Positions 1 through 64,000 of a stretch of 64,000 nucleotides of DNA are shown here, piece by piece (within the stretch, counting starts at the first letter, position 1; the number at the start of each line of letters is the position of its first letter). A model generated the notes under the pieces. It was not told the origin of the DNA. It worked only from the letters and a program-made list of their open reading frames with translations, and ran no database searches. The stretch is taken from NCBI GenBank assembly GCA_963710105.1, contig CAVPYV010000001.1, forward strand, positions 2,454,485 through 2,518,484, given 5' to 3'. Source of the DNA: an uncultured Chloroflexia bacterium. GTDB lineage: Bacteria > Chloroflexota > Limnocylindria > Limnocylindrales > CSP1-4. Position numbers and translations under genes: made by a program.

Positions 1-89
1 GCCGACGTCGGAAGTGCCCCCAACGTCGCGGGGCGTCGAGCTGTCCGCCGGCGGCTCGCCGTCCGCGCTCAGCCCGCCGCGGAGGAGCG

Positions 90-837
90 ATGGAGGAGTC
101 GGCCGCGCCATGGCGCGCGCTCGAGGACGTCCCGGCGGGTCGCGGCCCCGGAGACGGGACGAACCCGGCCGCCGGGTCCGGCCGGCCCGAGCCGGTGGCC
201 GGCCTGCTCGCGGTGCGTGCGCCGCTGATCGCGGCGGCGCTCGTCGTCGCGGCGGTCGTGGCCGGGATCGCCGCCTGGCTCGTCCTCTCGAGCGGCCACG
301 GCGAGCTCGTCGTCGAGGGTGGCGGTCCCGTTCCCGGGCGTTCCGCTGCCGCTCCGTCCGCGGATGCCAGGGCTCGCGAACGCCAGCGCCGGCAGCCTCG
401 TCGTCGACGTCCAGGGCGCGGTGTCGCGGCCGGGGATCGTCCACCTGCCGAGCGGCTCGCGGGTCGCCGACGCGATCGCCGCGGCCGGCGGGTATGGCCC
501 GCGGGTGGCGGCCGATCGGGTCGGACGGGTGCTCAACCTGGCGGCCCTGGTGCGGGACGGCGATCAGATCCTCGTGCCGTCACGCGACGATCCGGCCGAC
601 GAGGCGTCCGCGGCGCCGCCGGCCATGGGCACGTCGGGCGGCGGCGGGCCGATCGACCTCAACCACGCCACCGCGACAGAGCTCGACAGCCTGCCCGGGA
701 TCGGGCCGGTGACCGCGGCCAAGATCATCGCCGCCCGGGAGGAACAGCCGTTCGCAACGGTCGAGGACCTCCGGACGCGGAAAGTGCTCGGGTCGGCGAC
801 GCTCGACAAGATCAAGGACCTCGTCGTCGTCCGATGA
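90..837 (+). CDS. comEA: Competence protein ComEA (SLBB + helix-hairpin-helix DNA-binding domains). The N-terminal TM segment lies in frame 0 from 90; the SLBB/HhH part lies in frame 1 from the GTG at 319, so there is an apparent +1 frameshift near 300-320.
   Basis: The 319..837 translation contains [33 protein letters not shown] (SLBB) and [30 protein letters not shown] (HhH), both typical of ComEA. An upstream hydrophobic helix ([21 protein letters not shown]) is in another frame. Confidence 0.8.
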
Positions 838-874
838 GGGGCCGGCGGCATCTGCGGCTCGCGGCGGCCCGGTC

Positions 875-3457
875 ATGAGCGCGAGCGGCTGGTTGGCGAT
901 CGGGGCGGTCATCGCGGCGCTCGCGTCGCCCGGCCTCGGATCGCCGGTCGTCGCGTTGACTGCGGCGCGTCGTCGCCGGAGCCGCGGCGCTCGGTCGCGC
1001 CCGGAGCGCCGGGCGAGGCGTCGCGTCGCGCCCGGTTCGGGACCGCGATCGCGATCGCGGCGGGCGCTCTCGTCGTCGCCCTTCGCCTGCTCGGCGAGCC
1101 GCACGGCGTCCCGGCGGACCCTTCCGACGCGGCCGCGGGGCTGCCGGCGGGTCGCGGGCCGTGGACCGCGGTCGTCGAGGCCCGCGGGTCGGACCGCGAC
1201 GGCCAGCAGGTGGCGACCCTCTCGATTCGCCCACCCAGCGACGTGCCGGCCCCCGCCTCGGCCGGATGGTCGGTCGCCGCCACCCTTCCCCGCTATCCGG
1301 AGATCGAGCCGGGCCTCGCGGTCACGGTCGACGGAGCGGTCGAGCCGCCGCCGGACGGGCCGTACGGCGACTACCTCCAGCGGACCGGGGTCGCCGGCAC
1401 GCTCGCGATCGCGGACACTTCGGATCGACGGCGCGGTCACGGGGCCGGGCGCAGCCCTCGAGCGCCTCCGCCGCGGCGCCGGGGATGCGCTGGCCGCCGC
1501 GATCCCGGAGCCGGAGGCGGGACTCGCGGCGGGAATCGTCGTCGGGCTCCGCGACCGGGTCGACCGCGACCTCGCCGCGGACTTCACGACCGTCGGGGCG
1601 AGCCACGTCGTGGCGATCTCCGGCTGGAACATCGCGATCGTGGCGGCCACCGTCGCGGCGCTCGCCGGTCGCCTCGGCCGGCGTCGGCGATCCGTGATCC
1701 TGGCGATCGCGATCGTGGCCTACGTCCTCTTCGCCGGCGCGTCGCCGTCGGTCGTCCGCGCCGCGGCGATGGCCGGCGTGGTCCTCCTCGCCCGCGAGAG
1801 CGGGCGCGCGGGCCGGGCGGCGGCCGCGCTCGGCTGGGCGGCGGCGATCCTGCTCGCGGTCGAGCCCGGGCTCGTCCTCGACGCCGGGCTTCCAGCTGTC
1901 GACGCTGGCGACGGCCGGCATCCTCGCCTGGGCGAACCGGATCGACGACCGGCTGCGGTCGGTCGCCGGCGGGCGGGTGCCGGGCTGGCTGGCCGAGTCG
2001 CTCGGCGTGTCCCTCGCCGCCCAGGCCGCCACGCTGCCGGTGGTCCTCGCGACCTTCGGCCGGCTCGCCCTGATCTCGCCGGCGATCAACCTCGCGATCG
2101 TCCCGCTCGTCGCCCCGGCGATGGCCGCGGCGATGGTGGCCCTCGCCGGCGGGGCGCTGGCCGTGCTCGGCGGGCCGTCGATCGTCGCCACGGTCCTCGG
2201 GCTGCCGGCCTGGGCGCTGCTGACCGCGATGTGCACGATCGTCCGCGCCGGCGCAGCGCTCCCGATCGCGAGCGTCACGCTCGGGCCGCCGTGGACGATC
2301 GTCGCGGCGGTGGCGGTCGTGGTCATCCCGGCCGCGGTCGTCGTCGCGCGCCGTCGCCGGCGGCGATCGACCGGGCGGGAACGCGGAGCCGTGGCGGGCG
2401 CCATCATCGAGCCGCTTCCCGCGGCCGCCGTCGACCCGAAGCCGACGCGCGGCGAGCCGTCGGACGCCGCTCGTCCCGGGTCGGCTCGCCGCCCTCGCCC
2501 TGGCGGTCGCGGTCGGCGCGCTCGGGATGGCCGCCGCCCACCGCACCGACGGCACGACCCGGATCACGGTCCTCGACGTCGGCCAGGGAGACGCGATCCT
2601 CGTCGAGGGCGGGCGCGGCGGGCGGATGCTCGTCGACGGCGGGCCGGATCCGGACCGGCTCCTCGTCGAGCTGGACCGGCGCCTGCCGCCGTGGGACCGC
2701 CGGATCGACGTCCTCGTCCTGACCCACCCCCACGAGGATCATGTCGCGGGCCTGCCGCTCCTCCTCGAGCGCTACCGCGTCGGGCGGATCTACGAGACCG
2801 GGATGCGCGGGCCCGGCCCGGGCTACGCCGCGTTCGACCGGATCCTCGGCGAGGCGGGCGCGCCGCCGGACGGGATCCTCGCCACGGGCGCCCGGATCGC
2901 CCTCGACGACATCCGGTTCCGCGTCCTGTGGCCGGATCCCGGCCGCGTCCCGCGCGAGCCGCCCGATGCGGGCCGCGGGATCAACGACGTCTCGATCGTG
3001 CTCCTCGGCGAGGTCGCCGGACGGCGATTCCTGCTGACCGGCGACGTCGAGGACGACGTCGACCCGCTCCTCGCCGAAGCGCGGCCTGCCGCCGATCGAC
3101 ATCCTCAAGGTCGCCCACCACGGCAGCGCGACGGCCTCGACGCCGGCCTTCCTCGACGCCGTCCGGCCGCGGGTCGCGATCGTCTCGGCCGGCGCCGGCA
3201 ACCCGTACGGCCACCCGGCGCGCTCGACGATCGACCGCCTCGCGGCTACCGGCGCCCGCGTCCTGCGGACCGACACCGACGGCTCGGTGGCGGTCACGAT
3301 CGACCCGGCGGGCGCGATCGCCGTGGCCGAGAGCGGCGCCCGGCGCGTCGCCGCCGTGCCGCTCGGCCCAGCCGTGGCGACGGCCACCGGCCGGGGCGCC
3401 CTGGGCCTGGCGGCATCGTCCGCCGCATTCAGCTGCGGGATACCATCGAGCGGATGA
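875..3457 (+). CDS. comEC: DNA internalisation competence protein ComEC/Rec2, made of DUF4131, the competence TM domain and a metallo-beta-lactamase domain. It is split over at least 5 frame changes (frame 2 then 1 near 960-1020; 1 to 2 near 1435; 2 to 0 near 1980; 0 to 1 near 2525; 1 to 2 near 3085).
   Basis: Motifs recovered in successive frames: GDYLQRTGVAGTLAI (DUF4131), TTVGASHVVAISGWNIAIV (competence domain), ITVLDVGQGDAILVE...LVLTHPHEDHVAGL (MBL domain) and LPPIDILKVAHHGSATAS (MBL C-terminus). The stop TGA at 3455-3457 overlaps the holA ATG. Confidence 0.8.
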
Positions 3458-4524
3458 CCACCGCACGCGTCGCCTACTTCTTCGGCGACGACGACCTCAC
3501 GATCGACCGCGCGGTCGCCCGCTTCGGGGCCGAGGTCGCGGCCGGCGGCGAGCCGCTCGAGCGCTGGGACCTTCGCGGCAACCGGAACCTGGCGGCGGCC
3601 CAGATCGGCGAGCTCCACGGCCGGGTCGCGACGCCGACGATGTTCGGGGGCGGGACGCTCGCGGTCGTGACGAACGCCGGGGCGCTCGCCGTCCGGGCCG
3701 AGGACCGCGATGCGCTGCTCGCCCTCGTCCCCCTCGTCGCCGATGGCAACGCCCTCGCGATCGTCGAGCAGAGCCAGAGCGGCGCGAAATCCGCGGGCCA
3801 GGCAAAGCTCGCCGAGGCGATCCGCGGTGCCGGCGGCCGGGTGACCGGGATCCAGTCCCCGAAGGAGGGGGCGCTCGCCGCCTGGATCGAGAGCGAAGGC
3901 CGCGACCGGGGGGTCCGGCTCGGCGTCGGCGCGGCGAAGGAGCTCGCGACGCGGATCGGCGGCTTCGTCCGCGAGGGCGACGCGGAGCGGCGCGATCAGA
4001 CGCGCCTGGCGGCGATGGAGCTCGACAAGCTCGCCCTGTACCGGCCCGACTCGATCGTCTCGCCCGACGACGTCCGGGCGCTCGTCGCCGAGGCGCTGCC
4101 CGGGAGCGCCTGGGCCCTCGCCGACGCCGTGGCCGAGCGGGACGCGTCACGGGCGCTCCACCTACTCGACGCCCTCGCCGAGTCGATGCCCGAGCCGGTC
4201 CTCGTCGTCGTCCTTCATCGCCGGATCCGGGAGCTGCTCGAGCTCCAGGACCGGATGCCGGGAGCGAAGAGCCTCGCCGCCGCGGCGCTGGCGATGGGGA
4301 TCCGGAGCGAGTTCCGGGCACGGCGTCTCGCCGAGCAGGCCCGCCTCTGGCGCGGCGACGAGCTGATCGCCGCGATCGATGGGCTGCTCGAGCTCGATGC
4401 GGTCGTCAAGGGTGCGCCGGGGCGCGGCGGTGGCGACGCCCATCACCGTCTGGCGTTCGCCCTCTGGATCGGCGACCACGTGGCGCGGGGTCGGTCACCG
4501 GTAACGACGAGCCCGCGGGCCTGA
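3454..4524 (+). CDS. holA: DNA polymerase III delta subunit (HolA). The last 11 codons differ from the downstream duplicate copy.
   Basis: ATG at 3454 (ATGA overlap with the comEC stop). The translation MTTARVAYFFGDDDL...LWIGD has the size and synteny typical of holA after comEA-comEC. The 3' 506 bp are repeated at 7139-7644. Confidence 0.8.
   Translation: MTTARVAYFFGDDDLTIDRAVARFGAEVAAGGEPLERWDLRGNRNLAAAQIGELHGRVATPTMFGGGTLAVVTNAGALAVRAEDRDALLALVPLVADGNALAIVEQSQSGAKSAGQAKLAEAIRGAGGRVTGIQSPKEGALAAWIESEGRDRGVRLGVGAAKELATRIGGFVREGDAERRDQTRLAAMELDKLALYRPDSIVSPDDVRALVAEALPGSAWALADAVAERDASRALHLLDALAESMPEPVLVVVLHRRIRELLELQDRMPGAKSLAAAALAMGIRSEFRARRLAEQARLWRGDELIAAIDGLLELDAVVKGAPGRGGGDAHHRLAFALWIGDHVARGRSPVTTSPRA
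3985..4490. repeat. Left copy of a 506-bp direct repeat of the holA 3' end (4131-4490 are 100% identical to 7285-7644; 3985-4130 are about 80% identical).
   Basis: Identical six-frame ORF translations appear at a constant offset of 3154 bp (4162..4479 vs 7316..7633; 3497..4321 vs 7125..7475). A manual alignment confirms this. Confidence 0.85.
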
Positions 4525-5111
4525 TCGGCGGCCCGGAGAGCGACCTCTGATGGGGCCCGATGTCCTGTCAGCGGTCCTGATGTCCTGATACTCGCCGCCA
4601 GTCCGCTTCCCTGGAGGGTTAGGTGGGCGAGATGGGGGCCATCCACGAGAGGGCACGACTAGCCACGACGCCGCTGGAGCGAAACTGACCGACGGAGGTC
4701 GATCTGCTCCGGCCGAGCAGGGCGAGCGCCCGGCGGTCCCACGTAGGCTAGCCAACGTTCTGTAGGTATGTCCTCTTGGCGTGGCAATTGGCGCATACGA
4801 CATCCCATTTGGCGATCTCGGCGAGAAGCACCTGGAGTTCGCTGGTACAGTGCCCTCAGCGATCCCTCAGGCGCGCCCCGGGATTCGACCTTCGATCGCG
4901 CCCACGAGCAGGCGCGGCGGAGTTGGCTGACAAAGGAGCGCCCGCGGATAGTTCGCCCTGTGACGGATGAACCGTTCCGATTCTTTACGGCTGCTCGGCG
5001 TTCTCCCGGAAGAGGCCTCACCCGGGATTAGCTTGCCAGTGGCGCTTCCGCTTGTCATCGCCCACTCCGGATCGACGGGTTCTCCAAGCCAGTCTCGGAG
5101 GGCGGGTGCGG

Positions 5112-5660
5112 TTACTCGCTCGGTGGTTGCCAGATCGCCAGACGCGTAACCGTGGCGCACACGTTGTATCGGCCCCAACGGCCGGAATTCACATGGTCAG
5201 TAATGTCCTCGTGCGCGGTTGCGAAGAGCGCACCATCGGCATCCAGAACCTTGGTGAAGTCGGGGTCGAAGACCGCAACGAAGGCATGCGGCCACAGAAT
5301 CGGTAGCACGAACTCCGTACTGAGTAACGCGACCACCTCGCCGTCGCTCTCCGCTACCAAGACGAACCTGGTCGTCGTCTCCACGCCCGCGCAACTGTCG
5401 GCTGGGAACATCTCCGGCAAGGGAACTAGGGTGGCCCCGCCCACGATGGACGCCGTCGGCGTCGCGGTCTCGCCCACGGAAGCTACAGGGGTCGATTCAG
5501 ATGCAGGCGAACCCGATGCCGACGGCAGAGTTGAGGCATTGGGCGGTGCAACACTTGGCGTAACCGAATTGCTCACACACGCCCACAGCATCGAGCCGAG
5601 AACAAGTGCGGCGATCGCGGCGCGGCGCGTGCCTAGCAGGGAGAAGTCTGCACGTAGCAT
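5112..5660 (-). CDS. Secreted/lipoprotein-like hypothetical protein. Its ATG overlaps the 3' end of the S1 protease gene; it is a possible cognate partner or inhibitor.
   Basis: MLRADFSLLGTRRAAIAALVLGSMLWAC (signal peptide with a Cys), then a Ser/Thr/Pro-rich linker and a roughly 110-aa globular domain. The ATG at 5658-5660 overlaps protease codons by about 25 nt. Confidence 0.5.
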   Translation of the reverse strand: MLRADFSLLGTRRAAIAALVLGSMLWACVSNSVTPSVAPPNASTLPSASGSPASESTPVASVGETATPTASIVGGATLVPLPEMFPADSCAGVETTTRFVLVAESDGEVVALLSTEFVLPILWPHAFVAVFDPDFTKVLDADGALFATAHEDITDHVNSGRWGRYNVCATVTRLAIWQPPSE

Positions 5661-6976
5661 GGCCGCCAGCCGTACGCGTCGCGGATCTCGGGCATCGTCC
5701 CGTAGAACATGAAGGCGTGACCTTTGTCGTTCACCACGCTGGAACTGATGATCCCAACGGCCGCGAAGTTCCAAAATACCGGCCCGCCACTGTCGCCGTG
5801 GTCAACTGCGGTGTCCATCTGCCATTGGTGGTGGAGGTGGTAGTTGTCTGTCGTCAATACGTCGCGGTTCAGGGCGGTGATAACGCCGCAGTCGTAGCCG
5901 GTGCTTTGGCCCGCTCGGCAAATCGTCGTGTTCTGCGTCTGCGATGACTCGGCCATGGTGCTTGTCATGTGGCGCAGATCGCCGGTGCTCTGGCCAAACA
6001 TGTAGTTCGCGGGCACCTGAGTTGTGAATTGTCCGCTTCCCACCGAATACCGAACGACGCCGAAGTCGGCGTATGAACCGTCGAAGTAGTTCTCGACGAT
6101 GCCGGGGCCGTAGTACTTGCTGTTGTGGTACCAATTGCCGTTGGCAACGGACTGAAGACAGTGGCCCGCAGTCAGAAACTGGTTCGTCGAATTGCCGCTG
6201 TTCGATCGACCCATGAATCCAGATGTGCAGGTCGTGCCGCCAATTGGCCCACCGGTGCCCTGTATTGACAGCCCGCCCTTCATAGGATTCGGGCAGCTGG
6301 TTCGCGATGTGCAGGTGTCCAGCTCATCGGACGCGACGTACTCGATGCGGAGCATTGGCGACTTAGCGAGATCGGTAAAGCCCACCCCCGTTGGCACTGA
6401 ACCCACGCGAAGCTGCAACACGACGCTGTTCGATGGCTGATCGATGCCGACGGATCGGTACCCAATCTCGTAGGCCCCTGGCGCGTCGAACAGACTCGCC
6501 ACCCTGGTCTGAAAGTCGCTAAGCGTGGCCAGCGAATACGTGACCGGCTGAAAATGCACCGGCGCCCCCTTCGGGAGCAGCGCAAGCAGGTAGCCCTCGC
6601 CGAGATCGGGAGTGCCGCTGGTGGCGACCACGATCTGGCCTCCTGCAAGGTTGTCCATCCAGAGGCCCCCGAACCATGGTCGACCCTCGAGCTCCGGCAG
6701 GATGGCATCAGTGCCGTGACCGATATCCTGACGTCGGTCGAGCTCATCGGCTTCCGCGAGGGTCAGCAGTGTCCCGTAGCGATCCGTGTGCTCGCCATTG
6801 GCGACACTGTTGATCGTCGAGAGGTCGAAGGTCAAACCTTCAGAGACACGGAAATCGATCGCGCGCTGCAATACCGCCGCGGACAGGACTGGCCCGACGG
6901 CGGCAGTGCTTGTGGACGCGAGAATGCTCGCGATCGCGGCCATGGCGGCCATGACTGCCGTCTTTCGTCGGTGCAT
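5633..6976 (-). CDS. Secreted S1 (chymotrypsin-fold) serine protease of the alpha-lytic/streptogrisin type, with an N-terminal pro-region.
   Basis: Signal peptide MHRRKTAVMAAMAAIASILAS. Catalytic His motif TAGHC and Ser motif GDSGGP, with Cys pairs typical of the S1E family. A GGAGGG Shine-Dalgarno lies upstream of 6976. Confidence 0.8.
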   Translation of the reverse strand: MHRRKTAVMAAMAAIASILASTSTAAVGPVLSAAVLQRAIDFRVSEGLTFDLSTINSVANGEHTDRYGTLLTLAEADELDRRQDIGHGTDAILPELEGRPWFGGLWMDNLAGGQIVVATSGTPDLGEGYLLALLPKGAPVHFQPVTYSLATLSDFQTRVASLFDAPGAYEIGYRSVGIDQPSNSVVLQLRVGSVPTGVGFTDLAKSPMLRIEYVASDELDTCTSRTSCPNPMKGGLSIQGTGGPIGGTTCTSGFMGRSNSGNSTNQFLTAGHCLQSVANGNWYHNSKYYGPGIVENYFDGSYADFGVVRYSVGSGQFTTQVPANYMFGQSTGDLRHMTSTMAESSQTQNTTICRAGQSTGYDCGVITALNRDVLTTDNYHLHHQWQMDTAVDHGDSGGPVFWNFAAVGIISSSVVNDKGHAFMFYGTMPEIRDAYGWRPCYVQTSPC

Positions 6977-7138
6977 CGTATCCCCCTCCCACCTCGACGG
7001 CCCCTGGCGCGAAGCCCAAGCCGGCGCCAGACTCTAGACGCTAAGGGCATCCGGATGCAACTGGTGAAAGCGAACCTCCGATTGCACCCTGTTGACATCC
7101 TGGCCCCCCGCGTGAACGGCCCAATCAAGGTGATTGCC

Positions 7139-7684
7139 GAGCGTCGCGACCAGACGCGTCGCGCCTCGATGGAGCTCGACAAGCTGGCCCTATACCGGAT
7201 GGATGCCGCCGTTTCCGTCGAGGACGTCCGCGCGCTGGTCGCCGAGGCGGTGCCCGGCAACGCCTGGGCGCTGGCCGACGCCGTCGCCGAGCGGGACGCG
7301 TCACGGGCGCTCCACCTACTCGACGCCCTCGCCGAGTCGATGCCCGAGCCGGTCCTCGTCGTCGTCCTTCATCGCCGGATCCGGGAGCTGCTCGAGCTCC
7401 AGGACCGGATGCCGGGAGCGAAGAGCCTCGCCGCCGCGGCGCTGGCGATGGGGATCCGGAGCGAGTTCCGGGCACGGCGTCTCGCCGAGCAGGCCCGCCT
7501 CTGGCGCGGCGACGAGCTGATCGCCGCGATCGATGGGCTGCTCGAGCTCGATGCGGTCGTCAAGGGTGCGCCGGGGCGCGGCGGTGGCGACGCCCATCAC
7601 CGTCTGGCGTTCGCCCTCTGGATCGGCGACCACGTGGCGCGGGGCGACGCCGTCCGGGCGGCGGCCGCGCGCGCGGGCCCCTAG
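7139..7684 (+). pseudogene. holA: Displaced 3' fragment of holA (right copy of the direct repeat). It carries a divergent 5' 146 bp and an alternative, more native-looking C-terminus.
   Basis: It translates in the holA frame to RRDQTRRASMELDKLALYR...LWIGDHVARGDAVRAAAARAGP*. It has no N-terminal two-thirds and no start. Positions 7285-7644 are identical to 4131-4490. Confidence 0.7.
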
Positions 7685-7691
7685 CGGCGGG

Positions 7692-7946
7692 TCAGTCGGC
7701 CGAGCTCCACGCCTGCTCCTGGACGACGAGGTCGCTCTCGATGGCGAAGACGCAGCGGCCGTCGCGGAGGTCGAGCAGCTCGATCAGCTCCGGATCGATG
7801 TAGAGCTGGTGGCAGTCCTCGCACAGCCCGCCCGGGATCCCGAAGCACAGCCGCTCGGTCCGATCCGACATCCGGAACGTCGTGTCGAACCGGGTCGTGA
7901 TCAGGCGGCGGCTGCAGGCGGGACAGCGTTCGCGAAGGCGGGACAT
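7692..7946 (-). CDS. Small YgiT/MqsA-type zinc-ribbon domain protein (84 aa). There is no HTH domain and no adjacent toxin.
   Basis: MSRLRERCPACSRRLITTRFDTTFRMSDRTERLCFGIPGGLCEDCHQLYIDPEL gives a CPxC...CxxC zinc ribbon with the TTF/ERT pattern of the MqsA N-terminal domain. Confidence 0.6.
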   Translation of the reverse strand: MSRLRERCPACSRRLITTRFDTTFRMSDRTERLCFGIPGGLCEDCHQLYIDPELIELLDLRDGRCVFAIESDLVVQEQAWSSAD

Positions 7947-8154
7947 CGGCGGTTCTGCTGAGCCTCGTGGCCGGGTCGATCGGCGATCGACCGCTGGCGT
8001 CGATGCTGCGTGCCCGCACCGCCCGGCAACATGACCCGACGGTACCGCCGCCGATCCGGTACTCGGGCTAGGCCGGCGACCGCCGGACCGGGGATCGGCG
8101 GGGACGATCGGGAACCGGGCCCGGCCCGCGCGGCCCTCGTCTCGCTGGCGCCGC

Positions 8155-8484
8155 CTACTGGACGCGGAGGACGGTCTTCGCCTCGCCCCAGTGCTTCTCG
8201 AGCGAGTAGTACTCGCGCTCCGGCGGCGTGAACACGTGGACGACGACGGCTCCGAAGTCGACGAGGACCCAGTGCGAGGCGGCGGTTCCCTCACGCCCGA
8301 TCGGGCGGACCTTCTCGGCCCGCATCCCCTCGATGATCCCGTCGGCGATCGCGTCGAGCTGGCGCTCCGAGCCGCCCGAGCAGATGACGAACGCGTCGGC
8401 GAGGGTCGTCAGGCCGGTGAGGTCGAGGAGGATGATGTCGGCCGCCTTCTTGTCCTCGGCGAGCTCGACGATCCGCCGCGCCAT
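8155..8484 (-). CDS. rsfS: Ribosomal silencing factor RsfS (Iojap).
   Basis: MARRIVELAEDKKAADIILLDLTGLTTLADAFVICSGGSERQLDAIADGI...HWVLVDFGAVVVHVF is a typical RsfS. It lies downstream of nadD, as in the conserved obg-nadD-rsfS cluster. Confidence 0.85.
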   Translation of the reverse strand: MARRIVELAEDKKAADIILLDLTGLTTLADAFVICSGGSERQLDAIADGIIEGMRAEKVRPIGREGTAASHWVLVDFGAVVVHVFTPPEREYYSLEKHWGEAKTVLRVQ

Positions 8485-8667
8485 GTCGAGCGGGGCGCGC
8501 TCCGCGGCGGGCAGGGCCGTCGCCGCGGCCGCGGCGACGCCGGCCGCGTCGCGGCTTGGGAGCCCGTCCGGGCGGGGGGCGTGGGAAGTGGCCGACAGCT
8601 CGTCGGCGGGCGTCCCGGCGAGGGGCGCGGGATCAGTCACGATCGAATCATCCTCCAAGGGTTCGGG

Positions 8668-9351
8668 CTGACGATACAGCCGATGGGCCGAGATCACCTC
8701 GGCCACGGCAGGCGGGACGAGGCCGTCGAGCGGCTCGCCGGCCGACGCCCGACGACGGATGACCGAGGCGGAGACATCGACGCGCGGGCCGTCGAAGACG
8801 ACGATCCGGTCGGCGCGCCCGGGAAACGTTGCGGCGACCACGGCAGGATCGGGCGGCGCGTGGCCCGACCGCGGGGCGACCGCGATCCGGGCCAGGTCGA
8901 GGAGGCGCTCCGGCTCGTGCCACGACGCGAGGTCGGCGAACGACTCGGCCGACAGGATCACGGTGATGTCGGGCTCCCGTCCGGCGGCCCGCTCGATGGC
9001 CGCGAGCGCCTCGACGGTGTCGACCGTCCAGGACGGCCCGGGGCGGTCGAGCTCGATCCGGCTCGCCTCGATCCGCGGCTCGCCGGCGATCCCGGCCTCG
9101 ACCATCGCCAGCCGCACCGGACCGGGGCTGATCGGCCGGCCACGCTTGTGCGGCGGGACGGCGGCCGGGACGACGAGGACCCGCTCGAGCCCGAGCCGGT
9201 CGCGCGCAGCCCGGGCAAGGCCGAGGTGGCCGATGTGGAAGGGGTCGAACGTGCCGCCGAGGATGCCGATCGAGCCCGGCCGCACGGGCGCCGGAGCCTC
9301 GGTCGCCGGAGCCTCGGGCGTCACCGGACCTCCCAGGGCTGGGCCTCCCAT
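8668..9351 (-). CDS. nadD: Nicotinate-nucleotide adenylyltransferase NadD. The start is uncertain (9351, or the GTG near 9285). No stop codon separates it from rsfS in this frame.
   Basis: [16 protein letters not shown] (HxGH nucleotidyltransferase motif) ... ISASVIRRR. It shares a frame with rsfS through a roughly 60-aa low-complexity linker. Confidence 0.75.
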
Positions 9352-10632
9352 TCGAGCTCCGTCGCGCCGATCCGGACCAGGTCGCCCGTGGCGATCCCGG
9401 CCCGCCGCAGCTCCTCGTCGATCCCGAGCCGGGCGAGGTCGCGCTGGAAGCGCTCGGCCGATTCCTCGACGTCGAAGTTCGTCTGCGCCGCGATCCGCTC
9501 GATCCGCTTGCCGCGCACCCGGAAGACGCCGTCCTCGATCCGCTCGACGCTGAAGCCGTCGCCCATCCGCTTCGATCCGGTGGACGACGACTCCGGCCGG
9601 CTCGGGCGGCGCGCCGAGATCGTCGGCGTCGGGCAGGAGATCGGCGATCCGGTCGCGGAGCACGTCCAGCCCGAGCCCTCGACCGCCGAGATCGCCACGA
9701 CGTCGTCGCCGTCCTTCTCGCGCGCGGCCCGGAACGCCGGCCAGGCCTCGACCGCGGTCGGGCGGTCCATCTTGTTGAACGCGACGATCATCGGCTTCTC
9801 GAGCAGGGCCGGATCGTGGGCCCGGAGCTCGTCGCGGATCACGTCGTGGTCCCAGCCCGGATCGCGGCCGGAGCCGTCGACGACGTGGATCAGGATCCGC
9901 GTCCGCTCGACGTGGCGGAGGAACGCATGGCCGAGGCCCGCCCCGCTCGAGGCGCCCTCGATCAGGCCCGGCACGTCGGCGATCGTGGGCCGCCGCTCGT
10001 CGCCGGCCGGGTCGCCGGGGTCGGCGAGGTCCATGACCCCGAGGTTCGGCTCGAGCGTCGTGAACGGATAGTCGGCGATCTTCGGCGTCGCCGCGGTCAG
10101 GGCGGCGAGGAGGGTCGACTTGCCGGCGTTCGGCAGCCCGACGAGGCCGATGTCGGCGATCAGGCGGAGCTCGAGGCGGAGCCAGCGCTCCTCGCCCGGC
10201 TCGCCCTTCTGGGCGTGCTTCGGGGCCTGGTGGGTCGAGGTCTTGAAGTGGGTGTTGCCGAGGCCGCCGCGACCGCCGCGGGCGATCATCGCCGACCTGG
10301 CCGACCGCGACGAGGTCGGCGAGGAGCTCGCCAGTCTCGTCGTCGAAGATCGCGGTGCCCGGCGGGACGTCGAGGTACAGCTCGCCGCCGGCGGCTCCGT
10401 GGCGGCGCGAGCCCTCGCCGCGGCCACCGGACGTGGCCTTGAAGTGGTGCTTGTAGCGGAAGTCGCGGAGGGTCGTCTGGCCGGCGTCGACCCGGACGTG
10501 GATCGAGCCGCCGCGGCCACCGTCGCCGCCGTCGGGGCCGCCCCGCGGCACGTGGGCCTCGCGGCGGAACGTGGCCGCCCCGTCACCGCCCGCGCCGGCC
10601 TTGACGAAGATCTTGACGCGGTCGAGAAACAT
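9321..10632 (-). CDS. obg: GTPase Obg/CgtA (Obg fold, GTPase domain and OCT domain). It spans three frame changes.
   Basis: N-terminus [47 protein letters not shown]-domain [14 protein letters not shown]...[10 protein letters not shown]...NKMD...ISAVEG. C-terminal OCT domain [21 protein letters not shown]...GDLVRIG. The stop is at 9321-9323. Confidence 0.85.
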
Positions 10633-10792
10633 CAGCGCGATTGTCGCATCCGGGGGTTCCGCCGACGGTCACCGGCGACCGGCGATGCCTCACGGCAGCG
10701 CGACCGGCCCGGCGATGCTCCGTGGCGACCGGCCCGCGCCGCGTCGTCGGCCCTCCTCCGAGCCGACGGCGCGTCGCCGGGCGGTCAGGCGA

Positions 10793-11951
10793 TCAGAGAT
10801 AGATCAGCGGATTGACCCGGGTCCCGCCGTCCCAGACCATCCCCCGCCAGACCTCGAAGTGGAGGTGCGGGCCCGTGGCGTTGCCGGTCATCCCGACCCG
10901 GCCGACCTGCTGGCCGCGCCCGACGTGCTGGCCGCGCCCGACCGACACGGCGCTCATGTGGTTGTACGTGGTGTACAGCCCGGAGCCGTGGGCGATCCAG
11001 ACCTGGTAGCCGCCGCCGTTGTTCTTCCAGCCGGCGAAGATCACGGTTCCGGCCGCGGCGGCCATGACCCGCGTCCCCTGGTCGGCGGCGATGTCGATCG
11101 CGTAGTGGCCGTAGTGGAAGTACTGGCTGATGTAGCCGCCGGCGACCGGCCAGGCGAACTTGCCGCCGGAGTACGCGGCGGGCGGCCGGGTCGAGCCGCT
11201 CGAGCCGCCCGATGACGAGCGCGGCGCGGGCTTGCTGACGGGCGCCTTCGTCGGCTTGGGCGTGGCGATCTCGGACGATCGGGCCCCGGGGATCGTCAGG
11301 GTCTGGCCGACGACGAGGACCGCGTCGGTCAGCTGGTTCGTGTCGATGATGTCGGTCGGGTCGATCCGGTACCGCGCGGCCAGCAATTCGAGGGTGTCGC
11401 TCGTCCCGACAGTGACGACGACGCCGCTGACCGGCGGGATCGTGAGCGTCTGGCCGACCTTGAGGTCGTCCTTGTTCTTCAGGTTGTTCGCCCACCACAC
11501 GGTCATCATCGACACGTGGAACTTCGAGGCGATCCCGGTCAGGGTGTCGCCGGAGCGAACGCGGTACGTGCGCAGGAGGTCCGAGCCGTCGGCGACCGTC
11601 GTGTCGACCGACACGGGCTTGAGGAGCGTCCCGTCGGCGCTGAACGGCCCGTCGACCGAGACCCGGTCGTCGGGTGCGACGTTCGAGGCGCCCACCGTCA
11701 GGTCCGATGCCGAGAGGTCCGTCCCGCCGCCGGCGGCGAAGCGATCGTCGATCCCGCCCTGGGGCGCGTTGTCGAGCCCGGAGACGGCACCGCCGAGGGC
11801 GATCCGCGGCTCGCTGCCGGCGCCGCTCGTGTTGCCGGTCGGGCCGGCCGCCGCGGGACGAGCCGAGGTTGCTGAGAGCGACCGCGACGGCGACGAGGCC
11901 GACGGCCGTGATCGACACGAGGCGCTCACCCGACGGGCGGGGGCGGCTCAT
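10793..11951 (-). CDS. LysM-domain (x2) M23 family peptidoglycan endopeptidase with an N-terminal signal anchor. There is one frame change near 11870.
   Basis: Two LysM repeats (YRVRSGDTLTGIASKF..., YRIDPTDIIDTNQL...). The M23 signature is HYAIDIAADQGTRVMAAAAGTV...GYQVWIAHG...YNHMS...GRVGMTGNATGPHLHFEV. The TM helix LVSITAVGLVAVAVAL is in the upstream frame. Confidence 0.8.
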
Positions 11952-12524
11952 CGACCCGGCGCGGACGGCACTGGCGGCGCGCGCGATCGAGAGGCTACGT
12001 CGCTGGAACGAGACGGCCGCCGCCGAGCGGTGGCCTGAGTCGGGGCGCAGGCGCGTCATCAGGCGCTGCACGCCGACCGTTGCGTTGAGCAATACGGTCT
12101 CCTGGTTGAAAACCGGACGGTCAGCGCGGGGCTGGGTCAGCGCGTGGGATGGGCGCCTGGGGTCGGGACCGTCCGATGGGTCGCGTCTTCGAGCTGGGGG
12201 ATCTCTGTCCGCGGCCGAGCCCGTGTGTTCACCGGGCTGTCGACTTCGCGTGGAACCGTAACAGACACGTAACGTCGGCGCAAACGAACGGCCACGTGGC
12301 GAGCCCTCCGCCCGTTGGTCGCGCCGGTCGCGGCGCGGGCGGCGGCGCCGGCGATGCAGGGGTGCATCGGATCTCAGGCTGGCGCGCTCCGCGGAGGTCG
12401 CGAATCGTCGATTCGGCGCACTGGCCACGCGAGCGCTGCGCGGAATTGAGTCACGAGCGCATCACCCAAGAACGATGCCGCCATCGTCGCTCCGCCGCAA
12501 CAGCCGCGGACGGCGGCCCCGCTC

Positions 12525-13910
12525 CTAGGAGTCGAGGCTCTTGGTGAGCGAGCCCAGGAACTGGACGTTGTTCTCGGTCTTCGCGAGGCGGTTGAGGAGG
12601 AGCTCGATGCCCTCGTTCGTGCCGACCGCCGACAGCATCCGGCGCATCGTCCAGACCATCTTCAGGGTGCCCTCCTCGAGGAGCAGCTCCTCGCGTCGGG
12701 TGCCCGAGCGCTGGACGTCGATCGCGGGGAAGATCCGCTTCTCGGCGAGCTTCCGGTCGAGGATGAGCTCGGAGTTGCCGGTTCCCTTGAACTCCTCGTA
12801 GATGACGTCGTCCATCCGCGAGCCGGTGTCGACGAGGCAGGTCGCGATGACCGTCAGCGAGCCGCCCTCCTCGATGTTCCGGGCGGCGCCGAAGAACCGC
12901 TTCGGGGGGTAGAGGGCGATCGGGTCGATGCCGCCCGACAGCGTCCGGCCCGACGGCGGAAGGGCGAGGTTGTAGGCGCGCGCGAGACGGGTGATCGAGT
13001 CGAGCAGGATGACGACGTCGCGGCCGGTCTCGACCTGGCGCTTGGCGATCTCGAGGGCCATCTCGGCGACGTGGGTGTGGTTCTCGGTCGGCTCGTCGAA
13101 GGTCGAGGAGATGACCTCGCCCTTGACGCTCCGCCGCATGTCGGTGACTTCCTCCGGCCGCTCGCCGATCAGGGCGACCATCAGGAGGATGTCCGGGTAG
13201 TTCGTGCTGATCCCGTTGGCGATGTGCTTGAGGAGCATCGTCTTGCCGGCCTTCGGCGGGCTGACGATCAGGGCGCGCTGGCCCTTGCCGAGCGGGTTGA
13301 CGATGTTGATCAGCCGCTGGCTGAGGTTCTTCGGGTCGTTCTCGAGGTTGATCAGCTCGTCGGGGTGGACCGGGGTGAGGTCGCCGAAGACGGGGCGGCG
13401 GCGGGCCGACTCGGTGTCGACGCCGTTGACCGCGTCGACGCGGAGCATCCCCCAGTACTTCTCCGCCTCGCGCGGGGCGCGGACCGCGCCGCTGACGCGA
13501 TCGCCGATGCGGAGGCCGAAGCGGCGGACCTGGCTCGAGCTGACGTACACGTCGTCCGGGCTCGGCAGCAGGCCGTGCCGGCGCAGGAAGCCGAAGCCCT
13601 CGTCCACGACGTCGAGGATGCCGCTGGCGTAGGCGTGCCCGGCGCGCTCGGTCTGGCGCTCGAGGATCCGCTCGACGAGGTCGTCCTTGCGCTCCTGGGT
13701 GCCGGTCTCGAGCTCGAGGTCGCGGCTGACCGCGCGGAGCTCGGGGACGCTCATCTCGCGCAGATCGGAGACGTCGAGGTCGTTCCGCTCGCGGGCGGCC
13801 TCCAGCTCCTGCTGCTCCTCGTACTCCGTCACCGGGGCGCGGGATGCCACCTGGTTGCGGCGGCGCGGCCGCCGATTCCGGGAACGCTGATCGGGACCGA
13901 GTTGGGGCAT
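12525..13910 (-). CDS. rho: Transcription termination factor Rho.
   Basis: The CSD-like N-terminus, the P-loop [14 protein letters not shown] and the Q/R loops are all present. ATG at 13908-13910. The longer six-frame ORF upstream is spurious. A leader of about 240 nt separates rho from the divergent eda. Confidence 0.9.
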
Positions 13911-14150
13911 GGGCGGGAAGTCCCTCAGGAGAACGAATACGGGAGAGGTGGGCCGCGTCCGGGCTGGGTTCCGCGCGGAATCGCTCCGCTGCGCAGGCCG
14001 GTCTGGGATGCCGGGAATGATACGCGTCGATCCGGCCTGCGTCAATGGCGCCCGACGGGACCGCCGCTTCCCGGCCGGCGCCGCCGACGATGGCACGGAT
14101 CGCTCATCTGAGCAATTGACTCTCATCTGTGCGCCGCCTATGCTCGGACG

Positions 14151-14789
14151 GTGCCCGCGGATCCGCAGCGCCTGCGCTCGAGCGACCTCGCCGATGCCGT
14201 CCGCGAGCGGCGCCTGATCGCCGTCCTCCGCCGGGTCGAGCCTCGCGAGCGGCTCGTCGACCTCGTCGAGGAGCTCATCGCCGACGGTGTCGCCCTTCTC
14301 GAGATCACCCTGGACACGGACGGCGCCGCCGCCGACCTGCGGGCAGTCCGCGACGCCGTCGGGGGTCGAGCCCTGGTCGGGGCCGGCACGATCCGCACGA
14401 CCGGTCAGGTCCGGATGGCGATCGACCACGGCGCGACCTTCGCCGTGAGCCCCGTGTTCGACCGGGACGTCCTCGACGCCGCCATCGAGGCCGGCATGCC
14501 GTTCGTGCCCGGCGCCTACAGCCCGACCGAGATCGACGCCGCCTGGCGTGCCGGCGCGACGTTCGTGAAGCTGTTCCCGGCCTCCTCGCTCGGCCCGAGC
14601 CACGTCCGCGAGCTCCGCGGGCCGCTGCCGTCGATCGAGACGATCGCGACCGGCGGCGTGGATGCCTCGAACGCGATCGCCTTCCTCGAGGCCGGGGCGG
14701 TCGCCGTCGGGATCGGCTCGGCATTCGGCCGGATGGCGGCCGCCGAGCGACGCGCCCTGGTCGCGGCGATCGGGCGGGCCGGCCGATGA
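14151..14789 (+). CDS. eda: 2-dehydro-3-deoxy-phosphogluconate / 4-hydroxy-2-oxoglutarate aldolase (Eda).
   Basis: IAVLRRVEP...ALLEITLDT...VGAGTIRT...FAVSP...GAYSPTEI...FVKLFPA is the typical KDPG aldolase fold. GTG start. Confidence 0.8.
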   Translation: MPADPQRLRSSDLADAVRERRLIAVLRRVEPRERLVDLVEELIADGVALLEITLDTDGAAADLRAVRDAVGGRALVGAGTIRTTGQVRMAIDHGATFAVSPVFDRDVLDAAIEAGMPFVPGAYSPTEIDAAWRAGATFVKLFPASSLGPSHVRELRGPLPSIETIATGGVDASNAIAFLEAGAVAVGIGSAFGRMAAAERRALVAAIGRAGR

Positions 14790-15757
14790 CGACCGAGCGG
14801 GCGGCCGACGCCGGGGCGGGGCGCGACGAGCGCGACGCCCTCGCGAGCCAGGTCGCGCGCCTGTTCTTCGAGCGCCAGCTCACGAAGGTCGAGATCGCCG
14901 GCCGCCTCGGCATCTCGCGCTTCCGGGTCGCCCGGCTGCTCGACCAGGCGCTTGCCGACGGCCTCGTCCGGATCGAGTTCCGCGACACGCCGCCCCGGGA
15001 CCGCGACCTCGCCGGCCGGATCCGGGCGCGCTTCCGCCTCTCGTCCTGCCTGGTCGCTGCCGCCGATGCCGACGAGGCGGCCGTGGCCCGCCTCGGGGCG
15101 GCCGAGCTCGACGGGATCGTCGGGCGGGGCGACGCGATCGGCATCGCCTGGGGGTCGACGATGGCCCGGGTCGTGCGGAGCGTGCCCGCCCGCGACGACG
15201 GCACGATCGACGTGGTCCAGCTGGCGGGCAGCTCGACGAGCCTCGGCGCCGGCACGGACCCCGGCGACCTGGCCCGGATCCTGGCGGAGCGCCTCGGCGG
15301 GCGCCACCACCGGCTCCACGCGCCGGCCTTCGTCGAGTCGAGCCGGCTCCGGGCCGCGCTCCTGCGCCAGCCGGACGTCGCCGCCACCGTCGAACGCTTC
15401 GACGGGCTGGCCGTCGCCCTCCTCGGCATCGGCGCGTTCGGCCGGGCGGACGGGCCGGCCAGCTCCTCGCTCGTGCGGTCGGGCGCGCTCGGACCCGACG
15501 AGGTCGGCCGGCTGGCGGCTCTCGGCGCCGTTGGCGACCTCATCGTCCACCCGTTCACCGCGGACGGCCGCTTCGTCGCACCGGACCTGGCTGAGCGGGC
15601 CATCGCGATCTCGATCGATCAGCTCCGGCGGGTGCCGGCCGTGATCGCCGTCGCGGCCGGACCGGCCAAGGTCGCGGCGATCCGCGGCGCCCTGCAGACC
15701 GGCGTCATCGCCAGCCTCGTGACGGACGCCGCAACCGCCCGGGGGCTCCTCGAGTGA
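14786..15757 (+). CDS. SorC/DeoR-family sugar-binding transcriptional regulator.
   Basis: HTH LTKVEIAGRLGISRFRVARLLDQALADGLVRI, then a SorC sugar-binding domain (IGIAWGSTMARVV...). ATGA overlap with the eda stop. Confidence 0.75.
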   Translation: MTTERAADAGAGRDERDALASQVARLFFERQLTKVEIAGRLGISRFRVARLLDQALADGLVRIEFRDTPPRDRDLAGRIRARFRLSSCLVAAADADEAAVARLGAAELDGIVGRGDAIGIAWGSTMARVVRSVPARDDGTIDVVQLAGSSTSLGAGTDPGDLARILAERLGGRHHRLHAPAFVESSRLRAALLRQPDVAATVERFDGLAVALLGIGAFGRADGPASSSLVRSGALGPDEVGRLAALGAVGDLIVHPFTADGRFVAPDLAERAIAISIDQLRRVPAVIAVAAGPAKVAAIRGALQTGVIASLVTDAATARGLLE

Positions 15758-16602
15758 AGCGCCTCGCCGACCGGGTCTGCCTCGTGACCGGGTCGACCGG
15801 GATGGCGGCCGCGGCGGCCAGGCGGCTCGCCGCCGAGGGGGCCCGCGTCTTCGTCGTCTCGCGGACCGCCGATCACGCCCGGGCCCTGGCGGACGAGATC
15901 AGCGCGGCCGGCGGCAACGTGCGCGGCGGCGCCGGCGGCGACGTCGCATGGACGGCGGCGGACCTGACCGACGAGGCCGCGGTCGACGCGGCGGTGGCGG
16001 GCTGCGTCGAGCGGTTCGGCCGGATCGACGGACTGTTCTCGGTCGCCGGCGGGAGCGGCCGGCGGTTCGGCGACGGCCCGATGCACACGGTCCACCGCGA
16101 CGCCTGGGATCGGACCCTCGAGCTGAACCTGACGAGCCAGGCCCTCGTCTGCCGGGCGGTGCTCGAGCGGATGCGGGCGCAGGCGCCGAACGGCTCCGGG
16201 ACGCGCGGCTCGATCCTCCTCATGGGCAGCGTCACCGCGACCGATCCGGCGCCGGAGTTCTTCGCGACCCACGCCTACGCCGCGGCGAAGGGTGCGATCA
16301 ACGCCCTGATGACGACGATGGCCGCCGCCTACCTCCCCGATCGGATCCGGGTGAACGTCGTCGCCCCGGGCCTGACCCTGACCCCGATGGCGCGCCGCGC
16401 GGCCGGCGATGCGGCGATCCGGGCGTACGGCGCCCGGAAGCAGCCGCTCGCCGGCGAGATGATGGACCCCGACGAGGTGGCCCACGCGGCGGTCTTCCTC
16501 CTGTCCGACGAGTCGCGGGCGATCACCGGCCAGCTGCTGAAGATCGACGGCGGGTGGTCGGTCGCGTCCGTCTCGCCGCTGCCCGGGGACGGGTCGCCAT
16601 GA
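15754..16602 (+). CDS. SDR family oxidoreductase.
   Basis: VCLVTGSTGMAAAAARRL (Rossmann TGxxxGxG) ... YAAAKGA (YxxxK). GTGA overlap with the upstream gene. Confidence 0.8.
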   Translation: MKRLADRVCLVTGSTGMAAAAARRLAAEGARVFVVSRTADHARALADEISAAGGNVRGGAGGDVAWTAADLTDEAAVDAAVAGCVERFGRIDGLFSVAGGSGRRFGDGPMHTVHRDAWDRTLELNLTSQALVCRAVLERMRAQAPNGSGTRGSILLMGSVTATDPAPEFFATHAYAAAKGAINALMTTMAAAYLPDRIRVNVVAPGLTLTPMARRAAGDAAIRAYGARKQPLAGEMMDPDEVAHAAVFLLSDESRAITGQLLKIDGGWSVASVSPLPGDGSP

Positions 16603-17960
16603 ACCGCGCCTGGATCGCCGACCTGCCGCTCGTCGCCGAGGCGGACGTCTGCGTGGTCGGCTCGGGCGCCGCGGGCGCGACCGCCGCGATCGCCGCCGCG
16701 CGCGGCGGCGCCTCCGTCGTGCTCGTCGAGCAGACTGCCGTTCCTCGGCGGGACGAGCACCGCGGTCCTCGACACGTTCTACGGGTTCTGGACGCCGGGC
16801 GACGCCCCGCGGAAGGTCGTGGGCGGGATCGCCGACGAGGTCGTCGCCGGCCTCCGCTCGCTCGGCCCGGTCGTCGAGCGGCCGAACACGTACGGCGCCG
16901 GCACGGGCCTCACCTATCTCGCCGAGCACCTGAAGGTCGTCTGGGAGCGGCTCGCGTGCGAGGCCGGCGTGCGGATCCTCCTCCACGCGATGCTCCAGGA
17001 CGTCGCCGTCGATCCCGGCGGGCACGTCCGGGCGATCGTCGTTGCCACCAAGGCCGGCCTCCGCCGGATCGCGGCCCGGACGTTCGTCGACGCCAGCGGC
17101 GACGCCGACCTGTGCGCGTACGCCGGCTTCGGATCCGAGACCGCCGGCGAGATCGATCCGGCCCAGACGCTGACGACGACATTCCGGATGGCGAACGTCG
17201 ACCGCGAGCGGCGGCGGTCGATCACGACCCGCGAGCTCCACGCGGCGATGTCGGCGGCGGCGGCCGACGGCTACGACCTGCCGCGTCGCGAGGGGTCCGA
17301 TCACGTGACCCCGATCGCGGGAGTGACGGCGACGATCATGACCCGCCTCGCCCCGAACGAGCCCGGTCCGGAGTGGGAACGGCCTCGTCGACACGACGGA
17401 TCCGGACTTCCTGACCGCGCGTCGAGATCGCCGGCCGCCGCCAGGCCCTCGAGTACGCCCGGTTCCTCGTCGACCGGGTGCCCGGCTACGAGCATGCGTC
17501 GCTCGTGGCGCTCGGCAGCCGGATCGGGGTCCGCGAGACGCGCCGGGTCCACGGCGACGCCCGCCTGACCCGCGCCGACGTCCTCGCCGCCCGCCAGTTC
17601 GACGACCAGGTCGGCCTGTCGGGCGCCCCGATCGAGGACCATCGCGCGGGTCCGGACACCCGCTGGGCGTACCTGCCGGCGGGCGCCGCGGTCGGCATCC
17701 CGTTCCGGACGCTCGTGGTCCGTGACGCCGTCAACGTCCTCGTCGCCGGCCGCTGCTTCTCCGCCAGCCACGACGCCCATGCCGCGGTCCGCTCGATGGC
17801 CCAGTGCATGGCGATGGGCCAGGCCGCGGGCAGCGCGGCGGCGATGGCAGCCGGCGCCGGCGGCGACGGCGCGGTCCGGGCGGTGGACGTCGCGGCGCTC
17901 CGGGCGCGGCTCGCCGGTGCCGGCGCGATCGTCGATCCGGCCGTGGAGCGCGCCGCATGA
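16599..17960 (+). CDS. FAD-dependent oxidoreductase (FAD_oxidored family). It is split by two frame changes (near 16740 and 17420).
   Basis: VCVVGSGAAGATAAIAAARGG (GxGxxG), then TFVDASGDADL in frame 1, then C-terminal VPGYEHASLVALGSRIGVRETRRV...IPFRTLV...VAGRCFSASH in frame 0. ATGA overlap at 16599. Confidence 0.7.
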
Positions 17961-18920
17961 CGTTCGTCCGGACCGTGCTCGGCGACATCGATCCCGGATC
18001 GCTCGGGGTGACCTACGCCCACGAGCACCTGGTCATCGACGAGGGCAACGCGGTCGAGCGCTGGCCCGACTTCCTCCTCTCCGATGTCGAGCGGATGACC
18101 GCCGAGGTGCGATCCGCCGCCGCCGTTGGACTCCAGGCTGCCGTCGACGGGATGCCCGCCGACTGCGGCCGGAACGCGCGCAAGCTGGCCGAGGTGTCGC
18201 GGCGGGGCGGGATCCACGTGATCGCCGCGACCGGGCTCCACCACGAGAAGTTCTACGCGCCGACCCACTGGAGCCGGCGGGCGACCGACGAGGAGATCGC
18301 GACCTGTTCGCGGCGGACGTCGAGGACGGGATCGACGAGCGCGACTACGGCGGCCCGATCGTCGCCCGCACCGACGTCCGGGCCGGGATCGTGAAGATCG
18401 CCGGCAGCGAGGGCGGCCCGTCGGAGCGCGACCGGCCGATCTTCCGGGCCGCCGCCGCTCGCCCACGCGCGCACGGGCGTGCCGGTCCACACCCACTGCG
18501 AGGCGGGCACCGGAGCGATCGAGCAGATCCGGCTGCTCCTCGACGCCGGCGTGCCCGCCGCGCGCATCTCGCCTGTGCCACGTCGACAAGGTCGTCGACC
18601 GCGGCTACCACCGCGAGCTGTTCGCGACCGGGGCGTTCGCGGTCTACGACCAGGCGTTCCGCTGGGGCGACCGTCCCAACGGCACCCTCCAGCTCCTCGA
18701 ATGGCTCGTCGAGGACGGCCACGCGGACCAGGTGATGCTCGGGATGGACGCCGCACGGCAGGGCTACTACGCGGCGTTCGGCGGCTCGCCCGGCCTGCCG
18801 TACCTGCTCCGCGAGTTCAGCGCGGCGATGGACGAGCGCGGCCTCGACGCGGGTCTCCGGAAGCGGTTCTTCGTCGCCAATCCGGCCCGCGCCTACGCCT
18901 TCGCCGAGGTGGATCGATGA
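17957..18920 (+). CDS. Phosphotriesterase-family (PTE/PHP, amidohydrolase) protein, a likely lactonase. It is split over 3 or more frame changes.
   Basis: [12 protein letters not shown]...HVIAATGLH, then [24 protein letters not shown], then [11 protein letters not shown], then C-terminal [25 protein letters not shown]...[12 protein letters not shown], each in a different frame. Confidence 0.7.
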
Positions 18921-20041
18921 GCCCGCCGGCCATGGCTCGCGAGCCGCTCCTGACGAGCGTCGTCGGGTCGCACGCCCACCCCGGCTGGTTCGCCCACGGG
19001 GTGGCCGCGGCCGCGCGCGGCGAGTACGGGCCGGCCGACCTCGCGGAGCTCCTCGACGACGGCGTGGCGCTGGCGCTCCGGGACCAGGAGCGGGCGGGGA
19101 TCGACGTGGTGAGCGACGGCGAGATGCGCCGGGCGGGCTTCTTCACGGCCGAGTTCTACCGCCACCTCAGCGGGGTCCGGCCGCTGCCGCCGGAGCGGCG
19201 GCTCGGGATCGGCGCGCACGACGGGCTCCACCGGTTCGCCGTCGACGAGCCGATCGGCGCTTCGGACGGGCTGGGCGTCGTCGGCGAGTTCGTCGCGGCG
19301 CGGGCGATGACGAGCCGGCCGCTCAAGGTCACCCTGCCCGGCCCGTTCACCCTGTCCGGGCGCCTGGCCTACGGCCCCGGCGAGGTCTACGGGACCCGTT
19401 TGGCGGCGGCCGAGGCGTTCGTCCCGATCGTGGCCACCGAGGTCCGGGGCCTGGTCGCCGCCGGCGCGGCCATCATCCAGGTCGACGAGCCGTCGGCGGC
19501 GATCCACCCCGATGCCCCCGCCGACTTCGTGGCGCTGCTGAACGCGGCGGTCGAGCCGGCCGTCGGGCGGGCCCGCCTCGGCGTCCACCTCTGCTTCGGC
19601 AACTTCCTCGGCCGCCCGCTCGCCCCGCGCTCCTACCGGCCGGTTCTCGGGGCGATGCTCGGCTTCGCGGTCGACGAGCTCGTCCTCGAGTTCGCGAACC
19701 GCGAGATGAGCGAGATCGGGCTGCTCGCCGAGATCGCCGCCGCCGGACGCGACGTCGCCGCCGGCGTGATCGACGTCAAGAGCAGTCACATCGAGACGCC
19801 GGCCGAGGTCGCCGCCCGGATCGAGGCGATCCTGGCGACCGGCGTCCCGCCCGAGCGGCTCACGCTCGTCCCCGACTGCGGCTTCAGCCAGACCGCGCGC
19901 CATCTCGCCGTCGCCAAGCTCGGCGCCCTCGTCGCCGGCCGCGACCTCGTCCGCGGTCGCCCGGGCGGCGGCCAGGTCCGCGGGTTCGAGCTCGGTACCG
20001 GGGTGGCATCGTCCCATCCTCCCACCCACCCACCCTCTTGA
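18917..20041 (+). CDS. Stand-alone cobalamin-independent methionine synthase C-terminal-domain-like protein (Meth_synt_2/UROD-like). Its substrate cannot be predicted.
   Basis: [15 protein letters not shown]...[24 protein letters not shown]...[10 protein letters not shown]...VHLCFGNF matches the MetE C-terminal catalytic core. It is about 374 aa and has no N-terminal MetE domain. ATGA overlap at 18917. Confidence 0.7.
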
Positions 20042-20055
20042 AGGAGGCACCCTCG

Positions 20056-21258
20056 ATGCAGGCCCACCGCGTCACGATGCTCGGCACGGGGCTGATCGGC
20101 GACTTCTACACGGCGACCCTCCACGGCCAGCGCGGCCGCGACCACGTCCGGGTCGTGTTCTCGCGGTCGCCGGAGCGCGGCGCCGCGTTCGCCGAGCGCT
20201 GGTCGATCCCGGAGCACACGACCGACCTGAAGGCCGCGATCGAGCACGCCGACACCGATACCGTCATCGTCGGGCTGCCGAACTACCTCCACGAGGAGGC
20301 GGTGTCGCTCGCGGCCGCGGCGGGCAAGGCGATCCTCTGCACGAAGCCGCTCGGGCGGACGGCGGATGAGGCGCGGCGGATGCTCGAGACCGTCGAGAAG
20401 GCGGGCGTCTTCGGCGGCTACCTCGAGGACCTGGCCTACACCCCGAAGACGCTGAAGGCGGTCCGCTCCGTGGAGGCGGGCGCGATCGGCGCGGTCACCT
20501 GGGTCCGCTCCCGGGAGACCCACCCCGGTCCCCACAGCGCCTGGTTCTGGGACGGCCGGCTGACCGGCGGCGGCGCGATCATCGACCTCGGCTGCCACTG
20601 CATCGAGATCATCCGGAGCTTCGTCGGCAAGGGCAACCGGCCCGTCGAGGTGCTGTGCACGACCGACACCCTCGTCCACCCGATCGACGACGAGGACAAC
20701 GCGATCGCCCTGATCCGGTTCGAGTCGGGCGCGACCGGCCAGTTCGAGGTGAGCTGGACGTTCCGCGGCGGGATGGACCTCCGCGACGAGGTGGCCGGAA
20801 CCCACGGCACGATCTGGCTGAACCACTTCCTCCGGACCGGGTTCGAGATGTTCACCGCGGGCGGCGGCGGCGGCTACGTCGCCGAGAAGGCCGAGACCAC
20901 GGCCGGCTGGCTGTTCCCGGTCGGCGACGAGGTCTCCGAGCTCGGCTACGTCGACATGTTCAGCGACATGTTCGGGGCGATGGAGGACGGCCGCCCGCCG
21001 CGCGAGAGCTTCTACGACGGCTACGTCGTCAACGCCGTCATGGACGCCTGCTACCGCTCGGCGAAGCGCCACGCCTGGGAGCCGGTCGAGCTCGCCGACT
21101 GGCGCGGCGGGACGACGCCGCGGATCGCCAGCCCGGCCGAGACGTACGAGGGCCAGACGGTGATCAAGCGCGAGCTCCTGCCGGACGGCCGGACGAAGCT
21201 GATCCTCAAGGACCCGGCCAGCGGCGACTTCACCGACCGGATCGTCAGCGGCGGCTGA
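20056..21258 (+). CDS. Gfo/Idh/MocA family NAD(P)-dependent oxidoreductase.
   Basis: [14 protein letters not shown] Rossmann N-terminus; EKPLGRT-like [12 protein letters not shown]; C-terminal dimerisation domain. A perfect Shine-Dalgarno AAGGAGG lies 8 nt upstream of the ATG at 20056. The TTG start at 20038 in the track is unlikely. Confidence 0.8.
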
Positions 21259-21712
21259 CCGCCGGGCGGACGGTTCGGGCCCGTGTCGCCGAAGGTCTGC
21301 TCGCGTCGCCGAAGGTCAGCTCGCGACGCTGGCCCCCCAGCGCATCGGCTCCTCCTCCTGGACGCCGCGCGGCCAGGCACCGTAGTCGGGAGCCGCCAGG
21401 AGGTTGGCGAGGGAGCCCGGGCCGTCGCCGCGCAGGGCCCGGACGAGGAGGACGATCGGGGCGGCGACCGCCACGGACGCGACGACGGCCTGGAGGAAGG
21501 GGACGATCTCGGGCACGAGTGAGCTCCGTGACGACGGTGGCCGGCGGGTCCGGCCGTTCGTCGCCGATCCTCGCCCGCGAGCGCGCGGGCCGCGATGGAC
21601 GCCGGGCCCGTGCGGACATCGTCAATCGACGACCCCTCGAGAGCGGCGACCGGGCGGACCGGGGCCGGGCGCGGGCCGGCCCGGGCCGGGCGCGGGCCGG
21701 CGGCGGACCGGC

Positions 21713-24108
21713 TCACTCGAGGGCGGACTCGGTCAGGTGGTGCGGCCGCCGGACGAGCTCGATCGGCGGACCGTCCAGGAGCAGCTCGGCGGTCAGCGGC
21801 AGGTCGACGGAGGAGGCGCCGACCTGCAGGCTGACGCGACCGGGCTCGACGACGCGGCGGTAGATCCGCGCCGACGTAGGAGAACTGCTCGGTGGAGAGG
21901 CGGAAGATGACCGTCTGGCATTCCCCGGCCGCCAGACGCAGCCGGCGGAAGCCCGCGCAGCTCGCGCACCGGGCGGGCGACCGTCGCCTCCTCGTCGCGG
22001 ACGTAGAGCTGCACGACCTCGTCGCCGGCCCGGCGCCCGGTGTTGGTGACGTCGACCCGGACCGCGACCTCGCCGCCGGTCGTCGCGAGGACGTCCGGTC
22101 GAGCGCGGAGGTCGGTCGATCGCGAACGTCGTGTACGAGCGGCCGAAGCCGAACGGCCAGAGCGGCGCGACCGGGCCGTCGACATAGTCGCCCTTCGGGT
22201 TGCGAGCGGCCGCCCGTCGGGTGGTGGCGGTAGGTCAGCGGCACCTGGCCCACGGGGCGCGGCATCGTCACGGGCAGCTTGCCGCTGGGGTTCACGTCGC
22301 CCGCTGAGCGACGTCGGCGATCGCCGCCGGGCCGGCGTCGCCGGGCACCCAGGCGAGCAGGATCGCGGCGCAACGGTCGGCGGCCCACTCGAGCGCCAGC
22401 GGCCGACCGCTGACGACCACCAGCACGACCGGCGTGCCGGTGGCGACGACGCGCCTCGAGCAGCTCCTGCTGCCGGCCGAGCAGCCCGAGCCCGGCGCGA
22501 TCGCGGAACTCGCCGGTCGTCGATTCGGCGGTCAGGCCCGACCGCTCGCCGAGGACCACGATCGCGACGTCCGCGTCGCGGCGACCGTCGACGGCCGCGG
22601 CGATGCTCCGCGTCGGTGCCGTCGTGATGCCCGCTGCCGCGGGCGTGGACGACCTCGGCCCGGCAGCGCGCGCGCAGCGCATCGAGGATCGTCCGCCTGC
22701 CGGTCAGCTCGTCTCCGAGCGCCACATGCCTCGCCCGTCGCCGATGACCGCCGAGCGCGTCGCCGCCGCGGCGCATCTCGCTGGAGCGTCTCGATGTGGA
22801 CCAGGTGGCTGTAGTCACCGAGCAGGTCGCGGGCGCTGTCGGCGATCGGTCCGACGACCGCGACGCGGCGCGGTCCGGCGCGAGCGGCAGCACGCCATCG
22901 TTCTCGAGCAGGACGAGCGAGCGCTCGGCGAGATCGCGCGCGGCCGCCGCCTCCGTCCGCGGCGAGGCGCTCCAGGGCCGCGCTCGATCGGGACGTCGAC
23001 GTACGGGCGCTCGAAGAGGCCGAGGCGGAACTTCATGCGCAGCACCCGGCCGACGGCCGCATCGAGCAGTGCCTCGTCGACCCGCCCGTCGTCGATGGCG
23101 CTCGCGAGCGGGCGCACCGAAGGCGACGGTCCGCGGCAGCTCGGGGTCGACGCCCGGCCTCGAGCGCCATGCGGCGCGGCCTCGCCGAGGTCCGCGGTCA
23201 GGCGGTGGGCGGTCACGAGCATCTCGATGCCCATGTAGTCCGAGGCGACGATGCCGTCGAAGCCCCACTCGTCGCGCAGGATCGCGGTCGAGCAGCTCGC
23301 GCGAGGCGTGGCAGGGCACGCCGTCGACGTCGCAGTAGGCGGGCATGACGCTGGCGATCCCGCCGTCGACGGACGGCCGCCTCGAACGGGAAGAGCTGCT
23401 CGTCGCGCAGCTCGCGCGGACCGAGGTGGGCCGGCGCCTGGTTGAGCCCGCCCTCCGCGAGCCCGTGGCCGACCAGGTGCTTGGCGGTCGCGAGGACGCC
23501 GTCCGCGCGGTCCGGCGCCCTGGAGCGCCTCGACATAGGCGAAGCCGATCTCGGCCGCCAGGTACGGATCCTCGCCGTACGTCTCCTCGATCCGCCCCCA
23601 GCGCGGGTCGCGCGCGATGTCGAGCACGGGCGCCAGCGCCTGGCGGGCGCCGGTCAGGCAGCATCCGCCGCCGGATCGTCGCCGGCCATCGCCGCCGACG
23701 AGCGTCCGGGATCGAACGTGGCCGCCGCGCCGATGGACTGCTGGAAGCACGGCGCGCCCCAGGCGAGCAGCGCCGTGGAGGCGACTCCTCGTGGATGATC
23801 GCCGGGATGCCCAGGCGGGTCTCCTCGACCAGGTAGCGCTGGATCGCGTTCGCCATCTCGGCCACCTCGGCGGCGCGCAGATTGGTCGACCCGGCGAGGC
23901 GGGTGATCTGGCCGATCCCGTCGCGCCACCAGCGCGCGTCAGCCGGTCGCGGTCGAGGCCGTCCTCGCTCGACGACCTCGAACGCCCAGACCGACCCCAG
24001 CTGGGCGAGCTTCTCGGCCCGCGTCATCCGGCCGAGGAGGTCGGCGACCCGCGCCTCGATCGGGCAGTGCCGGGTCGCGATAGGGCGCTCAGCGGCGCGT
24101 CGCATCAT
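21713..24108 (-). CDS. Glycoside hydrolase family 3 (BglX-like beta-glucosidase/beta-xylosidase). It is split over several frame changes.
   Basis: N-terminus RVADLLGRMTRAEKLAQL. LAPVLDIARDPRWGRIEETYGEDPYL and GFDGIVASDYMGI are in other frames. The C-terminus VEPGRVSLQVGASSVDLPLTAELLLDGPPIELVRRPHHLTESALE* ends at the stop 21713-21715. Confidence 0.7.
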
Positions 24109-24960
24109 CCCTTCACCGCTCCCGCGGTGAGGCCACCGACGAGCTGACGCTCGGCGACGACGTAGAACAGCGAGCGCCGGAATGATGGCGAGCGACGTGT
24201 ACGCCAGGATGCGCGCCGTGTCGGTCGAGTACTGCGTCCCTGAAGTTCATCACGCCGAGCGGCAGCGTCCAGTTGCCGGCGTCGTTGAAGCACCACCAGC
24301 GGCAGCAGGAACTTGTTCCAGCTCGCCACGAGCGCCAGCACCGAGACCGTGGCCAGCGCCGGTCGCGCCAGCGGCAGCAGGACCCGCCAGAAGAAGCCGA
24401 ACGGACTGCAGCCGTCGATCGCGGCGGCCTCCTCGAGCTCGCGGGGATGCTCCGGAAGAACGGCCGCAGGATGATGATCGTCAGCGGCAGCCCGAAGGCC
24501 GCCTGCGGGCAGGATCACGCCGAGCGGGTTGTCGAGCAGGCCGAGGTCGCGCAGCAGGATGAACAGCGGCAGGATCGCCACGGCGACGGGAACATCAGGC
24601 CGAGCGCGAACAGCGTGAACAGCAGCTCCCGGCCGCGGAACGCGAAGCGGGCGAAGACGAACGCGGCGAGCGCCGCGAACACGACCACGATCGACGGTCG
24701 TGATGCCGGCGACGATCAGGCTGCTGTTGCGGAGCTGCCGCCAGAAGCTGCGGCGAGGTCAGGGAGTCCGTGTAGTTGGTGCCAGACCCACGGGTTCGGG
24801 CAGGCCGAGCGGGTTGGCCGCCGAGCTGCGGTGTGTCCTTGAAGCCGCCGAGCACCGCGAAGAGGATCGGGACGACGACGACGCGCCGCGACGCACGAGG
24901 AGCACGAGTGGCGCGCACGCCGGAGCCCGCGATCCGGCGGACGCGGACCGGCGTCGAGGC
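24105..24960 (-). CDS. ABC sugar transporter permease (MalG-like, CUT1 family). Frame-shifted; boundaries are approximate.
   Basis: The EAA motif [27 protein letters not shown] plus a C-terminal TM segment ending at the stop 24105-24107. Confidence 0.6.
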
Positions 24961-25950
24961 CGCGGACCGTCCGGCTCGCCGTCGTGATCGGTCCGGCGCG
25001 GTCGTCGGCTCACCATACGGTGATCGCGCCCTCGATGTCGCGGCGCATGCACGAAGCGCTGGTAGAACGAGGGCGAACACGAGGCTGATCAGGAACAGGA
25101 TCGACGGCGATGGCGCTGCCGTAGCCGACCTGGAAGCGCTTGAAGCCGAACTGGAACATGTAGATCGCCATCGTCTCCGAGGCGTGGACCGGCCCGCCGC
25201 GCGGTCGAGACCCAGACCAGGTCGAAGAGCTGGATCGCGCCGATGATCGACAGGAACACCCTGACCCGGATGTCGGGCCGAGCAGCGGCAGGGTGACGTG
25301 GCGGAACGCCTGCCAGCGCGGTGGCGCCGTCGATCGCGGCGGCCTCCTCCAGCTCGCGCGGGATGCCCTGGAGGCCGGCCAGGAACAGGATCATGTGGAA
25401 GCCGAAGTACTTCCAGGAGATCACCAAGAACAGCGCGAACATCACGGTGCCCGGGTCGGCCAGCCATCGTCGTCGGCGCCGCCCAGCCCGACCGCCGTCA
25501 GGAGCGCGCTCGACCAGGCCGTTCGGCTAGAGGAGCAGGCTGCAGACGATCGCCGGTGATGACCTCGGACAGCACGTACGGCGCGAAGAAGATCAGCCGG
25601 AAGATCGCGCGGCCGCGGAAGTCGCTGGTTGAGCAGCAGCGCCAGGCCGAGCGCGAACGGGAGCTGGACCGACCAGCGACAGGACGATGATGAACACGTT
25701 GTGGCCACCGTCGCCGAGGAAGACGCGGTCGGCCAGCGGCCCGGGTGATAGTTGTCGAGCCCGACGAAGTTGGTCGAGCGGCCTCGAGCCCGTTCCAGTT
25801 GAACAGGCTGAAGCGTACCGCCTGGACGATCGGGCAGCAGGACGAACAGCGCGAACAGGACCAGCGCCGGGCAGCAGGAACAGCCCGGCGATGCGCCAGC
25901 GTGCCAGTCCGGCCGGTCGGTGACGCGGGCTCGACGGCGGTCGCCACGGT
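24960..25950 (-). CDS. ABC sugar transporter permease (MalF-like, CUT1 family). Frame-shifted; boundaries are approximate.
   Basis: N-terminal TM1 [12 protein letters not shown] / FSLFNWNGL...FVGLDNY. The EAA region is [40 protein letters not shown]. Confidence 0.6.
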
Positions 25951-25979
25951 CGATCACTCGGTGACGCGAATGGGCCGGC

Positions 25980-27355
25980 GCGTCGCCGGCCCGTTCGCTG
26001 CGTGGGTCGAGGACTGCGCCTACTGCCTTGGCGGCCGCGTTGATGGCCTCGGCGACCTCCTCCGGCGTGCCGGTCCCGGCGATCAGCTGGCGACGCGTCG
26101 TTGATCGCGCCGCCGAGCGCCGGCGGCGTACGCCTGGTCGAGGTAGAGCTGGACGACCGGTGGCCTTGGCAGCGGCCGTCGAGCACCGACTTCATGTTCG
26201 GGTCGGTGACCGACGCCTCGGTGCCGACCGTCGTCGGCAGGATGCCCGTGTTCGGGCGCCCCAGCGGTTTGCGACGTCGACGCTGAGGAGGTACTTCAGG
26301 AAGTCGACGGTCTCCGGCGGCGCGTCCTTGCCGACGGCGAAGCCGTTGCCGCCGCCGAAGCCGTCGGTCGGCATGGCCCGCGCCGCCGTCGACGGCCGGG
26401 AACGGGAAGAAGCCGAGGTCGTCGCCGATGCCCTGCTGCTGCTCGAGTTGGCGTCTGACCGGCCGGGCCCACTGGCCCATCAGCTCCATGGCGCCTTGCC
26501 GTTGCCCATGGCGGCGGCCGCCCTGCCGGCGCCGTCACGGCGCCGCAGGAAGCCCTTCTGGAACGGCTGGAGGTCGACCAGCTCCTTGAAGTGCTCGCCG
26601 GCCTCGACGAAGCACGGGTCGGTCCAGTCGCCTGTCGTGACGGCCTTCTGCATGCCGTCCAGGCCGCCGACGCGCATCGCGAGGTAGGCCCAGTAGAAGT
26701 GGCCGGGCCACTTCTCCTTGCCGGCCAGGGCGATCGGGGTGATGCCGGCGGCCTTGAGCTCTGGACGTCGTCGAGGAACTCGGCCCAGGTGGCCGGCGGC
26801 GCGGTGATGCCGGCCTTGGCGAAGAGCTCCTTGTTGTACCAGAAGCCGACCATGCCGAGGTCGAACGGAATGCCGTAGATCTTGCCGTCGACCTGGTACA
26901 TGCCCGCAGCGCGCCCGGGATGATCGTGTCCGATCCACGGTCGACGACGTCGTCGGTGATGTCCTTGACCAGGCCGGCGTCGACCTGCTGCTTGAGCACG
27001 CCGCCGCCCCACGACTGGAACAGGTCGGGCGGCGTTGCCCGCCTGGGGCGTCGTCAGCTTGGCCTTGAACGCCTCGTTCTCCTGAGGCTGGATGTTGATC
27101 GTGACGTTCGGGTGCGCGGTCTTGTACTCGTTGGCCATCGCCGCCCAGACCCAGCATCGGTTCGGTGTTCTGGATGTGCCACCAGTTGATCGTGACCGGC
27201 TCGGCGGCCTTCGACGCCTCACTGCTCGGTGTGGTCGTCGTCGCGGTCGTCGGCGCGGTCGACGGAGCGGTCGAGGCCCCACCGCCCGTGCACGCGGACA
27301 CCACCAGGGCCAGGGTTCCCAAGATCCCCACGGATCGCCGGCGTGTGAACACCAC
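25980..27355 (-). CDS. ABC transporter extracellular sugar-binding lipoprotein (CUT1 family). It is heavily frame-shifted; boundaries are approximate.
   Basis: Signal/lipobox VGILGTLALVVSACTGG; Thr-rich linker; PVTINWW...; internal segments LKQQVDAGLVKDITDDVV and NGFAVGKDAPPETVDFLKYLLS fall in different frames. Confidence 0.6.
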
Positions 27356-27463
27356 TCGATCTCCTCCTCCCGAGCGTGCCTCGGGTGCATGCGGGCGCGG
27401 GTGCGGCGGTGTCGTCAACACGGCGACCGACCGGCCGGTCTGGCCCTGACTGCCTGCTTCAGG

Positions 27464-27479
27464 TTCGAAAGTTTCGCAA
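27464..27479. promoter_or_regulatory. Palindromic operator-like site TTCGAAAGTTTCGCAA (core CGAAA-G-TTTCG) in the divergent promoter region between the LacI regulator and the ABC operon.
   Basis: Perfect 5-bp inverted-repeat arms around one central base. Its reverse-complement form recurs at 27620-27630, immediately upstream of the LacI start. Confidence 0.45.
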
Positions 27480-27617
27480 CTGATGCCGATGATTTCGATC
27501 ACCATACGGAGGACGCGAGGACGCGTCAAGGCCGTTTCGACGCAATGAGGCGGGTCCTCCGGCCCGGCCGGGACACGCCGGCCCGACAGCCCGTCATGCA
27601 ACGACGGCAGAAACGCG

Positions 27618-27633
27618 CACGAAACTTTCGCTA
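27618..27633. promoter_or_regulatory. Second copy of the CGAAA-N-TTTCG palindrome (CACGAAACTTTCGCTA), overlapping the LacI-family regulator start region. It implies autoregulation.
   Basis: The shared motif GAAA[G/C]TTTCGC[A/T]A...ATG appears in both copies. The second copy lies 3 bp upstream of the regulator ATG at 27636. Confidence 0.45.
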
Positions 27634-27635
27634 TC

Positions 27636-28687
27636 ATGTCGTCCATGACGAGCACGGCCCCGGCGACGCGCCGACGACGACCCGCCGCAACGACGATCGC
27701 CTTCATCGCGGAGCGAGCGGGCGTGTCGGTCCCGACCGTCTCGAAGGTCATCAACGGCCGGCCGGACGTCTCGACCGAGACCCGCCGGCGCGTGGAGGCC
27801 GCCCTCGCGAGCAGGGCTACCAGCGATCGCGGCGGTCACGCGCCCGGTCGCCGCTGCTCGAGGTGATCTTCAACGAGCTCGAGAGCGAGTGGGCGCTCGA
27901 GATCGTCCGCGGCGTCGAGCGCGTCGCCGGACGGAATGACCTCGCGGTCGTGATCTCCGAGATGCAGGGCCAGGGGACGCCGGGTCGAGGCTGGTTCGAG
28001 GGCGTCCTCGCGCGTCGGCCGATGGGCGTGATCGCCGTGTTCTCGGACCTGACGGAGGCGGTCGCGCGAGCAGCTCCGCGCCCACGACATCCCGTTCGTC
28101 GTGGTCGACCCGACGGGCGAGCCGCTCCACGACACTCCGTCGGTCGGAGCCGACGAACTGGAACGGCGGCCTCACCGCGACGCGACACCTCATCGCCCTG
28201 GGCCACCGCCGGATCGGTGTGATCGGGGGACCCGAATCGATCCTGTGCAGCCGGGCCCGGGTCGACGGCTTCCGCGCCGCGATGGACGAGGCGGGCGTTC
28301 CCGATCGATCCGGCCATGATCAGTCACGGCGCGTTCCACGTCGAAGAGGGCATCGATCGCGGTCGGGCCCTCCTCCAGGCGGCGGACCCGCCGACGGCGA
28401 TCGTCACCGGGAACGACCTCCAGGCCCTCGGCGTGTACCAGGTCGCGCGCGAGCTTCGCCTCCACATCCCCGAGGACATCAGCGTCGTCGGGTTCGACGA
28501 CCTGCCGGTCGCCCGCTGGGTCAGCCCGCCCCTGACGACGATCCGCCAGCCGCTCGTCGAGATGGCCGTGACCGCGGCCGAGCTGGCCCTGTCGATGGCC
28601 CGCGGCGAGCGGCCGACTCAGCCGCGCGTCGAGCTGACGACAGAGCTGGTCGTCCGCGAGAGCACCGCGCCTCCCCGCCGCCGCTAG
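27636..28687 (+). CDS. LacI-family transcriptional regulator. Frame-shifted.
   Basis: HTH TIAFIAERAGVSVPTVSKVINGRPDVSTETRRRVEAAL. A periplasmic-binding-like C-terminal domain (IVTGNDLQALGVYQVARELRLHIPEDISVVGFDDLP) is in another frame and ends at 28687. Confidence 0.7.
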
Positions 28688-29976
28688 GGCTCCGCGACCT
28701 CCGGCATCCCCGCGGGCCGGCCGGCCGCCAGCCACTGGCCGATCGCGTCGCGCGAGAACAGCTCGTCGAGGACCATCGACGACGCGCCGATCACGCCGGC
28801 CAGCCCGCCCAGCGACGAGCGCTGGATCAGCAGGTCGCGCGTCGCCAGCGGGAGCGACCGGCGATAGACGGTCTCGCGGATCGAGGCGAGGAGCTGGTCC
28901 GGGCTGTTGGCGACGCCGCCGCCGATGACGACGAGCGACGGGTTGAAGAAGTTGACGACGCTCGCCAGCATCGAGCCGATCCGCCGGCCGGCCGACTGGA
29001 GCAGGGCGACCGCGACCGGGTCGCCCGCCGACGCGGCCCGGGCGACGTCCTCGGCGGTCACCCGGCCGCGGTGGTCGAGGGCCGTCCGCAGCCGCGCCGA
29101 GCGACCCTCGCGGGCCGCGTCCTCGCCGTCTCGCCCGATCGCCCCGCCGCCGGCGAGCGCCTCCAGGCAGCCGATGTTGCCGCAGCGGCAGACGACGGCC
29201 GGGTCGTCGCTCACCTGGATGTGCCCGACGTCGCCGGCGCTGCCCTGCGCTCCGCGGTGGAGGCGTCCGCCCGAGATGATCCCGGCCCCGATCCCGGTCC
29301 CGATCTTGACCACGACGACGTCGTCGTGGCCGGCGGCGACGCCGGACCGCCACTCGCCGAGGGCGAGGACGTTGACGTCGTTGTCGACCCAGACCGGCGA
29401 CCCGTGGCGCGCCGCGAACCGCTCCCGGATCGGGTAGCCGTCCCAGCCGGGCATGATCGGCGGCGAGATCGGCCGGCCGGTCGCGAACTCGACCGGCCCC
29501 GGGACCGCGATCCCGATCCCCCACAGGCCGCCGGGCACGCCGTGGGTCGTCTCGAGGAGCTGGTCGAAGAGCTCCTCCACCCGGGCCAGGCCGACATCCG
29601 GTCCGGCGCCGATGTCGGCCGGCTCGTCGCGGTGGCCGAGGATCGCCCCGTCGAGGGTCGTCAGCGCCACGTCGACGCTCGTCGCGCCGAGGTCCGCGAC
29701 GAGGAGGTGGCCGGCCTGCGCCCGGAACGTCAGCTGGCGGGCCGGCCGACCGCCGGTCGATCGACCGGGATCGCCCTCGACGACCAGGCCCCGCTCGATC
29801 AGCTCGCCGATCCGCCGGGTCACGATGGCGCGGCCCAGCCCGGTCCGCTCGACGAGCTCGGAGCGCGACCGAGATCGGCCGAACCGGATCTCGTCGAGGA
29901 CGAGGACGAGGGCGTCGAGCGCCTCGTCCGGCAGGGGGCCGTTCACCTCGCGATCATACGTCCGCCACGGTCGACA
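28684..29976 (-). CDS. ROK-family transcriptional repressor (NagC/XylR-like). The start is approximate.
   Basis: Winged-helix N-terminus LVERTGLGRAIVTRRIGELIERGLV; ROK sugar-kinase fold with CRCGNIGCLE zinc motif; DNDVNVLALGE. Confidence 0.75.
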   Translation of the reverse strand, partial: CRPWRTYDREVNGPLPDEALDALVLVLDEIRFGRSRSRSELVERTGLGRAIVTRRIGELIERGLVVEGDPGRSTGGRPARQLTFRAQAGHLLVADLGATSVDVALTTLDGAILGHRDEPADIGAGPDVGLARVEELFDQLLETTHGVPGGLWGIGIAVPGPVEFATGRPISPPIMPGWDGYPIRERFAARHGSPVWVDNDVNVLALGEWRSGVAAGHDDVVVVKIGTGIGAGIISGGRLHRGAQGSAGDVGHIQVSDDPAVVCRCGNIGCLEALAGGGAIGRDGEDAAREGRSARLRTALDHRGRVTAEDVARAASAGDPVAVALLQSAGRRIGSMLASVVNFFNPSLVVIGGGVANSPDQLLASIRETVYRRSLPLATRDLLIQRSSLGGLAGVIGASSMVLDELFSRDAIGQWLAAGRPAGMPEVAEP

Positions 29977-30041
29977 CGAACCCACTTTTGCACTTGACGC
30001 GCCAAAGTATGATGATGATCGCTCGAACGGATACGACTCCC

Positions 30042-30060
30042 CGCGCACGCGATGTGCGCG
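30042..30060. promoter_or_regulatory. Inverted repeat CGCGCAC-GCGAT-GTGCGCG in the divergent ROK-regulator / oxidoreductase promoter region.
   Basis: Perfect 7-bp arms with a 5-bp spacer. A second palindrome, TCTAGAACGTCTAGA, lies at 30109-30123, about 48 bp before the ATG at 30171. Confidence 0.35.
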
Positions 30061-30170
30061 CGGTCCGTGGGTTGTCATCAGGTTGGGCGCCGAGGCGGCG
30101 TCCGGTACTCTAGAACGTCTAGACAGGTCGCCGCGCATTCCCGGCCCCCATCGAGACCGTCAGGAGCTGG

Positions 30171-31385
30171 ATGAGCAGGTTCGCCGACATCGGTGCCGCC
30201 GTCATCGGCACCGGCTTCATCGGGACCGTCCACGTCGAGCAGCTGCGCCGGATCGGCGTCGACGTGCGCGGCGTCCTCGGCAGCACCCCGGAGCGCGGGA
30301 CGGACCGGGCCGCGGCCCTCAGCGTCCGCCGCGCCTACGCCTCGCTCGGCGAGATCCTCGCCGACCCCACCGTCGACGTCGTCCACGTGACCTCGCCGAA
30401 CCACCTCCACGTGCCGCAGGCTGCGGCGATCCTCGCCGCCGGCAAGCACGTCGTCTGCGAGAAGCCGCTGGCCCTGACCGCGGCCGAATCCGCCGCCCTC
30501 GTCGAACAGGCCCGGGCGAGCGGCCTCGTCAACGCGGTCAACTTCAACATCCGCTTCTACCCTCTCCATCAGCACGCGCGCGAGGCGATCGCCGCCGGCG
30601 AGCTCGGCGAGATCCGGTTCGTGACCGGCCACTACTTCCAGGACTGGCTCCTCCACGACACGGACTGGAACTGGCGGCTCGAGCCGGACAAGGGCGGCGC
30701 GCTCCGCGCGGTCGGCGACATCGGCTCCCACTGGCTCGACCTGATGGCCTTCGTGACCGGCCAGCCGATCGCGTCGGTGATGGCCGACCTCGCGACCTTC
30801 GTGGCGGCCCGCCAGGCGCCGACCGGGCCGGTCGAGACCTTCTCGACCGAGCGGTCCGGGGACACGATCACCCGGCCGATGGGCACCGAGGACGCGGCGA
30901 CGCTCCTCCTCCGCTTCGCGAACGGGGCCCGCGGCTCGCTGGCCGTGTCGCAGATCAGCGCCGGCCGCAAGAACTCCCTCCAGTGGGAGATCGACGGGTC
31001 GGAGGGCGCCGCCTGGTGGGACTCGGAGACACCCGACCACCTGTGGCTCGGCCACCGCGACCGGCCGAACGAGGTCCTGATGCGCAACCCGGCCCTGATG
31101 AGCCCGGCCGGCCGCGCCGCGGCCGCGCTGCCGGGCGGCCACGTCGAAGGCTTCGGCGACACGTTCGGGGCGCTGTTCCGGGCGATCTACGCCGACGTCG
31201 CGGCCGGCCGTCCGAATCCTGCTCCACCGTACGCCGACTTCGCCGCCGGCCACGACGAGATGCTCGTGAACGACGCGATCGCCCGGAGCGCCGCCGAGGC
31301 GCGCTGGGTCGACGTCGAGCGCTCGCCGTCCGCCGGGCTCGGCCCGACCGCCCACCCGGCCACGCTTACGGGGATGCCCGCATGA
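30171..31385 (+). CDS. Gfo/Idh/MocA family oxidoreductase.
   Basis: AAVIGTGFIGTVHV...CEKPLALTAAES; C-terminal alpha/beta dimerisation domain. Confidence 0.8.
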   Translation: MSRFADIGAAVIGTGFIGTVHVEQLRRIGVDVRGVLGSTPERGTDRAAALSVRRAYASLGEILADPTVDVVHVTSPNHLHVPQAAAILAAGKHVVCEKPLALTAAESAALVEQARASGLVNAVNFNIRFYPLHQHAREAIAAGELGEIRFVTGHYFQDWLLHDTDWNWRLEPDKGGALRAVGDIGSHWLDLMAFVTGQPIASVMADLATFVAARQAPTGPVETFSTERSGDTITRPMGTEDAATLLLRFANGARGSLAVSQISAGRKNSLQWEIDGSEGAAWWDSETPDHLWLGHRDRPNEVLMRNPALMSPAGRAAAALPGGHVEGFGDTFGALFRAIYADVAAGRPNPAPPYADFAAGHDEMLVNDAIARSAAEARWVDVERSPSAGLGPTAHPATLTGMPA

Positions 31386-31404
31386 CCCACTCGGAGACAC
31401 CGCG

Positions 31405-32319
31405 ATGAGGCTCGGCCTGCTGACCGCCCCGTTCCCGACGACGCCGCTTGCCGACGTCGTCGGCTGGACCGCCGCCAACGGCTTCGAATCGATCGAGATC
31501 GCCTGCTGGCCGCGGACCGGCGGCGAGGCCCGCCGCTACGCCGGAACCTCGCACATCGACGTCGCCAACCTGTCGGCCTCCCAGGCGAGCGAGCTCGCCG
31601 CCGAGATCCGGGGCAGCGGCCTCGTCATCTCGGGGCTCGGCTACTACCCGAACCCGCTCCACCCCGACCCGGCCCACCGCGACATGGTCATCGGCCACCT
31701 CCGCCAGGTGATCACCGCGGCCGAGAAGATGGACGTCCCGCTCGTGAACACGTTCATGGGCGCCGACGCCGCGAAGACCCAGGACCAGAACTGGGAGGAC
31801 GCGCTCCAGATCTGGCCGGACATCGTGGCGTTCGCGGCCGACCACGGCCGGAAGATCACGATCGAGAACTGCCCGATGCTGTTCAGCAACGACGAGTGGC
31901 CGGGCGGGCACAACCTCGCGACGACGCCGCGGATCTGGCGCCGGATCCTGGAGCAGTGGGGCGGCACGATCGGGCTGAACTTCGACCCGAGCCACCTGAT
32001 CCTCCAGATGATCGACATCCCGCGCTTCATCCGCGAGTTCGGGCCGCACATCCTCCACGTCCAGGCCAAGGACCTGACGATCGACCGCGAGGGCCTCTAC
32101 GAGCGGGGGGTCTTCTCGCTCGGGATGGGCTGGCAGATCCCGCGCCTGCCCGGCCTCGGCGACGTCGACTGGTCGGACCTGTTCGCCGCCCTGTGGCGGG
32201 CGGGCTACGACGGCGACGTGATCATCGAGCACGAGGACCGCGACTTCGAGAAGACCGACGACCTCGTCAAGCGCGGGTTCCTCCTCGCCCGCGACGTCCT
32301 CCGCCCCTACGTCAAGTGA
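31405..32319 (+). CDS. Sugar phosphate isomerase/epimerase (xylose-isomerase-like TIM barrel).
   Basis: ESIEIACWP...ITIENCPMLF...LNFDPSHL...IIEHED pattern of the AP-endonuclease-2/TIM-barrel family. Confidence 0.75.
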   Translation: MRLGLLTAPFPTTPLADVVGWTAANGFESIEIACWPRTGGEARRYAGTSHIDVANLSASQASELAAEIRGSGLVISGLGYYPNPLHPDPAHRDMVIGHLRQVITAAEKMDVPLVNTFMGADAAKTQDQNWEDALQIWPDIVAFAADHGRKITIENCPMLFSNDEWPGGHNLATTPRIWRRILEQWGGTIGLNFDPSHLILQMIDIPRFIREFGPHILHVQAKDLTIDREGLYERGVFSLGMGWQIPRLPGLGDVDWSDLFAALWRAGYDGDVIIEHEDRDFEKTDDLVKRGFLLARDVLRPYVK

Positions 32320-32484
32320 CGACATCGACGGTCGCCCGCCATGCACGCCGATCGCGGCGTTGGCGGCTGCGCGCGCTCGCTCACGCACCCTCGAGTGCGC
32401 TCGTTCGCGTGCTCGCCGCCGCCTTGCGCTCGACGCACCAGGCGGGCGAGACCGACTCCCCATCGCCCCGGATTCGGAGCCTGC

Positions 32485-33223
32485 ATGTTCACAGTTGACA
32501 CCCTGACCGAACGACAGATCGCCAAGACGATCGATCACTCCTTGTTGAGGCCGGAGCTCGACGACGCGTTCGTCGAGGCCGGCTGCCGGCTCGCCGCCGA
32601 GTACGACGTCGCCTCGGTCTGCGTCCGGCCGGTCGACGTCCGACGGGCGGCGGCGATCCTCGACGGCAGCGACGTCAAGGTCGGCACGGTCATCGGCTTC
32701 CCCCACGGCAGCACGCTGACCGCCACGAAGGTGTTCGAGTCGCACCTCGCCCTCGACGACGGGGCGGTCGAGCTCGACATGGTCATCGACATCGGGGCGC
32801 TGAAGTCCGGCCGCGATCGGGCGGTCCAGGCGGACATCGCCGCGATCGTCGAGGCCGCCCACGGCGCCGGGGCGATCGTCAAGGTCATCCTCGAGAACGC
32901 CTACCTGACCGACGACGAGAAGGTCCGCGGCTGCCGCCTGGCCGAGGCGGCCGGGGCCGAGTTCGTCAAGACCTCGACCGGCTTCGCGGCGAGCGGGGCG
33001 ACCCACGAGGATCTCGCCCTGATGCGGCGGTCCGTCTCCGACCACGTCCAGGTGAAGGCGGCCGGCGGCGTCCGCACCCTCGACGCGCTGATCGCGGTGA
33101 TGAACCTCGGCGTCACCCGGGTCGGCGCAACCGCGACGAAGACGATCATCGACGACTTCCGGGCGCGGAGGGCCGGCGTCGACCGCCGGGACGACCGCGG
33201 TCCCCGCCGAGGCCGGCTACTGA
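32485..33223 (+). CDS. deoC: Deoxyribose-phosphate aldolase (DeoC). The C-terminus is probably frame-shifted, because the six-frame ORF reads through into the next gene.
   Basis: TIDHSLLRPELDD...VCVRP...VIGFPHGS...FVKTSTGF (Schiff-base Lys region)...VKAAGGVRT. The TGA at 33221-33223 in the +1 frame overlaps the downstream ATG (TGATG). Confidence 0.8.
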
Positions 33224-34320
33224 TGGCGGCCGTCGGGATCGGGATGCTCGGCTCCGGGTTCATCGGCGAGTTCCACACGCTCGGGCTGCGGTACGTCCCC
33301 GATGCCCGCGTCGTGGCCAACTGCGGCGCCGGGTCGGCCCGCCGGGAGGCCTTCGCGGCGCGCTTCGGGAGCCGCCCGCTCGCCACGGTCGAGGCCGTCT
33401 GCGCCGATCCGGAGGTCGACCTCGTCGTCGTCTCGCTGCCGAACCACCTCCACCTCGAGGCCGTCCGGGCGGCCGTGGCGGCGGGCAAGGCCGTCGCCTG
33501 CACGAAGCCGCTCGGCCGGACCGCCGCCGAGGCCGCCGAGATGCTCCGGCTCGTTCGTGATGGCGGCCTCTTCCACGCCTACCTCGAGAACGTCGTGTTC
33601 ACCGCCGAGACGGTCCGGATGCGCGAGATGATCGAGGCCGGCGCGATCGGGCAGGTCACGACGTTCCGGGCTCGCGAGGGCCACAGCGGCCCGCACGCCA
33701 GCCACTTCTGGAACGCCGAGCTCGCCGGCGGCGGCGCGCTGCTCGACATGGCGTCGCACGGCACCGAGGCCGCCCGCTACCTGTTCGGCAAGGACGCCGC
33801 GATCCGCGACGTGTTCGCCTGGGGCGCGACCCTCGTCCACGGCGACCGGACCAGCGGCGAGGACAACGCGGTGATGCTCGTCCGGTTCGACGACGGACGG
33901 GTCGCGACGATGGACGTCTCCTGGTCGTCGAAGGGCGGCCTCGAGAACCGCTTCGAGGTCTACGGCGACGGCGGCCGGATCGTCGAGGACATCACATCGA
34001 CGATGCTCCGGGCATTCATCGAGCGGCCGGCCGGCTATCTCGGCGAGAAGGTGGACGCGGACACGGGCTGGGTCTTCCCCGTCCCGAACGAGACCGCGGT
34101 CCACGGCCACGACGCGATGATGGCCGAGGTCGTCGAGGCCTTCCGGGCCGGGCGCCCGCCGCGTGAGACGTTCCGCGACGGGTACATCGTCAACGCCGTC
34201 CTCGACGCCGCCTACCGCTCGATCGGGAGCGGCCGCTGGGAGCCGGTCCAGCTCGACGAGGCCCTCCTCGCGCCGGCCCTCCCCGGCGTGCCGGCCACGG
34301 CAACGGCGGGCATCCGATGA
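33223..34320 (+). CDS. Gfo/Idh/MocA family oxidoreductase.
   Basis: VGIGMLGSGFIGEFH...[15 protein letters not shown]; about 60% similar to the 20056..21258 paralog. Confidence 0.8.
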   Translation: MAAVGIGMLGSGFIGEFHTLGLRYVPDARVVANCGAGSARREAFAARFGSRPLATVEAVCADPEVDLVVVSLPNHLHLEAVRAAVAAGKAVACTKPLGRTAAEAAEMLRLVRDGGLFHAYLENVVFTAETVRMREMIEAGAIGQVTTFRAREGHSGPHASHFWNAELAGGGALLDMASHGTEAARYLFGKDAAIRDVFAWGATLVHGDRTSGEDNAVMLVRFDDGRVATMDVSWSSKGGLENRFEVYGDGGRIVEDITSTMLRAFIERPAGYLGEKVDADTGWVFPVPNETAVHGHDAMMAEVVEAFRAGRPPRETFRDGYIVNAVLDAAYRSIGSGRWEPVQLDEALLAPALPGVPATATAGIR

Positions 34321-35111
34321 GCATGACCGCCCCGACGCGCAGCCTGCCATGGATCACGGCCGCGGAGGAGATCCTCCGCCAGATCGCCGCGACCCAGGCC
34401 GAGGCGATCGAGACGGCCAGCCAGTGGTCCGCCGACGCGATCGGGTCCGACGGGCTCGTCCACCTCTTCGGGACCGGTCATTCGCGGATCCCGGTCGAGG
34501 AGATGTTCCCGCGCTACGGCTCCTACCCGGGCTTCAACCCGATCGTCGAGCTGTCGATGACCTTCCACACCCAGGTCGTCGGCGCCAACGGCCAGCGCCA
34601 GGCGATGTTCATCGAGCGGATGCCGGGCCTGGCCGAGGTGATCCTGTCGAACTTCACCTTCGGGCCGAAGGACGTGATGATCGTCTTTTCGGCCGGCGGG
34701 ACCACGGCGGTGCCGGTCGAGGTCGCGCGCGGCGCCCGGCGGCGCGGCATGCGCGTCATCGCGGTGACGTCGGTCCAGCAGTCGTCCTCGGCCGAGATCG
34801 ATCCGCTCGTCGGCAGCCGCCTCCTGGACGAGGCCGATCTCGTGATCGACCTGTGCACGCCGCACGCCGACGCCATGGTCGAAGTACCCGGTCTGGACAC
34901 GCCAGTTGGCCCGGGTTCGACCGTCGCGGCCGTGGCTATCGTCAACTCCGTCAAGGTCCGAACCGCCGAGCTCCTCACGGAGCGCGGCGCCATGCCGCCT
35001 GTCCTCACCCGGGCCTCGGTCGTAGGCGCCGAGCGCTCGCAGACCCTCTTCGACGGCGCCTACCGAGAGCACGCGCGGCGGATCGCCCGCGCCATCACGG
35101 GGCAGAGGTGA
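34317..35111 (+). CDS. SIS (sugar isomerase) domain protein.
   Basis: LVHLFGTGHSRIP...IVFSAGGTTAVPVEVAR...RVIAVTS is an SIS-type phosphosugar-binding fold. ATGA overlap at 34317. Confidence 0.65.
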   Translation: MSMTAPTRSLPWITAAEEILRQIAATQAEAIETASQWSADAIGSDGLVHLFGTGHSRIPVEEMFPRYGSYPGFNPIVELSMTFHTQVVGANGQRQAMFIERMPGLAEVILSNFTFGPKDVMIVFSAGGTTAVPVEVARGARRRGMRVIAVTSVQQSSSAEIDPLVGSRLLDEADLVIDLCTPHADAMVEVPGLDTPVGPGSTVAAVAIVNSVKVRTAELLTERGAMPPVLTRASVVGAERSQTLFDGAYREHARRIARAITGQR

Positions 35112-35232
35112 TGGCGATGGGAATCGCGCGCAGGAGGTGCCGCCGATAGATCGCACCGATCGCCCTCCGAGGGCAATGACGTTCGGCGACGCGACCGCCC
35201 TGGCGCGTCGACCACGAGAGCGAGGAGAACGA

Positions 35233-36342
35233 ATGGACAAGGCATCGACTCGGGCACGACTGCTCGTCGGGATGGCGGTCATTGCCGTCGTCGCGGCGTG
35301 CTCCAGCCCAGGAGCCTCAGGCGGGGCGGCGAAGGCGCCGTACTCGATCGGCTACTCCAACGGCGGCGGCGTCGGCAACGGCTTCCGCGAGGAGCAGGTC
35401 TGCACCGCCAAGGCCGAGGGCACGGCGCTCGGCAAGGACAAGATCTCCGGGATCAACGTCATCCACCGCAACACCGACGCGGCCGGACAGCTGTCCGACC
35501 TGCGGACGCTGATCTCCCAGAACGTCAACGCGATCGTCTTCAACCCGAACGACCCGGACGCCCTCAACCCGGCGCTCGCGGAAGCCCACGCCAAGGGCAT
35601 CGTCACGGTCTCGGTCGACGCCTACGTGACCGATCCGAACACCTGGAACCTCTACAACAACCAGGTCAAGTACGCCGAGCTCGGCGCCGACTGGCTGTTC
35701 AAGCAGATGGGCGGCACCGGGACCGTCTGGTACACCCGCGGTCTCGCCGGCCATCCGGCGGACTCCGATCGCGACATCGGCTTCAACAACGCGCTGAAGA
35801 ACTACCCGAACATCAAGATCGCCAACCCGGGCGGCACGTTCACCGGCTGGGATCCGGCCACCGCCACCCAGATCACCAACGACTTCATCGCCAGCGGCGG
35901 CTACGACAACGTCCAGGGCATCTGGGCGTCCGGCATGGGCGCGCAGATCGTCGACGCGATCAAGTCCGCCAACAAGAAGTTCGTGCCGATCGCGGACGCC
36001 GACATCGGCGCCTTCGTGAAGCAGCTCCTCGATTCCGCGGGCTATCCGGGCCTCATCGGCGCCGCGGTGACCAACACCGCGTCCGTCGGCGGCGCCGGCG
36101 TGAAGATGGCCTACAACCTCCTGTCCGGGGCGAAGGTCGACCCGTCGGCCGGAGCCGGCCGGCCGAACACCGTCCTGCTCGACCCGCAGATCCTCGACAA
36201 CACCAACGACCAGGGCAAGGCCGACCTCCAGAAGTGGATCGCCGTGCCGGGCATGGACCCGCTCTGGCCGCTCAGCCTGTCGATCCCGAACTGGACCGAC
36301 TACGATCCCAACACGGTTCCGTCGTCCTGCAAGGGCGCCTAG
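35233..36342 (+). CDS. ABC transporter periplasmic sugar-binding lipoprotein (CUT2/ribose-xylose type).
   Basis: Signal/lipobox LLVGMAVIAVVAACSS. Type-I periplasmic binding fold (YSIGYSNGGGVGNGFREEQV...). GAGGAG Shine-Dalgarno before the ATG at 35233. Confidence 0.75.
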   Translation: MDKASTRARLLVGMAVIAVVAACSSPGASGGAAKAPYSIGYSNGGGVGNGFREEQVCTAKAEGTALGKDKISGINVIHRNTDAAGQLSDLRTLISQNVNAIVFNPNDPDALNPALAEAHAKGIVTVSVDAYVTDPNTWNLYNNQVKYAELGADWLFKQMGGTGTVWYTRGLAGHPADSDRDIGFNNALKNYPNIKIANPGGTFTGWDPATATQITNDFIASGGYDNVQGIWASGMGAQIVDAIKSANKKFVPIADADIGAFVKQLLDSAGYPGLIGAAVTNTASVGGAGVKMAYNLLSGAKVDPSAGAGRPNTVLLDPQILDNTNDQGKADLQKWIAVPGMDPLWPLSLSIPNWTDYDPNTVPSSCKGA

Positions 36343-36415
36343 CTCCGTTCCGTATCCAGTGGGGGACGCCGGCGACGCCGGCGTCCCCCACGCCCTGCAC
36401 CTCCACCAGGATCCG

Positions 36416-38017
36416 ATGACAGCGACCACCACCGACCTGCTGCTCGAGGCGACCGACGTCTCCAAGACGTACGGCGCCGTCGTCGCCCTCACCCACGCGT
36501 CCCTGTCGGTCCGGCCCGGCGAGGTCCACGCGCTCATGGGCGCCAACGGCGCCGGCAAGAGCACGTTCGTGAAGATCCTCACCGGCGCGGTCACGCCCGA
36601 CACCGGCCGCATCGTCGTCCGCGGTCGCGAGCGCGCGTCGCACTCGCCCGCCGAGGCCCGCCGCAACGGGCTCGTCTCCGTCTACCAGGAGCCGGCGGTC
36701 ATTCCCGATCTCGACATCCGCGACAACCTCCGGCTGACCCAGACGCCGCTGGCGCCGTTCCGCCACTGGCTGACCGAGCTCGGGCTGGAGAACCTCAACC
36801 TGGCGACGCTCGCGCGGCGGCTGCCCCTTGCGTCGCTCCGGATCGTCGACCTCGCCCGGGCGCTGGCGATCGAGCCCGACGTGCTCCTGCTCGACGAGAT
36901 CACCGCGGCGTTGCCCGCGAACCTGACCGAGCGGGTCCTCCAGGTCGTCCAGCAGCAGGGCGCCGATCGATCGGTCATCTTCATCTCGCACCGCCTCATC
37001 GAGATCGCGGCCATCTGCAATCGCGCCACCGTCCTGCGCAACGGCGAGACGGTCGGCATGGTCGACGTCACCGCCGGCTCCGAGGACCGGATCGTCGAGC
37101 TCATGCTCGGCGAGGGCGCGGCCGCGCTGGGCCGACCCGACGAGGCGGCCGCGACCCGTCCCGACCGGAGCGGCCAGACGCCCCACATCGAGGCCCGCCA
37201 GCTCAGCGACGATCGGCGCCTGCGGGACGCCACCTTCGAGCTCCACGCCGGAGAGGTCCTCGGCGTCGTCGCCCTCGAGGGCCAAGGCCAGGACGAGCTG
37301 TTCGACATCCTGTCGGGGGCCGAACGGCCGGCCGGCGGCTCCCTCCTCGTCGAGGGCAAGCCCGTCTCCTTCCACCACCCGGCCGACGCGATCCGGATGG
37401 GCGTCGTCTACGTCGCCGCCGACCGGGCCGAGGCCCTGCTGATGCAGCGCTCCGTCCGCGAGAACATCTCGCTGCCGTTCTCGGCGCGCGTCTCGCAATG
37501 GGGCTGGATCAACCTGCGGCGTGAGCGGGAGAAGGTCGACAAGGCCGTCGAGACCCTCCAGATCGACGCCCGCGCCGGGGCCGAGGTCCGGCGCCTGTCG
37601 GGCGGCAACCAGCAGAAGGTCACGATCGCGCGGTGGGTGGCGAGCGGCGTCAAGACGATGCTCTGCTTCGACCCGACGCGCGGGATCGACATCCGGACGA
37701 AGAACCAGATCTACGTGCTGCTGCGCGACCTTGCCGCGGCGGGAGCGGCGATCCTCCTCTACACCTCCGAGCTGAAGGAGATCCAGCTGGCCTGCGACCG
37801 GGTGATCGTCATCTTCGGCGGCCGGGTCGTCGCCGAGATGCCGGCCGCCGGCGCCGACGAGGCGGCGCTGCTGCGCGCGGCGCACAACCTCAGGCCGGGC
37901 ACCGCCCTGCCCGAGGAGATCGTCGGGTCGGCGACGTCGTCGGTCAGGCCGGGCCCGGTCGCGGTCCCGGCCGCCGCCACGACCGATGAGCCGCCAGCCA
38001 CCGACGGTGACGCAGCC
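36416..38017 (+). CDS. ABC transporter ATP-binding protein with duplicated ATPase domains (RbsA/MglA-like, CUT2). The frame runs on into the downstream permease with no stop.
   Basis: Walker A GANGAGKST (domain 1); LSGGNQQKV signature (domain 2). Confidence 0.8.
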
Positions 38018-39037
38018 ATGAGCGCGACCCCGGCGACCCCCGCCAGCCTGGAGCGGCCGCGCTCCGGCGCGAAGGACACGCTCGGCACGTTCGGTCGCGA
38101 CAACGCCTGGACCCTCGGCCTGCTCGGCTTCCTCGCGGTCCTCCTCGTCTTCACCAGGTTCGTCAACCCGAACTACAGCCTCGGGAGCCTGGCGAGCACG
38201 GCCACCTCGGTGCTGCCGCTGGCCCTTGCCGCGGTGGCCCAGGCCGTCGTCGTGATCTCCGGCGGCATCGACCTCTCGATCAGCTCGCAGATGGCGCTGA
38301 CCAGCTGCGTGGCCGCGACGATGATGAAGGACTACCCGGGCGATGGAACCGCGGTCCTGATCGTCATCGGCGTGCTGGCGCTCGGGGCGCTGCTGGGGGC
38401 GATCAACGGCGCGCTGGTCGTGCTGACCAAGGTGCCCGACATCGTCGTCACGCTGGCCACCTACTTCGTGTGGGCCGGGGTTGCCCTGCTCGTCCGGCCG
38501 GCGCCGGGCGGCAGCGCCGCGGGCTGGCTCAAGGATCTCGTCGTCGGGCCGCTCGGGATCGAGCTCCTGCCGAAGGCGGCGGTCGTGCTGATCGTCATCG
38601 TCGCCGTGATCTGGCTTCCGCTGTCGCGCTCGCGCCTGGGCCTGTCGCTCTACGCGATCGGCAGCAATCCGCTGGCCGCCTTCCGGAGCGGGGTGCCGGT
38701 CAAGCGGACGAAGTTCCTGTCGTACACGATCACCGGCTTCGTCGCCGCGATCGCCGGGCTGTCGCTCACGGCGAGCACGGGGATCGGGACGCCCGTCCCG
38801 GAGCCGACCTACGTCCTGATCAGCATCGGCGCGGTCGTGCTCGGCGGGGTCAGCCTCGCCGGCGGCGTCGGGGGCGTCTTCGGCCCGGTCGTCGCCGTGG
38901 TCGTCCTCCAGCTGATCCGCGACGACATGACGTTCATGCGGGTGGATCCCAACTACGGCCTCGTCGCCCAGGGCTTCATCCTGATCGGCGTGCTCGTGGC
39001 GGGCAGCCTCATCCAGATGCGAAGGAGCCGGGCGTGA
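38018..39037 (+). CDS. ABC sugar transporter permease (RbsC-like, CUT2), permease 1.
   Basis: About 10 TM helices. SIGAVVLGGVSLAGGVGGVFGPVVAVVVLQLI is the typical branched-chain/ribose permease C-terminus. The ATG at 38018 is in frame with the ATPase. Confidence 0.7.
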   Translation: MSATPATPASLERPRSGAKDTLGTFGRDNAWTLGLLGFLAVLLVFTRFVNPNYSLGSLASTATSVLPLALAAVAQAVVVISGGIDLSISSQMALTSCVAATMMKDYPGDGTAVLIVIGVLALGALLGAINGALVVLTKVPDIVVTLATYFVWAGVALLVRPAPGGSAAGWLKDLVVGPLGIELLPKAAVVLIVIVAVIWLPLSRSRLGLSLYAIGSNPLAAFRSGVPVKRTKFLSYTITGFVAAIAGLSLTASTGIGTPVPEPTYVLISIGAVVLGGVSLAGGVGGVFGPVVAVVVLQLIRDDMTFMRVDPNYGLVAQGFILIGVLVAGSLIQMRRSRA

Positions 39038-40029
39038 CCGCGGCGACCGACACCGTCAACGACCGGGGATGGCTGCGGCCGGCAGCGTGGCGCAACCTCC
39101 TGCGCGACTATCCGCTCGTCCCGCTGACCATCCTGCTGGTCGTCCTGATCATCACCGTCGAGATCGCGCGACCGGGCACGGTCAGCCCGAACTGGGCCGC
39201 GTTCACCGTGCGCCAGGCCGCCGTCCTCGCCATCCTGGCCGCCTGCCAGACGCTGACGATGCTGACCGGCGGGATCGACCTGTCCGTCGGCTACATCGCA
39301 TCGATGGCGGGCTTCGTGACCGCGACCTTCGTGAATCAACCCGGCGGCTGGGTCCTGGGGATCGGCGTCGCTCTCGGCGCCTCGGCGCTGGCCGGTCTCG
39401 TCAACGGCATCGGGATCGGGATCTTCCGGGTCCACCCGCTGATCATGACGCTGGGCATGGGCCTGATCGTGCTGGGCTTCGCCAACGTCTGGCAGCTCCA
39501 GAGCGTGCAGACGGGCTCGGGCGTGCCGCCGGAGCTGCGCACGCTCGGCACCGGTCTGACCGCCGACGTGATCCCGAACGATCTGGCCGTCATGATCCCG
39601 GTCGCCGTGCTGATCATCCTCCTCCTGAAACGGACCGGGTACGGCCGGATGCTGTACGCGATCGGCGACAACCCGGTGGCCGCCCGCCTGTCCGGCGTCC
39701 GCTCGTGGCAGATCCTCCTCGTGCTGTACGTGCTCTCCGGCCTCCTGGCGGCCGTCGCCGGGCTGCTCCAATCGGGTCTCTCGAACACGGCCAGCGTCTC
39801 GCTCGTCACGCCGTACCTGCTGCCGTCGGTCGCCGCCGCGGTCATCGGCGGCACGTCGATCCTGGGCGGCCGCGGGGGCTACTCCGGGACGATCGTCGGC
39901 GCGCTGATCCTGACGGTCCTGGCCGGCTTCCTGAGCATCATCCTGCCCGAGCCGTGGCGCCAGATCGTCTTCGGCTCGATCGTCGTGCTGGTTGCCGCGG
40001 CGTACACGCGAGTGACGGCCGCGAGCTGA
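39034..40029 (+). CDS. ABC sugar transporter permease (RbsC-like, CUT2), permease 2.
   Basis: GTG start with a GAAGGAG Shine-Dalgarno upstream; GTGA overlap with the upstream stop. The hydrophobic profile AVLAILAACQTLTMLTGGIDLSVG is typical. Confidence 0.75.
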   Translation: MTAATDTVNDRGWLRPAAWRNLLRDYPLVPLTILLVVLIITVEIARPGTVSPNWAAFTVRQAAVLAILAACQTLTMLTGGIDLSVGYIASMAGFVTATFVNQPGGWVLGIGVALGASALAGLVNGIGIGIFRVHPLIMTLGMGLIVLGFANVWQLQSVQTGSGVPPELRTLGTGLTADVIPNDLAVMIPVAVLIILLLKRTGYGRMLYAIGDNPVAARLSGVRSWQILLVLYVLSGLLAAVAGLLQSGLSNTASVSLVTPYLLPSVAAAVIGGTSILGGRGGYSGTIVGALILTVLAGFLSIILPEPWRQIVFGSIVVLVAAAYTRVTAAS

Positions 40030-40054
40030 ACGGGTCGAGCGGGACATCGATCCG

Positions 40055-41037
40055 GTGACGCCGACGGGACCGACCCGCCACCTCGGCCTGGACCTGGGGG
40101 CCACGAACCTCAAGTGGGCCGTCGTGGAGCGTGCCGGCGACGGCTGGGCGATCCTCGCCCGGGACCAGGTCCGAACGGCGATCCCGGCGGATCCCGCCGC
40201 GGCGCCGGCGTCCGTCGTCGCGCAGCTTGCCGAGGTCGGGGCCACCGTCGTCGCCGCGTGGCCGGGCGTGGCGAGCGCCGGCATCGGCGTCCCCGGGCTG
40301 TACGACCCGGCGGCCGGCACGACCCGCTTCCTCGTCAACGTGCCCGGGCCGTGGGCCGGACATGCGGTCGCAGCGCCGGTGGCCGGCGCGCTCGGCGTGC
40401 CGGCGTTCCTGATCAACGACGCCCGGGCATTCGGCCTCGCGGAGCTGCGGCTGGGGGCCGCCCGCGGCGCGTCGTCGATGATCGGGTTCACCCTCGGGAC
40501 GGGCGTCGGCGGGGTGATCGCGATCGACGGCCGCGTCGTCCAGGGTCATGACGGCACGGCCGGCGAGCTCGGCCACCAGACGATCGAGCCCGACGGCCCC
40601 TGGTGCGGCTGCGGCAACCGCGGCTGCCTCGAGGCGTTCGCCCGGGCCGACCAGATCGCGGCCGCGTGCGGGACGGCCACGGCCGAGGAGGCGATCGCGA
40701 GGGCTCGGGCGGGCGACGCGCGGGCGCAGTCGACGGCCTGGCGCGGGTCGGGCGCTACCTCGGGATCGGGATCGCCAACATGGTGACCGCGGTCGCTCCT
40801 GACAGGGTCGTGATCGGCGGCGGGATCGCCGCGGCCTTCGACCTCCTGATCGAGCCGATCCGGGCCGAGCTCCGGCGGCGGGTCCGGACGACGGCCCTCG
40901 ACGCGGTCGAGATCGTGCCGGCGGAGCTCGGGACGTGGGCGGGCGCCGTCGGCGCGGCTGTCCACGGCGCGGAGGAGGCCGAGCACGAGGGGGCCGCGGA
41001 CCGACCGGGCGCGGCCCGACCGGGCGCGACCCGATGA
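40055..41037 (+). CDS. ROK-family sugar kinase (glucokinase/N-acetylglucosamine kinase-like). One frame change near 40740.
   Basis: [15 protein letters not shown]...GIGVPG...[12 protein letters not shown] zinc motif. The C-terminus ([25 protein letters not shown]) is in the +2 frame. Confidence 0.75.
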
Positions 41038-41759
41038 GCGACGCCGCCTACCAGCCGCAGTACCGCCAGATCGAGCGATCCCTCCGGGAGCGGATCGCCG
41101 CGCTCCGCCCGGGCGAGCGACTGCCGTCCGACTCGGACCTGTGCGCCGAGTTCGGCGTGAGCCGGATGACGGCCCGCAACGCCATGCAGCGGCTGGCGGC
41201 CGACGGCCTGATCCGGCGCGAGCCGGGCCGTGGCAGCTTCGTCGCCGAGCCGCCGGCCCACCGCCGGGCCAACCGCCTGATGACCTTCACCCAGGAGATG
41301 CTGCGGGCCGGCCGTGTCCCGAGCTCGCGACTGCTGACGCGGGTGATCCGGCCGTCGACGGCGGCCGAGGCCAGCCGCCTCGGGATCCCGTCCCGCCAGC
41401 CGATCGTGCACCTGCGCCGGGTCCGGATGGCCGACGACGAGCCGATCGCGGTCGAGTCGACGGTCCTGATCGGGGCCACCGCCGACGCGGTGATGACCGC
41501 CGACCTGGCCGGCGGCTCGCTCCACGACGCGCTCCGCCGCGGCGGCTACGCGCCGACCCGGGGAACCGGCACGATCGCCGCCGCGGCCGCGACGGCCGAG
41601 GAGGCGCGCCTGCTCCGGATCCGGACGGGCGACCCGCTGCTCGTCGAGCGGCGGATCGTCGTGGACGGCCACGGCCGGCCGATCGAGGCGACCGACTCGG
41701 TGTACGGGGCCGACCGCTACGCCCTCGACGTGACCTTCGAGGTCGAGGCGCGCACGTGA
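41034..41759 (+). CDS. GntR-family transcriptional regulator, HutC/UTRA subfamily.
   Basis: [40 protein letters not shown] (GntR wHTH), then a UTRA effector domain. ATGA overlap. Confidence 0.8.
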
Positions 41760-42931
41760 CCCACGAGACGCCGACCGGAGCGAGCGGGACGGACGACGCG
41801 GCCGAGGTCGTCGGCAACCTCGTCCTCGACGACCGCGTCGCCGCGGGTCGGATCCGGATCGCGGGCGGCCGGATCGCGGCGGTCGAGCTGGACGAGGCGG
41901 GTCCGGCGGCCGACCCGGGCGCGCCGTTCGTCGCGCCGGGCTTCGTCGACGTCCACGTCCACGGCGGCGGCGGCCACGACGCGATGGGCGATCGGGCGGC
42001 GCTCGACGGGATGGCCCGCCATCTCCTGCGGCACGGCGTGACCTCGTTCCTGCCGACCGCGGTCAGCGCGCCGATCGAGGACCTCGCCGCCTTCGCCGGC
42101 CGCGTCCGGGGCTGGCTGCCGGGCGCGCCGGCCGACGGCGCCGAGCCGCTCGGGTTCAACCTCGAGGGTCCGTTCCTCGCCGCGGCCCGGCGCGGCGCCC
42201 ACGACCCGGCCCACCTCCGCACGCCGGCCGACGTGCCGCGGGCGGCGCTCGAGCCGCTGGTCGACGGCCTGCGGGTGATCACGATCGCCCCGGAGCTGCC
42301 CGGCGCCCTCGAGCTGATCGCCTGGCTCCGCGAGCGCGGCGTGGCCACCTCGGTCGGCCACTCGGCCGCGACCGTCGAGGAGGCGGCGAGCGGCTACCGG
42401 GCCGGCGGGACGACGACGACCCATCTGTTCAACGCGATGACCGGCGTCGATCACCGGGCCCCGGGCCTCGCCGTCGCGGCCCTGCTCGACGACTCGGCCT
42501 ACGTCGAGCTGATCGCCGACGGGATCCACGTCGACCGGGCGCTGTGGCCGCTGATCCGCCGGCTCAAGCCGGCCGACCGGCTGCTGCTCGTCAGCGACGC
42601 GATCGCCCTCGCCGGGATGGGCGACGGGCGGGGCGAGGTCGGCGGGCTCGCGATCGAGGTCACGGGCGGCCGGGTCACGCTGGCCGGGACGTCGACCCTC
42701 GCGGGATCGGTCCTGACCCTCGACGTCGCCGTGCGCCACCTCGTGGAGACCGGGACCAGCCTCCCGGCCGCGGTCGCGGCGGCGAGCCGCAACCCGCTGG
42801 CGATGCTCGGGATCGGCGACCGGGGCCGGATCGCCGCCGGGCTGCGGGCCGATCTCGTCGAGCTCGACCCCGACCTCGGGCTCCGCCGCGTGATGCGGGC
42901 GGGTCGCTGGCTGGACGCCGCGACGGCGTGA
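41756..42931 (+). CDS. nagA: N-acetylglucosamine-6-phosphate deacetylase.
   Basis: [14 protein letters not shown]...FNLEGPF...HLFNAM...LVSDAI is the amidohydrolase metal-ligand pattern of NagA. GTGA overlap. Confidence 0.8.
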
Positions 42932-42943
42932 CCCGGCCCGCCG

Positions 42944-43732
42944 TCAACGCGGCGGCATCGCCTCGAACGTCCGCTCGATGTCGTCGAGCGTTCGGATCGC
43001 CGCCGCGCTGACGACCTCGAGGTAGCGCTCGCCGAACTCGGCGCTCGCCTCGCGGGCGTCGCCCCACGTCCCGGACCGTGTCGCGCGATGGACCGAGCCC
43101 GGCGCCGAGAAGAAGAACGCGGTGTGGACGGCGGCCGGGCTCGTGACCTCCGGGAACGGCGGGAACTCGATGTTGGCGCGCTCCATGTCGACGAGGGACG
43201 GGTCGATCGCCAGGACCGCCGACGTCTCGCCGCGGTTGGCGTGGAGGCCCGTCGCCGGGTCGAAGAACTCGGCGGCCTCGGCCGGGGTCATCCCGTCCCA
43301 GTAGTTGACCGGGAAGGCGCGCGTGCCGGGCGCCATCCGCTCGGCCGCGTTGGCGCAGGCGTAGGCGATCGCGTACGTGTTGTCGTAGTGGCCGTTGAGG
43401 AACACGATCCGCCGGAACCCGATCGCGGCGAGCGACGCGCAGAGGTCCTCGACGAGGGCCATGAACGTCGGGATGCGGAGGTGGACGACGCCGCTGAACC
43501 CGACGTGGGGGTACGACAGCCCGTAGTTGATCGGCGGGGCGACGACCGCCCCGACCGCCGGGGCGATCCGGCGGGCGACCTCCTGGGGGATGAGGACGTC
43601 GGTCAGGAGCGGGGCGTGCGGGCCGTGCTGCTCGGTCGAACCGGTCGGGACGATGACGGTCGTGTGCTCTCGCAGGAAGGCCTCGACCTCTGGATCGGTC
43701 ATCTCGCCGAGATCGACGGTCGGCGGTTTCAT
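42944..43732 (-). CDS. Creatininase-family amidohydrolase.
   Basis: VIVPTGSTEQHGPHAPLLTD...VFLNGHYDN is the creatinine amidohydrolase fold. Confidence 0.7.
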   Translation of the reverse strand: MKPPTVDLGEMTDPEVEAFLREHTTVIVPTGSTEQHGPHAPLLTDVLIPQEVARRIAPAVGAVVAPPINYGLSYPHVGFSGVVHLRIPTFMALVEDLCASLAAIGFRRIVFLNGHYDNTYAIAYACANAAERMAPGTRAFPVNYWDGMTPAEAAEFFDPATGLHANRGETSAVLAIDPSLVDMERANIEFPPFPEVTSPAAVHTAFFFSAPGSVHRATRSGTWGDAREASAEFGERYLEVVSAAAIRTLDDIERTFEAMPPR

Positions 43733-43775
43733 CGGGCGATCCTCCTCGTCTCGGGTGGCGGGATGCCGCCGGCCG

Positions 43776-44075
43776 CTAGTCAACCACCTCGTAGGCGGCG
43801 ACCTCCATCCCGGAATGGAGCGCGCTCAAGTCCGGCAGAAGCGTGGCGTGGGCGTCCGAGGTCCGCCAGCCCAGGGCGCTGTCGGCGTCGCTGAAGCGGA
43901 GGACCATCTGGTAGCGCGTGGGGGCGTCGAGCTCGCGGAGAAGCTCGCCCCGGAGGTAGCCGGGCGACTCCGCCATCTGCGGCCGGTAGGTCGATTCGAA
44001 GAACCGTTCGAAGTCCGCGGTCCGATCGGGATGGACGTTGAACGTGAGGTGGCGCTCGAGCACGGCAGGGCCTCC
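43776..44075 (-). CDS. ABM (antibiotic biosynthesis monooxygenase-like) domain protein. The start is approximate.
   Basis: HLTFNVHPDRTADFERFFESTYRPQMAESPGYLRGELL...YQMVLRFSDADSALGW is a ferredoxin-like ABM fold. Confidence 0.55.
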   Translation of the reverse strand, partial: GGPAVLERHLTFNVHPDRTADFERFFESTYRPQMAESPGYLRGELLRELDAPTRYQMVLRFSDADSALGWRTSDAHATLLPDLSALHSGMEVAAYEVVD

Positions 44076-44103
44076 GTCGTGGCGCCGTCGGTGGCGCCGA
44101 TAT

Positions 44104-44121
44104 TGGTCAAACCAGTTGACC
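44104..44121. promoter_or_regulatory. FadR-type GntR operator candidate TGGTCAAACCAGTTGACC (TGGT-N3-ACCA core overlapping the GGTCAA/TTGACC inverted repeat), upstream of the GntR/FCD regulator gene.
   Basis: It matches the generic FadR-subfamily half-site geometry TGGTnnnACCA. It lies about 85 bp upstream of the ATG at 44204. Confidence 0.4.
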
Positions 44122-44203
44122 ACTATACCAGTCGAGCGATACCCTCTCCGCACCAGCACGGAGAGGGACGGCAGACCGTGGGCGACGCGAACGTGGCCGG
44201 ATC

Positions 44204-44974
44204 GTGACCGCGATCGACCGCGCCCAGCCGGTCCCCGACAGCCGCTTCGCGGTCGTCCCCCGGAGCACGCTCGCCGAGGAGATCGCGAACCGTCTCCTCC
44301 TGAAGATCCGCGAGCGCGAGCTGCGCCCCGGCGACAAGCTCCCCGCCGAGCGCGACCTCGCCCGGATGCTCGACGTCAGCCGGCCCGTCCTCCGCGAGGC
44401 CCTCCGGGCGCTCGCCCTGATGAAGGTCGTCGACATCCGCCAGGGCGACGGGACGTACATCACGTCGCTCGAGCCGCGCCAGCTGATCTCCCATCTCGAC
44501 CTCGTCCTCTCGACCGACGGGATCGCCCTCGTCGAGCTCCTCGAGGCCCGCCGCGTCTTCGAGGTCGGCAACGTCCGCCTCGCGGCCGAGCGGGCGACCG
44601 GCGCGGAGCTGGCCGAGCTCGGGGACCTCGTCCAGTCGCTGGCGGGCGGGATCGACGAGCCGGAGCGCTTCCGCGAGCTCGACCTGGCCTTCCACCTGGC
44701 GATCTGCGCCGCCGCCCACAACGTCCTGCTCCTTCAGCTGATGACGATCGTCAGCGCGGTCGGCCGGGTCAGCCGCGAGCGGACCGGCGCCTTCCAGCAG
44801 GTGCGGGAGGCCGCGCTGCGCGACCACCGCAAGCTCCTCGACGCCCTCGTCGCCCGCGATCCCGACGCGGCCGAGGCGGCGATGCTCGAGCACCTCGGCC
44901 ATGTCGCGGACGGGCTGCACGCGACCATCGACATCGCCGACCGCGGAGCGGCCGCCGGGGCGGCCGGTCGATGA
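44204..44974 (+). CDS. GntR-family transcriptional regulator, FadR subfamily (FCD domain).
   Basis: LPAERDLARMLDVSRPVLREALRALALMKVVDIRQGDGTYI wHTH, then an all-helical FCD domain. Confidence 0.8.
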   Translation: MTAIDRAQPVPDSRFAVVPRSTLAEEIANRLLLKIRERELRPGDKLPAERDLARMLDVSRPVLREALRALALMKVVDIRQGDGTYITSLEPRQLISHLDLVLSTDGIALVELLEARRVFEVGNVRLAAERATGAELAELGDLVQSLAGGIDEPERFRELDLAFHLAICAAAHNVLLLQLMTIVSAVGRVSRERTGAFQQVREAALRDHRKLLDALVARDPDAAEAAMLEHLGHVADGLHATIDIADRGAAAGAAGR

Positions 44975-45438
44975 AGGTCCGCGGCAGCCGCACGCTCGAG
45001 GCCCCGCGCGACGCGGTGTTCGCCGCGATCCTCGATCCCGAGAGCCTCCTCGGGGTCATCCCCGGCTGCCGCTCGGTCGAGCGGGTCGACGAGACGGAAT
45101 ACCACGCGACCATCGCGCTCCGGCTGCCGGGCATGGTCGGGACGTGGCGGACGGTCGTCCGGGTCGTCGACACGGACCCCCCGTCGTCCGGCGAGATCGA
45201 GGGCGAGCTCACGGGCGCGCTCGGCACGATCACCGGCCGGGCGACGTTCCGGCTGGCCGACAGCGACGGTGGGACCACCGTCGATTACGAGGGCAGCGCC
45301 GTGATCGGCGGCCCCCTGGCCCGGCTCGACTCGCGGTTCGTCGAGGGGCTCGCCGGCTCGCTCGTCGGCCAGGGCCTCGTCAATCTCGATGCGCGCCTCC
45401 GGGAGACGGCGCCGGAGACGGCGAGGGTCCGGGCATGA
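44971..45438 (+). CDS. SRPBCC / CoxG-family protein (accessory to molybdenum hydroxylases).
   Basis: About 155 aa. MKVRGSRTLEAPRDAVFAAILDPESLLGVIPGCRSVE is the CoxG fold. ATGA overlap. Confidence 0.7.
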   Translation: MKVRGSRTLEAPRDAVFAAILDPESLLGVIPGCRSVERVDETEYHATIALRLPGMVGTWRTVVRVVDTDPPSSGEIEGELTGALGTITGRATFRLADSDGGTTVDYEGSAVIGGPLARLDSRFVEGLAGSLVGQGLVNLDARLRETAPETARVRA

Positions 45439-46292
45439 CGGTCCGCGAGTACGCCCTGCCGCGATCCCTCCCGGCGGCCCTCGACCTGCTGGCGACGCGC
45501 GGCCCCGAGCTCCTCGTCATCGCCGGCGGGACGATCGCGATGCCCCTGATCAACGAAGGGCTCTCGCTGCCGGAGGCGGTGATGGGCCTCCGCCATGCCG
45601 GCCTCGGCGGCATCGACCGGGCCGGCGACACGCTCCGGATCGGGGCGACCGCGACGCTGACCGGGCTCCTCGAGCAGGACGCCGTCGAGATGCTCCGCGA
45701 GGCCGCCCGCAACACGGCCGCCTGGTCGGTTCGGAACATGGCCACCGTCGGCGGCAACCTCTTCACCCCGCCGCCGGGCGGCGACGTCGCGGTCGCCCTG
45801 CTGGCCCTCGACGCCACGGTGGCCCTTGCGAGCGCCCGCGGCGAGCGGACGCTGCCGCTGGCCGAGTTCTTCACCGGCTTCCTGACGACGGCCATCGCCG
45901 AGGACGAGCTGCTCGTCGAGATCCGGGTGCCGCTCTCGGGCGCCGCCATCGCCTCGACGGCGTTCCTCAAGCTCGGCCGGAAGCACGCCAACACCCCGTC
46001 GGTCGTGACCGTCGCGGTGCGGCTCGACTGGGAGGGCGCGACCGTCGCCGACGCCCGGATCGCGCTCGGCGCGGTCGGCCCGCATCCGATCCGCGCCCTC
46101 CGGGCCGAGCACCTGCTGCGCGGGACGAGCGTGGACCCTGCGTCGATGGCGGCGGCGGCCGCGGCGGCCGCAGCCGACTGCGAGCCCGCGACCGACGGCA
46201 TCGCCAGCGCCTGGTACCGCCGCCGGATGTGCGAGCTCCAGGTCGGCCGGGCCCTCGAGCGGGCGCGGGACGCCCGGAAGGACGGCGGCTAG
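45435..46292 (+). CDS. Xanthine-dehydrogenase-family FAD-binding (medium) subunit.
   Basis: LLVIAGGTIAMPLIN...ATVGGNLF is a CO-dehydrogenase flavoprotein-type FAD-binding domain. ATGA overlap. Confidence 0.8.
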   Translation: MTVREYALPRSLPAALDLLATRGPELLVIAGGTIAMPLINEGLSLPEAVMGLRHAGLGGIDRAGDTLRIGATATLTGLLEQDAVEMLREAARNTAAWSVRNMATVGGNLFTPPPGGDVAVALLALDATVALASARGERTLPLAEFFTGFLTTAIAEDELLVEIRVPLSGAAIASTAFLKLGRKHANTPSVVTVAVRLDWEGATVADARIALGAVGPHPIRALRAEHLLRGTSVDPASMAAAAAAAAADCEPATDGIASAWYRRRMCELQVGRALERARDARKDGG

Positions 46293-46799
46293 ATGGCATC
46301 GACGATCGTCGCCTTCGAGCTCGGCGGGCGGACCGTCGAGGTCATGGTCCGGCCGCTGACGACGCTCCAGGCGGTCCTCCGGACGCAGCTCGGGCGAACC
46401 GCGGCCAAGGAGGGCTGCCGCCAGGGCGGCTGCGGCAGCTGCACGGTCCTCGTCGACGGCGAGCCGATGCTGTCCTGCCTGCTCCCGGTCGAGGACGTCG
46501 CCGGCCGCCGGGTGACGACGCTCGAGGACCTGACCCCGGCCACCGGCCTCGACCCCCTCCAGCAGGCGTTCCTCGCGGCCAACGCCTTCCAGTGCGGCTA
46601 CTGCACGCCGGGCATGGTGATGATCGCCCGGGCCCTCCTGGATCGCGACCCGACGCCGAGCCGCGAGGACATCGCCATGGCCCTGACCGGCAACCTCTGC
46701 CGCTGCACGGGGTACGAGCCGATCGTCGACGCGATCGAGGCGGCGGCCGCGGCCGACGGCGACGGGGCAGCGACGGCCGACGGCAAGGGGCCGGCATGA
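46293..46799 (+). CDS. (2Fe-2S)-binding small subunit of the molybdenum hydroxylase.
   Basis: CRQGGCGSCTV (plant-type cluster) and CGYCTPG...NLCRCTGY (second cluster). Confidence 0.85.
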   Translation: MASTIVAFELGGRTVEVMVRPLTTLQAVLRTQLGRTAAKEGCRQGGCGSCTVLVDGEPMLSCLLPVEDVAGRRVTTLEDLTPATGLDPLQQAFLAANAFQCGYCTPGMVMIARALLDRDPTPSREDIAMALTGNLCRCTGYEPIVDAIEAAAAADGDGAATADGKGPA

Positions 46800-49211
46800 G
46801 CCCGGACCTCAACGTCGTCGGCCAATCGGTCGAGCGGAGCGACGGGATCGGCCACGTCACCGGGCGGACGATCTACACCGGCGACCGGACGTTCCCGGGG
46901 ATGCTCCACCTGAAGATGGTCAGGAGCCCCGCCCACCACGCCCGGATCCGCGGGATCGACCTGTCCGACGCCGCCCGCGTGCCGGGCTTCGTCCGGGCCC
47001 TGACCGCGGCCGACGTCCCCCACAACCGCTACACGATCCTCGGGCTCATCGGCGTCGAGCCGGAGGAGGAGTTCGTCCTCGCCGAGGACCGCGTCCGCTT
47101 CAAGGGCGAGGCGATCGCGGCGATCGTCGCCGAGACCGAGGAGGCCGCCCTCGAGGCGGTCGCCCGGGTCCGGCTCGACCTCGAGGAGCTGCCCGCGGTC
47201 TTCGACGTCGAGGAGGCCCTGCAGCCGGACGCTCCGATCGTGACCCACTGGGGCAACAACACGTTCATGTACGAGGGCCACCCCTGCCGCCGCGTCCGGC
47301 TCGGCGACGTCGAGGCCGGCTTCGCGGCGGCGGCCCACATCGTCGAGGGGGTCTACAACACGAGCCCGATCGAGCACGCCCCGCTCGAGACGACCGGCTG
47401 CATCGCCGTCCCCGAGGCGAACGGCCGGATGACCGTGTACACGAACACCCAGGCGCTGTACTTCAGCCTCGACAACACCTCGATCATCCTGCAGGTCCCC
47501 GGCAACCGGCTCCACTTCGTCGGCGGCACCGTCGGCGGCGGGTTCGGCGGCAAGGTCGACGTCATCGTCGAGCCGATCGCGACGCTCGCGGCGATGCTCA
47601 CCAACCGCCCGGTGCGCTTCGTCTACAGCCGCTCGGAGGAGATGCAGGTCTCGTCGACCCGGAGCGCGTGGCGGATCCGGGTGAAGGACGGCGTGGCCGC
47701 CGACGGCCGGATCCTCGCCCGCCAGGTCACGAGCTACGCCGACTCCGGCGCGTACAGCCGCCAGACCCCGTACGCGCTGACGAAGCACGCGGCCAACGCC
47801 GCCGGCCCGTACGCGATCCCGAACGTCTCGATCGACGCCTACTGCGTCTACACGAACCGCCAGCCGACGAGCGCGATGCGCGGCTTCGGGATCACGATGG
47901 CGTCGTTCGCGCTCGAGGTCCAGATGGACAAGATCGCCGAGCGGGTCGGCGTCGACCCGTGGACGATCCGCTTCCTCAACGCCTACCGCGACGGCGACCT
48001 GAAGCCGCATCGCAAGCTCGTCGAGGACGCGACCCTGATCGAGACGATGCAGGCGGCGGCGGAGCTCGTCGGGCACGAGCTGCCGGCGGAGCTCCGGGCG
48101 ATGACGTCGGCGCCGCGCGACGGGTCCGGGCCGCGCGACCCGGGTGCCCATCGTCCCCCAAGCCCGCCGGGGGTCGCTGACGATGGCGAAGCTGCGCGGC
48201 ACCGGCATCGCCGCGGTCAACTACCCGACCGGGATGAACCTCGGCGGCGACCCGTCGCAGGCGCTGATCCACGCCACGACGAGCGGCTCGTTCGTGGTGA
48301 CCCTCTCGGCCACGGATCTCGGCCAGGGGCTCCGGACGGTCATCGGCCAGATCGCGGCCGAGGTCATGGGCGTCCCGTTCGAGCAGATCGTCGTCGACAC
48401 CGCCGACACCGACACGGGCCCGCACGACATGGGCACGTTCGCCAGCCGGGCGACCCATCGCGTCGGGAACGCCGTGATCGCCGCGGCGACCGAGGCCCGC
48501 CGGGCCCTCCTCGACGTCGCCGCCGAGGAGCTCGAGGTCCTCGCCTCCGAGCTCGAGACCGACGGCCGCGGCAACCTGATGGTCAAGGGCGTGCCGGCCC
48601 GGTCGCTGAAGATCGCCGACGTTGCCGCGCGCGCCCAGTTCGTCCACGGCCGGACGATCGCCGGGCGCGGCGCCTGGATGAAGCCGCGCAGCGACGTCGA
48701 TCCCGAGACCGGGGCGATGGACCCCGACTCGACCGAGGCCCACGCCTGCACCGTCGCCGAGGTCGAGGTCGACACCGAGACCGGCGAGGTCGCCGTCCTC
48801 AGCATCCGGAGCGCCTACGAGGTCGGCCGCCAGGTGAACCCGGCCCTCGTCCGCGGCCAGATCGTCGGCGGGGCGTGGATGGGCATGTCGCATGCCCTGT
48901 ACGAGACGACGGCGCCGTACTACCCCGACGTCGAGCACACCGCCCGCGACTTCAGCGAGTACCTGATGCCGGGCCCCCTCGAGATGCCCGAGATCGAGTC
49001 GGTCGTCCTCGAGATGCCCTCGTCGAACGGGCCCTACGGGGTCAAGGGCGTCGGCGAGATGACCGCGAACTCGCCGATCCCGGCGATCGTCAACGCGATC
49101 TACCACGCGACCGGCGTCCGGATCGACGAGCTGCCGGTCACCCCGGAGAAGATCCTCCGCGGCCTCGACGCCCTCGCGTCGGCGGCCGCGCCGAACGAGA
49201 CGGAGGCCTGA
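46796..49211 (+). CDS. Xanthine-dehydrogenase-family molybdopterin-binding large subunit. One frame change near 48130-48180.
   Basis: a/b hammerhead; QPTSAMRGFGIT (the AxRGxG Mo-hydroxylase motif, not the CODH VAYRCSFR motif); the MoCo-binding 2 domain (GSFVVTLSATDLGQGLRT...) is in the +2 frame. Confidence 0.8.
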
Positions 49212-49601
49212 ATGGGGCAGATCACCACCTGGGACGAGTTCCCCATCGTCGAGTACGTGCCGGGCGTCTTCCGCCAGGCGATCTCCGGCGAGAAGACGAT
49301 GTTCACCCGGATCGTCTACCGCGGCGGGGTCGTCATCCCGGACCACCACCACGAGGCCGAGCAGATCATGCTCGTCGAGCAGGGCCGGCTGTGGGCGAAG
49401 GTCGGCGACGAGGAGTCCGAGGTCGGGCCGGGCGCGCTGCTCGTGATCCCGTCGAACTGGACCCACGCGTTCCGCCAGCTGACCGACGAGGACGTCGTCT
49501 TCTACGAGTGCTTCGCCCCGATCCGGCTCGAGTACCTCGTCGGGTTCAAGGGCCCGGACCCGTCGCTGGCGATGATGAAGGAGCGGCTCGCCGGCGGGTA
49601 G
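49212..49601 (+). CDS. Cupin domain protein.
   Basis: GVVIPDHHHEAEQIMLVEQGRLWAKVGDE...LLVIPSNWTHA is the two-motif cupin. ATG one base after the upstream TGA. Confidence 0.7.
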   Translation: MGQITTWDEFPIVEYVPGVFRQAISGEKTMFTRIVYRGGVVIPDHHHEAEQIMLVEQGRLWAKVGDEESEVGPGALLVIPSNWTHAFRQLTDEDVVFYECFAPIRLEYLVGFKGPDPSLAMMKERLAGG

Positions 49602-49702
49602 CGCGGCGCGTGAGCAACGCCGTTCCAGTATCATCGATGATCGATCAACGACGACGGCACCCGCTCATGCCCGACCGCCGCACCCACGCGAAGGGGAGCC
49701 CG

Positions 49703-50488
49703 ATGACACAGCTCGACATCTTCGGCCTGGAGGGGCGCGTCGCCCTCGTCGTCGGCGGCGGCGGGGCGATCGGGTCGGCGCTCGGCGAGGCGATGGCCGG
49801 GGCCGGCGCGCGCGTCGCGCTGGCGGGTCACCACGGCGCCGCCTGCGAAGCCGCCGTCGAGCGAGTCCGGGCCGCCGGATCGGAGGGGCTCGCGATCGAG
49901 GCCGACGCCACGAGCGAGGCCGACTGCGAGCGGATGGTCGCCGAGGCGATCGCCCGCTTCGGGCGGGTCGACATCGTCGTCAACGCCGTCGGCGGCGGGG
50001 CCGGCAAGGTCCTCCACCCGGCCGAGCAGTACCCCCGCTCGGACTGGGACTGGATCATGGAGCTCAACGTCCGGAGCACGATCCTGCCGACCCAGGCCGC
50101 CGTCCGGACGATGATCGAGCGAGGCGGCGGCGGGGCCGTCCTCAACCTCTCGTCGGTCCGGGCCAACCTCGGGATCAACGCCGGCTACTCGGCCTACGTC
50201 GCCGCGAAGGGCGCGATCAGCGCGCTGACGCGGCAGTGGGCGACCGAGTGGGCGAAGCACGGCATCCGGGTCAACGCGATCATGCCGACCTTCGTCGACA
50301 CGCCACAGGTCGCGAGCCTCCTCGCCGACCCCGCGTTCAAGGCCGGCATCGTCGGCCGGATCCCGCTCGGCCGGATCGGCGAGCTCGGCGATCTCGTCGG
50401 CCCGGCGATCTTCCTCGTCTCCGATGCCGCGTCGTTCGTCACCGGCCAGGTGCTCGGGATCGACGGCGGCCTGACCGCCACCCAGTGA
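49703..50488 (+). CDS. SDR family oxidoreductase.
   Basis: ALVVGGGGAIGSAL...NAVG...YVAAKGA. AAGGGGAG Shine-Dalgarno 7 nt upstream. Confidence 0.8.
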   Translation: MTQLDIFGLEGRVALVVGGGGAIGSALGEAMAGAGARVALAGHHGAACEAAVERVRAAGSEGLAIEADATSEADCERMVAEAIARFGRVDIVVNAVGGGAGKVLHPAEQYPRSDWDWIMELNVRSTILPTQAAVRTMIERGGGGAVLNLSSVRANLGINAGYSAYVAAKGAISALTRQWATEWAKHGIRVNAIMPTFVDTPQVASLLADPAFKAGIVGRIPLGRIGELGDLVGPAIFLVSDAASFVTGQVLGIDGGLTATQ

Positions 50489-50498
50489 AGGACGACCG

Positions 50499-51395
50499 AT
50501 GAACCCCTCGACCTCGATGATGGAGCAGGTCACCCCGAACGTCTTCACGACGACGAAGCTCCGCGGCTGCAACCCGAGCTTCGTGACGACCTCGGCCGGC
50601 GTCGTCGTCATCGACACGCCGCAGCTGCCGACGAAGGCCGTCGCGATGCGGGCCGAGGCCGAGTCGCACGGCCCGATCCGCTACCTGGTCAACACCGAGA
50701 ACCACGTCGACCACATCTTCGGCAACTGGTGGTTCCGCGGCGCCGGCGAGGTCGTCAACCACCAGGCGCTGTGGGACATCTTCATGGACCCGAACGCGGC
50801 GCTCGACCCGTTCGCCTACGCCCTCGAGGCGATCCCGACCGACGACCCGGATGGCGCGGCGATCCTCCCCGACCGCGATCACTACTACGCGAACCTGCCC
50901 CGCGGAACCGTGGTCTTCACCGGCGACCTGACCCTGCGCGTCGGCGACCACACGTTCCATTGCCTGTGGACGCCCGGCCACACGCCGGGCCAGCTGGCGG
51001 TCCACGTGCCCGAGGAGCGGGTCGTCTTCACCGGCGACACGATCTTCAGCGGCGTCCAGACGTGGCTGATGACCTCGAACGTCGACCAGTGGATCGAGGC
51101 GCTCGAGCGGATCCGGACGCTCGACGTCGACCACGTCGTGCCCGGCCACGGCCCGGTCGTGACGCTCGACTACCTCCACACCCAGCGCGCGGTGCTGCTC
51201 GCCTGGAAGGCCGCGGTCGCCGACGCGGTCGCGAAGGGCTGGACGCGGGACGAGACGATTGCCCGGGTCCGGTTCGACGACGCGTTCGGGCCGGTCGACG
51301 TCGGGCAGGGCTACATGATGGATCACATCCAGAACCAGAACGCGGCCTCGCTCTGGGACAAGCTCACGGCGACGGGCTACGCCAAGGGACGTTAG
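50499..51395 (+). CDS. MBL-fold metallo-hydrolase.
   Basis: LVNTENHVDHIFGN (HxHxDH)...TPGHTPG...VVPGHG. Confidence 0.75.
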   Translation: MNPSTSMMEQVTPNVFTTTKLRGCNPSFVTTSAGVVVIDTPQLPTKAVAMRAEAESHGPIRYLVNTENHVDHIFGNWWFRGAGEVVNHQALWDIFMDPNAALDPFAYALEAIPTDDPDGAAILPDRDHYYANLPRGTVVFTGDLTLRVGDHTFHCLWTPGHTPGQLAVHVPEERVVFTGDTIFSGVQTWLMTSNVDQWIEALERIRTLDVDHVVPGHGPVVTLDYLHTQRAVLLAWKAAVADAVAKGWTRDETIARVRFDDAFGPVDVGQGYMMDHIQNQNAASLWDKLTATGYAKGR

Positions 51396-51445
51396 GCGCC
51401 CCTTCGCATCAGGCGATCGCGGGCAGACCGCGGCTCCAGGACCAG

Positions 51446-53122
51446 TCAGGTCACGATGAACCCGACGGCGAGCGACGCCACGGCCACGATCGCGCCGCCG
51501 GCTGACGGCCCGAGGATGGAGCGAGCTGGCGCCTCCGCGGCGGCCGCGATCCAAGCGGATCTGGCCACCACGCCAGCCACCAGCACGACGAGTCCGATGC
51601 TGAAGAGCGACAGCACGCCCAACGGGAGCAAACCGGCACCGGCCGCGGCCGCCGTGGCGATGCGCACGCGGCGGCTCCGCGTCACGGCACCGACGGCGGT
51701 CGTAATGGTCAGCGCCACGAGGAGCGCCAGGACGAACGACTGACGCGAGTCGGGCCCAGGCCAGTCACCCTGCTGCCCGAGCAGGCGAATGTAGCCGATC
51801 GTACTCCCGGCCACGTCGTGCTTGCGACCGCGTGGGACGGGCTCCTGCTCCGCGCCCCGAGAGTCCGCTCTCGGCGCTACGCCCAAGGCGCCGGCAGGTG
51901 CGTGATCGGCTCGTGGTTCGGGCGGACGTCCGGCTGGAGTCGGGTCGGCGGCGGCGACGTAGCGCGGCTCCAGCCCGAGCTCCTTGAGGACGATGTTCCG
52001 GCCCTGCGCGATGCCGGCCGCCTTGAACGACGAGATCGTCCGGTTGAACCCCTGGCGGCCGAAGCCGCAATCGCTCGACAGGATCAGCTTGTCGGCCGGG
52101 ATCACCTCGAGCGCGCGGCGGGCGCGGCCCGCCACCTTCTCCGGGAGATCGGCCTGGAGCTGGCGGTGGCTGACCACGCCGACCGCGATCTTCTTCGACA
52201 GGCTGTTCGCGTACGGCTTGAACAGGTCGATCTGGGCGAGCTCGTTCTCGGTCGCCTCGACCGTCCAGACGTCGCCCTTGAGCCGGTTCAGGTAGATGTC
52301 GATCGAGTTCTCGTACGACTCGCCGCTGTAGACCTTCTGCATGTTCGGGTTGCCCCAGCAGGTGTGGATCCAGAGCTCGACGTCATCGAGCCCCTCGACC
52401 TCGTGGTTGAACGCCTCGACCATGAAGTCGAGCAGCTCGGTCTGCTCGGGGTGGAAGCAGGCCGTGAAGTGGATCGTCGGCTCCTCGATCTGGATCACCT
52501 TCGCGCCGGCGGCGGCAAGCTGGCGGAGCTCCTTGTTCATCGCCGTCGACATGTCCCAGATGAGCTGCTTCTTGTCGTCCTGGTCGTACTCGGACGTGTG
52601 GCTGTCGAGGAAGATCGCGAGGACCTGCGACGAGCACGTCCCGAACTTCACCGGCTTGCCGGACGCCGCGCGGGCCTGGGCGATCCGCCACAGCTTGGCG
52701 TACTCGAGCGGGTTCTTCGGGTCGTGCTCGACCTTGCCGACGACGCGCGGCCAACGCCACGTCGTCTCGATCTCGTTCATCAGCGTGCCGGGCATGAAGT
52801 CGAGGAGCCCGTCGCGCGAGTCGTCGTACTGGAGCTCCTCGTGCTCGAGACCCTTCCATCGCTGGAGCGGGTAGTGATGCCACGAGCGGCCGGCGAAGTC
52901 CTCGTCGAGGTGGTAGTCGCCGTTGGTCAGGATGTCGAGCCCGGCGCGCTCCTGGTCGGCGATGACGGTGGCGTGGGCGTCGAGGAACTGCTCACGGAAG
53001 CGGACGTCGAGGAGGGCCGTATCGAGCGGCCGGCCCCACAGGCCCTGGTCGTACCAGCGCGGCCGCGGCCACGAGCCGGTGACGGTGGCGGGGAGCATCA
53101 GGTCCTTGGTGGCCGTGAGCAT
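51446..53122 (-). CDS. Second stand-alone MetE-C-terminal-like (Meth_synt_2) protein, about 390 aa. It continues in frame into a roughly 110-aa region with 3 predicted TM helices (51446-51800), which may be a separate small membrane protein that has lost its separating stop.
   Basis: ATVTGSWPRPRWY...ILTNGDYHLDEDFAGRSWHHY...VIQIEEPTIHF...IHTCWGNP. The C-terminus is LALLVALTITTAVGAV...LLPLGVLSLFSIGLVVLVAGVV. Confidence 0.65.
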   Translation of the reverse strand: MLTATKDLMLPATVTGSWPRPRWYDQGLWGRPLDTALLDVRFREQFLDAHATVIADQERAGLDILTNGDYHLDEDFAGRSWHHYPLQRWKGLEHEELQYDDSRDGLLDFMPGTLMNEIETTWRWPRVVGKVEHDPKNPLEYAKLWRIAQARAASGKPVKFGTCSSQVLAIFLDSHTSEYDQDDKKQLIWDMSTAMNKELRQLAAAGAKVIQIEEPTIHFTACFHPEQTELLDFMVEAFNHEVEGLDDVELWIHTCWGNPNMQKVYSGESYENSIDIYLNRLKGDVWTVEATENELAQIDLFKPYANSLSKKIAVGVVSHRQLQADLPEKVAGRARRALEVIPADKLILSSDCGFGRQGFNRTISSFKAAGIAQGRNIVLKELGLEPRYVAAADPTPAGRPPEPRADHAPAGALGVAPRADSRGAEQEPVPRGRKHDVAGSTIGYIRLLGQQGDWPGPDSRQSFVLALLVALTITTAVGAVTRSRRVRIATAAAAGAGLLPLGVLSLFSIGLVVLVAGVVARSAWIAAAAEAPARSILGPSAGGAIVAVASLAVGFIVT

Positions 53123-53128
53123 CGGGCG

Positions 53129-54010
53129 TCACCTCGTGATCGGCAATTCGGTCGAACTCGATCCTACGGGTTCGGGCACCCGGTGGCCCGACTGCTCCAT
53201 CACGTGGCCGTGCCCGTCGTCGAACCTGACTCGCATCGTCCAGCCGTCCCGATCGACCTGCCAACGGATCGTCTGGACGATGTCGCCGTCCTTGAGGTCC
53301 GTCTCCTCGATCGTCCGCTCATCGATCGCCCGGACGGACACGCTGGTCACGCGCGGATCGCCGACATACGGCGCCGGTTTTCCGTCGAGGGGCGCGCTGA
53401 ACGACCGGCCGAGCCGGTCCGACATCGAGAGGGCGCCGTCCTCGATCGCATAGACGGTGTCCTCGTCGTGGTCGACGAGATCCATCGCGACGACCTTCCA
53501 GCGGCCCGAGACGAGGTGGGCGTCCGCCTCCGGGGCGCCCACGCGGATGGCCGACGTGGCGAACATGACGGGCCGGCGGGCCGTGTCGGGGCCGACGAGT
53601 GGGGCGCGGACCGGCACCAGGACGCCGTCGAGCGGCATGGCCGCAGGCCACGTCTCGATCCGGGTCTGGCCATCGGCCGAAACCGTCGTCGTCGACTCGT
53701 AGACCACAGCTCCGTCGCGACGGCCGACCTGGCGCACGGTGTACGAGTCAACGACGATGACCGCGACGGTGTCGAAGCGCGGATGGTCGCCGACGGCATG
53801 GTCGAGCTCGTCGGCGGGAACTCGATACGGCGGGCGGCAGGAGAAGCACTCGTAGATCCCGTCGGCGAGGGAGGCCCGGTCCGGAGGCTGGTCGGGCCCG
53901 GGCGGTCCGTACTCGGGTCGCCACGTTCCGTCGAAGGCGCGCTTCAGCTTCGACAGGACGGCCGGCGCCGGCGTTGGGCCATCACTCGCCGGGGTCCGTC
54001 CGCTGGTCAT
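53129..54010 (-). CDS. Hypothetical protein with an internal tandem beta-rich duplication. It lies 6 bp downstream of the MetE-like gene.
   Basis: I recognised no family. Codon usage is consistent with coding. Confidence 0.45.
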   Translation of the reverse strand: MTSGRTPASDGPTPAPAVLSKLKRAFDGTWRPEYGPPGPDQPPDRASLADGIYECFSCRPPYRVPADELDHAVGDHPRFDTVAVIVVDSYTVRQVGRRDGAVVYESTTTVSADGQTRIETWPAAMPLDGVLVPVRAPLVGPDTARRPVMFATSAIRVGAPEADAHLVSGRWKVVAMDLVDHDEDTVYAIEDGALSMSDRLGRSFSAPLDGKPAPYVGDPRVTSVSVRAIDERTIEETDLKDGDIVQTIRWQVDRDGWTMRVRFDDGHGHVMEQSGHRVPEPVGSSSTELPITR

Positions 54011-54143
54011 CCGCGCAGCCTAGACCGGCCGAGCGCAGTCCGGACGCCATCTCCAAGAACGTCTGGCCATTCGGCGAGCTTGCCGAACGCATCGTTGACT
54101 TCGCCACCGGCGGTGCGAGACTGAAACAGGGGCCACGTGATCC

Positions 54144-54596
54144 ATGCACCGGAGGCGGTCCTTGCCTCGACGAATCGTGATCGTCGTGTTTGCGACGGTT
54201 GCATTTGCGATCGCCGTCCTCGGCGCGAGTCAGCTGGACCGAAGCGCCCACTCCGCTTTGCCGCTCGGCTTGGCCGTCGAGGATCCCGCTCCTCCGCTGC
54301 CATCCGGCGCTTCCTGGGCGTGTGCCCAGGCGCGCGCCGGGCCGGTTCGGGTGGCCCGCAATGGGCAGCTGCTTGTGTTCACGTCCCTCGACGGCAAGAG
54401 CACCGCCGATCTGATCTGGCCACGCGGATTCACCGCGCGACTTCTCGATGGACGGGCTGAGTTGGTGGCCCGCAACGGATCGGTGGTCGCGGAGGAAGGT
54501 GATGTTCTCGACGACTTGGGGGGCGGCGTCGGCGCGACGGGCAACGCGTTCCACGTCTGCTCTGTCGCCGGGAAGGGATACGACCCGGTTCCGTAG
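54144..54596 (+). CDS. Hypothetical membrane-anchored or secreted protein (150 aa).
   Basis: N-terminal hydrophobic segment IVIVVFATVAFAIAVLGA. It lies in the lower-GC block. Confidence 0.4.
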   Translation: MHRRRSLPRRIVIVVFATVAFAIAVLGASQLDRSAHSALPLGLAVEDPAPPLPSGASWACAQARAGPVRVARNGQLLVFTSLDGKSTADLIWPRGFTARLLDGRAELVARNGSVVAEEGDVLDDLGGGVGATGNAFHVCSVAGKGYDPVP

Positions 54597-54735
54597 CTAA
54601 CGGTTGACCAGGCTGCGACAGGTGCGGCCGGTCTCGGGCGATCGCCAGCACGTCGCCACGCGCAACGTGTCCGCCAATGACAGCTGGCGGCGTTGGTCCC
54701 GCATCCGCGACGGGCGAGCCCGATATGGTGGTGGC

Positions 54736-55212
54736 ATGCCAATGGTCGAGGTGGAGATCAAGTCCGTCGTTCGCGCACGAGACCGATTGGTGTTGAGCGC
54801 CGAGTCGTGGCGAGAGAACTCTCAGGAGTACTTCGAAGGGCCTGACGTCCGTGTCACGTTGACGTGTGATGCGATGACCGCGGAGTCCGTTCTACCTGCG
54901 TATGTCGCAGATGCCGAGCGCCTTGGCCCGTTGTTTCACGAGATCGATCGCGACTGGCGCGGATGGACCGGCGAGAAGGCCGCGGGTGTTCCGGGGCGAG
55001 ACTGGCTCTCCGCCACGGCGACGCATGACGGTCGTGGCCACGTGGCACTTGCTGTGTCGCTTGCCGCCGGATGGCCAGATGCTGCAGCCTGGTCGGTGCG
55101 CGGCACGTTGTTGATCGACGTTGGTTCGGCGGCCTCGATCGCAAGAGCATTGGACGATTTGTTGTTTGTCATCTGGCCGCCGGAGCACCGATGGCGAACC
55201 CCGACTGCCTGA
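54736..55212 (+). CDS. Hypothetical protein (about 158 aa).
   Basis: ORF with balanced composition in the lower-GC block. The start is chosen at MPMVEVEIK. Confidence 0.35.
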   Translation: MPMVEVEIKSVVRARDRLVLSAESWRENSQEYFEGPDVRVTLTCDAMTAESVLPAYVADAERLGPLFHEIDRDWRGWTGEKAAGVPGRDWLSATATHDGRGHVALAVSLAAGWPDAAAWSVRGTLLIDVGSAASIARALDDLLFVIWPPEHRWRTPTA

Positions 55213-55341
55213 GTTCAGCGCTCCTGCCTATTGGCGCTGATGTCAGCGAGCGCCCGCCAATGTCACCCGAAAGGGTGCGAGCCCTCGACTTCATCCCGAA
55301 CCTGGACTACTGCGATCCGCGGCGCGCCGGTCAGGGCGAGA

Positions 55342-56049
55342 TCACGGGGCCAGGGCGGGAAGGGTCTCGGTAGGGTTCGTCCTCGGGGTTGGCGGGACCT
55401 CTGTCGTGTCGCCCCTACCGTACGGACCAGGCTCGAACATTGTTGGCGTGCCCCCGATGACGGCACAAACAGGGTCCTCCGCCCAGTAGCCTCGGCCAAG
55501 GTCGATCCTGCCGCTGAACACCACGAGCCAGACAGCCGCATCCGTCTGTAGCTCCGGTTCGACCCCGCGAATTGGGACGTATCGGACCGCGTCCCTGGCC
55601 GATGCGACCAGGCCCATCTGAGCAACGTGCTCAATGCCAATGCGAGCGACCCCGCACGACTGTAATGCGGCAGCCGCCTCGGGAGTCGGATTGGATCGCG
55701 AGACCGCCTGAATTGCCATCGGGGCGTCGCCCGCAGCGGAGGGCGGTACAGACGTTGGAGGGATGCGAGTGTCGGATCCCTCGGTCTGAGGGGGCGCGCT
55801 GACGAGAATCGCCGTCGATGGCTCGGGAGGAACGTTGGTGTCAGGCATCTTCGACGCGCCCGGCGGCGGCGTCACCAAGCAGAACGGTGACTGAGCCGGC
55901 GATTGGCCGGGCGCGCACGGGACCGTGGGGACGGCGCCGCCGTGCGTGACCACCTTGGCGGGCTGACTCCCGAGGGCCACTACAGCCGCTGCGAGCCCGA
56001 CGACGACGACGAGCGCCAAGACGGCGACTCGAACGCTAACTAGCCGCAT
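55342..56049 (-). CDS. Hypothetical membrane-anchored protein with a Pro-rich linker and a C-terminal globular domain.
   Basis: MRLVSVRVAVLALVVVVGLAAAVVALGS signal anchor. GAGGGGG Shine-Dalgarno 7 nt upstream of the ATG at 56049. Confidence 0.45.
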   Translation of the reverse strand: MRLVSVRVAVLALVVVVGLAAAVVALGSQPAKVVTHGGAVPTVPCAPGQSPAQSPFCLVTPPPGASKMPDTNVPPEPSTAILVSAPPQTEGSDTRIPPTSVPPSAAGDAPMAIQAVSRSNPTPEAAAALQSCGVARIGIEHVAQMGLVASARDAVRYVPIRGVEPELQTDAAVWLVVFSGRIDLGRGYWAEDPVCAVIGGTPTMFEPGPYGRGDTTEVPPTPRTNPTETLPALAP

Positions 56050-56339
56050 CTCGAACCCCCTCGATGGTCGGCGACAGTCACTTCGCCCGCGGCCCCCCAT
56101 CGTAGGTTTCGCGGTCAAGCGCGCCTTTACGAGCCGAGCGTCACGAGCCCCGTGGGGCATGCAGTGGTGCAAGTCTCCCGTTGGGACACACCGTTGTCGC
56201 AAAGTTGCGCGGCAAGGTTAGGCGGGACCAACGCGTGCGCCGGGTCGGATAAAGCACTCCTTCCCAGACCACGAGGGCCGTCGGCCGCCAAGCGGGATGG
56301 TACAGACCTCGCCGCTCCTTCAGCGTGCGGGAATGGACA

Positions 56340-56615
56340 TCACTTCTTCTTCCAGCCGCTGAACTTGCGCCATGCGAGTCTGACGATCCCGAGCTCTTCG
56401 TCGGCCCAGCCCACCGGGTGATACTCCCCAAGCGGCGACGCGGACCCGTCGCGCATGGACTCCGGCTTTGTTCCCTTCGGCCAAGCCGTGATTCGGCCAA
56501 GGAGCGACAACGGAACCTGCTTCTCCTCGACCATCGTGCTGTCCCAGGGGCCACCGTAGAACTCGATCCATGTCGCACCGCGGTATCGAGCCCCTGGCCA
56601 GTCGTCGTTGTCCAT
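56340..56615 (-). CDS. Small hypothetical protein (91 aa).
   Basis: The composition is not GC-skewed (W/K/E-rich, ends in KKK), which is unlike the antisense noise ORFs. No Shine-Dalgarno is evident. Confidence 0.3.
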   Translation of the reverse strand: MDNDDWPGARYRGATWIEFYGGPWDSTMVEEKQVPLSLLGRITAWPKGTKPESMRDGSASPLGEYHPVGWADEELGIVRLAWRKFSGWKKK

Positions 56616-56662
56616 GTCCGCAGCATAGGGATGCCTTGGTCAGTCAGCGTGCTGTCACGCGA

Positions 56663-58800
56663 CTACGCGCGGCCGGCGGCGACCTCGTCCTCGCGGGTTC
56701 GGCCGGCGAGCTGGATCAGGTCCTCGTGGAGCTCGAACCAGATCCCGTGGTAGCTGTCGACCCGGGGTGAGGCGACGTAGCGGCCGTCACCGCCGAGGGC
56801 GGCCTCGAGCGCGCGGCCGAGCCTGATCCCGTACGCGGCAAGACGCGGACAGCCCGTCTCGACGGGACCGAGCCAGGCCAGCGCGTCGCGCATGGATCGC
56901 GGCCAGGTCGTCCAGCACCGCCTGGTCGTGGTCGGCGTCGGTGTGGTCGTTCGGGACCTGGCCACCCGCGCCGTCGTCGCGGAGCTGCCAGGCGGTGACC
57001 GCGTCCTTGACGCGGTGATCGAGGGCGACGAAGGCATCGAGCGCCGCGCCGGCGGCGTCGATCCCCCACCGCTCCTGCTCGGCGGCGAGGAGCTCCCGGA
57101 CCCGGGCGGTTCCCTCGTCGGTCAGGCGCAGGGCTCCGGCGGTCGTCCCGGTCAGGCCCTCGGCCTGGAGCCGGTCGAGGACCGGCTGGACCGCATCCAG
57201 CGGCGCGAGCACCGCGTCGGCGACGGCCTGCGGCTGGGCGAAGCCCTTGATCCCGATTGCGCGGAGGCAGTCGTCCGGGCTGGCGTCGCGCTCGGTCGCA
57301 GAGGCATCCGTTCGCGGCGGCGCCGCAGTGACGGGCTCGCCGATCGCGATCCCGAGCTCGCGTGACCAGTCGATCAGCGTCCGGGCTTCCGGCACGACCT
57401 CCGTCGTCGCGGCGACCACCCCGGCGAACACCTCGCCCGTGTCGCCGTCGATCGAGATCAGCTCGCCCGCAGCCAGGTCGCGCTCCCCGATCGTCACCCG
57501 GTCGCTGCCGACCTCGACGTCGGTCGCGCCGACCACCGCGGGGATCCCCCAGCCGCGCGCCACGACGGCCGCGTGGCTCGCCAGCCCGCCCCGCGACGTC
57601 AGGATCCCGGCCGCGCGGGCCATGCCATGGACGTCGTCCGGCGACGTCTCCGCCCGGACGAGGATCACGGTCCGCCCGGCCTCCGCGGCCGCCTGCGCCG
57701 CCTCCGGAGAGGTCACGATCTCGCCGCTCGCCATCCCCGGCGAGGCGGGCAGGCCGGTCGTCAGCGGGGTCGCCCGGCCGGCCCCGGCGATCGCCCGCGA
57801 TGGCGGATTCGCGAGGAGCGCCGCCACCCGCGTGACCGCTTCGGCGCGGGTCAGCGGGAAGCCCGGCTCCTCCGCCATGTCGACCGCGATCCGGAGGGCC
57901 GCCTGGGGACTGCGCTTGCCGACCCGGACCTGGAGCATCCAGAGCCGGGCCTCCTCGATCGTGAACTCGATGTCGCAGAGGTCGGCGTAGTGGCGCTCGA
58001 GCCGTGCCGCCGCCGCCCGCAGCTGGGCAGCCACCGCCGGCAGCCGCTCGTCGAGGACGGCGATCGGCTCGGTCCGGTGGGTGCCCGCGACGACGTCCTC
58101 GCCCTGCGCGTCGAACAGGACGTCGCCGTACAGGTCCGGCTCGCCGGTCGCGGGGTTGCGGGTGAACAGGACCCCGGTCGCGGAGTCCGGGCCGCGGTTG
58201 CCGAAGACCATCGCCTGGACCGTCACCGCGGTCCCGAGATCGTCCGGGATCCCCTCCTTCGCCCGGTACGCCCGGGCCCGGTCGCTGTTCCAGGACCGGA
58301 AGACGGCCTCGATGGCGAGCCGCAGCTGGGCCCATGGATCGCCGGGGACATCCGCGCCGCCGACGATCGAGCGGAAGCTCGCCACGAACCGCTCCCGGCA
58401 CGCCCGCGGCGAATGCCGCGCTCCCCGACGCCCGGCCGAGCCCGCCCTCGGTCGCATCGTTCAGGCCGAGGTTCAGGATCGTGTCCATCATCCCCGGCAT
58501 CGAGACCGGCGCGCCCGAGCGGACGCTGACGAGGAGCGGGTCGGCGGGGTCCCCGAAGCGGCGCCCGACGGCCCCCTCGACCGCCGCCATCCGGGTCCGC
58601 AGCTCCTCGTCCAGGCCGGCCGGCCAGCCGCCGGAGAGGAAGGTCCGGCAGGTCGCGGTCGTGATCGCGAACCCGGGCGGGACGGGCAGCCCGAGCTCGC
58701 GGGCCATGACCCCGAGGTTGGCCGCCTTGCCGCCGACGATCGCCTTCGCCTCGGCGAGGGTCGGCGCGACGGGCTCGTCGAGCGCGTAGGTGAGGGTCAT
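56663..58800 (-). CDS. Pyruvate-phosphate-dikinase-like PEP-utilising-family kinase. It has the ATP-grasp nucleotide domain and the swivel phospho-His domain but lacks the PEP/pyruvate TIM-barrel; a roughly 170-aa C-terminal region of unknown function replaces it. One frame change near 58450.
   Basis: KAIVGGKAANLGVMAREL...LLVSVRSGAPVSMPGMMDTILNLGLND (PPDK N-terminus); TAVTVQAMVFGN...GVLFTRNPATGE; GLPASPGMASGEIV...VILVRAETSPDDV...TSRGGLASHAAVVARGWG (swivel His). The ATG at 58798-58800 overlaps the TGA of the upstream gene. Confidence 0.75.
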
Positions 58801-61116
58801 CGGGTCGGGTCCTCCGGCTCGGCGGCCGGCGACGCGTCGCGGATGGCCCGCCAGACGCGCTCCGGGAGTGAGCGGCAGGTCGCGGATGACGGCGCCCGTG
58901 GCATCTCGCACCGCGGCCGCCACCGCCGGCGCGACGCACAGGAGGGCGCCCTCGCTCATCCCCTTCGCGCCGTACGGCCCGGGCCCGTCGCCGTTCTCGA
59001 CGATCTCGCTCTCCATCGAGCGCGGCAGGTCCATGCTCGTCGGGATCCGGTAGTCGATCGCGCCGAGGTTCCGGATCCGGCCGCCCTCGTCGAGGATGTA
59101 GTGCTCCATCAGGGTGTGCCCGAGGCCCATGACCGCGGCGCCCTCGTCCTGGCCCCGGACCTGGGCCGGGTTCAGCGCCCGGCCGACGTCCGAGACGGTC
59201 ACGTGGCGGGCGACGACCACGTCGCCGGTGGCGCGATCGACCTCGACCTCGACAGCGGTGCAGTTGAACTCGTAGAACGCGGCCGTCCCGCCGAGGGGGT
59301 GGTCCGGCTCGGCCTCCTTGCGCATCTCGCCGAGCCCGATGACCTCGCCGCCGAGCCGGCCGAGGCCGCGGGCGAGGACGTCGCGGATCGGCCACGCCCG
59401 CTCGCCGATCCGGACCTCGCCGCGGTCCACGACGATCCCGGACTCGTCGACGCCCTCGAGCCGGGCGGCCATCGTCCGGAGCTTCGCCTGGATGTCGCGG
59501 CAGGCGAGGAGGACGGCGTTGCCCATCAGGACCGACGACCGGCTGGCCGACGTCTGCTGGTCGTACGGGACGACCGCGGTGTCGCCCATGACGACGGTCA
59601 CCCAGTCGAGCGGCGCGCCGAGCTCCTGGGCCGCGATCTGGGCGAAGATCGTCCGGGCGCCCTGGCCCATGTCCGAGGTGCCGGCGAAGACGACGACGCT
59701 GCCGTCGGCGAGGAGCCGGACGGTCGAGTAGCTGAGCCCGGTCGTCGGCCCTTCCTTGAGCCCGACGGCGATCCCCCGCCCGCGGCCGGCCGGCGCCGGC
59801 GTCCCCCAGCCGATCCGCTCCGCGGCCCGGCGGAGGCTCTCCGCCCAGTGCCCGTCGGCCGGCGTGTCGCCGGGGAGGAAGGCGTCGCCGGTGTCCGCGA
59901 GGTTGCGCAGGCGCAGCTCGACCGGGTCGATGCCGAGGACTCCCGCGGCCTCGTTCATGTTCGACTCGACCGCCCAGATCTGCTGGGGGTTGCCGAAGCC
60001 GCGGAAGGCGGTCGAGGGCACGGTGTGCGACAGGACGCTCCGGGCGACGATCCGGACGGCCGGCGTCCGGTACGGCCCGTTCGAGGTGTAGCTGCCCTTG
60101 GCCACGGTCCGGTCGGCGATGTCGGCGTACGCCCCGATCAGGTAGTTCGCCTCGATGTCGCGGAAGACGAGCGCGCCGTCGCGGCGGAAGCCGGACCGGA
60201 CGCGGACCTCGGCCGCGCCGCGGCGGACGGCCTGGAACGTCTCCTCGAGGGTCAGGACGAGGCGGACCGGTCGGCCGGCTCGGCGGGCCATGAACGCGAG
60301 GAGCGGCTCGTACTTCGCGTGCTGCTTGCCGCCGAACGCGCCGCCCGGGTCGGGGGCGAGGATCCGCACCCGGGCGAGCGGCAGCTCGAGGAGCGAGGCG
60401 ATCACCCGCTGCAGCCAGTTCGGATGCTGGATCGAGCTCCAGACGGCGATCCCGTCGCCGTCGGGCGCGGCCATGAAGGCGTGCGGCTCGATCGCGAACT
60501 GGGTGACCATCGGGAACGTGTACGCCCCCTCGACGACGACCTCGGCGTCCGCCTCGGCGCGGGCGAGGTCGCCCCAGCCGTAGCGGTGCTCGCGGAGGAC
60601 GTTCGTGCCGGCCAGCGGGTCGCCCGGCCGGAGCGCCGGGTCCTGGACGAGCGGGCTGTCCGGGGCGAGCGCCGCGGCGATCGAGGTGCTCGCCGGCAGC
60701 TCGTCGTAGTCGACGCGGACGAGCGCGGCGGCCTCCTCGGCGGCGTCCTTCGTCTCGGCCGCGACGGCCGCCACCGGGTCGCCGTCGTAGGCCGTCTCGC
60801 CGACCGCGAGCACGGGCCGGTCGCGGAACTGCGGGCCGAAGCGGGGCATCGGGTCGGGCAGGTCCGCCGCGGTCATCACGAGGCGGACGCCCGGCACGCG
60901 GAGGGCGGCGCTGCTGTCGATGGATCGGATCCGGGCCCGGGCGCACGGCACCGTGACGAGCTTGACGTGGAGGACGTCCTCGAGGCGGAGGTCGGCGACG
61001 TAGGCCTGGCGGCCGGTGACCCGGGCCCGGCCGCCGACGCGCGCCGGCGAGGCGCCGACGACGGAGCCGTCCATGGGGTCCGGGCCGCCCGCAGCGCGGT
61101 CGCGCGCCGCGGTCAT
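58797..61116 (-). CDS. Xanthine-dehydrogenase-family molybdopterin-binding large subunit (second paralog). The C-terminus is probably frame-shifted: the native stop is the TGA in the ATGA overlap at 58797-58799, whereas the six-frame ORF reads on into the dikinase-like gene.
   Basis: RVTGRQAYVADL hammerhead; TAFRGFGNPQQIWAVES (canonical XDH motif); GQGARTIFAQIAAQELG...GDTAVVPYDQQTSASRS. Confidence 0.8.
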
Positions 61117-61681
61117 TGCGGCGCCACGCGGGCGTCGGGGGTCGCCGCCGGGTCGGTGGCGGGCGGCTCAACGGGGCGCCGCCGAGGGCGGGCTCGACGT
61201 CGGCATCGGGCGCCTCCGCCGCCAGGAGGACGGCCTCGATGATCTGCTCGTAGCCGCCGCAGCGGCAGAGGTTCCCGGCCAGCCCCTCCTCGACCTCGGC
61301 CCGGGTCGGGTGCGGCGTCGTCGCGAGGAGCGCCCGCGCGGCGACGAGCTGGCCGGGGATGCAGAACCCGCACTGCGCCGCGCCCGTGTCGAGGAACGCC
61401 TGCTGGAGCGGATGGAGGCGGTCGCCGGACGCCAGGCCCTCGACCGTGGTGATCGCGGCGCCGTCGACCTCGACCGCGAGGACCAGGCACGAGTCGACGC
61501 TCACGTCGTCGACGAGGACGGTGCAGGCGCCGCACTCGCCGACGAGGCAGCACTCCTTCGTGCCGGTCAGGTCCAGGTCGTCGCGGAGGACCTCGAGGAG
61601 GGTGTGGTGGGCGGCCACGTCGAGCGAGCGAGGGCGGCCGTTGACGGTGAGCTCGATCCGGACGGTGGCCGTCGACGTCAT
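61113..61681 (-). CDS. (2Fe-2S)-binding small subunit (second paralog). One frame change near its C-terminus.
   Basis: ECCLVGECGACTV...CGFCIPG...NLCRCGGY. The stop TGA overlaps the large-subunit ATG (ATGA) only in the +2 frame (ORF 61113..61724). Confidence 0.8.
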
Positions 61682-62544
61682 CGCGGATCCCCTCCGAGGC
61701 GGGCGAGCGCCGTCGCGATCGCACGGAGGCCGAGGACGTGGAGCATCGCGAGGCGGTACTCGGGGCTCGCCCGCATCGAGCGCGGCGACGGGCTGGCGTC
61801 GACGAACAGCGCCTCGAGCCGCTCCATCTTCGCGGCCTCGGGCGCCGCCGGATCGGCGAGGACGCCGGTGTCGTCGGTCACGAGGAGCGGACGCGGGCCG
61901 AGGCTGCCGTAGGCCAGCCGCGTCACGCCGCCGGGCCGGATCGCGCAGGCCAGGGTGACCGAGGCGAGGTCGTGGCCGCGCCGCCGCGTCCGGCGGACAT
62001 GGACCGACCCGACCGGCCCGGCCGGCAGGGGCAGCTCGATCGCGGTGACGAGCTCGTCGGCGGCCAGCGTCGTGACGCCGGACCGGACGAACACCTCGTC
62101 GATCGGGATCCGCCGGGTCCCGGCGGGGCCACTGGTGACGACGGTCGCGTCGTGGACGAGGAGGGCCGGTGCCGTGTCCGCGGCGGGCGAGGCGTTGCAG
62201 ATGTTGCCCGCGAGCGTCGCCCGGTTCCGGATCTGGACCGAGCCGACGACCGCCGCGGCCTCGGCCAGGCCCCGGAAGTGGCGCCGGACGCGCTCGTCGG
62301 CGGCGATGTCCGTCATCACCGTCGCCGCCCCGATCGAGAGGCGCCCGTCGCGCTCGGCGATCGCCCCGTCGAGCTCGGCGATCCGCTTGACGTCGACGAC
62401 GACGCGCGGCCGGATCGTGCCGTCGCGGAGGCGGATGATCAGGTCCGTCCCGCCGGCCAGCAGCCGGGCGTCCGGGCCGTGCTCCACGAGCAGGCCGATC
62501 GCGTCGGCGAGGCGGGTCGGCCGCTCGTAGCTGAAGGCGCGCAT
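61678..62544 (-). CDS. Xanthine-dehydrogenase-family FAD-binding subunit (second paralog).
   Basis: ARLLAGGTDLII...ATLAGNICNASPAAD is the CoxM/XdhB-type FAD domain. ATGA overlap with the small-subunit start. Confidence 0.8.
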   Translation of the reverse strand: MRAFSYERPTRLADAIGLLVEHGPDARLLAGGTDLIIRLRDGTIRPRVVVDVKRIAELDGAIAERDGRLSIGAATVMTDIAADERVRRHFRGLAEAAAVVGSVQIRNRATLAGNICNASPAADTAPALLVHDATVVTSGPAGTRRIPIDEVFVRSGVTTLAADELVTAIELPLPAGPVGSVHVRRTRRRGHDLASVTLACAIRPGGVTRLAYGSLGPRPLLVTDDTGVLADPAAPEAAKMERLEALFVDASPSPRSMRASPEYRLAMLHVLGLRAIATALARLGGDPR

Positions 62545-62554
62545 CGGCCGGGCC

Positions 62555-63442
62555 CTAGAGGACCCGATCGACCTCGTCGAGGAGGACCTGCGGCGTCGCC
62601 GCCCGGATGAAGTAGAAGGGCCGCTCGGCGAAGCGCCGGACGAAGTCGGTCCGGGCCGCCCGGAGCTCGTCGGTGTCGACGATCGGCATCGCGATCCCCG
62701 GCGCCAGGAGCTCGTTGAGGAGGAAGTAGCCCTGGACCGAGTGGAACGCCTGGAACTGGCGCTCGAACGGGATCATCGGGGCGCACGCCGGGTCGAAGTT
62801 GCCGTCGATCGCGGGGACGACGACGACATCGACGAGGCTGGGCTCGCTGTGGACCTCCCACGTCGGCATCTCGTGGAAGAACTTCTCGACGCCCCGCTCG
62901 GGGGCGGCCTTGTCGGCGCGCTCGGTGCCCTCGGTCCGCTTCTTCAGGAACGACTGCTTCGACCCGACCACCGCCACGCCGCCGTCGTCGATCACGGTCG
63001 TCTCGGTCGAGACGAGGCGCGCGCCGCGGCGGCAGGCCTCGATCTGGCCCATCGACTTGCCGTGGTTCGACTCGCCGCCGAGGAACAGGACGGTCCGGTC
63101 GCGATAGCGGACGGCGGAGGCGTGGAACGGGTGGAGCCCGACCGCCTCCATCCGCAGGGCGAGGAGCGTGACGACGACCTTCTGGATCGGGCCGGCCGGC
63201 CAGGCGCCGCCGAACAGCATCCGCCGCCCGTCGTACGAGATCCCCCGATCCGCGTCGCGATCCCAGATGACGTCGGGCTCCGGGAGGCTGACCTGCAGCG
63301 CGATCCGGACGTCGGCCAGGCGGTAGTTCAGGAAGCTCATGTCGTCGAGGACGTGGTCGATCGGCTCGCCGCCCCGGACGTCGATCCGGAGCCGGGCCGG
63401 GCCGGCGGACAGCTCCTCGGAGAGCTGGAGTCTGGTGATCAT
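62555..63442 (-). CDS. HPr-kinase/phosphorylase C-terminal-domain-like P-loop protein (HprK-related kinase-like). It is the first gene of the Mo-hydroxylase operon.
   Basis: HASAVRYRDRTVLFLGGESNHGKSMGQIEACRRGARLVSTETTVID matches the HprK C-domain pattern (HASAV...G.SG.GKS...G..L.sDD.v.i) with Walker A GESNHGKS. GGAAGGA Shine-Dalgarno upstream of 63442. Confidence 0.6.
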   Translation of the reverse strand: MITRLQLSEELSAGPARLRIDVRGGEPIDHVLDDMSFLNYRLADVRIALQVSLPEPDVIWDRDADRGISYDGRRMLFGGAWPAGPIQKVVVTLLALRMEAVGLHPFHASAVRYRDRTVLFLGGESNHGKSMGQIEACRRGARLVSTETTVIDDGGVAVVGSKQSFLKKRTEGTERADKAAPERGVEKFFHEMPTWEVHSEPSLVDVVVVPAIDGNFDPACAPMIPFERQFQAFHSVQGYFLLNELLAPGIAMPIVDTDELRAARTDFVRRFAERPFYFIRAATPQVLLDEVDRVL

Positions 63443-63467
63443 CGGGTCCTTCCCGGCGCTCGGCGGC

Positions 63468-64000
63468 TCACGCGTCGGGTGCCTCGTCGACGGGCCAGCG
63501 GGCGGCCATGTCGGCGCGCACCTGGTCGAAATGGCGGCGGAGGGCCTCGACGACCGCGTCGCCGTCGCGCCGCTCGAGGGCCGCGAGGATCGGGCCGTGG
63601 AGGTCGGCCGACCACGCCAGGTCGGCGCCCGGGACGCTCAGGGTGAGGTACGTCCGGGAGAACGGCTCGAGGGATCGCCAGACCTTCTCGAGCATCCCGT
63701 TGTCGGCGGCCTGGACGATCCGCTCGTGGAAGCGGGCGTCGGCCGCGGCGACGGCGTGGCCATCGGCGTGCTCGGCCGCGGCGCGCATCGCCGCCAGCGC
63801 CTCGGCGAGGTCCCGGAGGTCCGCATCGGACAGGCGGGTCGCCGCGAGCCCGGCCCCGAACGCCTCGATCGCCGATCGGACGGCGTAGGCCTCGATGACC
63901 TCGCGCCGCGACGGGCGGCGAACGCGCGCCCCGCGGAACGGCAGGATCTCGACGACGCCGAGCGCCTCCAGGCCGCGCAGCGCCTCGCGGACCGGGGCCT
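63468..64000 (-). CDS. GntR-family (FadR/FCD) transcriptional regulator. It is truncated by the window edge; the N-terminal HTH lies beyond 64000.
   Basis: PVREALRGLEALGVVEILPFRGARV (end of the wHTH), then an FCD domain ...FHERIVQAADNGMLEKVWRSL... The stop is at 63468-63470. Confidence 0.7.
   Translation of the reverse strand, partial: APVREALRGLEALGVVEILPFRGARVRRPSRREVIEAYAVRSAIEAFGAGLAATRLSDADLRDLAEALAAMRAAAEHADGHAVAAADARFHERIVQAADNGMLEKVWRSLEPFSRTYLTLSVPGADLAWSADLHGPILAALERRDGDAVVEALRRHFDQVRADMAARWPVDEAPDA

Follow-up and report, generated by a model that had tools for sequence, protein, structure and literature searches.

Phage 21 and e14 occupy the icd gene of E. coli by integrase-mediated insertion of a complete or defective prophage, which brings a substitute 3' end for the gene; this phage-borne end is diverged throughout, and homology 5' of the crossover is not carried. 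In intronless homing, free-standing HNH or GIY-YIG endonuclease genes spread with co-conversion of the flanking markers, and a duplication is not predicted. With respect to homologous recombination, linear DNA homologous to the 3' part of lacZ at one of its ends was mostly re-circularised in E. coli and entered by a recA-dependent single crossover, with 109-950 bp of the lacZ end duplicated in 56/60 clones (Amarir-Bouhram et al. 2011, PMC3240628). Integrase-borne islands, IMEs and CIMEs are found at housekeeping 3' ends, and CIMEs by definition retain attL and attR after the loss of their integration genes (Guedon et al. 2017, PMC5704250). Finally, the orphan 3'-end arrays of T6SS effector, Rhs and CDI loci have been attributed to homology-facilitated illegitimate recombination, HFIR (Kirchberger et al. 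2017, PMC5361080). The insert that we describe here belongs to the genome of an uncultured Chloroflexota bacterium from soil, where it lies at the end of an essential gene of DNA replication.

The window, a 64-kb stretch of DNA, carries the genes comEA-comEC-holA followed by a convergent Zn-ribbon gene (7692-7946, minus strand), nadD/rsfS and obg. This order is kept in relatives, so the conserved comEA-comEC-holA context described in the first-pass annotation of this DNA is confirmed. The holA gene, encoding the delta subunit of DNA polymerase III, is intact (3454-4524, plus strand; 356 aa; NCBIfam TIGR01128 with 124.7 bits, where the cutoff is 80; syntenic orthologues at 26 loci), and a second copy of its terminal segment lies further 3' as a 506-bp direct repeat at an offset of 3154. 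Both copies are on the plus strand and consist of a diverged 147-bp arm (80% identity; left 3985-4131, right 7139-7285) and a 359-bp core that is 100% identical (left 4132-4490, right 7286-7644), the left core encoding the holA C-terminal domain up to LWIGDHVARG. The annotation had given an identical block of 360 bp starting at 4131; the repeat is real, but position 4131 is G and 7285 is C, so that the core starts one base later. Its estimate of about 80% for the 146 bp upstream was accurate (117/146 matches, 80.1%, for 3985-4130 versus 7139-7284). Beyond the arms, identity at the same offset is at the background level of 24-32%, and at 80% identity the chance expectation for 359 successive matches is ~1e-35. 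As already noticed, the two copies close differently: the left one completes the intact holA, its protein ending in ARGRSPVTTSPRA with the tail RSPVTTSPRA (4491-4524), and the right one ends in ARGDAVRAAAARAGP with the tail DAVRAAAARAGP (7645-7684). These tails are unrelated in sequence, and the 3' edge of the core coincides with the end of holA conservation in relatives, where the hypervariable tail starts.

In all of the related Ca. Limnocylindrales loci that we have inspected (26/26), holA directly adjoins the convergent Zn-ribbon gene, which is the empty site that had been predicted; a second holA piece or the cargo was found at 0/26. The two stop codons are only 7 nt apart in the closest relative, L026, which has about 93% identity in holA and about 96% in the Zn-ribbon gene. 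The latter, called as an 84-aa gene in L026 and L031-L033, is the usual downstream neighbour of holA and is native here. The insert itself (4491-7138; 2648 bp; GC about 0.62-0.65) is missing from all relatives, and the GC drop that had been reported for it is evident: with a window size of 300 nt the values are 0.58-0.66, with one of 1 kb 0.62, the minimum of the whole 64 kb, against 0.72-0.80 in the flanks. A foreign and recent origin of the insert is supported. The spacer between holA and the Zn-ribbon gene holds other accessory DNA in L015 (1.6 kb) and L006 (0.95 kb), in both cases without a duplication, and a donor that carried its native holA tail followed by cargo is therefore plausible.

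At the 30 arm sites that differ between the copies, L026 agrees with the left copy at 25, with the right at 4 and with neither at 1 (binomial p=1e-4). The left arm has 92.5% identity to L026, and also to L002, whereas the right arm has 78% to L026 and 77-84% to every relative. Beyond the core the agreement of L026 is with the right copy. The right tail also has nucleotide matches in L002, L003 and L016, and L001 and L002, the nearest relatives, have similar tails. A nucleotide search of the relatives gave no match for the left tail; PVTTS-type holA tails do occur in other lineages (PAPVTTSRR in L004 and L006, RRPVTTS in P0017, PAPVTSR in L016). Judged by these markers, native sequence makes up the left arm and the right tail, and foreign sequence the right arm and the left tail; the two copies, the intact holA included, are reciprocal chimeras. 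Because of the PVTTS tail, it seems that the right arm and the left tail were once the opposite ends of a single 3' segment from the holA of the donor. The right copy, which had earlier been described as a displaced 3' fragment and is non-functional, is consequently native in its tail and possibly its core, but foreign in its 147-bp arm.

Between the right and left arms, dN is 0.125, dS 0.68 and dN/dS 0.18; third codon positions account for 19/30 differences (p=0.002 by chi-square), and the right arm has the family-consensus residues RRAS, EAVPG and VSVEDV. On this substitution pattern, the right arm is a xenologue that has been under purifying selection and not a decaying sequence. Its holA homology starts abruptly, and the invariant motif GGFVREGDA is missing just 5' of it. 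A 506-bp direct repeat in register is what would remain if the 3' end of holA had been duplicated locally in tandem, with cargo inserted later and one copy decaying. We find this barely credible, since the dN/dS value and the consensus residues are unlike neutral decay, the tails are unrelated, decay alone cannot give 20% beside 0% divergence and the relatives have no such duplication. An ancestral tandem duplication is excluded by the same dN/dS of 0.18 and consensus residues, and by the presence of the protease pair described below at this locus in no relative.

The L026 comparison also bears on an Rhs/T6SS-style HFIR event, in which linear DNA anchored by upstream holA homology would have formed an illegitimate far joint at 7138/7139 and left the native 3' end of holA orphaned further downstream. 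The abrupt start of homology at 7139 resembles such a joint and the competence genes comEA and comEC are present. Moreover, HFIR is the proposed origin of the orphan 3'-end strings in T6SS and Rhs loci (PMC5361080), where, as at holA, there is a new 3' end with cargo and the older 3' fragment stays downstream in the same orientation. However, the displaced fragment is entirely native in those arrays, whereas here it has a foreign arm and the native arm is on the functional copy; nor is holA a polymorphic toxin gene. HFIR predicts a right copy that is wholly native and a left arm that is foreign, and L026 indicates the opposite by 25:4, with the left arm at 92.5% identity and the right arm at 78%. 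It was also a minority outcome in the E. coli test system (4/60; PMC3240628), and we regard it as very improbable at holA.

Divergence from L026 rises from 6% to 27% exactly where the two copies turn identical; the left core has 86.6% identity to L026, compared with about 93% upstream. This jump suggests that the core may be donor-type, but L026 is the sole close relative available and is itself atypical in 4128-4201. Since the jump falls where the copies become identical, it further suggests that the crossovers took place where the identical block starts and stops and not within it. Both edges are in conserved stretches, one at the start of the tail and the other at the divergence jump, as expected of crossover or conversion end-points. 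Over its length holA diverges from L026 in blocks (2.5%, 14%, 5% and 13%), and from this mosaic it appears that homologous exchange is common at the gene.

The reciprocal chimeras point to homologous recombination of the Campbell type, the partner being DNA, either circular or longer than one unit, that carried the holA end of another lineage. In the reading that we prefer, and to which we would give a probability somewhat above one half (roughly 0.55), a small foreign islet entered the holA 3' end by homologous, RecA-type recombination, without a site-specific recombinase; this would be a new natural example of a process already known, as opposed to a novel type of element. The incoming DNA would have comprised ~540 bp of the holA 3' end (arm, core and tail) from a different Limnocylindrales lineage, followed by the cargo. 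The simplest donor would be a chromosomal fragment with the cargo natively 3' of the donor's own holA, recombining in a circularly permuted form. This could have happened by either of two routes. On the first, the DNA would have been circular, perhaps through re-ligation of a fragment, and would have entered by a single crossover of the Campbell type, accompanied by gap repair or co-conversion over 359 bp. On the second, it would have been longer than one unit, or have come from a donor island that was already duplicated, and the native core would have been replaced by means of a crossover in each of two conserved stretches, ALADAVAER and LWIGDHV. The left product would then be the native 5' part and arm, the core and the donor tail, giving a working holA, and the right product the donor arm, the core and the native tail, a dead 3' fragment. 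The annotation had proposed a circular element with a diverged, partial holA end; the marker pattern is the one expected of circular or circularly permuted DNA, but the circularity itself we infer.

Like the insertion-duplications in E. coli (PMC3240628), the islet is foreign DNA flanked by a partial 3'-end duplication (506 bp here, 109-950 bp there), with one intact gene restored, no insert-encoded recombinase and copies that are reciprocal chimeras. It differs from them in being a natural event in an uncultured member of the Chloroflexota and in having its homologous segment from a diverged lineage (the 80% arm), across which RecA recombination is inefficient. A further point against our preferred reading is that a plain single crossover predicts that differences between the copies continue to either side of the point of exchange. 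The perfect identity over 359 bp, which also sets holA apart from the E. coli cases, therefore calls for something more, which may have been gap repair, gene conversion or an earlier presence of the repeat in the donor. Of the identical core, conversion or gap repair is the best reading. The donor element that had been proposed for the insert and the diverged arm did not come to light: neither a donor genome nor a free circle nor a second carrier was found in 5.8 billion proteins, the GTDB species representatives, IMG/VR or one JGI metagenome scan.

The contig is of metagenome origin and the junction ORF is on one contig only in public data (P0009), which would fit an assembly artefact in which the empty site was linked, by way of the 359 bp in common, with a strain variant or a separate molecule. 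Many genes that are single ORFs in relatives, among them comEC, the essential obg and the M23 peptidase gene, have frameshifts, so the base-level quality is imperfect. Nevertheless, the 2.82-Mb contig and the indel-type errors point to long reads, able to span a 359-bp repeat, and the junction between cargo and right arm offers no homology for a false overlap. A 3.15-kb circle without a replication gene would be implausible as a free replicon, and a foreign holA fragment joined to cargo must exist even so. We hold an artefact to be highly improbable.

Near the left junction, ~225 bp from the holA stop codon and convergent with holA, lies a truncated and dead HNH endonuclease relic (4748-4855, minus strand). 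Its last ~31 codons and the stop survive, and the encoded residues align with the C-terminal ends of the phrog_3106 (E=4.8e-7) and phrog_2255 (E=1.3e-6) profiles; searches of Pfam and NCBIfam gave no match. There is an in-frame stop immediately upstream and a Trp at an expected Cys position, and the region has GC periodicity of a codon-like kind. The relic is the sole trace of mobility in the insert.

As the annotation had stated, there is no integrase; neither an integrase nor another recombinase was detected in any frame of the insert. The low-GC accessory cargo, the selfish-DNA relic and the direct repeats of a housekeeping 3' end that leave the gene intact, a classic signature, would all suit a CIME-like remnant. 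A tyrosine- or serine-integrase element would have brought a replacement holA end and later lost its integrase and transfer genes, with the repeats partly homogenised by gene conversion. CIMEs likewise lack an integrase (PMC5704250), but their att cores are short, whereas the repeat here is 506 bp with a perfect 359-bp block that far exceeds known att cores and would require a conversion step anyway. The homology borne by the element also extends 5' of the identical block by 147 bp that integrase action would not require, the insert is just 2.65 kb, and no cognate integrase-bearing element at holA is known or was found (26 loci, IMG/VR). We therefore think such a remnant unlikely, and the site-specific recombination with an unusually long core that had been offered as one option finds no recombinase in the insert and no related integrase-bearing element at the site. 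A recombination or conversion tract fits better than an att core, because the perfect block adjoins the 80% block and stops with the holA homology.

Phage 21 and e14 at icd resemble the holA islet in the diverged replacement 3' end supplied to an essential or housekeeping gene and in the native 3' pseudo-fragment at the far junction, and differ from it in that 359 bp are 100% identical at holA. For intronless homing the likeness lies in the HNH relic adjoining the junction and in the sharp-edged, apparently donor-type flanking block. A free-standing HNH gene 3' of the donor's holA could have cut the naive empty site, and repair from donor DNA could have copied the nuclease gene, the cargo next to it and, by co-conversion, part of holA; decay of the nuclease would have followed. 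Co-conversion would fit a contiguous, apparently donor-type block with sharp edges in conserved stretches, and the relic lies near the holA stop codon, convergent with the gene. However, the nuclease is truncated and dead, with ~31 codons left that Pfam and NCBIfam do not detect; an intact homologue was seen at this spot in no relative; homing alone does not create a duplication; and the native core/tail junction, intact in the right copy, would stay cleavable. Spread by homing is distinctly improbable.

The cargo proper includes a gene for a secreted S1E serine protease of the streptogrisin/alpha-lytic type (5633-6976, minus strand; 447 aa), with a signal peptide and a long pro-region. The S1 protease assignment of the annotation is well founded (Pfam Trypsin, E=3.1e-6; matches to PDB 2sfa and 1sgd, E about 3e-7), and the nearest homologue in a search among 5.8 billion proteins has 42% identity. 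A putative lipoprotein gene (5112-5660, minus strand; ATG at 5660, maximal ORF to 5774) shares 28 nt with the 3' end of the protease gene. Its product matches no family in Pfam, NCBIfam or PHROG, and its N-terminus is signal-like, with MLWAC. In L024, a protease homologue is followed with the same short overlap by a remote homologue that has a canonical lipobox (IAAGC) and a C-terminal domain homologous to that of the insert's protein, for which a lipoprotein identity is plausible.

The islet at holA is framed by a direct, in-register repeat of 506 bp with an offset of 3154 bp (3985-4490 versus 7139-7644), each copy of which consists of an arm and a core and is followed by a tail (left copy: 3985-4131, 4132-4490 and 4491-4524; right copy: 7139-7285, 7286-7644 and 7645-7684). 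The first-pass annotation had reported 360 bp of perfect identity; the identity holds, but the core is 359 bp long, since position 4131 is a G and 7285 a C. Its estimate of about 80% identity upstream of the core is borne out by 117 matches over 146 bp, and beyond the repeat the resemblance between the copies falls to background (24-32%). As had also been remarked, the left copy closes an intact holA gene (3454-4524, 356 aa; TIGR01128 at 124.7 bits against a cutoff of 80), the right copy amounts to a 3' fragment whose tail is unlike that of the left, and the enclosed 2648 bp (4491-7138) are lower in GC, at 0.58-0.66 the lowest within the 64-kb window. In the right copy, holA homology starts abruptly at 7139, and the invariant GGFVREGDA motif that lies just upstream in every holA is missing there. 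A weak similarity upstream of 7139 ("LAPRVNG") was considered as a further holA remnant and, lacking that motif, treated as chance; further remnants were absent from an HMM scan of the insert, and the junctions were free of tRNA, tmRNA and Rfam families in the corresponding scans. The right-fragment ORF (7056-7684) is present in the protein database as the 209-aa protein P0009; the full-length left holA is absent from both the database matches and an exact look-up, perhaps a consequence of the annotation of the source record.

On sequence grounds, the flanks place the source, a contig of 2.82 Mb, in Candidatus Limnocylindrales (Chloroflexota). We compared 26 related loci (22 species-representative loci, the closest relative L026, and L031-L033), which have a common gene order: comEA, comEC, holA, a convergent gene for an 84-aa Zn-ribbon protein, nadD/rsfS, obg and an M23 peptidase gene. 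The first-pass annotation had predicted an empty site in relatives, and had named as its refutation an ancestral tandem duplication with the protease pair already at this locus; the former is what we find, with a second holA piece, a duplication or any of the cargo in 0 of the 26 loci. The closest relative is 92-93% identical to the window across comEC, the N-terminal part of holA and the left arm, and about 96% identical in the Zn-ribbon gene; in it, only 7 nt separate the holA and Zn-ribbon stop codons. With the site empty in all of these loci, so close a relative included, the insertion is derived and fairly recent. Three database entries with short pieces of holA (P0099, P0084 and P0043) were considered as further duplications and rejected: they are genes split by a frameshift or cut off at a contig end, and the sites are ordinary empty ones. 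The spot between holA and the Zn-ribbon gene is nevertheless variable among the relatives, with unrelated accessory DNA in L015 (9915-11557, 1.6 kb, GC 0.66) and L006 (9345-10292, 0.95 kb). The L015 segment has unrelated ORFs, one of them SnoaL/NTF2-like by eye, that of L006 a membrane-anchored ORF, and the same spot holds some 0.4 kb in L003 and L011. None of these four loci has a holA duplication. This spot may be a recurrent accessory-gene hot spot, and the presence of accessory DNA without duplication in L015 and L006 makes such an occupied site a plausible donor.

The two copies of the repeat differ markedly in their affinities. With L026 and with another relative, L002, the left arm shares 92.5% identity, whereas the right arm is only 77-84% identical to all of the relatives compared (78% to L026). 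The arms differ at 30 sites; L026 has the base of the left arm at 25 of them, that of the right at 4 and neither at 1 (binomial p=1e-4). Past the core the situation is reversed: L026 agrees with the right copy, whose tail is similar to the holA tails of the nearest relatives, and the left tail has no nucleotide match in any relative. The left tail peptide, RSPVTTSPRA*, does have a PVTTS motif in common with the holA tails of other lineages, in L004 and L006 (PAPVTTSRR*), P0017 (RRPVTTS*) and L016 (PAPVTSR*), although this likeness is confined to the peptide motif, and we found no convincing nucleotide homology with the PVTTS-type tails of L004 or L016. Across the order, holA tails following ...LWIGDHV are hypervariable in both length and sequence; that of L003 (~11040-11125) includes a tandem peptide repeat, RDRPAEAS x3.

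Could the right arm simply be a decayed duplicate? Relative to the left arm it has dN=0.125 and dS=0.68 (dN/dS 0.18), the differences are concentrated at codon position 3 (19/30, p=0.002), and it is the right arm that carries the family-consensus residues RRAS, EAVPG and VSVEDV, the left being the unusual one there. Because of these features the right arm is not a product of decay, and a local tandem duplication of the holA 3' end followed by decay is ruled out by the same low dN/dS and consensus residues, together with the unrelated tails. A second possibility is a displacement of the gene's 3' end in the manner of HFIR and the Rhs/T6SS loci, for which the abrupt start of homology at the junction of cargo and right arm (7139) could be the illegitimate joint. 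That model requires the orphan fragment to be wholly native (PMC5361080), but the right arm is foreign by comparison with L026 (78% against 92.5% for the left arm, and 25:4 sites in favor of the left); this explanation is therefore excluded. From the pattern of arm and tail markers, the right arm appears rather to be one end and the left tail the other end of a single holA 3' segment that came from a different Limnocylindrales lineage, the two being joined through the cargo in circular permutation. By the same markers, the two copies are reciprocal chimeras: the left, which is functional, has recipient sequence on its left and donor sequence on its right, and the right, which is dead, has the converse. 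Homologous exchange is probably not exceptional within holA: against L026 (843-1879) the divergence of 3454-4490 is blocky, with successive stretches at 2.5%, 14%, 5% and 13%, which indicates frequent homologous-recombination mosaicism.

This arrangement is what would be expected if a circular or longer-than-unit DNA of the form arm-core-tail-cargo had recombined with the chromosomal holA by a Campbell-type crossover, in which case the abrupt start of homology at 7139 would be the circularization joint. The flanking in-register duplication, the reciprocal chimeras and the unoccupied, unduplicated site in 26 loci are all present. The topology proposed in the first-pass annotation, a circular DNA bearing part of the target's 3' end in diverged form, fits the marker pattern; of the two routes it had left open, the pattern favors homologous recombination, and site-specific recombination with a long core is not supported, given the missing integrase and a tract that resembles one of conversion. 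There is a direct experimental precedent for such an insertion-duplication in E. coli, where linear DNA with one end homologous to the 3' part of lacZ was for the most part closed into a circle by re-ligation and then entered through one crossover that depended on recA; the end of lacZ was duplicated over 109-950 bp in 56/60 clones, and true homology-facilitated illegitimate recombination accounted for 4/60 (PMC3240628). On this reading, the holA islet is a natural instance of an already known process, with an unusual target and in an unstudied lineage. For the inferred 3' end of donor type (right arm, core and left tail), the only match in the protein database was the right-fragment ORF of the source itself, and nothing else with the right junction or the left tail came up; one metagenome, scanned for a 26-mer of the core, gave a chance match to an unrelated gene, and neither the right fragment nor the protease had a match in IMG/VR.

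The identical core requires an additional explanation, since a plain single crossover would leave the copies different on both sides of the crossover, yet 359 bp are the same in both. Either gap repair or co-conversion could have accompanied the single crossover, or there could have been a double crossover with DNA that already bore the repeat. The right-hand edge of the core coincides with the limit of holA homology, where the hypervariable tail starts, and its left-hand edge lies within 4 nt of a jump in the divergence of the left copy from L026: there are 9 mismatches in 3985-4127 (6%), 20 in 4128-4201 (27%) and 39 in 4202-4490 (13.5%), with Fisher p=0.002 for the comparison with the arm and 5e-6 for that with all upstream holA. 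These two boundaries suggest that both cores may be donor-type and that ~4128-7644 may be an uninterrupted segment of foreign DNA, the crossovers having fallen in the conserved ALADAVAER and LWIGDHV stretches. However, L026, the sole close relative and itself mosaic, is atypical in 4128-4201 compared with the other relatives, and the window has the family consensus there; for this reason the core may be either native or donor-type. Whichever its origin, a tract left by recombination or conversion describes the core better than an att core does.

The insert carries three features, all on the minus strand: a secreted S1E protease of the streptogrisin/alpha-lytic type (5633-6976; Pfam Trypsin; PDB 2sfa and 1sgd), a putative lipoprotein (5112-5660) that overlaps the protease 3' end by 28 nt, and a truncated, dead relic of an HNH endonuclease (4748-4855, also delimited as 4751-4855). 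The protease has no close relative in the protein search, the best match being 42% identical. This match lies in an unrelated metagenome contig (L024), where the pairing with a lipoprotein gene recurs with the same short overlap, so the two constitute a conserved two-gene module. Neither L024 nor L025, the loci of the two best protease matches, has a holA fragment or a recombinase in its context. A paralogous S1 protease, 30% identical to that of the cargo, lies upstream of comEA in L003 (5103-6212), and the protease family is therefore not alien to the lineage.

As previously stated, there is no integrase, and across all ORFs and frames of 4491-7138 we found no domain of a transposase or of another recombinase. 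This bears on the reading of the islet as a decayed site-specific integrase element of the CIME type (PMC5704250). The tyrosine, serine or DDE recombinase expected in an integrase-mediated island or IME is missing from the insert; a CIME lacks it by definition. As in such elements, the direct repeats take in the 3' end of a housekeeping gene, of which one copy is left whole. We consider this explanation improbable, and nothing positive supports it: no other element was found at holA in the relatives, the protein database or IMG/VR; there is a 359-bp identical block in place of a short att core; the foreign homology upstream of that block is needless for an integrase; and a conversion step would still have to be invoked.

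The HNH relic lies in the seemingly empty 590 bp beside holA, which show codon-like GC periodicity. It comprises the last ~31 codons, reads ...ELQVLLAEIAKWDVVCANCHAKRTYLQNVG*, has an in-frame stop just upstream and a Trp where a Cys is expected, and aligns only to the C-terminal ends of two profiles, phrog_3106 (E=4.8e-7) and phrog_2255 (E=1.3e-6). Pfam and NCBIfam did not detect it, and nothing recognizable precedes it in any frame. Its presence allows a speculative homing-like spread by the HNH endonuclease, but what remains of the gene is a dead, truncated piece, and homing gives no reason to expect the duplication. In its most elaborate form, which we consider a long shot, the islet would be, or descend from, a recombinase-free mobile cassette whose only integration module is the captured 3' end of its target gene. 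A free-standing HNH enzyme would cut the holA/Zn-ribbon junction of naive genomes and host repair would copy the cassette with a co-converted stretch of holA; the 359-bp block would have arisen as the tract of co-conversion, and the tail of holA, with its hypervariability, would be an evolving determinant of cleavage or immunity. As regards co-conversion, the core diverges from L026 from ~4128 onward, but L026 is itself atypical there.

Several genes of the window are broken in a manner that calls for caution. The comEC gene (1120-3454) has at least 4 frame changes, as against a single 916-aa ORF in L002, and the essential obg and the M23/LysM peptidase gene, single ORFs in the relatives, are split at ~10293 and ~11855, respectively. 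These are likely to be indel errors of a long-read assembly and not real pseudogenes, and base-level details such as the reading frames of the tails should therefore be treated with care. The same indel pattern, which points to a long-read assembly, makes a structural misjoin across the 359-bp repeat unlikely, and the junction between cargo and right arm has no homology able to make a false overlap; we regard such an artefact as very improbable.

The holA islet reveals neither an element nor an enzyme of a new class. It is a natural case, clean and resolved at the sequence level, in which accessory genes were most likely added at the locus of an essential gene by host homologous recombination alone, with donor and recipient markers still readable on both sides, in an uncultured, very high-GC soil lineage whose mechanisms of gene transfer have hardly been studied. 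There is a practical caution in it as well: when a low-GC insert lies between long direct repeats of the 3' end of a gene, the usual interpretation is an att-flanked integrative element, but at holA the marker pattern argues instead for a RecA-type insertion-duplication.

Elsewhere in the window, ARAGORN calls two tRNAs of unusual length, tRNA-Ala (23613-23696, 84 nt) and tRNA-Asp (41615-41701, 87 nt); an Rfam scan of the whole window at the gathering threshold gave no match, not even to tRNA, and these calls may be false or the genes atypical. A second, milder lower-GC stretch (52000-57000, GC 0.66-0.68), which is without a recombinase, encodes a DUF6228 protein and several ORFs with no Pfam match beside a MetE-like gene.

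Follow-up and report, generated by a model that had tools for sequence, protein, structure and literature searches.

A Limnocylindria operon pairing a VadK-like short PPDK with a molybdenum hydroxylase and an HprK-like protein: a candidate phosphorylation-assisted catabolic module

Introduction

The pairing of a molybdenum (Mo) hydroxylase with a dikinase has a genetic precedent, by analogy, in the 3hpd cluster of Ensifer adhaerens HP1. [quoted passage not shown] Other described relatives are two-component dikinases that act on small molecules: HpeHI, CreHI, and phenylphosphate synthase PpsAB(C). HpeH and HpeI are homologous to Rph domains, with HpeI acting as the PpsB/HpeI-type ATP-grasp catalytic partner in HpeHI, and the HpeHI route runs from kinase to carboxylase and then to phosphatase. 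VadK (Rv1127c) of Mycobacterium tuberculosis autophosphorylates its His and has been reported to be a histidine kinase with a regulatory role, binding enzymes of the methylcitrate cycle. Here, we describe a soil-bacterium operon in which a Mo oxidising enzyme is linked to proteins of ATP-driven phosphate transfer, a pairing needed for 3-hydroxypyridine breakdown in the one published case.

Results

Gene order and reading frames

All operon genes lie on the minus strand of the window (the whole 64,000-nucleotide stretch of DNA that was analysed), in the order GntR/FCD, HprK-like, FAD, 2Fe-2S, Mo, and PPDK-like:

63468..64000, minus strand: GntR/FCD-family transcription regulator, with its 5' end (about 48 codons) past the window edge
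62555..63442, minus strand: P-loop protein with predicted HprK/PEPCK fold, 295 aa, uncharacterised family, carrying LFLGGESNHGKS
63053..63076, minus strand: Walker-A motif G123-E-S-N-H-G-K-S130 of the HprK-like protein
61678..62544, minus strand: FAD-binding medium subunit (Pfam FAD_binding_5, E 4e-48, and CO_deh_flav_C)
61113..61681, minus strand: 2Fe-2S small subunit (conserved part 61211-61681, tail frame-broken; Pfam Fer2_2, E 3e-30, and Fer2)
58797..61116, minus strand: molybdopterin large subunit (Pfam Ald_Xan_dh_C, MoCoBD_1, and MoCoBD_2)
56663..58800, minus strand: VadK-like short PPDK (ATP-grasp and swivel-His) fused to a wHTH/four-helix bundle, start at 58800, stop at 56663-56665
57573..57575, minus strand: codon of the swivel-domain catalytic histidine, in GGLASHAAVVARG (direct reading of the sequence)
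56666..57275, minus strand: C-terminal partner domain of Rv1126c-like type, a MarR-like winged helix and four-helix bundle with the invariant motif VASPRVDSYHGIWFELHEDLI...AAGRA at its end

The GntR and HprK-like ORFs are separated by 25 bp and the HprK-like and FAD ORFs by 10 bp, whereas the FAD and 2Fe-2S genes share an in-frame ATGA overlap, with the 2Fe-2S start at 61681. The operon is real. Its raw sequence is interrupted by single-base frame breaks at four places: the 2Fe-2S tail (region 61100-61260 read in three frames), the Mo tail, and two points in the PPDK-like gene. In the raw sequence, the 2Fe-2S frame stays open, with no in-frame stop, as far as 58223, and an extra C near 58866 carries the Mo frame on into the PPDK-like gene. 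This insertion masks the Mo stop within the ATGA at 58797-58800; the corrected frame reads LTPERVWRAIRDA...TR*. Single-base insertions near 58432-58445 and near 56887-56889 divide the PPDK-like gene among three frames. The FeS/Mo and Mo/PPDK couplings through ATGA are therefore valid only once single bases are corrected. The initial annotation was right on the minus-strand order, both gaps, the motifs, and the FAD/2Fe-2S coupling, but its five clean ORFs and the other two couplings did not stand as read.

Four single-base frame disruptions in about 5.5 kb could mean a decaying operon with pseudogenes for the PPDK-like, Mo, and FeS proteins, which we consider very improbable. Two unrelated parts of the window, the MetE-like gene (at about 51940) and, at 48088-48195, a second XDH operon, show similar breaks, which are also common at the loci of related long-read 'MFD' MAGs. 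Indels aside, the coding sequence is 70-85% identical to intact orthologues and contains no in-frame stops, and the HprK-like and FAD genes are free of breaks. Because the orthologues are intact and unrelated window genes are similarly broken, we read the breaks as probable long-read assembly errors rather than decay.

The molybdenum hydroxylase

The FAD subunit is collinear with the 287-aa CutM and contains only 2 Cys; it therefore lacks the [4Fe-4S] insertion of the 4-hydroxybenzoyl-CoA reductase (4-HBCR) type. The 2Fe-2S subunit is 85% identical to its orthologue at locus L002 across 61211-61672. The Mo subunit contains TAFRGFGNPQ and retains the equivalents of Gln767, Phe914, and Glu1261, with Gln at the Glu802 equivalent and Lys at the Arg880 equivalent. 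The catalytic Glu and the Mo=O-binding Gln are intact, and the substrate residues are non-xanthine. Domains and active-site residues confirm the three-subunit Mo hydroxylase of the XDH family that had been proposed, and the enzyme is predicted not to be a xanthine dehydrogenase in the strict sense.

The nearest solved structure to the Mo subunit is, by a wide margin, 4-HBCR alpha (E 5e-94; 319 bits vs 224 for the next). This favours a reading in which the Mo enzyme runs reductively, like 4-HBCR or the tungsten BamB/AOR, after the kinases have installed phosphate as the leaving group at a hydroxyl or carboxyl, for reductive removal. The partner enzymes in Thermococcus, tungsten AFORs of a family that performs low-potential reductions, point the same way. 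We nevertheless regard the reductive direction as improbable. 4-HBCR (HcrABC, PDB 1rm6) shares the three-subunit layout, but the [4Fe-4S] loop of its FAD subunit, which defines its inverted electron flow, is missing here; moreover, its MRGHG is replaced by the hydroxylase-type AFRGFGNPQ in the Mo subunit, and its Tyr326 by Lys. Limnocylindria are also known mainly from oxic soils and waters, which speaks against reductive operation.

The VadK-like short PPDK

Pfam PPDK_N and PEP-utilizers domains were found in the PPDK-like gene, and intact orthologues of 710-713 aa span its three frames at 70-78% identity in tblastn. An orthologue passes NCBIfam NF004531 (494 bits vs the cut-off of 456), and the nearest solved structure is canonical PPDK residues 1-528. 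Since NF004531 would name the protein 'pyruvate, phosphate dikinase', an ordinary gluconeogenic PPDK might lie by chance beside an unrelated XDH operon. However, a PEP/pyruvate TIM-barrel domain is absent from the gene, as initially annotated, and from all the intact 710-713-aa orthologues, and the linkage survives rearrangements, phyla, and domains of life. Chance adjacency is thus hardly credible and effectively refuted.

The 'truncated PPDK' is a true-PPDK derivative of the VadK/Rv1127c short-PPDK family and not, as had been suggested, a protein of Rph/phenylphosphate-synthase architecture. Its swivel His corresponds to the autophosphorylated His422 (G-A-A-S-H-A-A-V-V) of VadK. The C-terminal extension, first put at roughly 170 aa, is about 230 aa with the linker and is a fused partner (MarR-like wHTH and four-helix bundle) homologous to free-standing partner proteins, not a substrate or small-molecule-binding domain. 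From the M. avium and Diaphorobacter pairs, we infer that Rv1126c belongs to the same wHTH/four-helix family. No PpsB-type ATP-grasp was found within +-10 kb in Limnocylindria, which leaves the VadK-like protein as the sole ATP-grasp candidate.

The GntR regulator and the HprK-like protein

In Pfam, the GntR gene hits FCD at E 7e-28 and also the tail end of the GntR HTH. Its product shares 71% identity with the 234-aa orthologue (locus L002) over residues 49-219 of the latter. The 295-aa HprK-like protein matches no Pfam or NCBIfam family, but its structural model is nearest HPr kinase and PEPCK, which points to an HprK/PEPCK fold. In an alignment of HprK-like proteins from bacteria and archaea, Walker-A residues G123, E124, N126, G128, and K129 are invariant; the motif fits the HprK/P pattern G-[DE]-S-x-x-G-K-S. 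The orthologous PpsA-like/PPDK_N/cyclase/XDH cluster of Thermomicrobium roseum lacks an HprK-like gene, and the protein is therefore accessory.

The VadK-like/wHTH fusion and the HprK-like protein could be regulators rather than catalysts. The fusion would then phosphorylate itself as a histidine kinase and either bind and modulate the Mo enzyme or the PpsA-like protein, or attach to DNA via its MarR-like domain; the HprK-like protein would be a PDRP- or HprK/P-like protein kinase/phosphorylase targeting a swivel domain. The reported role of VadK is in line with this, as are the C-terminal domain, which is MarR-like by fold with relatives annotated as MarR regulators, and HprK/P, a protein kinase/phosphorylase, as the closest fold to the HprK-like protein. 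We still consider regulation unlikely. PDRP targets a Thr two residues before the swivel His; this site is absent here, because the PPDK-like swivel has Ala in that position. The operon already contains a dedicated GntR/FCD regulator. In place of the VadK-like gene, Gaiellaceae, Nitrososphaerales, and Thermococcus carry a simple PpsB/HpeI-type ATP-grasp, which lacks both swivel and wHTH and is of the same type as the HpeHI catalytic partner.

The PpsA-like neighbour and conservation across lineages

A PpsA/HpeH-like gene, with the Rph-like substrate domain and a second swivel His, adjoins the module in every relative examined. In related genomes, this separate gene lies directly upstream of the GntR gene, at a position past the window end, and was therefore missed in the initial annotation. 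By orthology, it is expected upstream of GntR here too, past the edge at 64000.

Nearly all of 80 species-level genomes share the order (TAL-like)-PpsA-like-GntR-HprK-like-FAD-FeS-Mo-PPDK-like, and with it the co-occurrence of HprK-like, XDH-family, and short PPDK genes; rearranged variants retain all parts. The initial annotation had named a normal PEP-binding domain or an unconserved order as telling against it; neither was observed, because the domain is absent and the order is conserved. The arrangement goes far beyond chance.

The component set (HprK-like, PpsA-like, ATP-grasp, and Mo or W oxidoreductase) was found in four distant lineages: Limnocylindria, Gaiellaceae, Nitrososphaerales, and Thermococcus. 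In Gaiellaceae, PpsA-like, GntR, cyclase, PPDK_N, and HprK-like genes adjoin Mo-FeS-FAD; in a Nitrososphaerales archaeon, the PpsA-like gene lies within the FAD-FeS-Mo operon, with HprK-like and PPDK_N divergent; in Thermococcus sibiricus, the same kinase genes are paired with tungsten AFOR enzymes. On a subsurface contig, the PpsA-like gene is followed immediately by HprK-like. Aligned from end to end, the PpsA-like proteins of these lineages share 36-61% identity.

Recurring neighbours are C-C lyases or synthases, namely a divergent TAL-like protein and an IPMS-like protein. The conserved part of the cluster has no conventional phosphatase, of HAD/NagD type or otherwise, and its surroundings show no conserved genes for ring cleavage or a downstream pathway.

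Discussion

A phosphorylation-assisted catabolic module

The operon is most likely a phosphorylation-assisted catabolic hydroxylation module. Tentatively, at somewhat below even confidence, we regard it as the Limnocylindria (Chloroflexota) version of a conserved module controlled by a GntR/FCD repressor. Its Mo hydroxylase and a PEP-synthase-type dikinase of several components would share one small substrate, probably a hydroxylated (hetero)aromatic or an enolisable organic acid. The PPDK-like ATP-grasp would use ATP to charge a swivel histidine, and the PpsA-like subunit would hand the phosphoryl group to the substrate, in the manner of HpeHI, CreHI, and phenylphosphate synthase. The Mo enzyme may then hydroxylate the phosphorylated or otherwise dikinase-dependent substrate, as in 3hpd. 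The HprK-like protein would perform a further phosphoryl transfer; as a conjecture, its most plausible task is to take the phosphate off or recycle it, with ADP or Pi as acceptor, by chemistry of the HprK/P and PEPCK type.

Several points count against the module. Conserved genes for ring cleavage or a downstream pathway were not found nearby, and the PpsA-like gene falls outside the window. The two swivel-His domains (VadK-like and PpsA-like) imply a putative His-to-His relay, and the sole biochemical study of the VadK family describes a regulatory rather than a catalytic kinase. The HprK-like gene is missing from the Thermomicrobium roseum cluster, and the TAL-like and IPMS-like neighbours are as compatible with an aliphatic oxo- or hydroxy-acid substrate as with an aromatic one.

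Comparison with known systems

The 3hpd cluster resembles the operon in gene content, likewise combining an XDH-family Mo hydroxylase with an ATP-grasp 'PPDK', a PEP-utilizing (swivel) gene, and GntR. It provides the genetic precedent for a dikinase and a Mo hydroxylase acting on one substrate, as initially proposed, and the accompanying statement that no characterised pathway has such a combination is superseded by it. The fourth, SRPBCC subunit of 3hpd and its adjacent maleamate-pathway genes were not found in this operon. Here the ATP-grasp protein is a PPDK of VadK type, which has a swivel of its own and is fused to a wHTH. The operon also has an HprK-like gene, and no homologue of it was found on any PLSDB plasmid.

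HpeHI, CreHI, and PpsAB(C) likewise combine a PpsA/HpeH-like subunit with a separate ATP-grasp subunit. In their catabolic clusters, the next transformation comes after phosphorylation, and the phosphate is taken off later by another enzyme. The initially proposed order of hydroxylation before phosphorylation is not indicated here, and these analogues phosphorylate first. Their partner step is carboxylation or P450 oxidation, in contrast to the Mo or W redox chemistry of the module, and PpsAB(C) has a CBS-type PpsC where the module has the HprK-like protein, with no conserved HAD/NagD-type phosphatase. The operon-type PpsA-like protein forms a distinct subfamily, because its own orthologues align full length across domains of life, whereas an HpeH-type protein aligns with it over the C-terminal half only, at about 32%.

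VadK of M. tuberculosis is likewise a PPDK truncated after the swivel domain and shares the phospho-His motif A-S-H-A-A-V-V. Its partner Rv1126c (~200 aa) is encoded adjacently in an operon, whereas the partner is fused in the Limnocylindria protein. VadK is described as regulating the methylcitrate cycle; the version described here sits with a Mo hydroxylase, beside a PpsA-like gene.

From PEPCK, which is far larger, the 295-aa HprK-like protein differs in size, and from HprK/P in its N-terminal domain. Sequence models fail to connect it to HprK/P (13 bits with Pfam Hpr_kinase_C vs 33.3), and HPr or PTS genes are absent from all of the loci. The HprK-like protein is the new member of the module; this kinase-like protein, as yet uncharacterised, has the same set of partners in bacteria and in archaea.

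Operon organization and origin of the frame breaks

The ORF list and domain scans identified six genes on the minus strand of the window between positions 56663 and 64000:

63468 to beyond 64000, minus strand: GntR/FCD regulator, cut by the window edge
62555–63442, minus strand: HprK-like ORF, 295 aa, carrying LFLGGESNHGKS
61678–62544, minus strand: FAD subunit
start at 61681, minus strand: 2Fe-2S subunit; as sequenced, the frame has no stop until 58223
start at 61116, minus strand: Mo-pterin subunit
start at 58800, stop at 56663–56665, minus strand: PPDK-like gene

The positions given in the initial annotation for the ATGA strings and for the gaps of 25 and 10 bp are correct, but the raw sequence does not consist of clean ORFs. 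Near 58866, one additional C causes the Mo frame to run on into the PPDK-like gene; after correction, this frame reads LTPERVWRAIRDA...TR*, with its stop within ATGA. The PPDK-like gene is split over three frames, with breaks near 58432–58445 and 56887–56889. Such breaks could be read as real pseudogenisation. However, they were treated as assembly indels, because the PPDK-like orthologues in three Limnocylindria loci (L001–L003) are unbroken (710–713 aa), similar breaks occur in unrelated genes of the window, namely one for a MetE-like protein (about 51940) and one for the Mo subunit of a second XDH operon (48088–48195), and matches are also split in many related loci from long-read 'MFD' MAGs. 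Scans for promoter and terminator consensus sequences found none inside the operon and are uninformative in a genome of ~75% GC. The operon is genuine and strongly conserved, and was sequenced with indel errors.

The MetE-like gene (Meth_synt_2; 51883–53122, minus strand) is 87% identical to the syntenic gene of L002, and the break near 51940 joins it to a long spurious tail, which gives a 558-aa ORF (51446–53122). The second three-subunit XDH-family operon (FAD, 2Fe-2S, Mo; 45435–49199, plus strand) is ~31–47% identical to the studied one, with its Mo subunit in two frames around 48088–48195. A SIS_2 sugar-isomerase-domain gene (34350–35102, plus strand) is 68% identical to a counterpart in L001/L002, where that gene is found a few kb upstream of the cluster. 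Here, it lies ~20 kb away on the opposite flank of the operon, which shows that this genome has a rearranged neighbourhood.

Class of the Mo enzyme

All three subunits have canonical Pfam domains (FAD_binding_5 and CO_deh_flav_C; Fer2 and Fer2_2; Ald_Xan_dh_C, MoCoBD_1, and MoCoBD_2). All NCBIfam XDH equivalogs scored below their cut-offs (e.g., 420 vs 780), and none passed. The nearest solved large subunit is the alpha subunit of 4-hydroxybenzoyl-CoA reductase (4-HBCR; E 5e-94), followed by quinoline 2-oxidoreductase and XDH (E about 1e-64). This ranking is compatible with a rival, reductive reading of the enzyme as 4-HBCR- or AFOR-like. The FAD subunit (288 aa) aligns collinearly with CutM (287 aa) and contains two Cys only, and therefore lacks the extra [4Fe-4S] cluster loop that defines 4-HBCR; its match to 1rm6_B ends at residue 118.

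In the alignment with 1jro_B and 1rm6_A, three residues are kept: the Gln that binds Mo=O (SSIQHP), the catalytic Glu (GMSEGAL), and the Phe in AFRGFGNPQ. The purine-binding positions differ, with Glu802 aligned to Gln (GGKQ) and Arg880 to Lys (VAKGS). In bovine numbering, the Mo=O-binding Gln, the catalytic Glu, and the two purine-binding sites are Gln767, Glu1261, Glu802, and Arg880. In contrast to the Lys at the Arg880 position, 4-HBCR has Tyr326. Judged by its sequence, the enzyme is a hydroxylase-type member of the XDH family that is distinct from both xanthine dehydrogenase and 4-HBCR.

The PPDK-like protein and its C-terminal partner domain

The PPDK-like protein resembles genuine PPDK (1ggo, residues 1–480; 398 bits) far more than PEP synthase or Rph. 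The TIGR01828 match stops at profile position 525 of 865, and the C-terminal PEP/pyruvate TIM-barrel is absent. This agrees with the initial annotation, as the intact 710–713-aa orthologues carry only PPDK_N and PEP-utilizers domains. An intact orthologue passed the cut-off of NCBIfam NF004531, the short mycobacterial PPDK (494.4 bits; cut-off 456), and the largest frame piece of the window gene alone scored 366.8. The swivel-His motif of the window protein is GGLASHAAVV, in GGLASHAAVVARG. Rv1127c, the founding member of NF004531, was recently characterised under the name VadK, a truncated PPDK with the role of a regulatory kinase. ATP- and Mg-dependent autophosphorylation at His422 in G-A-A-S-H-A-A-V-V was shown for Rv1127c only, and the solubility of VadK is raised by its operonic partner Rv1126c. 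PDRP-like regulation of the swivel domain was weighed and dropped, since an Ala takes the place of the Thr two positions ahead of the His.

The C-terminal region is not a substrate domain of the Rph type: this extra domain is the usual short-PPDK partner, here fused to the kinase. We infer that Rv1126c belongs to the same wHTH/four-helix family.

The last ~40 residues of the PPDK-like protein (56666–56800, minus strand) align as the nearly invariant VASPRVDSYHGIWFELHEDLIQLAGR.R..E.AAGRA, with two invariant His and a third in NDH.D; free-standing wHTH/helical homologues carry this motif as well. A related four-gene module occurs on Diaphorobacter and M. avium plasmids (L096, 8299–13099, and L097, 7365–13620). 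It consists of a short PPDK, a ~200-aa wHTH/four-helix protein, a PpsA-like protein, and a ~300-aa DUF7065 protein that stands where the HprK-like gene would be.

The HprK-like protein

The window HprK-like protein had no Pfam match at E≤0.01. Its orthologue did not reach the cut-off of PF07475 (Hpr_kinase_C; 13 bits, E 0.073; cut-off 33.3), and the best that NCBIfam HprK-related gave for the window protein was E 0.067. The predicted structure has the P-loop fold of the PEPCK-like HprK/P C-domain. The Walker A motif, G123-E-S-N-H-G-K-S130, fits the HprK/P type G-[DE]-S-G-x-G-K-S except for Asn in place of Gly at the fourth position, and its G, E, N, G, and K are invariant in the aligned HprK-like proteins across bacteria and archaea. 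A regulatory reading, modelled on VadK and HprK/P, is a rival explanation that agrees with this fold and with the family of the PPDK-like protein. No PTS-HPr or EI genes were found among the called genes of the five locus types.

The family is small, with 185 representatives (50% identity; E≤1e-3) among 1.84 billion proteins, mostly fragments. The gene was found in 459 species genomes, and the best 80 of these are all Limnocylindria-type Chloroflexota. Across Limnocylindria, the protein is ~80% identical and as conserved as the adjoining redox subunits. A tblastn search of all PLSDB plasmids gave no match, and a literature search for HPr kinase paired with XDH and PPDK, or with phenylphosphate synthase, yielded no relevant work. 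Some representatives (P0123, P0243, and others) look like fusions, but this is an artefact of read-through between the gene and its FCD or FAD neighbour. Two hypothetical proteins were rejected as HprK-like (hhalign probability <1% for each): a 205-aa protein of Thermomicrobium roseum, which is DUF4202, and a 304-aa protein of Diaphorobacter, which is DUF7065.

Conserved neighbourhoods and the PpsA-like gene

In the orthologous loci, a ~600-aa gene lies directly upstream of GntR and encodes an Rph_4th-type domain and a second PEP-utilizers swivel, which is the PpsA/HpeH architecture. No such PpsA-like gene was found elsewhere in the 64-kb window, where its expected position lies beyond base 64000. 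The order (TAL-like)-PpsA-like-GntR-HprK-like-FAD-FeS-Mo-PPDK-like is almost invariant across the best 80 of 459 species genomes, and the few rearranged versions retain all parts. Since these 80 genomes are close relatives, the distant HprK-like members (35–56% identity) are the stronger evidence.

Gene content of further loci
Gaiellaceae: PpsA-like, GntR/FCD, cyclase, PPDK_N-only, and HprK-like genes, convergent with TAL-like, Mo, FeS, and FAD genes
Nitrososphaerales archaeon: PpsA-like gene within a FAD-FeS-Mo operon; SCP2, HprK-like, and PPDK_N-only genes divergent
Thermococcus sibiricus and relatives: PPDK_N-only, cyclase, HprK-like, and PpsA-like genes around two tungsten AFOR genes; no XDH
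Subsurface contig: IPMS-like, PpsA-like, HprK-like, cupin, and cyclase genes
2-kb contig: PPDK_N adjoining HprK-like
T. roseum megaplasmid (NC_011961, 47303–72952): orthologous cluster GntR-cyclase-PPDK_N-(DUF4202)-FAD-FAH-ABM-PpsA-like-Mo-FeS; no HprK-like gene

The gene-neighbourhood comparison proposed in the initial annotation shows an order kept in close relatives and a component set recurring in distant lineages. Coincidental adjacency, with a gluconeogenic PPDK beside an unrelated XDH operon, is effectively excluded. The HprK-like protein is a recurrent accessory rather than an obligatory part, because T. roseum has an orthologous cluster without it.

The PpsA-like proteins are 36–61% identical over their full length across Limnocylindria, Gaiellaceae, Nitrososphaerales, Thermococcus, and the subsurface contig, and an HpeH-type protein aligns with them over the C-terminal half only. 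HpeI corresponds to the ATP-grasp of Rph, and HpeH to its swivel and substrate domains. The ATP-grasp-only partner (PpsB/HpeI type) is present in Gaiellaceae, Nitrososphaerales, Thermococcus, and T. roseum. In the Limnocylindria loci, none was found within ±10 kb and a VadK-type protein is present instead, so this protein has probably taken over the PpsB/HpeI role.

The T. sibiricus locus (CP001463, 1466195–1487085) has its two tungsten AFOR genes with a polyferredoxin, and also holds DUF169, an IPMS-like synthase, a cupin, an Ldh-like dehydrogenase, and UPF0261; no published description of this HprK-like/PpsA-like/AFOR cluster was found. The locus of T. roseum, a cultured Chloroflexota relative, further includes a branched-chain-type ABC transporter along with one Tm-1-like and one PEP-hydrolase-like protein. 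A transaldolase-family (TAL-like) gene stands beside the cluster in many Limnocylindria and Gaiellaceae (e.g., L002, 6298–7401; L091, 10908–12035). It scores 104–120 bits, far below the cut-off of 367, and is therefore probably not a housekeeping transaldolase. In the Limnocylindria loci L043, L031, L070, and L058 (near 12100–15500), the Mo subunit gene has downstream of it a cyclase-like gene, 27–30% identical to the Gaiellaceae cyclase. L043 and L031 carry this gene ahead of the PPDK-like gene, directly between it and Mo; the PPDK-like gene of L058 and L070 is elsewhere in the locus.

Proposed mechanism and its implications

The proposed mechanism builds on three observations, namely the domain content, the catalytic residues, and a gene linkage that is conserved. 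The PPDK-type ATP-grasp would charge a swivel His from ATP, and the PpsA-like subunit would pass the phosphoryl group to a hydroxylated (hetero)aromatic or an enolisable acid. The phosphorylated or dikinase-dependent substrate would then be hydroxylated by the Mo enzyme. Finally, the HprK/PEPCK-fold protein could carry out a further phosphoryl transfer, with phosphate removal or recycling onto ADP or Pi favoured, because the cluster conserves no conventional phosphatase and both structural relatives, HprK/P and PEPCK, run such reactions reversibly. We give this general scheme of dikinase-assisted catabolic Mo hydroxylation slightly less than an even chance, and the specific role of the HprK-like protein in phosphate removal or recycling a far smaller one.

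An organic acid or N-heterocycle that is taken up by transport would fit the context: the regulator belongs to the FCD type, and relatives carry genes for branched-chain-type ABC transporters and cyclase/arylformamidase-like, FAH, cupin, and ABM proteins. Given the divergent TAL-like and IPMS-like neighbours, an aliphatic substrate is possible. Limnocylindria are abundant in soils, so the substrate of the module may matter for carbon and nitrogen turnover.

A bolder and rather improbable proposal is that the HprK/PEPCK-fold protein, the PpsA-like protein, and the ATP-grasp His~P donor form an undescribed phosphoryl relay coupling ATP to Mo- or W-pterin redox chemistry. Transient phosphorylation of the substrate would let the pterin enzyme attack, after which the HprK-like protein would regain the phosphoryl group in the form of ATP or PPi. 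If true, this relay would explain why the same kinase set accompanies XDH-family enzymes in aerobes and tungsten AFOR in Thermococcus. 

The module shows that the coupling of a dikinase to a Mo enzyme is ancient and widespread (soil Chloroflexota and Actinomycetota; Nitrososphaerales and Thermococcus archaea), and that tungsten enzymes can stand in for molybdenum ones. As T. sibiricus and T. roseum are cultured, the reason for this coupling is open to experiment. The loci also provide the first genomic context for three poorly understood groups: the unnamed HprK/PEPCK-fold family, the VadK-type truncated PPDKs, one of which is an M. tuberculosis virulence factor, and the small wHTH/helical partners.

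Comparison with known dikinase and Mo systems

In catabolism, phenolic hydroxyls are phosphorylated by two-component dikinases of the PpsA/HpeH-type architecture. HpeHI takes the first step, followed by a carboxylase and the phosphatase HpeD; CreHI and phenylphosphate synthase are homologues.

The direct precedent on the Mo side is the 3-hydroxypyridine (3hpd) cluster of Ensifer adhaerens HP1, where the XDH-family HpdA converts 3-hydroxypyridine only together with orf9 (PPDK) and orf10 (PEP-utilizing), and a GntR gene is adjacent (bioRxiv 10.1101/2020.01.08.898148). The window and its orthologous loci likewise encode an XDH-family enzyme together with a PPDK-type gene, a PEP-utilizing gene, and GntR. 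In contrast, the SRPBCC subunit (HpdA3) and the adjacent maleamate pathway of 3hpd have no counterparts among the domains of the called L001–L003 genes, and none of the ORFs in 56663–64000, all of which are accounted for, is an SRPBCC or maleamate-pathway gene. The 3hpd cluster of Gaiella occulta was considered as the Gaiellaceae locus L091 and rejected: it is compact and includes hpdA3 and hpdB-E, so the two loci differ.

The 3hpd study did not detect a phosphorylated intermediate, and its authors left the role of orf9/orf10 open (bioRxiv 10.1101/2020.01.08.898148). Why a Mo hydroxylase needs an ATP-dependent dikinase thus stayed unexplained, and the module described here bears on this question; the relay, if true, would give a mechanism for the dikinase dependence of 3-hydroxypyridine dehydrogenase. 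Because 3hpd couples a Mo hydroxylase to dikinase genes, the initial statement that no characterised pathway has this gene combination was too strong for the Mo-plus-dikinase part, but it stands for the HprK-like member. The operon is of a known kind, a catabolic Mo hydroxylase assisted by a PEP-synthase-type dikinase. What is new here is the VadK-type PPDK fused to its wHTH partner, the second swivel-His protein, and an uncharacterised HprK/PEPCK-fold family whose linkage with these kinases, as well as with Mo or W enzymes, extends over bacteria and archaea.

Follow-up and report, generated by a model that had tools for sequence, protein, structure and literature searches.

Phenylphosphate synthase of Thauera (PpsA/PpsB/PpsC) is a multi-component PEP-synthase-like dikinase that acts on a hydroxylated aromatic. 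It is assisted by a third, small protein, next to the two proteins that hold the ATP-binding and the substrate/His parts. In Mycobacterium tuberculosis, the virulence-linked protein VadK (Rv1127c), described as a truncated pyruvate, phosphate dikinase (PPDK), is a histidine autokinase with ATP/Mg2+-dependent autophosphorylation on His422 (EMBO Rep 2026; PMC13400623). Its operonic partner Rv1126c raises VadK solubility and comes apart from it only at 2 M NaCl; the function of Rv1126c was not addressed, and it was mentioned as a solubility aid only (PMC13400623). VadK was reported to bind methylcitrate synthase and dehydratase, whose genes lie near vadK, and its proposed action is to regulate the methylcitrate enzymes through protein-protein contacts. 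The interaction models were of low confidence (ipTM 0.36–0.41), and RNA-seq of a vadK deletion showed no transcriptional control of methylcitrate genes (PMC13400623).

The window analyzed here is a 64,000-nucleotide stretch of DNA from an uncultured soil Chloroflexota (Limnocylindria) type of bacterium. A PPDK-like gene lies on its minus strand at 56663..58800, with the ATG at 58800–58798 and the stop at 56665–56663, exactly as in the initial annotation. Two frame breaks, each of one extra base, interrupt the gene. Deletion of both bases yields a single 2136-nt coding sequence of 711 aa with one stop. The encoded protein has three modules: an ATP-grasp domain, a swiveling phospho-histidine (swivel-His) domain, and a winged helix joined to a helical bundle.

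Residues 1–483 are the PPDK ATP-grasp and swivel-His part. The ATP-grasp nucleotide-binding domain (PPDK_N, aa 17–345, 57765..58752, minus strand) contains SMPGMMDTILNLGLND and TAVTVQAMVFGN, and was identified by Pfam PF01326 (7.9e-49) and by phmmer alignment to PPDK structure 5jvn (1.1e-116). The swivel-His domain (PEP-utilizers, aa 377–456, 57432..57671, minus strand; Pfam PF00391, 3.1e-24) carries the catalytic His409 (GGLASH, within GGLASHAAVVARGWG) at 57573–57575. In the translation, a low-complexity Ala/Pro/Thr linker of 26 aa (aa 484–509, 57273..57350, minus strand), whose length and sequence differ among homologs, connects the His domain to the C-terminal module. The PPDK-like sequence first estimated at about 540 aa is thus present, but amounts to about 483 aa plus the linker.

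Canonical PPDKs (TIGR01828; PDB 1dik and 5jvn) align with the window protein over the N-terminal ATP-grasp and central His domains (E 1e-116), and the linker helix that follows the His domain is kept. Unlike them, the window protein lacks the PEP/pyruvate TIM barrel (PF02896), as first proposed from the sequence. Pfam found no match in the last 245 aa, alignment to solved PPDKs extends no further than about residue 532 of 874, and the score of 526 against TIGR01828 is under the cut-off of 843. Without the barrel, the protein cannot interconvert pyruvate and PEP. It has ATP-grasp and swivel-His chemistry in common with rifampicin phosphotransferase (RPH) and PigC/RedH-type PEP-utilizing enzymes, but it has no rifampicin-binding-type domain, and its order is ATP-grasp–His–X rather than the ATP-grasp–substrate–His of RPH. 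In the suggested comparison with RPH, model NF041857 gave 65 bits where its cut-off is 999, with the match confined to the ATP-grasp part.

The N-terminal part belongs to the VadK family. The short PPDK family of Rv1127c (NCBIfam NF004531) matched at 505 bits against a curated cut-off of 456. The N-terminal part is 47% identical (E 4e-90) to the VadK ortholog of M. basiliense, and GGLASH409AAV aligns with GGASSHAAV of that ortholog, making His409 the equivalent of VadK His422. Both proteins combine ATP-grasp and swivel-His domains without a PEP/pyruvate barrel. The C-terminal module is 37% identical over 200 aa, end to end (E 4e-34), to a 201-aa M. basiliense gene that directly follows the vadK ortholog with a 4-nt overlap. 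This is the place of Rv1126c in the M. tuberculosis H37Rv gene order. M. tuberculosis Rv1126c itself was absent among the 120 matches listed of the protein search. The module appears to be of Rv1126c type, judging by position in M. basiliense and the H37Rv gene order.

Because the N-terminal part belongs to the Rv1127c family and the module is homologous to the gene overlapping vadK, the window protein is, by sequence comparison, a natural covalent fusion of a VadK/Rv1126c-type pair, and not a one-off. It differs from that pair in being a single polypeptide with a 26-aa linker, whereas VadK and Rv1126c are separate proteins. Its host type is an uncultured soil bacterium and that of VadK a pathogen. 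Its context also differs, a xanthine-dehydrogenase-family operon as opposed to the methylcitrate-cycle genes of VadK. The window gene has no prp genes beside it; its neighbors encode subunits of the xanthine-dehydrogenase family and a regulator of the GntR/FCD type.

Residues 510–711 form the conserved winged helix and helical bundle. The winged helix-turn-helix (wHTH; aa 510–571, 57087..57272, minus strand) was defined by AlphaFold2 secondary structure, Foldseek and a profile match, and has an acidic "recognition" helix. The bundle (aa 572–711, 56666..57086, minus strand), defined by conservation and AlphaFold2, holds all family-invariant residues and a conserved ..AGRA C-terminus. AlphaFold2 modeled the module at pLDDT 89 and pTM 0.85, with the wHTH at domain residues 11–62 followed by long helices, and the bundle at pLDDT 95.5. 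The helical, winged-helix-bearing segment predicted in place of the barrel was thereby borne out. Foldseek matched the wHTH part to MarR, AspA, DtxR and IdeR regulators with probability 1.0; O-methyltransferases were also among the Foldseek matches. A profile search of PDB sequences matched the wHTH to DtxR-like 8pvt (E 3.5e-5) and nothing beyond the wHTH. Foldseek was run against PDB with the entire domain and separately with the bundle; neither run gave a match at E ≤ 0.001, and the bundle had no fold match (best E 0.38). Weak matches were to generic helical bundles (talin, the Tar ligand-binding domain, OspC and prenyl-diphosphate synthases), and nothing is read into them. No Pfam or NCBIfam family matched the C-terminal 245 aa, and Pfam searches across 40 module members gave weak wHTH-type matches alone.

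The module is a widespread, uncharacterized family already in the databases, with no Pfam family or PDB homolog. It was first called novel; it is indeed uncharacterized, but its members are common, both stand-alone (about 200 aa) and fused, and include the mycobacterial gene overlapping the vadK ortholog. A profile search with the module returned 1730 representatives at the 50% clustering level. Where fused, the module always sits after a PEP-utilizers domain. The architecture of the window protein recurs in 726-aa RefSeq proteins of Nocardia, P0184 is Rph-like–His–module, and P0239 (1049 aa) is Rph-like–His–ATPgrasp–His–module. The bundle motifs are K..WQ, NxHxDxxxD, R, DSxHxxWFELHE and R. 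In module numbering, the invariant residues are W95-Q96, N108-x-H110-x-D112, D116, R150, D172-S173-x-H175, W178-F-E-L-H-E183 and R193. The same invariants occur in loci beside pentose-phosphate/hydrolase, xanthine-dehydrogenase and terpene/P450 genes. This constancy across differing neighborhoods argues for a common ligand or partner and not a pathway-specific substrate, contrary to the idea of a substrate-specificity module.

The ATG of the PPDK-like gene shares an ATGA at 58797..58800 (minus strand) with the TGA that ends the molybdenum-subunit gene once its frame is corrected, and the same 4-nt overlap is present in one related locus, L002. The overlap indicates that the two genes are translationally coupled. 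The molybdenum subunit of a xanthine-dehydrogenase-family enzyme lies immediately upstream (58797..61116, minus strand; Pfam Ald_Xan_dh_C, MoCoBD_1 and MoCoBD_2) and falls under every NCBIfam equivalog cut-off. The remaining conserved operon (61140..63442, minus strand) was assigned by Pfam and by gene order in related loci. It comprises the [2Fe-2S] subunit, which starts at 61681, the FAD subunit (61678–62544) and a 295-aa protein of unassigned family with a P-loop-like motif (62555–63442), all on the minus strand. A GntR/FCD regulator fragment on the same strand (63443–64000) is cut off by the window end. Of the 84 related loci, 59–63 share this gene order.

An Rph-like protein and the dehydrogenase co-localize with the fusion in 62–63 of the 84 related loci. 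In these loci the Rph-like protein has an Rph_4th domain and its own His domain. It lacks an ATP-grasp domain, since it matches the C-terminal ~55% alone of RedH/PEP-synthase-like models. At the source locus, judging from the related loci, the Rph-like gene would lie beyond the window end. In one Gordonia operon the order is the module, then ATP-grasp/His, then Rph_4th/His. No Rph-like gene lies within 9 kb at the M. basiliense vadK locus.

The favored explanation, held tentatively and at a little less than even confidence, is a multi-component phospho-His dikinase acting on a small molecule. The ATP-grasp domain would phosphorylate His409 on the swivel domain with ATP/Mg2+, an activity demonstrated for VadK His422. 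The Rv1126c-like module, in the place of the PPDK barrel, would be a second docking site for the phospho-His domain. The invariant His/Asp/Glu/Arg cluster of the bundle may be a metal- or phosphate-handling site common to the family rather than a pathway-specific pocket. The phosphoryl group would then be passed to, or used with, the separate Rph-like protein, which combines a swivel His of its own with a substrate-binding domain and lacks an ATP-grasp domain. Together they would make up a multi-component dikinase whose substrate is a small molecule in the pathway of the co-transcribed xanthine-dehydrogenase-family hydroxylase.

Such a dikinase is favored by the VadK-family identity of the N-terminal part, the homology of the module to the gene overlapping vadK, the reported properties of VadK and Rv1126c, and the signs that the frame breaks are artefacts. 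In its favor, too, the fusion is the norm in the clade, the module is tied to the swivel domain, the Rph-like protein and dehydrogenase co-localize with it, and conservation is concentrated in the bundle. Against it, phosphotransfer, metal binding and a substrate are no more than predictions for Rv1126c-like proteins, and the protein with the ATP-grasp retains a His domain that would be needless in a simple PpsA/PpsB-type split. This retained His domain is also a difference from phenylphosphate synthase, compared by description only; a second is that the third component here is wHTH/helical, whereas the third Pps component is a CBS-domain protein. The small-molecule dikinase model cannot be general, because VadK is a proposed protein regulator and the M. 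basiliense locus lacks a nearby Rph-like gene.

The protein could instead be a regulatory kinase on the VadK model, a reading we consider rather unlikely. His409 would be autophosphorylated, the module would bind the neighboring xanthine-dehydrogenase-family complex and tune it post-translationally, the bundle would be a sensor or adaptor, and no small molecule would be phosphorylated. The reported binding of VadK to methylcitrate synthase and dehydratase, with no action through transcription (PMC13400623), is in keeping with such a role, as are the ATGA coupling to the molybdenum-subunit gene and the repetition of this linkage in 63 of 84 loci. The module is also akin to the wHTH-plus-helical metallo-regulators DtxR and MntR at the level of the wHTH match, which fits ligand sensing. 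However, the recurrent fusion and the co-localization with an ATP-grasp-less Rph-like protein better suit an enzymatic multi-component kinase, and the characterized relatives of that protein (RPH, PigC/RedH and PEP synthase) are small-molecule enzymes. The interaction models behind the VadK precedent are, moreover, the low-confidence ones (PMC13400623).

A codon-position GC plot showed that the coding signal (GC3 0.9–1.0) switches frame twice in the PPDK-like gene, near 58400–58450 and near 56940, and three-frame translation yields all peptides quoted in the initial annotation. The first break lies inside PPDK_N (..GSAAFAA/ACRERF..) at 58403..58405 (minus strand), where GGG is read and GG expected. 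The second lies inside the helical bundle (..LAAIHA/DALAWL..), at an extra C at 56888 (minus strand; cat gcg C gac) outside any homopolymer, where homologs have ..IHADA.AWL.. in one frame. A query across this second site matched 754 proteins; of the 120 best matches, most span it fully at 53–80% identity. The fusion is carried intact over residues 1–711, in one frame, by 58 of 80 related genomic loci. Intact orthologs include that of locus L026 (Chloroflexi CSP1-4) and Nocardia WP_379198465. Broken copies were found in 16 of 36 long-read "MFD contig_" loci versus 0 of 38 short-read loci, and their breakpoints vary from one locus to another.

Such lesions are not confined to the PPDK-like gene. 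The molybdenum-subunit gene has its own single-base insertion (CCC at 58864–58866) ahead of the conserved ..LPLTPERVWRAI.. C-terminus. Another extra base lies at about 61165. Besides the two breaks in the PPDK-like gene, at least three indels, the molybdenum-subunit one included, break other conserved genes of the window, a figure that covers individually inspected cases only, whole-window GC3 scans being too noisy for counting. Among them is a lesion of the same kind in an unrelated gene ~9 kb from the PPDK-like gene. The window frameshifts are probably assembly errors because all 16 broken copies sit in long-read metagenome-assembled genomes (MAGs). The two frame changes seen at first in this gene are therefore present, but most likely as assembly errors and not as a feature of the protein.

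A true pseudogene in the source genome, with both insertions as genuine mutations and no synthesis of the full-length protein, is accordingly improbable. In its favor, one operon has three to four insertions that break the frame in a span of 4.3 kb, and one of them lies outside a homopolymer. Yet GC3 is ≥0.9 throughout, every invariant residue is intact after each shift, and the broken relatives, each interrupted at another position, come from long-read MAGs only; the lesion in the unrelated gene counts against it as well. A programmed frameshift was ruled out, as breakpoints are locus-specific and limited to long-read MAGs. A naturally split gene, suggested by apparent 496-aa and 210-aa genes with a 4-nt overlap in L002, was also ruled out, because the C-terminal frame there reads back through the His domain and L002 is itself frameshifted. 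Many database "proteins" of 200–420 aa are frameshift fragments of the L002 kind or are cut by contig ends. Two long open reading frames of 1466 aa (56716..61116) and 1152 aa (58223..61681) are artefacts of GC-rich off-frames without stops plus indels.

The winged helix raises a further reading, a DNA-binding MarR/DtxR-type transcription factor in a one-component sensor whose DNA binding is under phospho-His control; this we judge very unlikely. Many stand-alone homologs are named "MarR family transcriptional regulator", the wHTH fold fits MarR, MntR and IdeR, and some members have weak Pfam wHTH matches. The Foldseek comparison proposed for the region after the His domain did return MarR, AspA and DtxR, but for the wHTH and not the bundle. 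Similarity to DtxR/MntR/MarR regulators consists of the wHTH fold, with weak sequence similarity, and of a helical domain after it that has many His, Glu and Asp residues. In contrast to those regulators, the helical part here is not alignable with the DtxR/MntR metal-binding domain, and the module is always linked to PEP-utilizers proteins. The predicted recognition helix (helix 3) has a net negative charge in almost all of the 47 members compared (mean −2.2; −2 in the window protein), and the domain pI is ~5.4. The wHTH has almost no invariants, versus about 20 in the bundle. The vadK-deletion RNA-seq likewise showed no transcriptional control of methylcitrate genes (PMC13400623), and wHTH domains also serve as dimerization modules, as in the O-methyltransferases that Foldseek matched. 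The last reading, out-of-frame noise after a protein that ends at the His domain, found no supporting point and is virtually eliminated by the 754 matching proteins, domain conservation in the 1730 representatives, the 58 single-frame loci, the confident AlphaFold2 fold and the coding GC3, all of which mark the region as real coding sequence.

A broader proposal extends the dikinase model to the family, and we regard it as possible though doubtful. The Rv1126c-like bundle would be an unrecognized catalytic or phospho-acceptor domain that replaces the PEP/pyruvate barrel, and VadK-type proteins would be complete three-module dikinases, fused or split. The swivel His would hand its phosphoryl group to the invariant H/D/E/R site. 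The module and its Rph-like partners would, in environmental bacteria, form a new family of multi-component small-molecule kinases on hydroxylase pathways (xanthine-dehydrogenase family, P450 and Rieske).

VadK is a histidine autokinase without a known phospho-acceptor, and its partner has figured as a solubility aid only (PMC13400623). The two types are one polypeptide in many Chloroflexota, Acidimicrobiia and Nocardia. This single chain, with the module always placed after the swivel-His domain, is classical gene-fusion evidence that VadK has its missing functional third module in the Rv1126c type. The database names "pyruvate, phosphate dikinase" for fused members and "MarR family transcriptional regulator" for stand-alone members are probably misleading. 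The invariant residues provide a short mutagenesis list, and orthologs from non-pathogens are tractable.

The minus-strand PPDK-like gene at 56663–58800 (ATG 58800–58798, stop 56665–56663) has exactly the coordinates given in the initial annotation, and all peptides quoted there were recovered by three-frame translation. GC3 is 0.9–1.0 over the whole interval, and the codon-position GC plot gives a strong coding signal that shifts frame twice, near 58400–58450 and near 56940. Removal of both extra bases yields a 2136-nt CDS with one stop, encoding a 711-aa protein with Pfam domains PPDK_N (7.9e-49) and PEP-utilizers (3.1e-24). Solved PPDK structures align with the protein (E 1e-116) only to about residue 532 of 874, a region comprising the ATP-grasp and swivel domains plus the linker helix that comes next; the PEP/pyruvate barrel is thus absent, as first proposed. 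The catalytic histidine is His409, within GGLASHAAVVARGWG. Through its N-terminal part the protein passes the curated cut-off of NF004531, the NCBIfam short 'pyruvate, phosphate dikinase' family (505 versus 456 bits), but fails that of canonical PPDK (526 versus 843) and falls far under those of PEP synthase and rifampicin phosphotransferase. The Mycobacterium basiliense VadK orthologue is 47% identical to it (E 4e-90), with the His motif aligned. VadK is the name given to M. tuberculosis Rv1127c, which lacks a pyruvate domain, autophosphorylates on His422 with ATP/Mg2+, regulates methylcitrate-cycle flux and is required for virulence (PMC13400623, 2026).

Frameshift 1 (minus strand, 58403–58405, GGG for GG) lies in the nucleotide-binding domain, within the conserved stretch ..GSAAFAA/ACRERFVASF.. 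(slash, break). Frameshift 2 (minus strand, 56888) is an extra C (cat gcg C gac) in ..LAAIHA/DALAWLGP... A scan with one genome per species gave 80 related loci, the nearest (76% identity) from Chloroflexota/Limnocylindria MAGs and the remoter ones from Acidimicrobiia, Anaerolineaceae and Dormibacterota. With the reconstructed 711-aa protein as tblastn query, the whole protein was found in a single frame at 58 of the 80 loci. Broken copies occur at 16 loci, all long-read 'MFD ... contig_' MAGs (16/36) and none short-read (0/38), and breakpoint positions vary between loci. A 'split' version (496 aa + 210 aa) at related locus L002 was rejected as itself a frameshift artefact.

The upstream gene, for a xanthine-dehydrogenase-family molybdenum subunit, has an extra C (minus strand, 58864–58866, CCC for CC) just before the conserved ..LPLTPERVWRAI.. 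and, once corrected, ends in ..EDPTR and the stop. The 1466-aa ORF at 56716..61116 is a chimera produced by this lesion. The [2Fe-2S] small-subunit gene (minus strand, ~61140–61681) has no in-frame stop before 58223; its relatives end ~10 aa past 'EAVL.AA.A'. The next frame has a TGA at ~61165, just past GCGCCCCGTTGA, so a further indel is likely in this gene. A second, unrelated xanthine-dehydrogenase-family cluster (plus strand, 45389–49211) has a large subunit that changes frame at ~48100–48150 amid CCC/GGG/CCCCC runs, the first frame staying stop-free for 796 codons past the change. This is another probable assembly indel and points to a contig prone to indels throughout. The frame breaks in the window are most simply read as errors of such an assembly rather than as programmed frameshifting; less likely is that the twice-broken gene is a true pseudogene in this genome.

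The last 245 residues of the protein have no Pfam match. A query across the second frameshift matched 754 proteins, and among the best 120 most cover the query fully at 53–80% identity. A profile built from 18 such domains matched 1730 cluster representatives (50% level). These numbers dispose of the reading that the C-terminal region is out-of-frame noise. AlphaFold2 with the family alignment modeled the module confidently (pLDDT 89, pTM 0.85) as a winged helix-turn-helix with long helices after it, bearing out the early guess of a helical, winged-helix-like segment. Foldseek against the PDB matched the winged helix only (MarR, AspA, DtxR/IdeR and O-methyltransferase dimerisation domains, with E at least 8e-3), and a sequence profile matched DtxR/MntR-type winged helices (E 3.5e-5) over only the first ~70 residues of the module. 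The helical bundle modeled alone has a pLDDT of 95.5, no Foldseek match in the PDB (best E 0.38) and no Pfam family covering it.

Stand-alone module proteins of ~200 aa account for 75 of the top 150 representatives. Every fused form has the module on the C-terminal side of a swivel-His domain. The module follows ATP-grasp and His domains in proteins of ~715–785 aa (such as a 726-aa Nocardia RefSeq 'pyruvate, phosphate dikinase') and a domain related to rifampicin phosphotransferase (Rph-like) plus His in homologs P0184, P0190, P0201, P0208 and P0235 (761–783 aa). P0239 (1049 aa), a single example, is Rph-like–His–ATP-grasp–His–module. Databases name fused forms and fragments 'pyruvate, orthophosphate dikinase' despite the missing pyruvate domain, and stand-alone modules 'MarR family transcriptional regulator' despite an acidic recognition helix. 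Both names are probably misleading.

The 201-aa proteins of slow-growing mycobacteria are stand-alone members, mostly carrying the MarR-family name. In M. basiliense, the gene shares 4 nt with the end of the vadK orthologue and is followed by WS/DGAT-like, hydrolase, 6PGD and G6PD-type genes, presumably the Rv1125–Rv1121 neighbourhood of the H37Rv map. Its product is 37% identical to the window module end to end (E 4e-34). Rv1126c is named, only in Methods, as the 'operonic partner' of VadK; its co-expression raises VadK solubility, and its removal takes a 2 M NaCl wash (PMC13400623). Because the module matches the gene overlapping the M. basiliense vadK orthologue, and Rv1126c is the operonic partner of VadK, the window protein is, judged from sequence, a natural VadK–Rv1126c-type fusion, with Rv1126c assigned by position via M. 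basiliense. The domain initially called novel belongs to this partner family, the family of the window protein is already named (VadK), and public genomes commonly carry the fused architecture, labelled 'pyruvate, phosphate dikinase'.

A comparison of 40–47 diverse members places nearly all of the invariant residues in the bundle: F81, K89, W95-Q96, N108, H110, D112, D116, R150, G161, D172-S173, H175, W178-F-E-L-H-E183 and R193 (domain numbering). Most members terminate in ..AGRA. Hardly any position of the winged helix is invariant, its 'recognition' helix carries a net acidic charge (mean -2.2), the domain pI is ~5.4, and a vadK deletion mutant showed no transcriptional effects (PMC13400623). 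Taken together, and in spite of the MarR annotations, this argues against DNA binding as the function. The invariant residues are unchanged across the mycobacterial vadK neighbourhood, xanthine-dehydrogenase-family operons, an Amycolatopsis terpene-synthase/P450 cluster and a Gordonia operon. Since these settings are so different, the site probably binds something shared by all of them, either the phospho-His domain, a metal or a phosphate. A pathway-specific substrate is unlikely, so the proposed role as substrate-specificity module is not supported.

The start codon of the PPDK-like gene and the stop (TGA) of the corrected molybdenum-subunit gene share bases, as ATGA. Upstream of that subunit lie [2Fe-2S] and FAD subunits, a 295-aa protein and a GntR/FCD regulator, in an order kept in 59–63 of 84 related loci. 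The xanthine-dehydrogenase-family enzyme scores below every NCBIfam cut-off. The 295-aa protein (minus strand, 62555–63442) has a P-loop-like 'GGESNHGKS' motif, no Pfam or NCBIfam family and a marginal PEP-carboxykinase match (E 0.034); its position between regulator and FAD subunit is conserved in 34/84 loci. A gene for an Rph-like protein of ~595 aa stands first in the operon in L001, L002 and 62/84 related loci, and here would lie beyond window position 64000. The Rph-like protein of relatives has Rph_4th and swivel-His (PEP-utilizers) domains and no ATP-grasp, falls under the cut-off of the 'hypothetical protein' models of PRK08296, and aligns with no more than the C-terminal half of RedH/PigC/PEP-synthase-like models.

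Directly downstream of the gene, ~2.5 kb (53881–56431) has lower GC (~65%) and a weak codon-position signal, and does not match downstream genes of related loci. It encodes a DUF6228 protein (plus strand, 54604–55212) and a Pro-rich protein (minus strand, 55342–56202) whose N-terminus has a hydrophobic segment. Stand-alone module genes adjoin ATP-grasp/His genes in two other loci. In Amycolatopsis japonica (L085, 2543–7942), the pair comes after genes for a terpene synthase and two P450s; in Gordonia westfalica (L086, 6001–9745), the operon module–ATP-grasp/His–Rph_4th/His lies near P450 and acyl-CoA ligase genes.

The protein under study has the sole ATP-grasp in the cluster, and fusions P0184 and P0239 tie the Rph-like protein, ATP-grasp protein and module together. 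On these grounds a multi-component dikinase is tentatively favoured, at somewhat less than an even chance. His409 would be loaded by ATP. The Rv1126c-like module, at the position of the barrel, could serve as a second docking or hand-off site, and the phosphoryl group might pass to a small molecule of the pathway that the dehydrogenase serves, either through the Rph-like protein or together with it. The main rival, which we consider rather unlikely here, follows the picture published for VadK, in which a phospho-His regulator binds neighbouring enzymes and tunes them. The dikinase mode and this VadK-type regulatory mode may both exist, since no Rph-like gene lies near the mycobacterial vadK locus, as examined in M. 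basiliense.

Within reach of our search, the literature appears to lack the frequent fusion of VadK-type and Rv1126c-type proteins, the constant placement of the module behind a swivel-His domain, and its sharply conserved H/D/E/R site. The main value of these observations is that what Rv1126c does in VadK signalling can now be tested directly.
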